From assembly GCA_041686025.1 (NCBI GenBank), contig JAWLEP010000010.1:41396-63729 (forward strand): 22,334 nt of DNA. The letters run 5' to 3'. This document shows, piece by piece, positions 1 through 22,334 of the stretch. Numbering within the stretch: the stretch's first letter is position 1; every line of letters starts with the position of its first letter. Position numbers and translations under genes: made by a program. Under the pieces are notes generated by a model. That model ran no database searches. It was not told the DNA's origin and saw only the letters and a program-made list of their open reading frames with translations. Source of the stretch: Candidatus Fermentibacteraceae bacterium. GTDB taxonomy: Bacteria; Fermentibacterota; Fermentibacteria; Fermentibacterales; JCC-6.

Positions 1-45
1 TTCCTGCCTTGTGACGTTGCATGTGGCAATCCTTCCGGGAACCAT
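1..45 (-). CDS. Possible 5' end of a gene running off the left edge (MVPGRIATCNVTRQE...)
   Basis: ATG at 45 on the minus strand preceded by GGAGAGG, open to the window edge. A TGnTATATT extended -10-like motif lies at about 81-89 (minus). Too short to identify. Confidence 0.3.
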   Translation of the reverse strand, partial: MVPGRIATCNVTRQE

Positions 46-153
46 GCCCTCTCCAGCGCGCAGTCCGTAACCAAGGCCGCAATATAACAGGGCTGCAGAA
101 AGGCGGTATCCGGAAGACCCCGAGACCCTCCCCCGCCTGCCGGCGAGGGCTGC

Positions 154-489
154 TCAGTAGGCGTACTCCAGAGAGACCCTGTCCCCGTAGATCCCGATCC
201 AGACGGCGCTGGGGGACTCGTCCTTCTCCGCCGGCAGGCTTACCGTTTCCGTGCGTTCCCGTCCGCTGTACTGGAACGACAGCGTGATCGTCGACCGGGG
301 CGGCAGGGTGATGGAGCACTTCTCGGTCTCCCCCGCTCCGATCCTGTCCCAGGCGGCTTCCTGCTCACCGGCTGCAAGGGCCACATTTGATATGGGAGTC
401 TCCATCCCGTTCTTGATCTCGATGCCGGACTTGCCACAGGAGGCCGTCAGTGCTACGGCCAGCGCCATTGCTGCCAGAGTCAGCCTCAT
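154..489 (-). CDS. Small lipoprotein, hypothetical (111 aa)
   Basis: True start is internal to the 684-aa track ORF: ATG at 489 with an AGGAGG RBS. Signal MRLTLAAMALAVALTAS-C has a lipobox. The mature part is beta-rich. Confidence 0.75.
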   Translation of the reverse strand: MRLTLAAMALAVALTASCGKSGIEIKNGMETPISNVALAAGEQEAAWDRIGAGETEKCSITLPPRSTITLSFQYSGRERTETVSLPAEKDESPSAVWIGIYGDRVSLEYAY

Positions 490-675
490 GTAACCTCCTC
501 TCCTGCAGATCAGCGTTTGCGGATGAATAGAATAGCCTCCGCAAGGCCTCGATGCCAGTGGGAACTTCCGGGGCTTCTCTCCGTTGCCCGTATTGATTAG
601 CTTTCCCCTTCCCGTTTTGGCGTAACCTGTATCGACGGTTCCCTGGCCGTTGCGGCGATGGATGAGAGGTCCCGA

Positions 676-2742
676 ATGAAGCGAGCCCTGCCCAGAGGAG
701 CCCCCCTTGCGGCGGCCCTCATCATGGCCGGTACGGCGGCGGCATACATCGGACCGGGGGCCGGATTCGGCATAGTGACCTCCTTCTTTGTCTTTCTGAA
801 CGCCCTGCTGGTATCGCTGGCCTCCCTCCTCTTCTGGCCGGTGATACTGCTGATCCGGCTGGTGCGCCGTTTCAGGCTGGTCCACAGGCCACGGGCCCGG
901 AGGGTGGTGATACTGGGGCTGGACGGCCTCTCCCCCAGGGTGGCGTCGGAGCTGATGGAGGGCGGGCACATGCCCAACCTGGCCCGTCTGAGGGAGCGCG
1001 GCAGCTTCACCGGGCTGCAGACCACCTGTCCGGGGATCTCTCCGGTGGCCTGGTCCTCCTTCCAGACCGGCGCCAACCCGGGACGTCACGCCATCTTCGA
1101 CTTCCTGAAGCCCGACCGGAAGAGGTACCTGGCGGTGCTCTCCTCGGTGGACACCCGGACCACCGAGACCCCCCGGGGCGTATGGCCCTTCCGCCGACGG
1201 CGGAAGACCACCTCCACCAGTCTGCTGCGTCGCAGCGAGCCCTTCTGGAACCACCTGGGCCGCTGCGGGCTGAGGTCCACCGTTCTCCGGGTCCCCATCA
1301 CCTATCCCCCCGAGAGGCTGGACGGCCATCTGCTCAGCGGCATGTGCGTCCCCGACCTCCGGGGTACGCAGGGGAGCTACACGGTCCTGGCTCCCGGCGA
1401 GGACCCCAGGGCCGCCACCGGGGGAATGGTGCTGTCCCTGACCGAGGAATCGAAAGGGGTGTGGAAGGGAGCGGTGCCCGGCCCGGAGGGCGAAGACGGA
1501 GAGCCGGCGGAGGCTCCCCTGGAGCTGCGCAGCCGCGGCGGCCGCTGGAGGATCACCGTATCCGGGGAGACAGCAGAGGTGGAGCCGGGCATGCTCAGCC
1601 CCTGGATCACAGTCACCTACCGGATCGGCCGCAGCAGGGTCAGGGGAATCACCAGGGCCCGGGTTACCGAGACCCCGCAGGGGCCGAGCGTATACCTCAC
1701 CGCCCTGCACGTGGACCCCTCTTCCCCGGCGGTGCCCATAAGCCATCCCGTCACCTACTCCCGGTACCTGGCCGGGATGCAGGGCCCCTTCGCCACCCTG
1801 GGGCTGGCCGAGGACACGTGGGCCCTCTCCAACGGGGCCACCACCGAGGAGGGCTTCCTGGAGCAGGCGTGGTCCATATTCGAGGAGCGCAGGAAGATGT
1901 GGCGCGATGCCCTGCGGCGAACAAGGCGGGGTCTGGTGGTATGCGTATTCGACACCTCCGACCGCATACAGCACATGTTCTGGGGCCACGGGACCGGCCC
2001 GGAGACCCCCATCGGCGAGATGTACCGGCGAATGGACGACCTCATAGGTGAGACGGCGGAAGCAATGGGACGCAGGGACCTCCTGATAGTCATGTCCGAC
2101 CACGGGTTCACCTCTTTCCATACCTGCGTGGACTTCAACCGGTGGCTCGTGGAGGAGGGGTACATGGTCCTGGAGGACGGCGTCGATACTGTGGAGACCG
2201 GCTTCCACGGCGTGGACTGGAGCCGGACCAGGGCCTACTCCATGGGCCTGGCGGGCATCATGCTAAACCTCCGCGGCCGGGAGGGCCGGGGCATCGTGGA
2301 ACCCGGCGAGGAGGCCGGGGCGCTGCTTGCGGAGATCGCCGAGAGGCTCCGGCGGCTGCGCACCGAAGACGGCAAACAGGTGGTAAGGGAGACCTGGACT
2401 TCATCGGAGGCCTACAACGGCCCCTACACCTCGCAGGGCCCAGACCTGGTGGTGGGAACCAGCAGCGGCTTCAGGGCCGGCTGGGGATGCGTCACCGGCG
2501 GCGTGGGCCCCCGGGTGATATATCCCAACCGGAAGCACTGGAACGGCGACCACTGCCACGCCCGGTCCCAGGTGCCGGGAACGCTGGCCTCCAACTGGGT
2601 GTTCAATTGCGATGGCCAGCCCGACATCATGGACATAGCCCCCACGGTACTGGACGTGATGGGGGCACCCGTTCCCGACTACATGGAGGGCCGGCCCATG
2701 GAGGCCCGCAGACCCCAAGACCGGGGAGGAGACGGCCGATGA
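676..2742 (+). CDS. Alkaline phosphatase superfamily (nucleotide pyrophosphatase/phosphodiesterase-like) protein, membrane-anchored
   Basis: VVILGLDG, TTCPGISPVAWSSFQTG (Ser at the nucleophile position), DRIQH, SDHG and GDH metal-ligand motifs. N-terminal signal-like segment ends AAA, then YIGPGAG, a long hydrophobic helix and an Arg-rich stretch. GAGAGG RBS before ATG 676. Confidence 0.88.
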   Translation: MKRALPRGAPLAAALIMAGTAAAYIGPGAGFGIVTSFFVFLNALLVSLASLLFWPVILLIRLVRRFRLVHRPRARRVVILGLDGLSPRVASELMEGGHMPNLARLRERGSFTGLQTTCPGISPVAWSSFQTGANPGRHAIFDFLKPDRKRYLAVLSSVDTRTTETPRGVWPFRRRRKTTSTSLLRRSEPFWNHLGRCGLRSTVLRVPITYPPERLDGHLLSGMCVPDLRGTQGSYTVLAPGEDPRAATGGMVLSLTEESKGVWKGAVPGPEGEDGEPAEAPLELRSRGGRWRITVSGETAEVEPGMLSPWITVTYRIGRSRVRGITRARVTETPQGPSVYLTALHVDPSSPAVPISHPVTYSRYLAGMQGPFATLGLAEDTWALSNGATTEEGFLEQAWSIFEERRKMWRDALRRTRRGLVVCVFDTSDRIQHMFWGHGTGPETPIGEMYRRMDDLIGETAEAMGRRDLLIVMSDHGFTSFHTCVDFNRWLVEEGYMVLEDGVDTVETGFHGVDWSRTRAYSMGLAGIMLNLRGREGRGIVEPGEEAGALLAEIAERLRRLRTEDGKQVVRETWTSSEAYNGPYTSQGPDLVVGTSSGFRAGWGCVTGGVGPRVIYPNRKHWNGDHCHARSQVPGTLASNWVFNCDGQPDIMDIAPTVLDVMGAPVPDYMEGRPMEARRPQDRGGDGR

Positions 2743-4721
2743 AGCGCAGGGAGTTCCTGAGGCTCGCATCACTGTCGCCGCTGGCCCTGCTGGCCCTGAG
2801 ATCCGGCATTGCCCGGGCCTCCGGGCGCGCCCGCCGGGTGATAGTCCTGGGCATCGACGGCATGGATCCGGGACTGCTGCGCAGGTTCGTCTCCCAGGGA
2901 CGCATGCCCAACGCCGCCCGGCTCATGCAGATGGGCGGAATGAGGCCCCTGGGCACCAGCAACCCGCCGCAGAGCCCCGTGGCCTGGTCGAGCTTCATCA
3001 CCGGTGCCGGCCCCGACGTTCATGGCATATACGACTTCATCCACCGGGACGCCGAGACCATGGCCCCCTTCCTCTCCACCTCGGAGGTAACCGACTCCGG
3101 TGACTCCATCGGAATAGGCAAGTGGAGGATTCCCACCGGAGGCGCGGACGTGAAGCTCCTGCGCCGGGGCCGTCCCTTCTGGAGCCACATCACCGACGAC
3201 GGCATACCCGCCTCCCTGATCAAGCTCCCCGTGGACTTTCCCCCCGGCGCCGGAAGGGCCCGGATCCTGTCCGGCCTGGGGACCCCCGACCTCCGGGGCA
3301 GCCAGGGCAGCTTCACCTTCTTCACCGACGACCCCCGGGCGCTCTCCGACGACACCGGGGGAGGCATAATCCGAGCGGTCAGGGACTACGGCGACGGCCT
3401 CTACGAGTGCCGCCTGGAAGGCCCCGAGAACACCATGCTGGAGAGCGGGGGCAAGATGGAGGTCCCGCTGAACGTATGGATCGACCGCGGCTCCCGGGGA
3501 GTGCGGATAGACGTATGCGGGGAGAGGGTTGTCCTGGGCGAGGGCCAGTGGAGCCCCTGGGTCTCCCTGTCCTTCGACCTGATTCCCGGAATCTCCAGCG
3601 TCAACGGCATCGCCCGCTTCTTCCTCAAGGAGGCGGGCCGCTACCTGAAGCTCTACGTGACGCCCATAAACATCGACCCCAGGAGCCCGGCCCTGCCCAT
3701 CTCCAGCCCCGACCACCTCAGCTCCGACCTGGCCCGGGCGGTGGGCCCCTTCTACACGCAGGGCTTCCCCGAGGACACCAAGGCGCTCTCCCGTGGCGTT
3801 CTCAGCGACGCCGAGTACATGCAGCAGGCGGAGATCGTCCTGGCCGAGAGGATGAAGCTCTACGAGCATTCACTGTCCAACTTCGATGACGGCCTGTTCT
3901 TCTTCTACTTCACGTCGCTGGACCTGAACGTGCACATGTTCTACAGGGCCATAGACAGCGAGAGCCCCCTTCACGCCCAGGTGGACATGGGAAGCTTCGG
4001 GGACGTGGTGGCCGACCTGTACGGCAGGATAGACAGGGCCATCGGAATGGCCATGGAGCACATGGACGACCGCACCGTGCTGCTGGCGCTCTCCGACCAC
4101 GGCTTCGCGCCCTTCAGGAGGTCGTTCAACCTCAACAGCTGGCTGGCGGCCGAAGGCTACGCCACGCTGGGCGACCCCTACAGCCGCGACCAGGACATGT
4201 ACGCCGCCGCGGACTGGTCGGAAACCTCCGCCTACGGGCTGGGCCTCAACGGTCTCTACATAAACCTCCGCGGCCGGGAGAGGGACGGCGTGGTGGCTCC
4301 GGCCGAGAAGGACAGGCTCATGGAGGACATAGCACGGCGTCTGGAATCCGCCACGGATCCGGCCACCGGCCGGAGCGTGGTGCGCAGGGCCTACATCACA
4401 GACCGCGTCTTCGGCCCCGACCAGCCTCCTTGGGCCCCCGACATGCTGGTGGGATACGCCAACGGCTACCGGGCCTCATGGGAGACGACTCTGGGGGCCT
4501 ATCCGGAGGAAGTGATAACCGACAACCTCGACCCCTGGAGCGGCACACACTGCACCAGCCCCGCGGTTGTTCCGGGCACCCTCCTTTCCAGCGTCCCCAT
4601 AGCGCTTGACACCCCCACCCTCATGGACATGGGCCGTAGCGTCTGCTCGTTGCTGGGCACCTCCACGCAGCCGGCCCACGGGCGGGACGTCTTCGACGAC
4701 GAACCGGAGACCCGCGCCTGA
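2739..4721 (+). CDS. Tat-exported alkaline phosphatase superfamily (NPP-like) protein, paralog of the upstream gene (660 aa)
   Basis: ATGA overlap with the previous stop and a GGAGGAG RBS. Twin-arginine signal MKRREFLRL...IARA. Motifs VLGIDG, TSNPPQSPVAWSSFITG, DLNVH, SDHG and GTH. Confidence 0.88.
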   Translation: MKRREFLRLASLSPLALLALRSGIARASGRARRVIVLGIDGMDPGLLRRFVSQGRMPNAARLMQMGGMRPLGTSNPPQSPVAWSSFITGAGPDVHGIYDFIHRDAETMAPFLSTSEVTDSGDSIGIGKWRIPTGGADVKLLRRGRPFWSHITDDGIPASLIKLPVDFPPGAGRARILSGLGTPDLRGSQGSFTFFTDDPRALSDDTGGGIIRAVRDYGDGLYECRLEGPENTMLESGGKMEVPLNVWIDRGSRGVRIDVCGERVVLGEGQWSPWVSLSFDLIPGISSVNGIARFFLKEAGRYLKLYVTPINIDPRSPALPISSPDHLSSDLARAVGPFYTQGFPEDTKALSRGVLSDAEYMQQAEIVLAERMKLYEHSLSNFDDGLFFFYFTSLDLNVHMFYRAIDSESPLHAQVDMGSFGDVVADLYGRIDRAIGMAMEHMDDRTVLLALSDHGFAPFRRSFNLNSWLAAEGYATLGDPYSRDQDMYAAADWSETSAYGLGLNGLYINLRGRERDGVVAPAEKDRLMEDIARRLESATDPATGRSVVRRAYITDRVFGPDQPPWAPDMLVGYANGYRASWETTLGAYPEEVITDNLDPWSGTHCTSPAVVPGTLLSSVPIALDTPTLMDMGRSVCSLLGTSTQPAHGRDVFDDEPETRA

Positions 4722-5536
4722 TGGCCGCCGTCAGGGGAGCCCTGGATCTGCTCTTCGACGCCGTGACCTGGCCCCTGGGGGGCACCCGTCCCCTGTGGGG
4801 CCTGATCCTGGTGTCCCTGCTGTCCGGCCTGTGGATGATACTGCTGTTCAAGACCGCGTCTCCGCAGCGGGCCATCAAGCGGCTTCGCCGCAGGATGGGG
4901 GCCCAGGCCCTGGGCATGCTGCTCTACCTCTCCTCCCCCCTGCAGGTGCTGCGCCTGGCCGGAGGGCTGCTGTGGAGCAACTTCCTCTACCTGGGGATGA
5001 TACTCCTGCCCCTGGCGGTGATAGCCCTTCCCTTCGGACTCACCTACGGCCAGCTGGAGGCCAGGTACGGCCGCGGGTATCCCGCCGCCGGGGATACTCT
5101 CACGGCCACCGTCGAGTACGCAGTAGACCCCCCCGGCGATGAGGAGGTGGTCTCCCCGTCGCGGGGCCTGGCTCCGCTGCCGCCTCTGGTGACCATCGAT
5201 TCACTGCGGCAGGTTAGCTTCCGGCTTAGATTGGAAGAGACCGCCCCCAGGTCCCTGGCGACGGCCGGGGAAGAGCTCCCCGTTGGACGCCGGTCCCTTC
5301 GGTCCGGGAGCATCGTCTACTCCGGGGCCGAGACCCCTTCGGCGGCCTCGGTCTTCCGGCCGGGGAACATGATCATCTCCCCGGAGGCCAGGGACTCGCT
5401 GCGCTCCTTCCGGGTTTCGATTCCCGGCCGGGATTACCATGTTCTGTGGAGGGGATGGTCCTGGCTGGCCGTATTCCTGGTGTTCTCCACGCTTTCGGCC
5501 GTGGCGGGAGCCATCGTTTTCAAGGTAAGGGTATAG
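4721..5536 (+). CDS. Integral membrane protein, DUF106/EMC3-TMCO1 (Oxa1 superfamily)-like architecture
   Basis: Translationally coupled (TGATG). Amphipathic N-terminus, TM1, basic helical loop (SPQRAIKRLRRRM), Pro-containing TM2, a soluble insertion, then C-terminal WSWLAVFLVFS TM3 ending KVRV. Family assignment is by pattern only. Confidence 0.7.
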   Translation: MAAVRGALDLLFDAVTWPLGGTRPLWGLILVSLLSGLWMILLFKTASPQRAIKRLRRRMGAQALGMLLYLSSPLQVLRLAGGLLWSNFLYLGMILLPLAVIALPFGLTYGQLEARYGRGYPAAGDTLTATVEYAVDPPGDEEVVSPSRGLAPLPPLVTIDSLRQVSFRLRLEETAPRSLATAGEELPVGRRSLRSGSIVYSGAETPSAASVFRPGNMIISPEARDSLRSFRVSIPGRDYHVLWRGWSWLAVFLVFSTLSAVAGAIVFKVRV

Positions 5537-5552
5537 ACGGGACGGAGGAGGA

Positions 5553-5753
5553 ATGGCCAAGAAGCTGAAGATAAAGATGGAGCCCGAGATGCTGGAGCGG
5601 ATACGCAAGGTGGCCAGGGCCGGCGGCTACTCCTCGGAGCAGGAGTTCGTGATGCACGTCCTGGAGCGGGAGCTTGCGCAGCTCGACCCCGGCGACGCCG
5701 AGTCCGAGGAGGAGATCCGCAAGAAGATGGAGGGGCTGGGCTACATCTCCTAG
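5553..5753 (+). CDS. Small ribbon-helix-helix (CopG-like) protein with a C-terminal EEEIRKKMEGLGY tail
   Basis: Strong GGAGGAGG RBS. Alternating beta strand KLKIKM, helix PEMLERIRKVARAG, GYSS turn, helix EQEFVMHVLERELAQL. Confidence 0.8.
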   Translation: MAKKLKIKMEPEMLERIRKVARAGGYSSEQEFVMHVLERELAQLDPGDAESEEEIRKKMEGLGYIS

Positions 5754-5780
5754 CCGTCCCCTTTTCTCCGTCCCCTTTTC
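5754..5780. repeat. Tandem direct repeat CCGTCCCCTTTTC x2 filling the convergent intergenic gap
   Basis: Exact 13-nt copies at 5754-5766 and 5768-5780. Confidence 0.8.
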
Positions 5781-5781
5781 G

Positions 5782-6198
5782 CTACAGGTAGCCCAGGTCG
5801 GAGAGCTTCTTCCTTATCTCCTCTTCCTCGTCGGGATGGACGTCGTGCTCCGGGGGCGGAACCAGTCCGGCCAGCTCCAGCTCGCGGACGAAAACGTTCA
5901 TCATGTTCTTGCTCTCGAGCATCTCCTCGGAGACCTTCCGCACCTCCACCTCGTCGAGGCTGACGTCGGGCATCTCCGAGCAGCCGGAGGTTATCACGAT
6001 CACGCCGTGGCGGGCCAGCATGCCGCAGGCGGCAGCCTTGCCGTTGGCGCTGGTGTCTCCCACTCCCATCTTCTCCAGGGCGTTCCTGTGCAGGACCTCC
6101 ACCCTTCCCCCCCGGGACAGAAGCTCCCGTCCCAGGCTGTCGGCCATCCCGTCGGCCTGCTCGCTGTCGGAGGCGATCCAGATGACTACGCCCTTCAT
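5782..6198 (-). CDS. Degenerate adenylyl-sulfate kinase (CysC)-like protein lacking the P-loop, with a C-terminal EEEEIRKKLSDLGYL tail (138 aa)
   Basis: ATGA overlap with the sat stop. MKGVVIW..., ELLSRGGRVEVL and MLARHGVIVIT follow the CysC N-terminal pattern, but GxSGxGKS/T, DGD and the lid region are absent. Confidence 0.7.
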   Translation of the reverse strand: MKGVVIWIASDSEQADGMADSLGRELLSRGGRVEVLHRNALEKMGVGDTSANGKAAACGMLARHGVIVITSGCSEMPDVSLDEVEVRKVSEEMLESKNMMNVFVRELELAGLVPPPEHDVHPDEEEEIRKKLSDLGYL

Positions 6199-7358
6199 CC
6201 GTTCTCCTTCCCGGACTTTGCCGCCCGCATAAGTATCTCGGCTATCTCCGGCCTGGTGAACTCCTCCGGAGGCGTCCTTCCCTCTCTGAGCATGGCCCGG
6301 ACCTTCCTGCCGGAGAGGAAGATGTGCTGGTCTCCGCCGTGGGGGCAGGTCTTGGCGGTGGCCATGCCCTGGCACCTGACGCAGTAGAAGGCGTGCTCGA
6401 ACTTCAGCGGCACCACCTCCAGCTCATCCTCGTCAATGCCCTCGAATATCATCTGCGCGTCGTAGGTGCCGTAGAAGTCCCCCACGCCGGCGTGGTCGCG
6501 GCCCACGATGAAGTGGCTGCACCCGTAGTTCTTTCGCAGGAGCGCGTGGAAGACGGCCTCCCGCGGGCCCGCGTAGCGCATGGCGGCGGGGAAGACGCTC
6601 ATGGCAACCCTGGTCTCGGGGTAGTACCTCTGCAGTATCTCGTGGTAGCACTCCATGCGCACCTCGGCGGGGATGTCGTCGGACTTGGTCTCCCCCACCA
6701 GGGGGTGCAGCAGCAGGCCGTCCACTATCTCCAGGGCGCACTTCTGTATGTACTCATGGGCCCTGTGGATGGGATTGCGGGTCTGGAACGCCACCACGCT
6801 CTTCCAGCCCTTGGCTCGGAATAGCACCCGTGTCTCCTTGGGGTCCAGGCGGTACTGGGCGAAGGTCTCCTCGTCGCGCCGTCTTATCGCACGGACTCTG
6901 CCGCCGATGTACCGGCCGGAGAGTCCTCTCAGGTAGGCGACTCCGGGATGGGAGCCGTCGGTGGTGCCCAGGCATTTCTCCGCCTCGTGGTCGAGGTCGG
7001 CCCGGTACACGTCGGTGATCTCGATGTCGCCCCAGACCCTGCCGTTCCCGTCGCGCAGCGCCGCGCGGTCGCCGGACTGCACCTCCGGGTCGTCGGGCTT
7101 CACCGAGAGGGTAACGGGGAGCGACCAGACGGGGCCCGAGGAGAGGTGCATCAGGTCCACCACGCCTATGTAGTCGTGGCGGTCCATGAAACCCTCCAGC
7201 GGACTCATGGCTCCGTTGGATATCATCTCCAGGTCGTTGAGCTCCCTGGAGTTCACCGTAAGGGAAGGCAGATCCGAGGCTTCCTGCAGCAGGGCCTCCG
7301 CCTCCTCCCCCTCCAGCTGTCTGTCTATCAGTCTGCCTCCATGCGGGGCAACCAGCAT
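6195..7358 (-). CDS. sat: Sulfate adenylyltransferase (ATP sulfurylase, Sat type), 387 aa
   Basis: MLVAPHGGRL start, FQTRNPIHRAHEY, MRYAGPREA, HFIVGRDHAG and the CxxC...CPH Zn site. Confidence 0.97.
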   Translation of the reverse strand: MLVAPHGGRLIDRQLEGEEAEALLQEASDLPSLTVNSRELNDLEMISNGAMSPLEGFMDRHDYIGVVDLMHLSSGPVWSLPVTLSVKPDDPEVQSGDRAALRDGNGRVWGDIEITDVYRADLDHEAEKCLGTTDGSHPGVAYLRGLSGRYIGGRVRAIRRRDEETFAQYRLDPKETRVLFRAKGWKSVVAFQTRNPIHRAHEYIQKCALEIVDGLLLHPLVGETKSDDIPAEVRMECYHEILQRYYPETRVAMSVFPAAMRYAGPREAVFHALLRKNYGCSHFIVGRDHAGVGDFYGTYDAQMIFEGIDEDELEVVPLKFEHAFYCVRCQGMATAKTCPHGGDQHIFLSGRKVRAMLREGRTPPEEFTRPEIAEILMRAAKSGKENG

Positions 7359-7432
7359 CTCTACCTGACCTTTCGGGGTTTCTTCACGAAGTATCGCAGG
7401 CTGTTGAAGGAACGGCACGCAGCCGGTCAGGT

Positions 7433-7460
7433 ATTATACCGTTCATCAACCGCCCGGCAA
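7433..7460 (-). promoter_or_regulatory. Sigma70-type promoter for the sat operon
   Basis: Minus strand TTGCCG (7460-7455), 16-nt spacer, perfect TATAAT (7438-7433), about 75 nt upstream of sat. Confidence 0.6.
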
Positions 7461-7623
7461 AACTCCCTCTTTGCCGCCACCCGGCAGACGCCCAGTCCCC
7501 TGCGCGACGGTGAGCCTTCTCCGGGCCGCCCCGGTCATCTCTCCCCTTTCCCCCCAGGTCTGCCCGCGGCTATTGGCCGCAAGCCCGTTTTTTGATAGTT
7601 ATACCCAATGAAGGGAGACCCGA

Positions 7624-8501
<878 letters not shown>

Positions 8502-8505
<4 letters not shown>

Positions 8506-9257
8506 GGGCCGTTTGGACCTTCGCCCTGATGACCATGCGCAGCCTCCTGCGCCGCCGGACGATCTGGGGAATAGTCCTGGTCATCATCCTGGCGCTGCTG
8601 GGAATCGGCCAGGTGCCGTCCTTCGACGTGTCCGGCCAGAGCCGCTTCATCGTAGAGTTCGGCCTCTTCGGACTGGAGATGGGGGCGCTGCTGCTGGCCA
8701 TCGGCCTGGCCTCCAACATATACCCCCGCGACCGGGAGAACAGGACCATACAGCCCCTTCTGGCGGTCCCCCTTTCCCGCGTGCGCTACCTGCTCGGCCG
8801 GTTCCTGGGGGCCGCCATCGTCTCCGGAGCGGCAATGCTGGTGGGCTGCCTCGGCCTTATGCTGGTGCTGACCCTCAACGGCTTCGAGATTCCCACCTCT
8901 CTGCTTCCCGCCACCCTGCTTCTTCTGGTGGAGGGCTGGTTCCTCCTGGCGGTGGTTTTCTTCTTCAGCTTCTGGACCTCCCCGCCCCTGAACGCCCCCC
9001 TGACCGTGATGATATTCATCGTCTCGCAGATGAGCGTCCGGGAGTTCGTGGGACTGCTGCCGGGGGCATCGGGTCTGATGCGTACCCTGAGGCTCCTGCT
9101 GCCTCACATGGACGTCTTCCACATCAAGGACCCCATTGCCCACGGGATCGACGTTCCCCTGGTCTACTTCCTCCTGGCGGCGCTGTACGGAATCGCCTAC
9201 TCCGTCTTCATGCTCTCCGTGGCCCTGGCCGTGTTCAGGGAGCGTGACCTGCGATGA
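8502..9257 (+). CDS. ABC-2 type transporter permease (251 aa)
   Basis: ATGA overlap with the ATPase gene. About six TM helices and a DRENRTIQPLLAVPLSRVRYLLGRFLG loop typical of ABC-2 permeases. Confidence 0.9.
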
Positions 9258-9613
9258 GGAGACCTTTTGTTCTTCTTGCCGTAGCGCTGCTGGCAGCCGG
9301 CTGCGGCGGGAAGGCCGACTACGACATCGCCGAGGTGGCCCCGGACGAGCACCTCTCCGGCGAACACGGGAACCATCACCAGGGTCATGACCATGGAGGT
9401 GATGACGTCGAGAGGGACATCTCCGGCGCCGTGGAGAACAGGCATCACCACGAGCCGGGGGTGCGCAACCACGGCACGCAGTGGTTCTTCAACCAGCCCT
9501 GGGCGGCACCCTTCATATGGGACAAGATAGTCAGGGACTCCGTCATCCTTCTGGTCCTGGCGGCGGCCGTGCTCCTGTTCTCCCGGCTGACGGGGCGAAG
9601 ATGGCAGCGCTAG
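9254..9613 (+). CDS. His-rich lipoprotein with a C-terminal transmembrane helix
   Basis: ATGA overlap, lipobox LAAG-C, His clusters (EHGNHHQGHDHG, RHHHE), C-terminal hydrophobic helix and basic tail. Confidence 0.75.
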   Translation: MRRPFVLLAVALLAAGCGGKADYDIAEVAPDEHLSGEHGNHHQGHDHGGDDVERDISGAVENRHHHEPGVRNHGTQWFFNQPWAAPFIWDKIVRDSVILLVLAAAVLLFSRLTGRRWQR

Positions 9614-10296
9614 GAAAGGCCTCCAGGGTACTGTTTCCGCTGGCCGTGGCCGCTTTCGCCCTGTCGCTGGCCATCGTCTCCGGCCGGGAGGCCTCCCGGC
9701 ACATCGGCGGGGAATCCCCCTCCCTGGAGGTGCTCTCCTCGGGCCTGGACCAGATACGGGGCTTCATCGGGGACGTAATCTACCTCAAAATCGACGCCTA
9801 CCATCACATCTGGATGTACCAGGGACACGGCTGGGCAGAGGCCACAGACTACCTTCCGATGGTCTGGCTGGTCAGCAGGCTCAAGCCAGGATACACTCAG
9901 AACTACATCGACGGGGGCTATCACCTGGCGGTCAACCTGGGTCGCGTAGAGGAGGGCATAGACTTTCTTCGGAGGGGGATAAGGATGTGCCCCGACGACC
10001 CAGGCCTGGCCTGGGAATACGCAGTTGTACTCTGGAGGACGGAGTACGGCGACCCCGAGATGAGGAGGAGGGCGTTCCGTTCCTATCTGAGACTTGTCCG
10101 AAGAAGGCGGGGAGAGACGGATGCGCCGTGGAATGAGCCCAACGCCCTGATGATACTGGGGAATCTATACGAGAACGGGATTGACAAGAGAGCAGGCAGG
10201 AGGATATCCCGACTCTATCATACATTCGCAGACAATATGAGAGCCCTGCGCAGAGTCCGCAGAGGGCTGGACCGGCCTACGCCCCCGCAGAGGTGA
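9601..10296 (+). CDS. Membrane-anchored helical/TPR-like protein (reminiscent of PilG/XapA-type ABC accessory proteins)
   Basis: N-terminal TM, GFIGDVIYLKIDAY, L-K-P-x-Y...Y..GGY.L and EEGIDFLRRGIRMCPDD TPR-like helices. Last gene of the ABC operon. Confidence 0.65.
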   Translation: MAALGKASRVLFPLAVAAFALSLAIVSGREASRHIGGESPSLEVLSSGLDQIRGFIGDVIYLKIDAYHHIWMYQGHGWAEATDYLPMVWLVSRLKPGYTQNYIDGGYHLAVNLGRVEEGIDFLRRGIRMCPDDPGLAWEYAVVLWRTEYGDPEMRRRAFRSYLRLVRRRRGETDAPWNEPNALMILGNLYENGIDKRAGRRISRLYHTFADNMRALRRVRRGLDRPTPPQR

Positions 10297-11098
10297 ACAC
10301 CAGCATGTTGGGCCCGGACAGCTCGTCCCAGCTCTCGTAGCCCCTCTCGAACAGCCTGCCCAGAGCATCCCTCGATTTCTCGGGTACGATGATGCTGTGC
10401 TCGGAAAGCCCCCGTTCTGCCGCATGGGACGAGACACCGTCCCGCAGCTCATCCATGTGTTTCAGCCCCGCGCCCAGGGGGATGTAGCAGTTTCCCGACC
10501 GCTGGGCCAGGAAGACCGCCGGGCCGCACCGGAGGGCCTCCACCCGCTGCAGCAGCCACTCCCTGCCCTCGGGGGTGTTGCGGACGAAGGTCCACCCCGC
10601 CGAGAGGTGGCCGCCCATGGCGGCAAGCTCCTCCTCCACCTCATCCGCCGGCTCCACCGGCGCGGCGGAGTCGGGAATGCCGGGCCGGGTGACGATGTAG
10701 AAGCCCTCCACGATGTGGAAGCCCATGTCGGTGGCGATGGCTATGCTCTCGGAGTTGTGGACGTAGGTGGCGAACTCCATCGCCGTGGCCTCCCCGGCCT
10801 CGATGGCGGACCATCCGACCTCTGCGGCGAACTCCACCAGGCGCCGGCCGTAGCCCCGGGAGCGGAAGTCGGGATGGACCCTCAGGCCCTCCAGCCAGAT
10901 CACGCCGGAGGGCATCCGGGTCACCTTCACCGCGCCGATCACCTCCCCCTCTACCTCCCCCACGAAGAGCCCGCCCTCGGATATCCAGCGGGCCGCAACC
11001 GTCTCCAGGTAGTCCGACCCCTCCCATGTGCTCCTGGAGATCTCAGCCAGCCTGGGGAGGTCGCTGTAGTCCGCGAGCCTGGTGCGAAGCTCGGTCAC
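10277..11098 (-). CDS. GNAT family N-acetyltransferase (273 aa)
   Basis: GTG start overlaps the GGDEF gene stop (GTGA). Acetyl-CoA motif LEGLRVHPDFRSRGYG and N..S....GF. Confidence 0.85.
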   Translation of the reverse strand: MTELRTRLADYSDLPRLAEISRSTWEGSDYLETVAARWISEGGLFVGEVEGEVIGAVKVTRMPSGVIWLEGLRVHPDFRSRGYGRRLVEFAAEVGWSAIEAGEATAMEFATYVHNSESIAIATDMGFHIVEGFYIVTRPGIPDSAAPVEPADEVEEELAAMGGHLSAGWTFVRNTPEGREWLLQRVEALRCGPAVFLAQRSGNCYIPLGAGLKHMDELRDGVSSHAAERGLSEHSIIVPEKSRDALGRLFERGYESWDELSGPNMLVFTSAGA

Positions 11099-12408
11099 CG
11101 TTGCCCCCTTTCCTTCCTCTTGGCACGTTTCTCCACGTACATTCTGTCGTCGGCCATGGTGAGCAGTTCTCCCAGCACCGCTTCCGCCCCGTCCACCCGG
11201 ACGAACCCGGAGCTGAGGGCCAGATGGAATCCCAGCTCCCCGGAGGCGTTGAGCTCCGAGAGAGAACGGGACAGACGGCTTCTCAGAACCTCTCCCTCTC
11301 CGGGCTGCGAGTCTCCGAACAGGACCGCGAACTCGTCTCCCCCCAGCCTGGCCGTCACGTCGGACTCCCGGAAGCAGCCACGAAGCAGGCGGCCGGTCTC
11401 GACGATGGCCCGGTCTCCCGATGCGTGACCCTGGGAGTCGTTTATCTCCTTGAGGCCGTCGAGGTCTGCGAAGAGGACCCCCACATGCGAGGATCGTCTC
11501 CTTGCCTCCCTTATCACCTGCTTGCCCACGGCGAAGAACCCCCGCCTGTTGTAGAGGCCCGTCATGCTGTCGTGGAGCGACATCTCCCGAAGCCGTCCCT
11601 CCAGCTCCTTCCTCCTGGCTATGTTCACGAAGGAGAAAACGCCGCAGAGGGGGCTGCCATCCGGCTGGCAGGCGAGCACTCCGGAGGCCATGGCCGGGAA
11701 CGCATCCCCGTCGGCCCTCGCGCAGACCACCTCCCCCCTCCACTCCCCCAGCTCCACGATCGCCTGGGAGATGGAGTTGAAGGCGCCCTCCTGCAGGAGC
11801 TGCCTCATGTGGGCGCCCTCCATGTCGCCTAAGGAGGTGCGCCACGCCCGGAGGGCGGAACGGTTGGCGTAGGAGACCCGCCAGTCGCCGTCGGTGATTA
11901 CCAGGGGGGCCAGGGAGGCCTCCAGGGCGCTGTTGCGGGTCTTCAGCTCCCTCTCCCTCATCCTGCGCTGCGTGCTGTCCCGCAGGGTGACCAGAAGGGC
12001 GCTGCCGCCTTCGCCCGACACCAGGCTCAGGGTCATGTCCATGGGAAGGCGGCCCCCGGCGGAGGTGAGAACGGGGGTGTCCACGAATACCCCGTCGGCC
12101 AGTCCGTAGGCCACCTCCCCTCCCCCGGGAGACTCGTCCCTGTCGGGGAGTATCTCGTGGATCCTCCTGCCCGCCAGCTCCGCCGGATCGTATCCCAGCT
12201 TCGTCAGGGCTGCGTCACTGGCCTTCTCGATGACTCCGTTCGACGGGTTCACCAGGAGCAGGACGTCGATGGAGTTCCTGAAGACCAGCTCCAGCTTCGC
12301 CACCTTCTCCAGCAGCGCCTCGCGGTGCTTCCTCGACATGGCCAGCTGACCGAAGGCCTCCCTCAGCCGCCTGACGTTGGACCTGACCACTCCCTGATCT
12401 TCGGACAT
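11095..12408 (-). CDS. PAS-PAS-GGDEF diguanylate cyclase (437 aa)
   Basis: AAGGAG RBS before ATG 12408. Two PAS-like segments, HDSMTGLYNRR, DLDGLKEINDSQGHASGD, an RESD I-site and an intact GGDEF. Confidence 0.93.
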   Translation of the reverse strand: MSEDQGVVRSNVRRLREAFGQLAMSRKHREALLEKVAKLELVFRNSIDVLLLVNPSNGVIEKASDAALTKLGYDPAELAGRRIHEILPDRDESPGGGEVAYGLADGVFVDTPVLTSAGGRLPMDMTLSLVSGEGGSALLVTLRDSTQRRMRERELKTRNSALEASLAPLVITDGDWRVSYANRSALRAWRTSLGDMEGAHMRQLLQEGAFNSISQAIVELGEWRGEVVCARADGDAFPAMASGVLACQPDGSPLCGVFSFVNIARRKELEGRLREMSLHDSMTGLYNRRGFFAVGKQVIREARRRSSHVGVLFADLDGLKEINDSQGHASGDRAIVETGRLLRGCFRESDVTARLGGDEFAVLFGDSQPGEGEVLRSRLSRSLSELNASGELGFHLALSSGFVRVDGAEAVLGELLTMADDRMYVEKRAKRKERGQR

Positions 12409-12525
12409 GCTCCTTCTCTTCCCGTGTTCGGCTCGTTGCCATCCGCCTATATCTCTACCATCTTTGTCCCGGGTCAAGTCCCGCCGGCTGGCCCTGCCGG
12501 CCACTTCCGGCGGAGAGGATGAAAG

Positions 12526-13050
12526 GTGGATATGGAACGCAGGAAGAGGGTATTCGACTTTCTCGACCGCAAGAGCGAAGCGTACATTCTCAAGGCCTGC
12601 AAGCCGGTGGAGACAAGGGCGGGAAGCCTGCTGGTCAGAGCCGGAGACCGCTCCTCCGACCTCTACATAATCACCGGCGGTGAGTACATGGTCTTCGACG
12701 ACAGCAAGGGCGAGGAGTTCGTCCTGGCCATACTCAAGCGGGGAGACATCTTCGGCGAGATGTCCTTCCTGGACGGTGAGCCCCGGTCGGCGTCCGTCAA
12801 GGCGGTCACCGCTTCCCAGGCCCTGCGCATGGACCGGGACAGCCTGAACGGGCTTCGGGAGGAGGCGCCGGAGGCCGCGTGGAAGCTGGTGATGGGGCTG
12901 GCCAGCGTGGTCACCACCAGGCTGCGTCGGGCCGACGACGCCCTGACCATGACCACCAGCGAGGACCCCGAAGAGGTGGACCGCGACGAGCTGGACCGCC
13001 TGATAGCCGAGATGCACCTGGCCGTCCACCTGGAGCTGGACCGGGACTAA
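12526..13050 (+). CDS. Cyclic-nucleotide-binding domain protein without HTH (alternative start ATG 12532)
   Basis: LYIITGG, GDIFGEMSFLDGEPRSASV phosphate-binding cassette, C-helix and short acidic tail. Confidence 0.88.
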   Translation: MDMERRKRVFDFLDRKSEAYILKACKPVETRAGSLLVRAGDRSSDLYIITGGEYMVFDDSKGEEFVLAILKRGDIFGEMSFLDGEPRSASVKAVTASQALRMDRDSLNGLREEAPEAAWKLVMGLASVVTTRLRRADDALTMTTSEDPEEVDRDELDRLIAEMHLAVHLELDRD

Positions 13051-13051
13051 G

Positions 13052-13076
13052 AGCGGAGCCCGCCCGGGGCTCAGCT
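13052..13076. terminator. Hairpin between the convergent cNMP and tex genes
   Basis: GAGCCC-gcccg-GGGCTC stem (13056-13072) extended by AGC/GCT. No clear U tract. Confidence 0.4.
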
Positions 13077-15200
13077 TCCCTTTGCCCCCTGCAGAGAAAG
13101 CGAGATCCTGCCCCGCTCCAGGTCCACGGACAGTACCCGCACCGTGACCCTGTCCCCCACCTTGGCGTAGTCGGAGGGGTCCCGTACGTACTCGTCCGCC
13201 ATCTTGCTTATGTGGACCAGACCGTCGTTCTTCACCCCCACGTTCACGAATGCTCCGAAAGCGGTGACGTTGGTCACGATACCCGGCAGCGACATGCCCT
13301 CCCTGAGGTCTTCCATGGTGTGCACATCGGCGAACCTGAAGGGGCGGAAGCTCTCCCTGGGGTCCCTTCCGGGCTTCTCCAGCTCCTCCATGATGTCCCG
13401 CAGGGTGGGCAGGCCGGTGTCCCCGTCGACGAAGTCCGCAAGCCTCACCCGCCGACGCAGCTCCCGGCTCTCCATGAGGTCGCCCACCGAGCGGTCCAGG
13501 CTGGCGGCCATCCTCCGTACCGCTCCGTAGCTCTCCGGATGTACCGCGCTGGCGTCCAGGGGCTCGGGGCCGCCCGGAACGCGGAGGAAGCCGGCGCACT
13601 GCTGAAACGCCTTGGGTCCCAGTCCCCTGACTTCCAGAAGCTCCTGGCGGGTGCGGAAAGCTCCGTTCGTCTCGCGGCGCTGCACAACCCTGCGGGCCAG
13701 CTTCGGACCCAGGCCGGAGACGTAGGACAGCAGCTGGGGGCTGGCGGTGTTCAGGACCACCCCAACGGTGTTCACGCAACTCTCAACAACGTCGTCCAGG
13801 CGTCGTTTCAGAAGCCCCTGGTCCACGTCGTGCTGGTACTGTCCGACCCCTATGGACTTGGGGTCCAGCTTCACCAGCTCGGCCAGCGGGTCCTGCAGCC
13901 TCCTGCCTATGGACACCGCCCCCCTCACCGTCACGTCCTGGTCCGGCAGCTCCTCCCTGGCCACTTCGGAGGCGGAGTAGACGGAGGCGCCGCTCTCGCT
14001 CACCGTGGCCACGGCGGCTCCGCACAGGTCCATGGAGGCCAGGAAGGACTCGGTCTCCCTTCCCGCGGTTCCGTCCCCCACCGCTATGACCTCGGGGGAG
14101 TGGGCCTTCAGCAGGCGGGCCAGGGCCTCCGTCGCCGCCCTCCGGCCCCCCTCGCCCTGGAACGGGTATATGGTCGCGGTCTCCAGAAGAGCGCCGGTTC
14201 CGTCCAGGCATACCACCTTGCAGCCGGTTCTGTAGCCCGGGTCCACGGCCATTACCGGCTTCCTGCCCAGGGGAGGGGCCAGAAGCAGGCTGCGCAGGTT
14301 GGAGGCGAACACCTCCACCGCCTTGCGGTCGGCCCGCTCCCTGGTCACCGACCTGATCTCGGTTTCCATGGAGGGGGCCAGAAGCCTCTTCCAGCAGTCG
14401 TCCAGGGCCATCTCCACCTGCTCCGCGTCCGGACCCCGGCCCTTCAGGAACTCGTCGCGGAGTATCGAGGCGGCGGCCTCCTCGGGGACCTCCACGGAGA
14501 GGTTGAGCACCAGCTCCCTCTCCCCCCTCCGCATGGCCAGGACCCTGTGAGACGGCGCCCCGGCCACCGCCTCGGTGTGATCGAAGTAGTCGCGGAAACG
14601 GGAGCCCTCCTTCTCCTTTCCGGCGATTACGGAGGCCCTGAACCTTCCCCCCTCCAGGTAGAGGCGTCTCATCCTCCGCCTGACTGCGGGGCTGTCGGAG
14701 GCCATCTCGGCCACTATGTCCCGCGCCCCCTGGAGGGCGTCCTCCGGGCCGTCCACGCCCTTTTCCGGGTCCACGTAGGACCCCGCCGAGGAGACTCCGC
14801 GGCCTCCCTCCTGGCGAAGAAGGGTCTCCGCAAGCGGCCCAAGGCCCCTGTTCCTGGCCCGGCTGGCCCTGGTCTTCCTCTTCGGCCGGAAGGGCCGGTA
14901 CAGGTCCTCCAGACGGGCCATGGTGTCGGCCCCGGCCAGCTGCTTCGAAAGCTCGGCGGTAAGCAGGTCCCGCTCCCGCAGCGACTCCAGTATGGACTCC
15001 CTCCTGGAGTCCAGCTCCCGCATCCGCCGGACGCCGTCACGTACCGCCGCGATCTCCACCTCGTCCAGGCCCCCGGTCCGCTCCTTGCGGTAGCGGGCAA
15101 TGAAGGGAACCGTGGCGCCGTCTTCCAGCAGCCGAAGCGTCGCCCTCACCTGGGCCTTGCCCCTGCCTATCTCCCCGGCTACCGCCGCTGCGTAGTCCAT
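13071..15200 (-). CDS. tex: Tex family RNA-binding transcription accessory protein (709 aa)
   Basis: GATVPFIARYRKERTGGLDE, LEDLYRPFRPKRKTRA, YqgF-like AVDPGYRTGCK, VSESGASVYSAS, IGVGQYQHD and a C-terminal S1 domain. Confidence 0.96.
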   Translation of the reverse strand: MDYAAAVAGEIGRGKAQVRATLRLLEDGATVPFIARYRKERTGGLDEVEIAAVRDGVRRMRELDSRRESILESLRERDLLTAELSKQLAGADTMARLEDLYRPFRPKRKTRASRARNRGLGPLAETLLRQEGGRGVSSAGSYVDPEKGVDGPEDALQGARDIVAEMASDSPAVRRRMRRLYLEGGRFRASVIAGKEKEGSRFRDYFDHTEAVAGAPSHRVLAMRRGERELVLNLSVEVPEEAAASILRDEFLKGRGPDAEQVEMALDDCWKRLLAPSMETEIRSVTRERADRKAVEVFASNLRSLLLAPPLGRKPVMAVDPGYRTGCKVVCLDGTGALLETATIYPFQGEGGRRAATEALARLLKAHSPEVIAVGDGTAGRETESFLASMDLCGAAVATVSESGASVYSASEVAREELPDQDVTVRGAVSIGRRLQDPLAELVKLDPKSIGVGQYQHDVDQGLLKRRLDDVVESCVNTVGVVLNTASPQLLSYVSGLGPKLARRVVQRRETNGAFRTRQELLEVRGLGPKAFQQCAGFLRVPGGPEPLDASAVHPESYGAVRRMAASLDRSVGDLMESRELRRRVRLADFVDGDTGLPTLRDIMEELEKPGRDPRESFRPFRFADVHTMEDLREGMSLPGIVTNVTAFGAFVNVGVKNDGLVHISKMADEYVRDPSDYAKVGDRVTVRVLSVDLERGRISLSLQGAKGS

Positions 15201-15295
15201 CCTGCTTCCTTTGCCATCATGAGTACCCGCCCGAAGTCGAAGGGCGAAGATAAGCACCGGCGACCGCCCTATCCAGGCCCCGGAAGTGCCGGAGC

Positions 15296-15324
15296 TTGAG
15301 TTGCGGGGGGCCATGTAGTAGAAT
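15296..15324 (+). promoter_or_regulatory. Sigma70-type promoter for fusA
   Basis: TTGAGT, 17-nt spacer, TAGAAT. Confidence 0.55.
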
Positions 15325-15356
15325 ACCCATGCCGGCCAGATAGATACGCAACTACG

Positions 15357-15392
15357 AAACAGCCGCTTCGGCGCCACCGGGGCGGTGTTTTT
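15357..15392 (+). terminator. Terminator-like hairpin in the fusA 5' leader (possible attenuator)
   Basis: AAACA-g-CCGCTTCGG / cgcca loop / CCGGGGCGG-TGTTT, with the T run continuing to 15392. Confidence 0.45.
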
Positions 15393-15429
15393 CCATCCGC
15401 CCCCACCGGGGCAACGGGAGGCGAGCAGC

Positions 15430-17514
15430 ATGAAGCGGGACTTTCCGCTGGAGAAGGTGCGCAACATCGGCATCATGGCCCACATAGACGCGGGCAAGAC
15501 CACCACCACCGAGAGGATCCTCTACTACACGGGCAAGTCACACAGGATGGGCGAGGTGCACGACGGCCAGGCCACCATGGACTGGATGCAGCAGGAGCAG
15601 GAGCGCGGCATCACCATCACCAGCGCCGCCACCACAACCACCTGGCGGGACCACCAGATAAACATCATCGACACCCCCGGACACGTGGACTTCACCGTGG
15701 AGGTGGAGAGGAGCCTTCGGGTGCTGGACGGCGTCATCGCCCTGTTCTGCGCGGTGGGTGGGGTTGAGCCGCAGTCGGAGACCGTATGGCGGCAGGCCGA
15801 GAAGTACTCGGTTCCCCGGATCGCATTCGTCAACAAGATGGACCGGATGGGGGCGGACTTCTACGGCGTGGTCCGATCCATGCAGAAAACCCTGGGCAGC
15901 AACGCGGTGCCGGTAACCATACCCATCGGCAAGGAGGACTCCTTCCGGGGCATCATCGACCTGGTGGACAACGTGGCCGTCTACTACGAAGACAGCGACC
16001 GGGGCATGACCTGGCGCGAGGAGGCAGTTCCGGAGGAGATGGCCGACCAGGTGGAGAAGTGGCGGGAGAAGCTGTTCGAGAGGGTCAGCGAGGTGGACGA
16101 GAGGCTGTTCGCCAAGTACTGCGAGGGCATGGAGATATCCAACCGCGAGCTCAGCGCCGCCATTCGAAAGGCCTGCCACCGGCACCTCCTGCTGCCTGTT
16201 ATGTGCGGCAGCGCCTACAAGAACCGCGGCATACAGAGGCTGCTGGATGCGGTGGTAGCCTACCTGCCCAGTCCCCGGGACCTGCCTCCCATAAGCGGCC
16301 GCTGCCTGGAGGGGGGCCGCGAGGAGAGGGTGCCCAAGGACGAGGGAAGGCTCTCCGCCCTGGCGTTCAAGGTGGTATCCGACAGGCACATCGGCAAGCT
16401 GATCTACGTCCGGGTCTACTCGGGCCGCCTGGAGGCGGGAAGCTACGTGTACAACTCCACCCAGAAGAAGGTGCAGAGGGTGGGCCGCATTCTGCGCATG
16501 CACGCCAACAAGCAGGAGCCCGTGGAGACCCTGTTCACCGGGGAGATAGGCGCGGTGGTGGGTCTCAGCGACACCGTCACCGGAGACACCATCTGCTCCC
16601 GGGAGGACCCCATCGTGCTGGAGGCCATAGAGTTTCCTTCTCCAGTTCTCAGCGTGGCCGTGAAGACGCCCAACAAATCGGAGCGGGAGAAGCTGGGCCT
16701 GGCCCTGAACAGGCTCGCCGAGGAGGACCCCACATTCACCGTGGGGACCGACCCCGAGACCTCCGAGACCATCATCTCCGGAATGGGCGAGCTGCATCTG
16801 GAGATAATCCTGGACCGCCTGAAGCGCGAGTTCAGCGTGGAGGCCGAGACCTCCACCCCGCGGGTGGCCTACAGGGAGACCATAACCACCGGCGTGAAGG
16901 CCAACGAGAAGCTGGTGAAGCAGACCGGCGGAAAGGGCCAGTACGCGCACGTGGTCTTCGAGATGGAGCCGCTTTCCGCGGGAGGGGGCTTCGACTTCGA
17001 GAACCTGGTCACCGGGGGCAACATCCCCCGGGAGTACATACCGGCGGTGGAGCGGGGATTCATAGACGCCATGGAGAAGGGGGTCTACGCCGACTGCCCG
17101 GTGGTGGACATCCGCATAAGGCTGCTGGACGGCTCCAGCCACCAGGTTGACTCATCGGAGATGGCCTTCCGCTCCTGCGCGCGGCAGGCCTTCAGAAAGG
17201 CCTTCATGAAGGCCGGCCCGCAGCTGCTGGAGCCGGTGATGAGCGTGAACGTGGTCACGCCAGAGGAGTACGCCGGGAACGTCACCGGCAGCATCTACGA
17301 GAAGCGGGGGTCGGTAACCGGCATGGACAGCCAGGGGAACGCGAAGGTGATCAAGGCCATGGTGCCCCTGGCCAGCATGTTCGGCTACGCCTCCGAGCTG
17401 CGCAACATGACCCAGGGGCGCGCAGGGTTCACCATGCACTTCGAGCACTACGAGGCCGTGCCCTGGTCCGTGGCGGAGGAGATACTCCGCAGCAAGCGCG
17501 AGGACGACGCCTAG
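15430..17514 (+). CDS. fusA: Elongation factor G (stand-alone copy, 694 aa)
   Basis: [48 protein letters not shown] and [19 protein letters not shown]. Confidence 0.97.
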
Positions 17515-18110
17515 AGCCCCAGCCTCTCCATCTCCCGCCTGAGGGCCTCCAGGGCCCTTCGGCGGTGGCTTACGGCGTTCTTCTCCTCCGGAGCGCATTC
17601 GGCGAAGGTCCTGCCCAGCTCGGCGGAGAGGAAGACGGGATCGTACCCGAAGCCCTCTTCTCCCCTGGGCTCCCGGGCTATCTCCCCCCGGACCTCCCCA
17701 TGGACGCATACCTCGCCGCCATCCGGGATCACCAGCGCAGCCGCGGTAACGAATGCCGCCCTCCTCCGCCCGCCGGTCTCCCCCCGCAGGGCATCCAGCA
17801 GCTTCCGGACGTTGTCCGCGTAGCTGCAGTCGCCCCCTGCGTACCTGGCGCTGTATATGCCGGGAGCCCCCCCCAGGGCGCTTACCGACAGGCCGGTATC
17901 GTCCGCCAGCGCCGGCAGCCCGGTAGCGGCGGCGGCAGCCCGGGCCTTCAGCAGGGCGTTCTCCTCCAGCGTGCAGCCGGTCTCCTCCACGTCCCAGTCT
18001 CCGACCAGCTCACCGACGGGGACCGGCTCCAGGTGGAGGCCGTCCAGGATCCCGGCCATCTCCCGCAGCTTGTCCGGGTTGGCCGTGGCTATCACCAGCC
18101 TGCCGCTCAC
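17511..18110 (-). CDS. rdgB: Non-canonical purine NTP pyrophosphatase (XTP/dITP diphosphatase, Ham1 family)
   Basis: [33 protein letters not shown] and KNAVSHR. Confidence 0.95.
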
Positions 18111-18823
18111 TCCCCCACGGCCTCCCTCTGCACGGGGACCACCTCGTCCACAACGGCCGCTACCGCTTCCCGCATCATGTCGGCAGCGGTCTGGGGAGGA
18201 ACCGCGTCCTTCTCCGCAGAGGCCTGCACCTCAACGAGTCCGCCGTCCTCCATGGCCACCACGTTCATGTCCATGGTTGCCGAGGAGTCCTCCTCGTAGC
18301 AGAGGTCCATCAGGACCTCTCCGCCGCAGAGGCCCAGGCTCACCGCGCCCACGAACCCCAGGAACGGGTCGATCTCCAGCTTCTTCTCCAGCAGGAGCCG
18401 CTTCAGAGCCAGCCGCAGGGCCACCGCGCCGCCGGTTATGGATGCCACCCTGGTGCCCCCGTCGGCCACCAGGACGTCGCAGTCCACCGTAATGGTCCTC
18501 TGGCCGAGGCGTTCCAGGTTGACCGTCTGCCTGAGGCTGCGGCCGATGAGCCGCTGTATCTCCTGGCTCCGTCCCTTGATCCATCCCCCCCGGTCCCTGC
18601 GGACCCTCCGGTTGCCGCTTCCCGGAAGCATGTCGTACTCGGCGGTGACCCAGCCGCTGCCCTTTCCCAGCAGAAACCGCGGAACCCTGTCTTCCACCGA
18701 GGCCGAGCAGATCACTCTGGTGTCGCCCCAGCTGATAAGGGCGCTTCCGTCGGGCAGCGGCTGGTACCCGGTCTCTATCTCTATCTTTCTCAGCTCATCG
18801 GGCTCTCTGCCGTCTACGCGCAT
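18107..18823 (-). CDS. rph: Ribonuclease PH
   Basis: MRVDGREPDELR, GWVTAEYDMLPGS, GRSQEIQRLIGRSLR, ADGGTRVASITG and DLCYEEDS. Confidence 0.97.
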   Translation of the reverse strand: MRVDGREPDELRKIEIETGYQPLPDGSALISWGDTRVICSASVEDRVPRFLLGKGSGWVTAEYDMLPGSGNRRVRRDRGGWIKGRSQEIQRLIGRSLRQTVNLERLGQRTITVDCDVLVADGGTRVASITGGAVALRLALKRLLLEKKLEIDPFLGFVGAVSLGLCGGEVLMDLCYEEDSSATMDMNVVAMEDGGLVEVQASAEKDAVPPQTAADMMREAVAAVVDEVVPVQREAVGE

Positions 18824-18881
18824 CAGATCTCCAATGCAGTTGGGTTTGAATCCGGGGCTCTGCGGGCTGCAGGGGAGCGGG

Positions 18882-19715
18882 TCAGAGCTCCCCCACCTCC
18901 ACCTGTGTGACGAGGGGTATGGTCCTGCCCAGGAAGCGCTGGGCTATCTCCTGGAACTTCAGGGGAATGTCGCTGACGTAGAAGCCCCCTTCGACGCCGG
19001 GGCTGTCCGCCAGGAGGCCGCGGTCGGCCAGGCGGTCTCTCACCTCGCAGGCAGTGGCCTCGGCGGAGTCCACCAGAGTGACCTCCGGCCCCATCACCTC
19101 GCCCAGGACGGGCTTCAGAAGCGGGTAATGGGTGCAGCCCAGCACCAGCGTGTCCACGCCTTCCCGCAGAAGCGGCGCGGCGTATCGCTGCACCACCATC
19201 CGCGTGATCTCCCCGTCCAGCCATCCCTCCTCCACCAGGGGCACCAGCAGCGGGCACGGCTGGGCAACCACCATGCCTGCGCCGGAGCCGGCGGCCCTAA
19301 GAGCCTTCTGGTAGGCCCCGCTTCCTATGGTCCCCAGGGTGCCGATGACCCCCACCGATCCGTTGCGGGTGGCCGCCGCCGCCGCTCTGGCCCCGGGCTC
19401 TATGACCCCGGTGACCGGTACGCTGAACCTCTCGCGCAGAGCGGGCAGGCTCACCGAGGAGGCGGTATTGCATGCCACCACTATCATCTTGACCCTCTTG
19501 GAGGCCAGGAACGCCGCGTCCTCCAGCGCGAACCTTATCACGGTCTCCGGCGACTTGGAGCCGTAGGGCACCCGGGCGGTATCGCCGAAGTAGAGGACCC
19601 TCTCCTCCGGCAGGAGCCTCTCGATGGACCTCACCACCGTCAGTCCTCCCACCCCGGAATCGAACACGCCGATGGGGCTCTCCCTGCCCGGAAGCGCCCC
19701 GGAGCTAGCGGACAC
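18882..19715 (-). CDS. murI: Glutamate racemase
   Basis: PIGVFDSGVGGLTV, DTARVPYG, and VACNTAS and LGCTHYP carrying the catalytic Cys residues. Confidence 0.97.
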   Translation of the reverse strand: MSASSGALPGRESPIGVFDSGVGGLTVVRSIERLLPEERVLYFGDTARVPYGSKSPETVIRFALEDAAFLASKRVKMIVVACNTASSVSLPALRERFSVPVTGVIEPGARAAAAATRNGSVGVIGTLGTIGSGAYQKALRAAGSGAGMVVAQPCPLLVPLVEEGWLDGEITRMVVQRYAAPLLREGVDTLVLGCTHYPLLKPVLGEVMGPEVTLVDSAEATACEVRDRLADRGLLADSPGVEGGFYVSDIPLKFQEIAQRFLGRTIPLVTQVEVGEL

Positions 19716-20310
19716 CGTCGGCTACCCCCCTCATTCGCAGGCCGGAGGGATAGCGGTCCCATTGGACTCCGCCAACGATGGGGAACAGCCTGGTGAAGCA
19801 GACGAAACGCCCCTCCAGGGTCCTGGCCAGGCCCGCCACGTCCATCCTCTGCGGCAGGTCGACGAAAACGCTGTCATGGCGGCTGAATGCGTAAACCCGG
19901 TCCAGCTCCTCCCCCTCCAGGCCGGCGTGGGTGGCCCAGGCCTCCACAACAAGCTGCAGCTCCAGGGGAATCTGGCTCCTGGAGGTAGCCTCCGGAAGGG
20001 TGTCCATCACCGGGGCGGCAGCGGAGTCCACGTATATCGAGCAGGGCGTGGACTCCCAGGTCTGCTCGGCCAGCAGCTCCTCCTGCGAGGGCAGGGAGTC
20101 CTGGGGAAACACCTGGACCTCGATGCTGTCGGCATCCAGAACCGAGTCCCCGCCTGCATGAAGGTCCAGGTCCTCCGTGCGGCCCGAGGGCTCCACACCC
20201 AGCTTGCGATTCACGTAAGCCATTGCGGCCCAGCTGGCGATGGCAACAAGTGCGATGATGACCACCACCACGGCCAGCTCCAGGAGCAGCCTTCTGATGT
20301 CTTCTCTCAA
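19705..20310 (-). CDS. Membrane-anchored hypothetical protein (position suggests a divergent GerMN-like protein)
   Basis: TTG start overlapping the amidase stop, single N-terminal TM, acidic soluble domain. Lies between the amidase and murI. Confidence 0.6.
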   Translation of the reverse strand: MREDIRRLLLELAVVVVIIALVAIASWAAMAYVNRKLGVEPSGRTEDLDLHAGGDSVLDADSIEVQVFPQDSLPSQEELLAEQTWESTPCSIYVDSAAAPVMDTLPEATSRSQIPLELQLVVEAWATHAGLEGEELDRVYAFSRHDSVFVDLPQRMDVAGLARTLEGRFVCFTRLFPIVGGVQWDRYPSGLRMRGVADGVR

Positions 20311-21500
20311 TTCCCCGCCCCCTGTGCTGCCAGATCGGTACTGGAGAAATCCATGATGGCTGCTACAATAGCCTCCGCGGACCGGTAACGGAAGTCCAGC
20401 TCCTGCAGGAGCCGCTCCTCCTCCCGGTTGGATATGAAGGCCAGCTCCACCAGCACCGACGGCATGAAGGCCCCCCTGAGAACGTAGAATCCCGCCTGCT
20501 TGACCCCCCGGTCAGGCTGGCTCGCCCCGATTGCCGCCAGCCTCCTCTGGATCGTGCCCGCCAGCTCGCTGCTGTTGTTCAGGTAGAGCCTCTGGGCGAT
20601 ATCCGCCAGGAGAAAGGAAAGCGGGTCGTCGACGGATGGCGGCCGCTCCTCGTCGTAGCGGGCAGCCTGGTTCTCCAGGGCGGCGACCGCCCGGGCGTCG
20701 TCGGTCCTTGCCCGGGACAGGAAGTAGGTTTCGAACCCCCGGGCCGAGCGGTTGGTGGAGGCGTTGCAGTGTATGCTGATGAAGAGGTCTGCCCTCTCCC
20801 TGTTGGCGATCCTGGTTCGCTCACCAAGGGACACGTAGCTGTCATCCTCCCGGGTCATGACTACCCTGAGGTTGGGACATCTGATCTTCAGAAGGTCCCT
20901 TACCAGCAGCGCCACCTCCAGTGTGCGGTCCTTCTCGTAGGATCCGGAGAAGCCCACGGCCCCGGGGTCGCGGCCGCCGTGGCCCGGGTCCAGCACTACG
21001 CAGTCGAAGTCCTCCAGCCAGGGCGAGGGCTCGCCGCTCTGCAGCGACTCGTAGACCAGGGAGTCCGAGTAGGCCACCGCTGCCGAATCGTCGCCTTCGG
21101 CAGGATGCGGAGGGCCCTCCCAGGCCAGGTCCGGCAGCTCCACCCGATTCCTGGCCCGCATGAACACCAGCATAACCGTGCTGTCCGGCGAGATGGCGTA
21201 ATCCAGCGAGGCCATGCTGCTGTCCATCTCCACCCGCAGGACGGTGGAGTCCTCCGTCAGGGTAATGGGCCCGGTCCAGAAGGTGGAATCGAAGGCGGGA
21301 GCCTCCATGGGGAGCGAAGTCCTCAGCCGCATGCTGTACCCCTCCACCCGGACCCGGGGCGAGAGGGTCAGGCTGTCGCTGCGGAGCTCCAGAAGCAGGC
21401 CATCCATCCGGGGCAGGACGCGGAGCGACAACGGGGCGCCCAGGGCGACGCCCGACACGGCCATCAGTGCGACAAGGACTCTAGCCCTGGCGCTGCTCAT
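20307..21500 (-). CDS. N-acetylmuramoyl-L-alanine amidase (Amidase_3) with signal peptide
   Basis: VVLDPGHGGRDPGA, EKD, FISIHCNAS and PSVLVELAFISN. N-terminal signal peptide. Confidence 0.93.
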   Translation of the reverse strand: MSSARARVLVALMAVSGVALGAPLSLRVLPRMDGLLLELRSDSLTLSPRVRVEGYSMRLRTSLPMEAPAFDSTFWTGPITLTEDSTVLRVEMDSSMASLDYAISPDSTVMLVFMRARNRVELPDLAWEGPPHPAEGDDSAAVAYSDSLVYESLQSGEPSPWLEDFDCVVLDPGHGGRDPGAVGFSGSYEKDRTLEVALLVRDLLKIRCPNLRVVMTREDDSYVSLGERTRIANRERADLFISIHCNASTNRSARGFETYFLSRARTDDARAVAALENQAARYDEERPPSVDDPLSFLLADIAQRLYLNNSSELAGTIQRRLAAIGASQPDRGVKQAGFYVLRGAFMPSVLVELAFISNREEERLLQELDFRYRSAEAIVAAIMDFSSTDLAAQGAGN

Positions 21501-21942
21501 GCTTCATGGCCGCCCTGATGCGGCGGTTCTGCTCCCGCCTGGCGATGTCGCGTCTCTTGTCGTACTGTCTCTTGCCGCGGCAGATGCCCAGCTCCACCTT
21601 CGCCCGGCCCCTTCTGAGGTGGACGTCCAGGGGGATGAGGGTATAGCCCTTCTCCTGCACCCTCCGGCGCATCCTGCGCAGCTCTGCCCCGTGGGCCAGC
21701 AGCTTGCGCTTCCGGTCGGGGACGTGGTTGTCCCTGGCCATGTCGTACTCGGCGATGTGGGAGTCGTGCAGCCACAGCTCCCCGTCCTCGTCGAAGTCCG
21801 CGTAGGCTCCCTTCAGGCTCACCCTACCGTCGCGCACCGACTTTATCTCCGAGCCCACCAGGACTATTCCCACCTCCAGGGAGTCCAGTATGTGGTAGTC
21901 GTGCCTGGCCTTTCTGTTCCGTGCGATGACCTTCGTTGCCAT
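21481..21942 (-). CDS. smpB: SsrA-binding protein (153 aa)
   Basis: NRKARHDY, GIVLVGSEIKSVR, RKRKLLAH and GKRQYDKR. GGAGGT RBS before ATG 21942. Confidence 0.97.
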   Translation of the reverse strand: MATKVIARNRKARHDYHILDSLEVGIVLVGSEIKSVRDGRVSLKGAYADFDEDGELWLHDSHIAEYDMARDNHVPDRKRKLLAHGAELRRMRRRVQEKGYTLIPLDVHLRRGRAKVELGICRGKRQYDKRRDIARREQNRRIRAAMKHEQRQG

Positions 21943-22006
21943 ATACCTCCGTTCAGGTGAGGAATATACCTGTCTCGACGCCCCACCCAAATCGCAGCCC
22001 GGGGTA

Positions 22007-22035
22007 TTGACGATCGTCGGCCGGCTTTCTAGTAT
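22007..22035 (+). promoter_or_regulatory. Sigma70 promoter of tRNA-Leu
   Basis: TTGACG, 17-nt spacer, TAGTAT, then a GC-rich discriminator just upstream of the tRNA. Confidence 0.7.
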
Positions 22036-22046
22036 CGCCGGGCAAC

Positions 22047-22134
22047 GCCGAAGTGGCGGAACTGGCAGACGCGCTGCGTTCAGGGCGCAGTGAGGCTAGT
22101 CCTCGTGGGGGTTCGAATCCCCCCTTCGGTACCA
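22047..22134 (+). tRNA. tRNA-Leu (anticodon CAG)
   Basis: Acceptor stem GCCGAAG/CTTCGGT plus ACCA, anticodon arm CTGCG-TTCAGGG-CGCAG, long variable arm, T arm GGGGG-TTCGAAT-CCCCC. Confidence 0.97.
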
Positions 22135-22136
22135 CG

Positions 22137-22239
22137 GCTCAAATGGGTGGGGCTGGCGCTCCACCCATTTGAGCGAGGCAGTTCGCTGTCGCGAACTGCA
22201 CCGTAGTTCATCTCTATGGCGCTCCACCCATTTGGGCCG
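22137..22239. repeat. Palindromic/direct repeat cluster (two hairpins plus a duplicated arm)
   Basis: 17-bp stem at 22137-22174 (one G-U), 9-bp stem at 22178-22199, and TGGCGCTCCACCCATTTG repeated at 22154-22171 and 22217-22234. Confidence 0.8.
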
Positions 22240-22242
22240 GTA

Positions 22243-22334
22243 TCAGGGCGCCAGCGCCCTCTCTATCTCGGACTTGTCCAGATCTGCCAGAGGCGGGTTG
22301 TTCCTGTCCCGCTGCGAGAGGATGGGGTGGTCTA
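22243..22334 (-). CDS. 3' end of a gene, probably dTDP-4-dehydrorhamnose 3,5-epimerase (RmlC/RfbC), partial
   Basis: Minus strand reads ...DHPILSQRDRNNPPLADLDKSEIERALAP*, matching the RmlC C-terminal P-x-LS-x-(K/R)D-xxx-P-x-L pattern. Only 29 aa are visible. Confidence 0.55.
   Translation of the reverse strand, partial: DHPILSQRDRNNPPLADLDKSEIERALAP

Follow-up and report, generated by a model that had tools for sequence, protein, structure and literature searches.

A conserved AlkP-superfamily gene module, associated with sulfation genes across bacterial phyla, as a likely route to sulfation outside the cytoplasm

Two AlkP-superfamily paralogs (AlkP1 and AlkP2), a small RHH-like protein ending in Leu-Gly-Tyr (RHH-LGY) and a putatively Oxa1/DUF106-like membrane protein are encoded by a conserved four-gene module that is likely an undescribed bacterial route for sulfating molecules outside the cytoplasm. 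That the module serves extracytoplasmic sulfation is highly probable: its link to sulfation holds both at individual loci and genome-wide in two phylum samples. We found no description of it in the openly licensed literature. PAPS synthesis is cytoplasmic, and the module would provide a concrete route to sulfation beyond this compartment. Sulfated exopolymers have been reported from granular sludge and anammox biofilms, with producers and enzymes unknown (PMC7356697), and a 2024 review points out that bacterial polysaccharide sulfotransferases may escape profile searches (PMC11625862).

The window that we analyzed is a stretch of 22,334 nucleotides from a Candidatus Fermentibacteraceae bacterium. 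Its plus strand carries AlkP1 (676..2742, an NPP-like AlkP-superfamily ORF), the paralogous AlkP2 (2739..4721), the three-helix membrane protein (4721..5536) and RHH-LGY (5553..5753; 66 amino acids). The minus strand carries pseudo-CysC (5782..6198), a P-loop-less APS kinase remnant with an LGY tail, and an intact, single-copy sulfate adenylyltransferase gene, sat (6195..7358). Genes adjoin by overlaps (ATGA, TGATG) or a 16-nt gap, and the stop codons of RHH and pseudo-CysC face each other, 28 nt apart. The first-pass annotation had described six genes in two converging operons whose last products share a C-terminal peptide; all six ORFs lie where it placed them, and the common peptide, EEEIRKKxxxLGY, is real. 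The two tails (RHH and pseudo-CysC: EEEIRKKMEGLGYIS and EEEIRKKLSDLGYL) differ in synonymous codons, which rules out a recent DNA duplication as the origin of their identity. Nor is the sharing a matter of chance, because a genome-wide scan of 32,168 six-frame ORFs with a tail pattern (composed after the proteins had been inspected) gave 13 matches, of which 12 are RHH, pseudo-CysC and ten sulfatase-like lipoproteins.

Sat passes the cut-offs of both its profiles (NF003166, 529 versus 387; TIGR00339, 415 versus 323), in agreement with its earlier description as intact. We set aside a role in sulfate reduction, as CysH-type, AprA and sulfite reductase proteins were not found in the genome (94.75% complete). 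The earlier remark that a reductase and a P-loop sulfotransferase are missing is correct for the region, yet the genome encodes elsewhere two P-loop sulfotransferases and an intact cysC, along with sulfS, a Thr-type AlkP on another contig. Pseudo-CysC has a weak APS-kinase match (E 0.002; NF002059, 17.7 bits versus a cut-off of 244) and no Pfam match (PF01583), and a GxxGxGKS P-loop is found in none of 15 aligned copies. Its presence in 36 of 70 genomes, and in 0 of 27 across two genera, excludes it as an essential part; in other phyla an intact CysC-LGY takes its place. The convergent layout likewise fails as a functional unit. By hand count, 24 of the 66 AlkP-positive Fermentibacterota, none of them from genera g7 and g8, have sat and AlkP2 on the same contig and no more than about 4 kb apart, and the RHH gene is oppositely oriented in the six loci of groups f2 (five) and f3 (one) that show the arrangement. 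Pseudo-CysC-LGY and sat, which the first reading had counted into the system, are genuine genes, but the face-to-face arrangement of the two operons and pseudo-CysC itself are lineage-specific features.

What is conserved is the module of four genes. Its AlkP pair occurs in 66 of 70 Fermentibacterota, and the module in about ten further phyla, where 71 of 80 loci include the membrane gene and 70 include RHH-LGY. At these 80 loci we observed beside the module a PAPS-type sulfotransferase in 25 cases, a short AlkP with or without sat/cysC in 16, sulfS in 15 and none of these in 24. The three neighbor types never co-occur beside one module, and they have been exchanged several times along the AlkP1 tree (FastTree; 32 of 80 forks weak). 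In two loci a same-strand run reads RHH2-LGY, sat, sulfS, cysC, AlkP1, AlkP2, RHH and membrane gene; in four others RHH2-LGY, sat, cysC-LGY and a short AlkP precede the module. In seven loci that have AlkP1, RHH and the membrane gene, no AlkP2 gene adjoins them. Among 150 homologs we found fusions of sulfotransferase to AlkP1, of AlkP1 to RHH-LGY, of AlkP to sulfatase-LGY and of AlkP to the membrane domain. Among solved structures, tyrosylprotein and phenol sulfotransferases come closest to the sulfotransferase, by a weak match (E 3.5e-5).

Across whole Acidobacteriota genomes, a sulfotransferase is present in 24 of 28 that bear the module versus 6 of 93 others; in the six with a sulfotransferase and no RHH, the module was absent near the sulfotransferase gene. 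SulfS occurs in 7 of 101 Planctomycetota, and these seven all carry the module and lack the sulfotransferase, as predicted ahead of the search. The sulfotransferase alone is found in 5 of 15 module-bearing Planctomycetota and in 12 genomes without RHH. Neighbor exclusivity breaks genome-wide in four Acidobacteriota, which combine a short-AlkP cluster with an unlinked sulfotransferase. The association of the AlkP module with sat, cysC or sulfotransferase genes, on which the first-pass annotation had staked its proposal, therefore extends across phyla. A plasmid search gave no AlkP1 match (E 1e-30).

AlkP1 and AlkP2 share 37% identity and match PF01663 at 108 and 106 bits (cut-off 23). Both keep all six metal ligands and a Ser nucleophile, and all seven of these positions are at least 0.99 conserved (74 AlkP1 and 63 AlkP2 sequences). 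The AlkP1 site comprises D83, S122, D429, H433, D475, H476 and H626; the Ser122 codon (1039..1041, plus strand) aligns where phosphonoacetate hydrolase has its nucleophile. The formylglycine sulfatase motif C/S-x-P-x-R is absent from both, which instead read S-P-V-A-W. Residues 1–23 of AlkP1 form a predicted signal peptide, and the motif Y24-IGPGAG (745..765, plus strand) opens the predicted mature N-terminus, followed by one membrane helix, a basic stop-transfer stretch and the bimetal domain, predicted to be cytoplasmic. Tyr24, which escaped the first reading, is invariant across all 80 loci and in 19 of 19 Fermentibacterota, as well as in 74 of 74 aligned sequences that had been selected on the motif itself. 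AlkP2 begins with a twin-arginine signal (MKRREFL) and is predicted to be exported, with Ser79 as nucleophile and a full metal site, which would place the two domains on opposite membrane faces. A lipoprotein Cys is present in 19 of 19 AlkP2 relatives checked and absent from the present copy.

The membrane protein is modeled as three helices with a cytoplasmic helical hairpin and an outer beta domain, in the predicted order amphipathic helix, helix, hairpin, two helices; few basic residues are conserved in its helices. It had been called DUF106-like. Neither the protein nor 32 close kin match PF01956, whereas among four distant homologs one passes (30.5 bits; cut-off 27.1), a second scores 18.4 and two show no match. 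An Atlas search ranked a cluster with 17% PF01956 ninth (score 0.85), and fold searches returned generic hairpin matches only (Z up to 8.6), the Get1 hairpin included. We dropped a direct DUF106 assignment, as neither Pfam nor a clear fold match bears it out; distant homology gives indirect grounds for regarding the protein as Oxa1/DUF106 (EMC3/TMCO1)-like.

RHH-LGY belongs to a family for which 8,000 scored candidates yielded at least 6,441 members, has an invariant G25 and ends in G-L-G-Y64. Its predicted complex with AlkP1, of the pairwise kind that the first reading had proposed to model, scores 0.77 versus 0.03 for the best control. Used as a rough yardstick, this mark is attained by 116 of 157 solved pairs and by 2 of 215 mismatched ones. 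Runs agree on at least 91% of contacts, and the partner has a pLDDT of 81. In this predicted arrangement the RHH tail sits within the AlkP1 active-site cleft, and the interface holds the metal ligand H433 and D625; Tyr64 is absent from the listed contact pairs and Ser122 goes unnamed, so the geometry of tyrosine to metal does not follow from this prediction. Of the cleft residues, 15 of 36 are shared with AlkP2 (background 142 of 609), as against 1 of 14 in the docking patch for RHH.

From the observed genes, motifs, co-occurrence and fusions, together with the predicted topology and complex, we infer a relay in which each covalent intermediate, the membrane crossing and the acceptor are provisional. 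PAPS, the likely donor because an intact cysC is present, would come from Sat and the unlinked CysC. A cytoplasmic loader (sulfS in this genome, a PAPS-type P-loop sulfotransferase or a short AlkP in others) would sulfate the LGY tyrosine of RHH, which would then dock on AlkP1 with its tail in the bimetal cleft, where AlkP1 may move the sulfo group via Ser122 onto the YxGPG tyrosine. A point against the relay is that NPP-type sites usually attack phosphorus. The AlkP1 N-terminal peptide would traverse the membrane along the Oxa1-like protein. In the model, its first three motif residues (pLDDT <50) sit at the distal end of a 41-residue helix, so a big movement would be required for them to reach the cytoplasmic active site. 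Exported AlkP2 would finally unload the sulfo group onto LGY tails of exported proteins, which would pass it to a surface acceptor. The candidate recipients here are the ten LGY-tailed sulfatase-like lipoproteins, which may in turn sulfate glycans. They are dispersed in the genome and carry T-L-P-[SA]-x, with the Arg of the formylglycine motif missing; they lie outside glycan gene clusters, and a scan of 35 neighbors suggested no acceptor. Because a putative separate cytoplasmic loader and an exported LGY-tailed enzyme family are encoded elsewhere in the genome, the AlkP pair probably forms the middle of the chain. Thus, of the earlier proposal that the pair moves a sulfo group from APS/PAPS across the membrane, the sulfation association and the predicted opposite-face topology survive, while the pair would neither take APS/PAPS nor modify the final acceptor. 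We give an even chance to the LGY tyrosine as a covalent sulfo carrier, and slightly less than that to the full chain.

An alternative that we regard as rather unlikely is that sulfate leaves through the module to be used in surface sulfation, with an LGY tail that is never sulfated and acts as a docking or lid peptide; a tail-completed AlkP1 would then use PAPS or else a small aryl sulfate to load its N-terminal Tyr, or a lipid flipped by the Oxa1-like protein. All co-occurrence data are compatible with this, LGY is likewise the terminus of CysC, of a CysD-like protein and of a P-loop sulfotransferase, and insertases have been described to scramble lipids (PMC11047089). In choline sulfatase, moreover, the C-terminal tail of another chain reaches the entrance of an AlkP-fold active site and, as described, shapes the site only (PMC5870055), much as the RHH tail fills the predicted cleft. 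That tail acts within a homo-oligomer of a formylglycine hydrolase, whereas LGY is portable, tagging proteins of unrelated fold in the two compartments. A docking tail leaves unexplained the need for a separate, interchangeable loader and the free LGY tails that terminate exported non-catalytic TPR-like lipoproteins adjoining the module, and the tail position is strictly Tyr (74 of 74), not merely aromatic.

It is improbable that the AlkP proteins are nucleotide or sulfate esterases that aid sulfation indirectly, for example by PAP/APS clearance or sulfate recovery, or that they are phospho- or nucleotidyl transferases. The best PDB matches of the AlkP1 model (pLDDT 94), namely NPP, PhnA and PafA, are hydrolases; for AlkP2 a sequence search of the PDB returned PhnA at E 0.4 as its sole match. 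These enzymes agree with AlkP1/2 in their PF01663 fold, in the six metal ligands and in where the nucleophile lies, and AlkP1/2 retain the complete NPP-like two-metal site. By contrast, identity is 10–13%, Ser replaces Thr, a large beta insertion is present, and AlkP1/2 are paired across membrane faces with a predicted peptide ligand. Hydrolysis would leave unaccounted for this strict pairing of cytoplasmic and exported paralogs, the cleft peptide, the invariant outer Tyr and the dedicated membrane protein. The exported paralogs lack the formylglycine-motif Arg.

Still less probable is a signaling device in which AlkP1 tethers RHH, as a transcription factor, to the membrane and tyrosine modification or release controls sat/cysC. 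RHH is a DNA-binding fold (Arc/RHH_1 profile matches are weak and below cut-off), a second RHH-LGY gene leads the sat-cysC runs, and binding of RHH to AlkP1 is predicted. In a weak test for operators, neither the 20 regions compared upstream of AlkP1 nor the 25 upstream of sat had a dyad or 8-mer in common beyond the level of shuffles, and the LGY tails of exported proteins would be left without a role. Exit of PAPS by way of the oligomerized membrane protein, for direct use by exported sulfatase-like enzymes that require a donor, is simple and very improbable, given three helices with few conserved basic residues and a cytoplasmic AlkP1, RHH and loader that it would make superfluous.

The sulfotyrosine relay has a counterpart in logic alone. 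In DltB/DltX/DltD and PatA/PatB (MBOAT-SGNH), an acyl group activated in the cytoplasm is described to cross on a short terminal peptide, borne by its invariant Tyr, and to pass via a covalent Ser of an exported enzyme (PMC12148441). Those shuttles carry acyl rather than sulfo and use MBOAT, SGNH and FxYxxF, none of which occurs in the six proteins, whereas the module has two motifs (LGY and YxGPG), paired AlkP paralogs and an Oxa1-like protein. In Halobacterium salinarum, deletion and heterologous expression demonstrated glycan sulfation by the sulfatase-like AlkP-superfamily proteins Agl30/Agl31 (VNG1056C/VNG1057C); the accessible part of that report leaves donor and mechanism open and mentions no RHH-LGY or membrane partner (PMC11980604). 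By their description, their closest counterparts are sulfS and the dispersed lipoproteins rather than the NPP-like pair of 660–690 amino acids, and the relay could supply a donor mechanism for such AlkP-fold sulfotransferases. The helix order predicted for the membrane protein would resemble that of the Oxa1 superfamily (YidC, EMC3/TMCO1/DUF106), from which the protein differs by its extra outer beta domain, its tie to one gene module and its putative role in carrier movement.

Periplasmic aryl-sulfate sulfotransferases (ASST) transfer sulfo groups from aryl sulfates outside the cytoplasm independently of PAPS; they form a different family (no such Pfam match in the six proteins), with small-molecule donors and no membrane relay. 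More tentatively than for the present chain, we propose a widespread relay in which LGY would be a portable sulfotyrosine tag on both membrane sides, AlkP paralogs would swap sulfo with an N-terminal Tyr shuttling along an Oxa1-type protein, and LGY-tailed 'sulfatases' would be terminal sulfotransferases of bacterial surface glycans. Tyrosine shuttling would then extend from acyl to sulfo groups and an Oxa1-type protein would gain a new job. Many annotated sulfatases of Acidobacteriota, Planctomycetota and Fermentibacterota would make sulfate esters, which would affect how sulfur cycling is interpreted from metagenomes. A minor feature of the locus is a sigma-70-like site, TTGCCG-16-TATAAT (7433..7460, minus strand), upstream of sat, which we regard as weak because one was found versus 0.8 expected.

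The window holds two converging gene runs, as the first-pass annotation had described and as the ORF list, sequence and translations bear out. On the forward strand, AlkP1 (676-2742) and AlkP2 (2739-4721), both matching PF01663, are followed by a membrane protein (4721-5536), for which the profile search gave no family match, and a 66-amino-acid RHH-like protein (5553-5753) with sub-threshold Arc/RHH_1 matches. Opposite them lie sat (7358-6195), which passes curated cut-offs, and a pseudo-CysC of 138 amino acids (6198-5782), which has only a weak APS-kinase match. The RHH protein and pseudo-CysC do carry the same C-terminal tail, ending in LGY (EEEIRKKMEGLGYIS and EEEIRKKLSDLGYL), with differing synonymous codons. 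As a stable unit, the convergent layout is ruled out. Among 70 genomes of Candidatus Fermentibacterota, the phylum to which its homologues assign the window's genome, 66 match the AlkP2 query, 65 sat, 62 intact cysC and 36 pseudo-CysC; sat adjoins the module on one contig in only 24 of 66 (hand count) and never in genera g7 and g8, where pseudo-CysC is also missing (0/27). The RHH strand varies: in families f2 and f3 the gene lies on the opposite strand, behind sat and pseudo-CysC where those are visible. The stable unit is the four-gene module of AlkP1, AlkP2, membrane protein and RHH-LGY.

Both AlkP proteins keep six metal ligands and a serine at the nucleophile position. The AlkP1 model (pLDDT 94) lies nearest to NPP, PhnA and PafA structures, at 10-13% identity. 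The AlkP1 N-terminus passes from a signal-like segment ending in A-A-A through YIGPGAG and a hydrophobic helix to a run of basic residues, an order that by sequence rules predicts Tyr24 on the outer face and the catalytic domain on the cytoplasmic face. The YxGPG motif occurs in 19/19 Fermentibacterota copies examined and in 80/80 loci outside the phylum, the latter count to be read with care because the motif was one of three seed patterns that selected those loci. Some more distant long homologues (P0189, P0210, P0218, P0228, P0253 and others) start with YxDPG instead and perhaps belong to related systems for other groups. AlkP2 begins with a twin-arginine signal, with a lipoprotein cysteine in 19/19 relatives; outside the phylum its N-termini look mostly lipoprotein-signal-like (by eye, uncounted). 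In the membrane protein model (pLDDT 92), an N-terminal helix and a membrane helix precede a helical hairpin, after which come a second helix, a beta domain and a final helix. One of four distant homologues tested passes the PF01956 cut-off, and fold searches retrieved nothing beyond generic hairpins (Z up to 8.6, that of Get1 among them).

When AlkP1 without its N-terminal helix was modeled with two RHH copies and two Zn, the predicted complex scored 0.77 in three runs, versus 0.03 for the best of three controls. That mark is reached by 116/157 solved complexes and 2/215 mismatched pairs, a yardstick that is only rough with our own alignments and ligand. Contact agreement between runs was at least 91%, and partner pLDDT was 81. 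RHH contributes residues 22-35 (the GYS patch) and 49-66 (the tail), and AlkP1 contributes, among others, the PDLRGTQG loop, W382, the metal ligand H433, W622 and D625. By our own division of the contact list, conservation across the two paralogues extends to 15/36 residues of the cleft (background 142/609) and to 1/14 of the GYS patch, which is conserved in AlkP1 only. A shared cleft beside an AlkP1-only patch is expected if AlkP2 binds the LGY tail of another partner. The contact list gives no pair for Tyr64 and does not name Ser122. That the tail serves docking only strikes us as rather unlikely.

Outside the phylum, we examined the best 80 of at least 580 confirmed stretches, titled mostly Acidobacteriota but also Planctomycetota, Myxococcota, Dadabacteria, Binatia, Bdellovibrionota, Spirochaetia, Verrucomicrobia, Longimicrobiales, Eisenbacteria and others. 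The membrane gene is present in 71/80, RHH-LGY in 70/80 and full-length AlkP2 in 62/80 (hand count; several loci are cut by contig ends and seven have no adjacent AlkP2). Putative loaders, that is, cytoplasmic enzymes that would sulfate the RHH tyrosine, comprise a P-loop sulfotransferase (25 loci), a short NPP-like AlkP (16) and the short Thr-type AlkP sulfS (15), with none of these in 24. No locus among the 80 has two types, an exclusivity seen in 0 of 20,000 naive shuffles, for which related loci are not independent. In the AlkP1 tree (FastTree), loci with the same kind of neighbor group together, yet the kind changes inside supported clades, with two sulfotransferase loci falling in the sulfS clade and one sulfS locus in a sulfotransferase clade. 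The module-linked sulfotransferase has 200 amino acids, a P-loop, PF13469/PF00685 matches and a GLPRSGTS loop; its nearest solved relatives act on tyrosine or phenols (26 matches, best E 3.5e-5, mostly over the PAPS loop). Other neighbors include cysC (7), sat (4) and sulfatase-like genes (38).

The association extends to whole genomes. Among 121 evenly sampled Acidobacteriota genomes of unstated completeness, 28 have full-strength RHH-LGY (E under 1e-20), and a gene for the 200-amino-acid sulfotransferase, often distant from the module, occurs in 24/28 of these versus 6/93 others. Fourteen weaker matches were set aside. Of the seven with middling strength we fetched six, all of which proved to belong to the module; the weakest matches represent a second type of RHH-LGY. 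Of the four RHH-LGY genomes without this sulfotransferase, one has sulfS and two an adjacent short AlkP. Four genomes count against strict exclusivity, since they combine a short-AlkP cluster with an unlinked sulfotransferase. RHH-LGY occurs in 15/101 Planctomycetota, with sulfotransferase in only 5/15 versus 6/86 others. For the other ten we had predicted another loader beforehand: seven have sulfS, two have adjacent short AlkPs, and in the remaining one no loader was seen. All seven sulfS-bearing genomes among the 101 carry the module, and sulfS is present, single copy, in 67/70 Fermentibacterota. Because a PAPS-type sulfotransferase and sulfS are interchangeable, sulfate would first be put on a cytoplasmic partner that accompanies the module, for which RHH-LGY is the only candidate. 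That the AlkP pair are hydrolases or phospho-transfer enzymes, as their nearest structures might suggest, is improbable.

Loci L204 and L206 read, on one strand, RHH2-LGY, sat, sulfS, cysC, AlkP1, AlkP2, RHH and membrane gene, so that sulfS, the loader type of the window's genome, lies between two PAPS-making genes. In loci L172-L175 the order is RHH2-LGY, sat, cysC-LGY, short AlkP and finally the module; the best interpretation of pseudo-CysC in the window is a CysC-LGY that has decayed. The second RHH-LGY type heads such sat/cysC/short-AlkP runs (L172:7514-7729, L166-L169, L171, L176, L177, L201), at some loci without the module nearby.

In the window's own genome (G000, 94.75% complete), intact cysC lies on contig C40, and searches with PF01507, AprA and PF01077 gave no match; thus no reductive outlet was found for Sat and CysC. 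The 11 PF00884 matches are sulfS (C6:18814-19719, L011:1321-2223; 301 amino acids, Thr-type, no signal peptide), a candidate PAPS-using sulfotransferase of AlkP fold, and ten dispersed sulfatase-like proteins (C7, C8, C14, C19 (two), C26, C33, C35, C40, C73; L001-L010). In the ten, which read WTLP[SA], Thr occupies the formylglycine position and the motif Arg is missing; all have LGY-type tails and most a lipoprotein signal, making them candidate terminal sulfotransferases. A scan of 35 neighboring genes placed none of the ten in a glycan gene cluster and pointed to no acceptor. Across 32,168 ORFs the tail pattern matches 13 times, 12 of them RHH, pseudo-CysC and these ten. Two classical P-loop sulfotransferases (C6:57243-58000 and C60:7229-8059) are not orthologous to the module-linked type; one, ending LSQSLGYLP, is near LicD/GT9 genes, and the other lies behind an O-antigen-ligase-like gene. 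Divergent from one sulfatase-like gene is a DASS/CitMHS permease with TrkA-C domains (C73, L217:1904-3709), a possible sulfate importer.

LGY tails near the module also occur on intact CysC, on DUF2061 proteins together with a CysD-like protein (L112:9611-9907, L125:6185-6475, L189:16608-17405), and on exported TPR-like lipoproteins of 160-170 amino acids that have no catalytic domain and diverge from the module (L092:9159-9641, L132:9021-9509, L139:8899-9414, L141:7313-7810, L204, L205, L206); these last are candidate outer carriers. Among the best 150 of 15,699 homologues are the fusions sulfotransferase-AlkP1 (P0163), AlkP1-RHH-LGY (P0176) and AlkP-sulfatase-LGY (P0241), and an AlkP whose C-terminal membrane domain weakly matches the membrane profile (P0212), each a single record in which read-through error is possible. 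Further fusions are UbiA-AlkP (P0227) and double-AlkP-TPR (P0196, P0239). At L153:9734-14224, AlkP1 and AlkP2 share a reading frame with a signal-like stretch between them, and L104 has an RHH-LGY with an additional N-terminal domain.

These observations point to a real, widespread, sulfation-linked membrane module that is apparently undescribed; the literature searched, with most subscription papers outside its coverage, yielded no description of module or LGY tag. The sulfo-transfer idea of the first-pass annotation was broadly right, given the sulfation link across phyla, whereas its unit, donor and division of labor needed correction. Aryl-to-aryl transfer would keep the sulfo group activated. 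In the chain we propose, a loader would move sulfate from PAPS onto RHH Tyr64, AlkP1 Ser122 would take it and pass it to the YxGPG Tyr, the sulfated Tyr would cross the membrane at the putatively Oxa1-like membrane protein, and AlkP2 Ser79 would transfer the group to exported LGY tails and then a surface acceptor. We put this full chain, in which every covalent step is inferred, at slightly under even chances. A signalling device, which the RHH fold might recall, is very improbable, with no operator found upstream of AlkP1 (20 regions) or sat (25 regions), and a PAPS channel is hardly credible.

In its logic the proposed chain would resemble the Dlt and PatAB tyrosine shuttles, none of whose domains occur in the module (PMC12148441). 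Halobacterium AlkP-fold sulfotransferases are known from genetics, and the study leaves their mode of action open and describes C-terminally tagged versions as active (PMC11980604). Tails shaping AlkP active sites are likewise already known (PMC5870055).

Around the module, a small predicted lipoprotein (154-492, reverse strand), without family match in profile searches, diverges from AlkP1. Divergent from sat is a forward-strand group (7624-10296) of ABC-2 exporter ATPase and permease, His-rich lipoprotein and TPR protein, which is absent from the recurrent neighbors in the 80 outside loci. The profile scan places GNAT, PAS-GGDEF, cNMP-binding, Tex and amidase genes, unrelated housekeeping surroundings, at 10277-22135, where motifs presumably also mark EF-G, RdgB, RNase PH, MurI and SmpB, and we take a stretch near 21953-22040 to be a probable tRNA.
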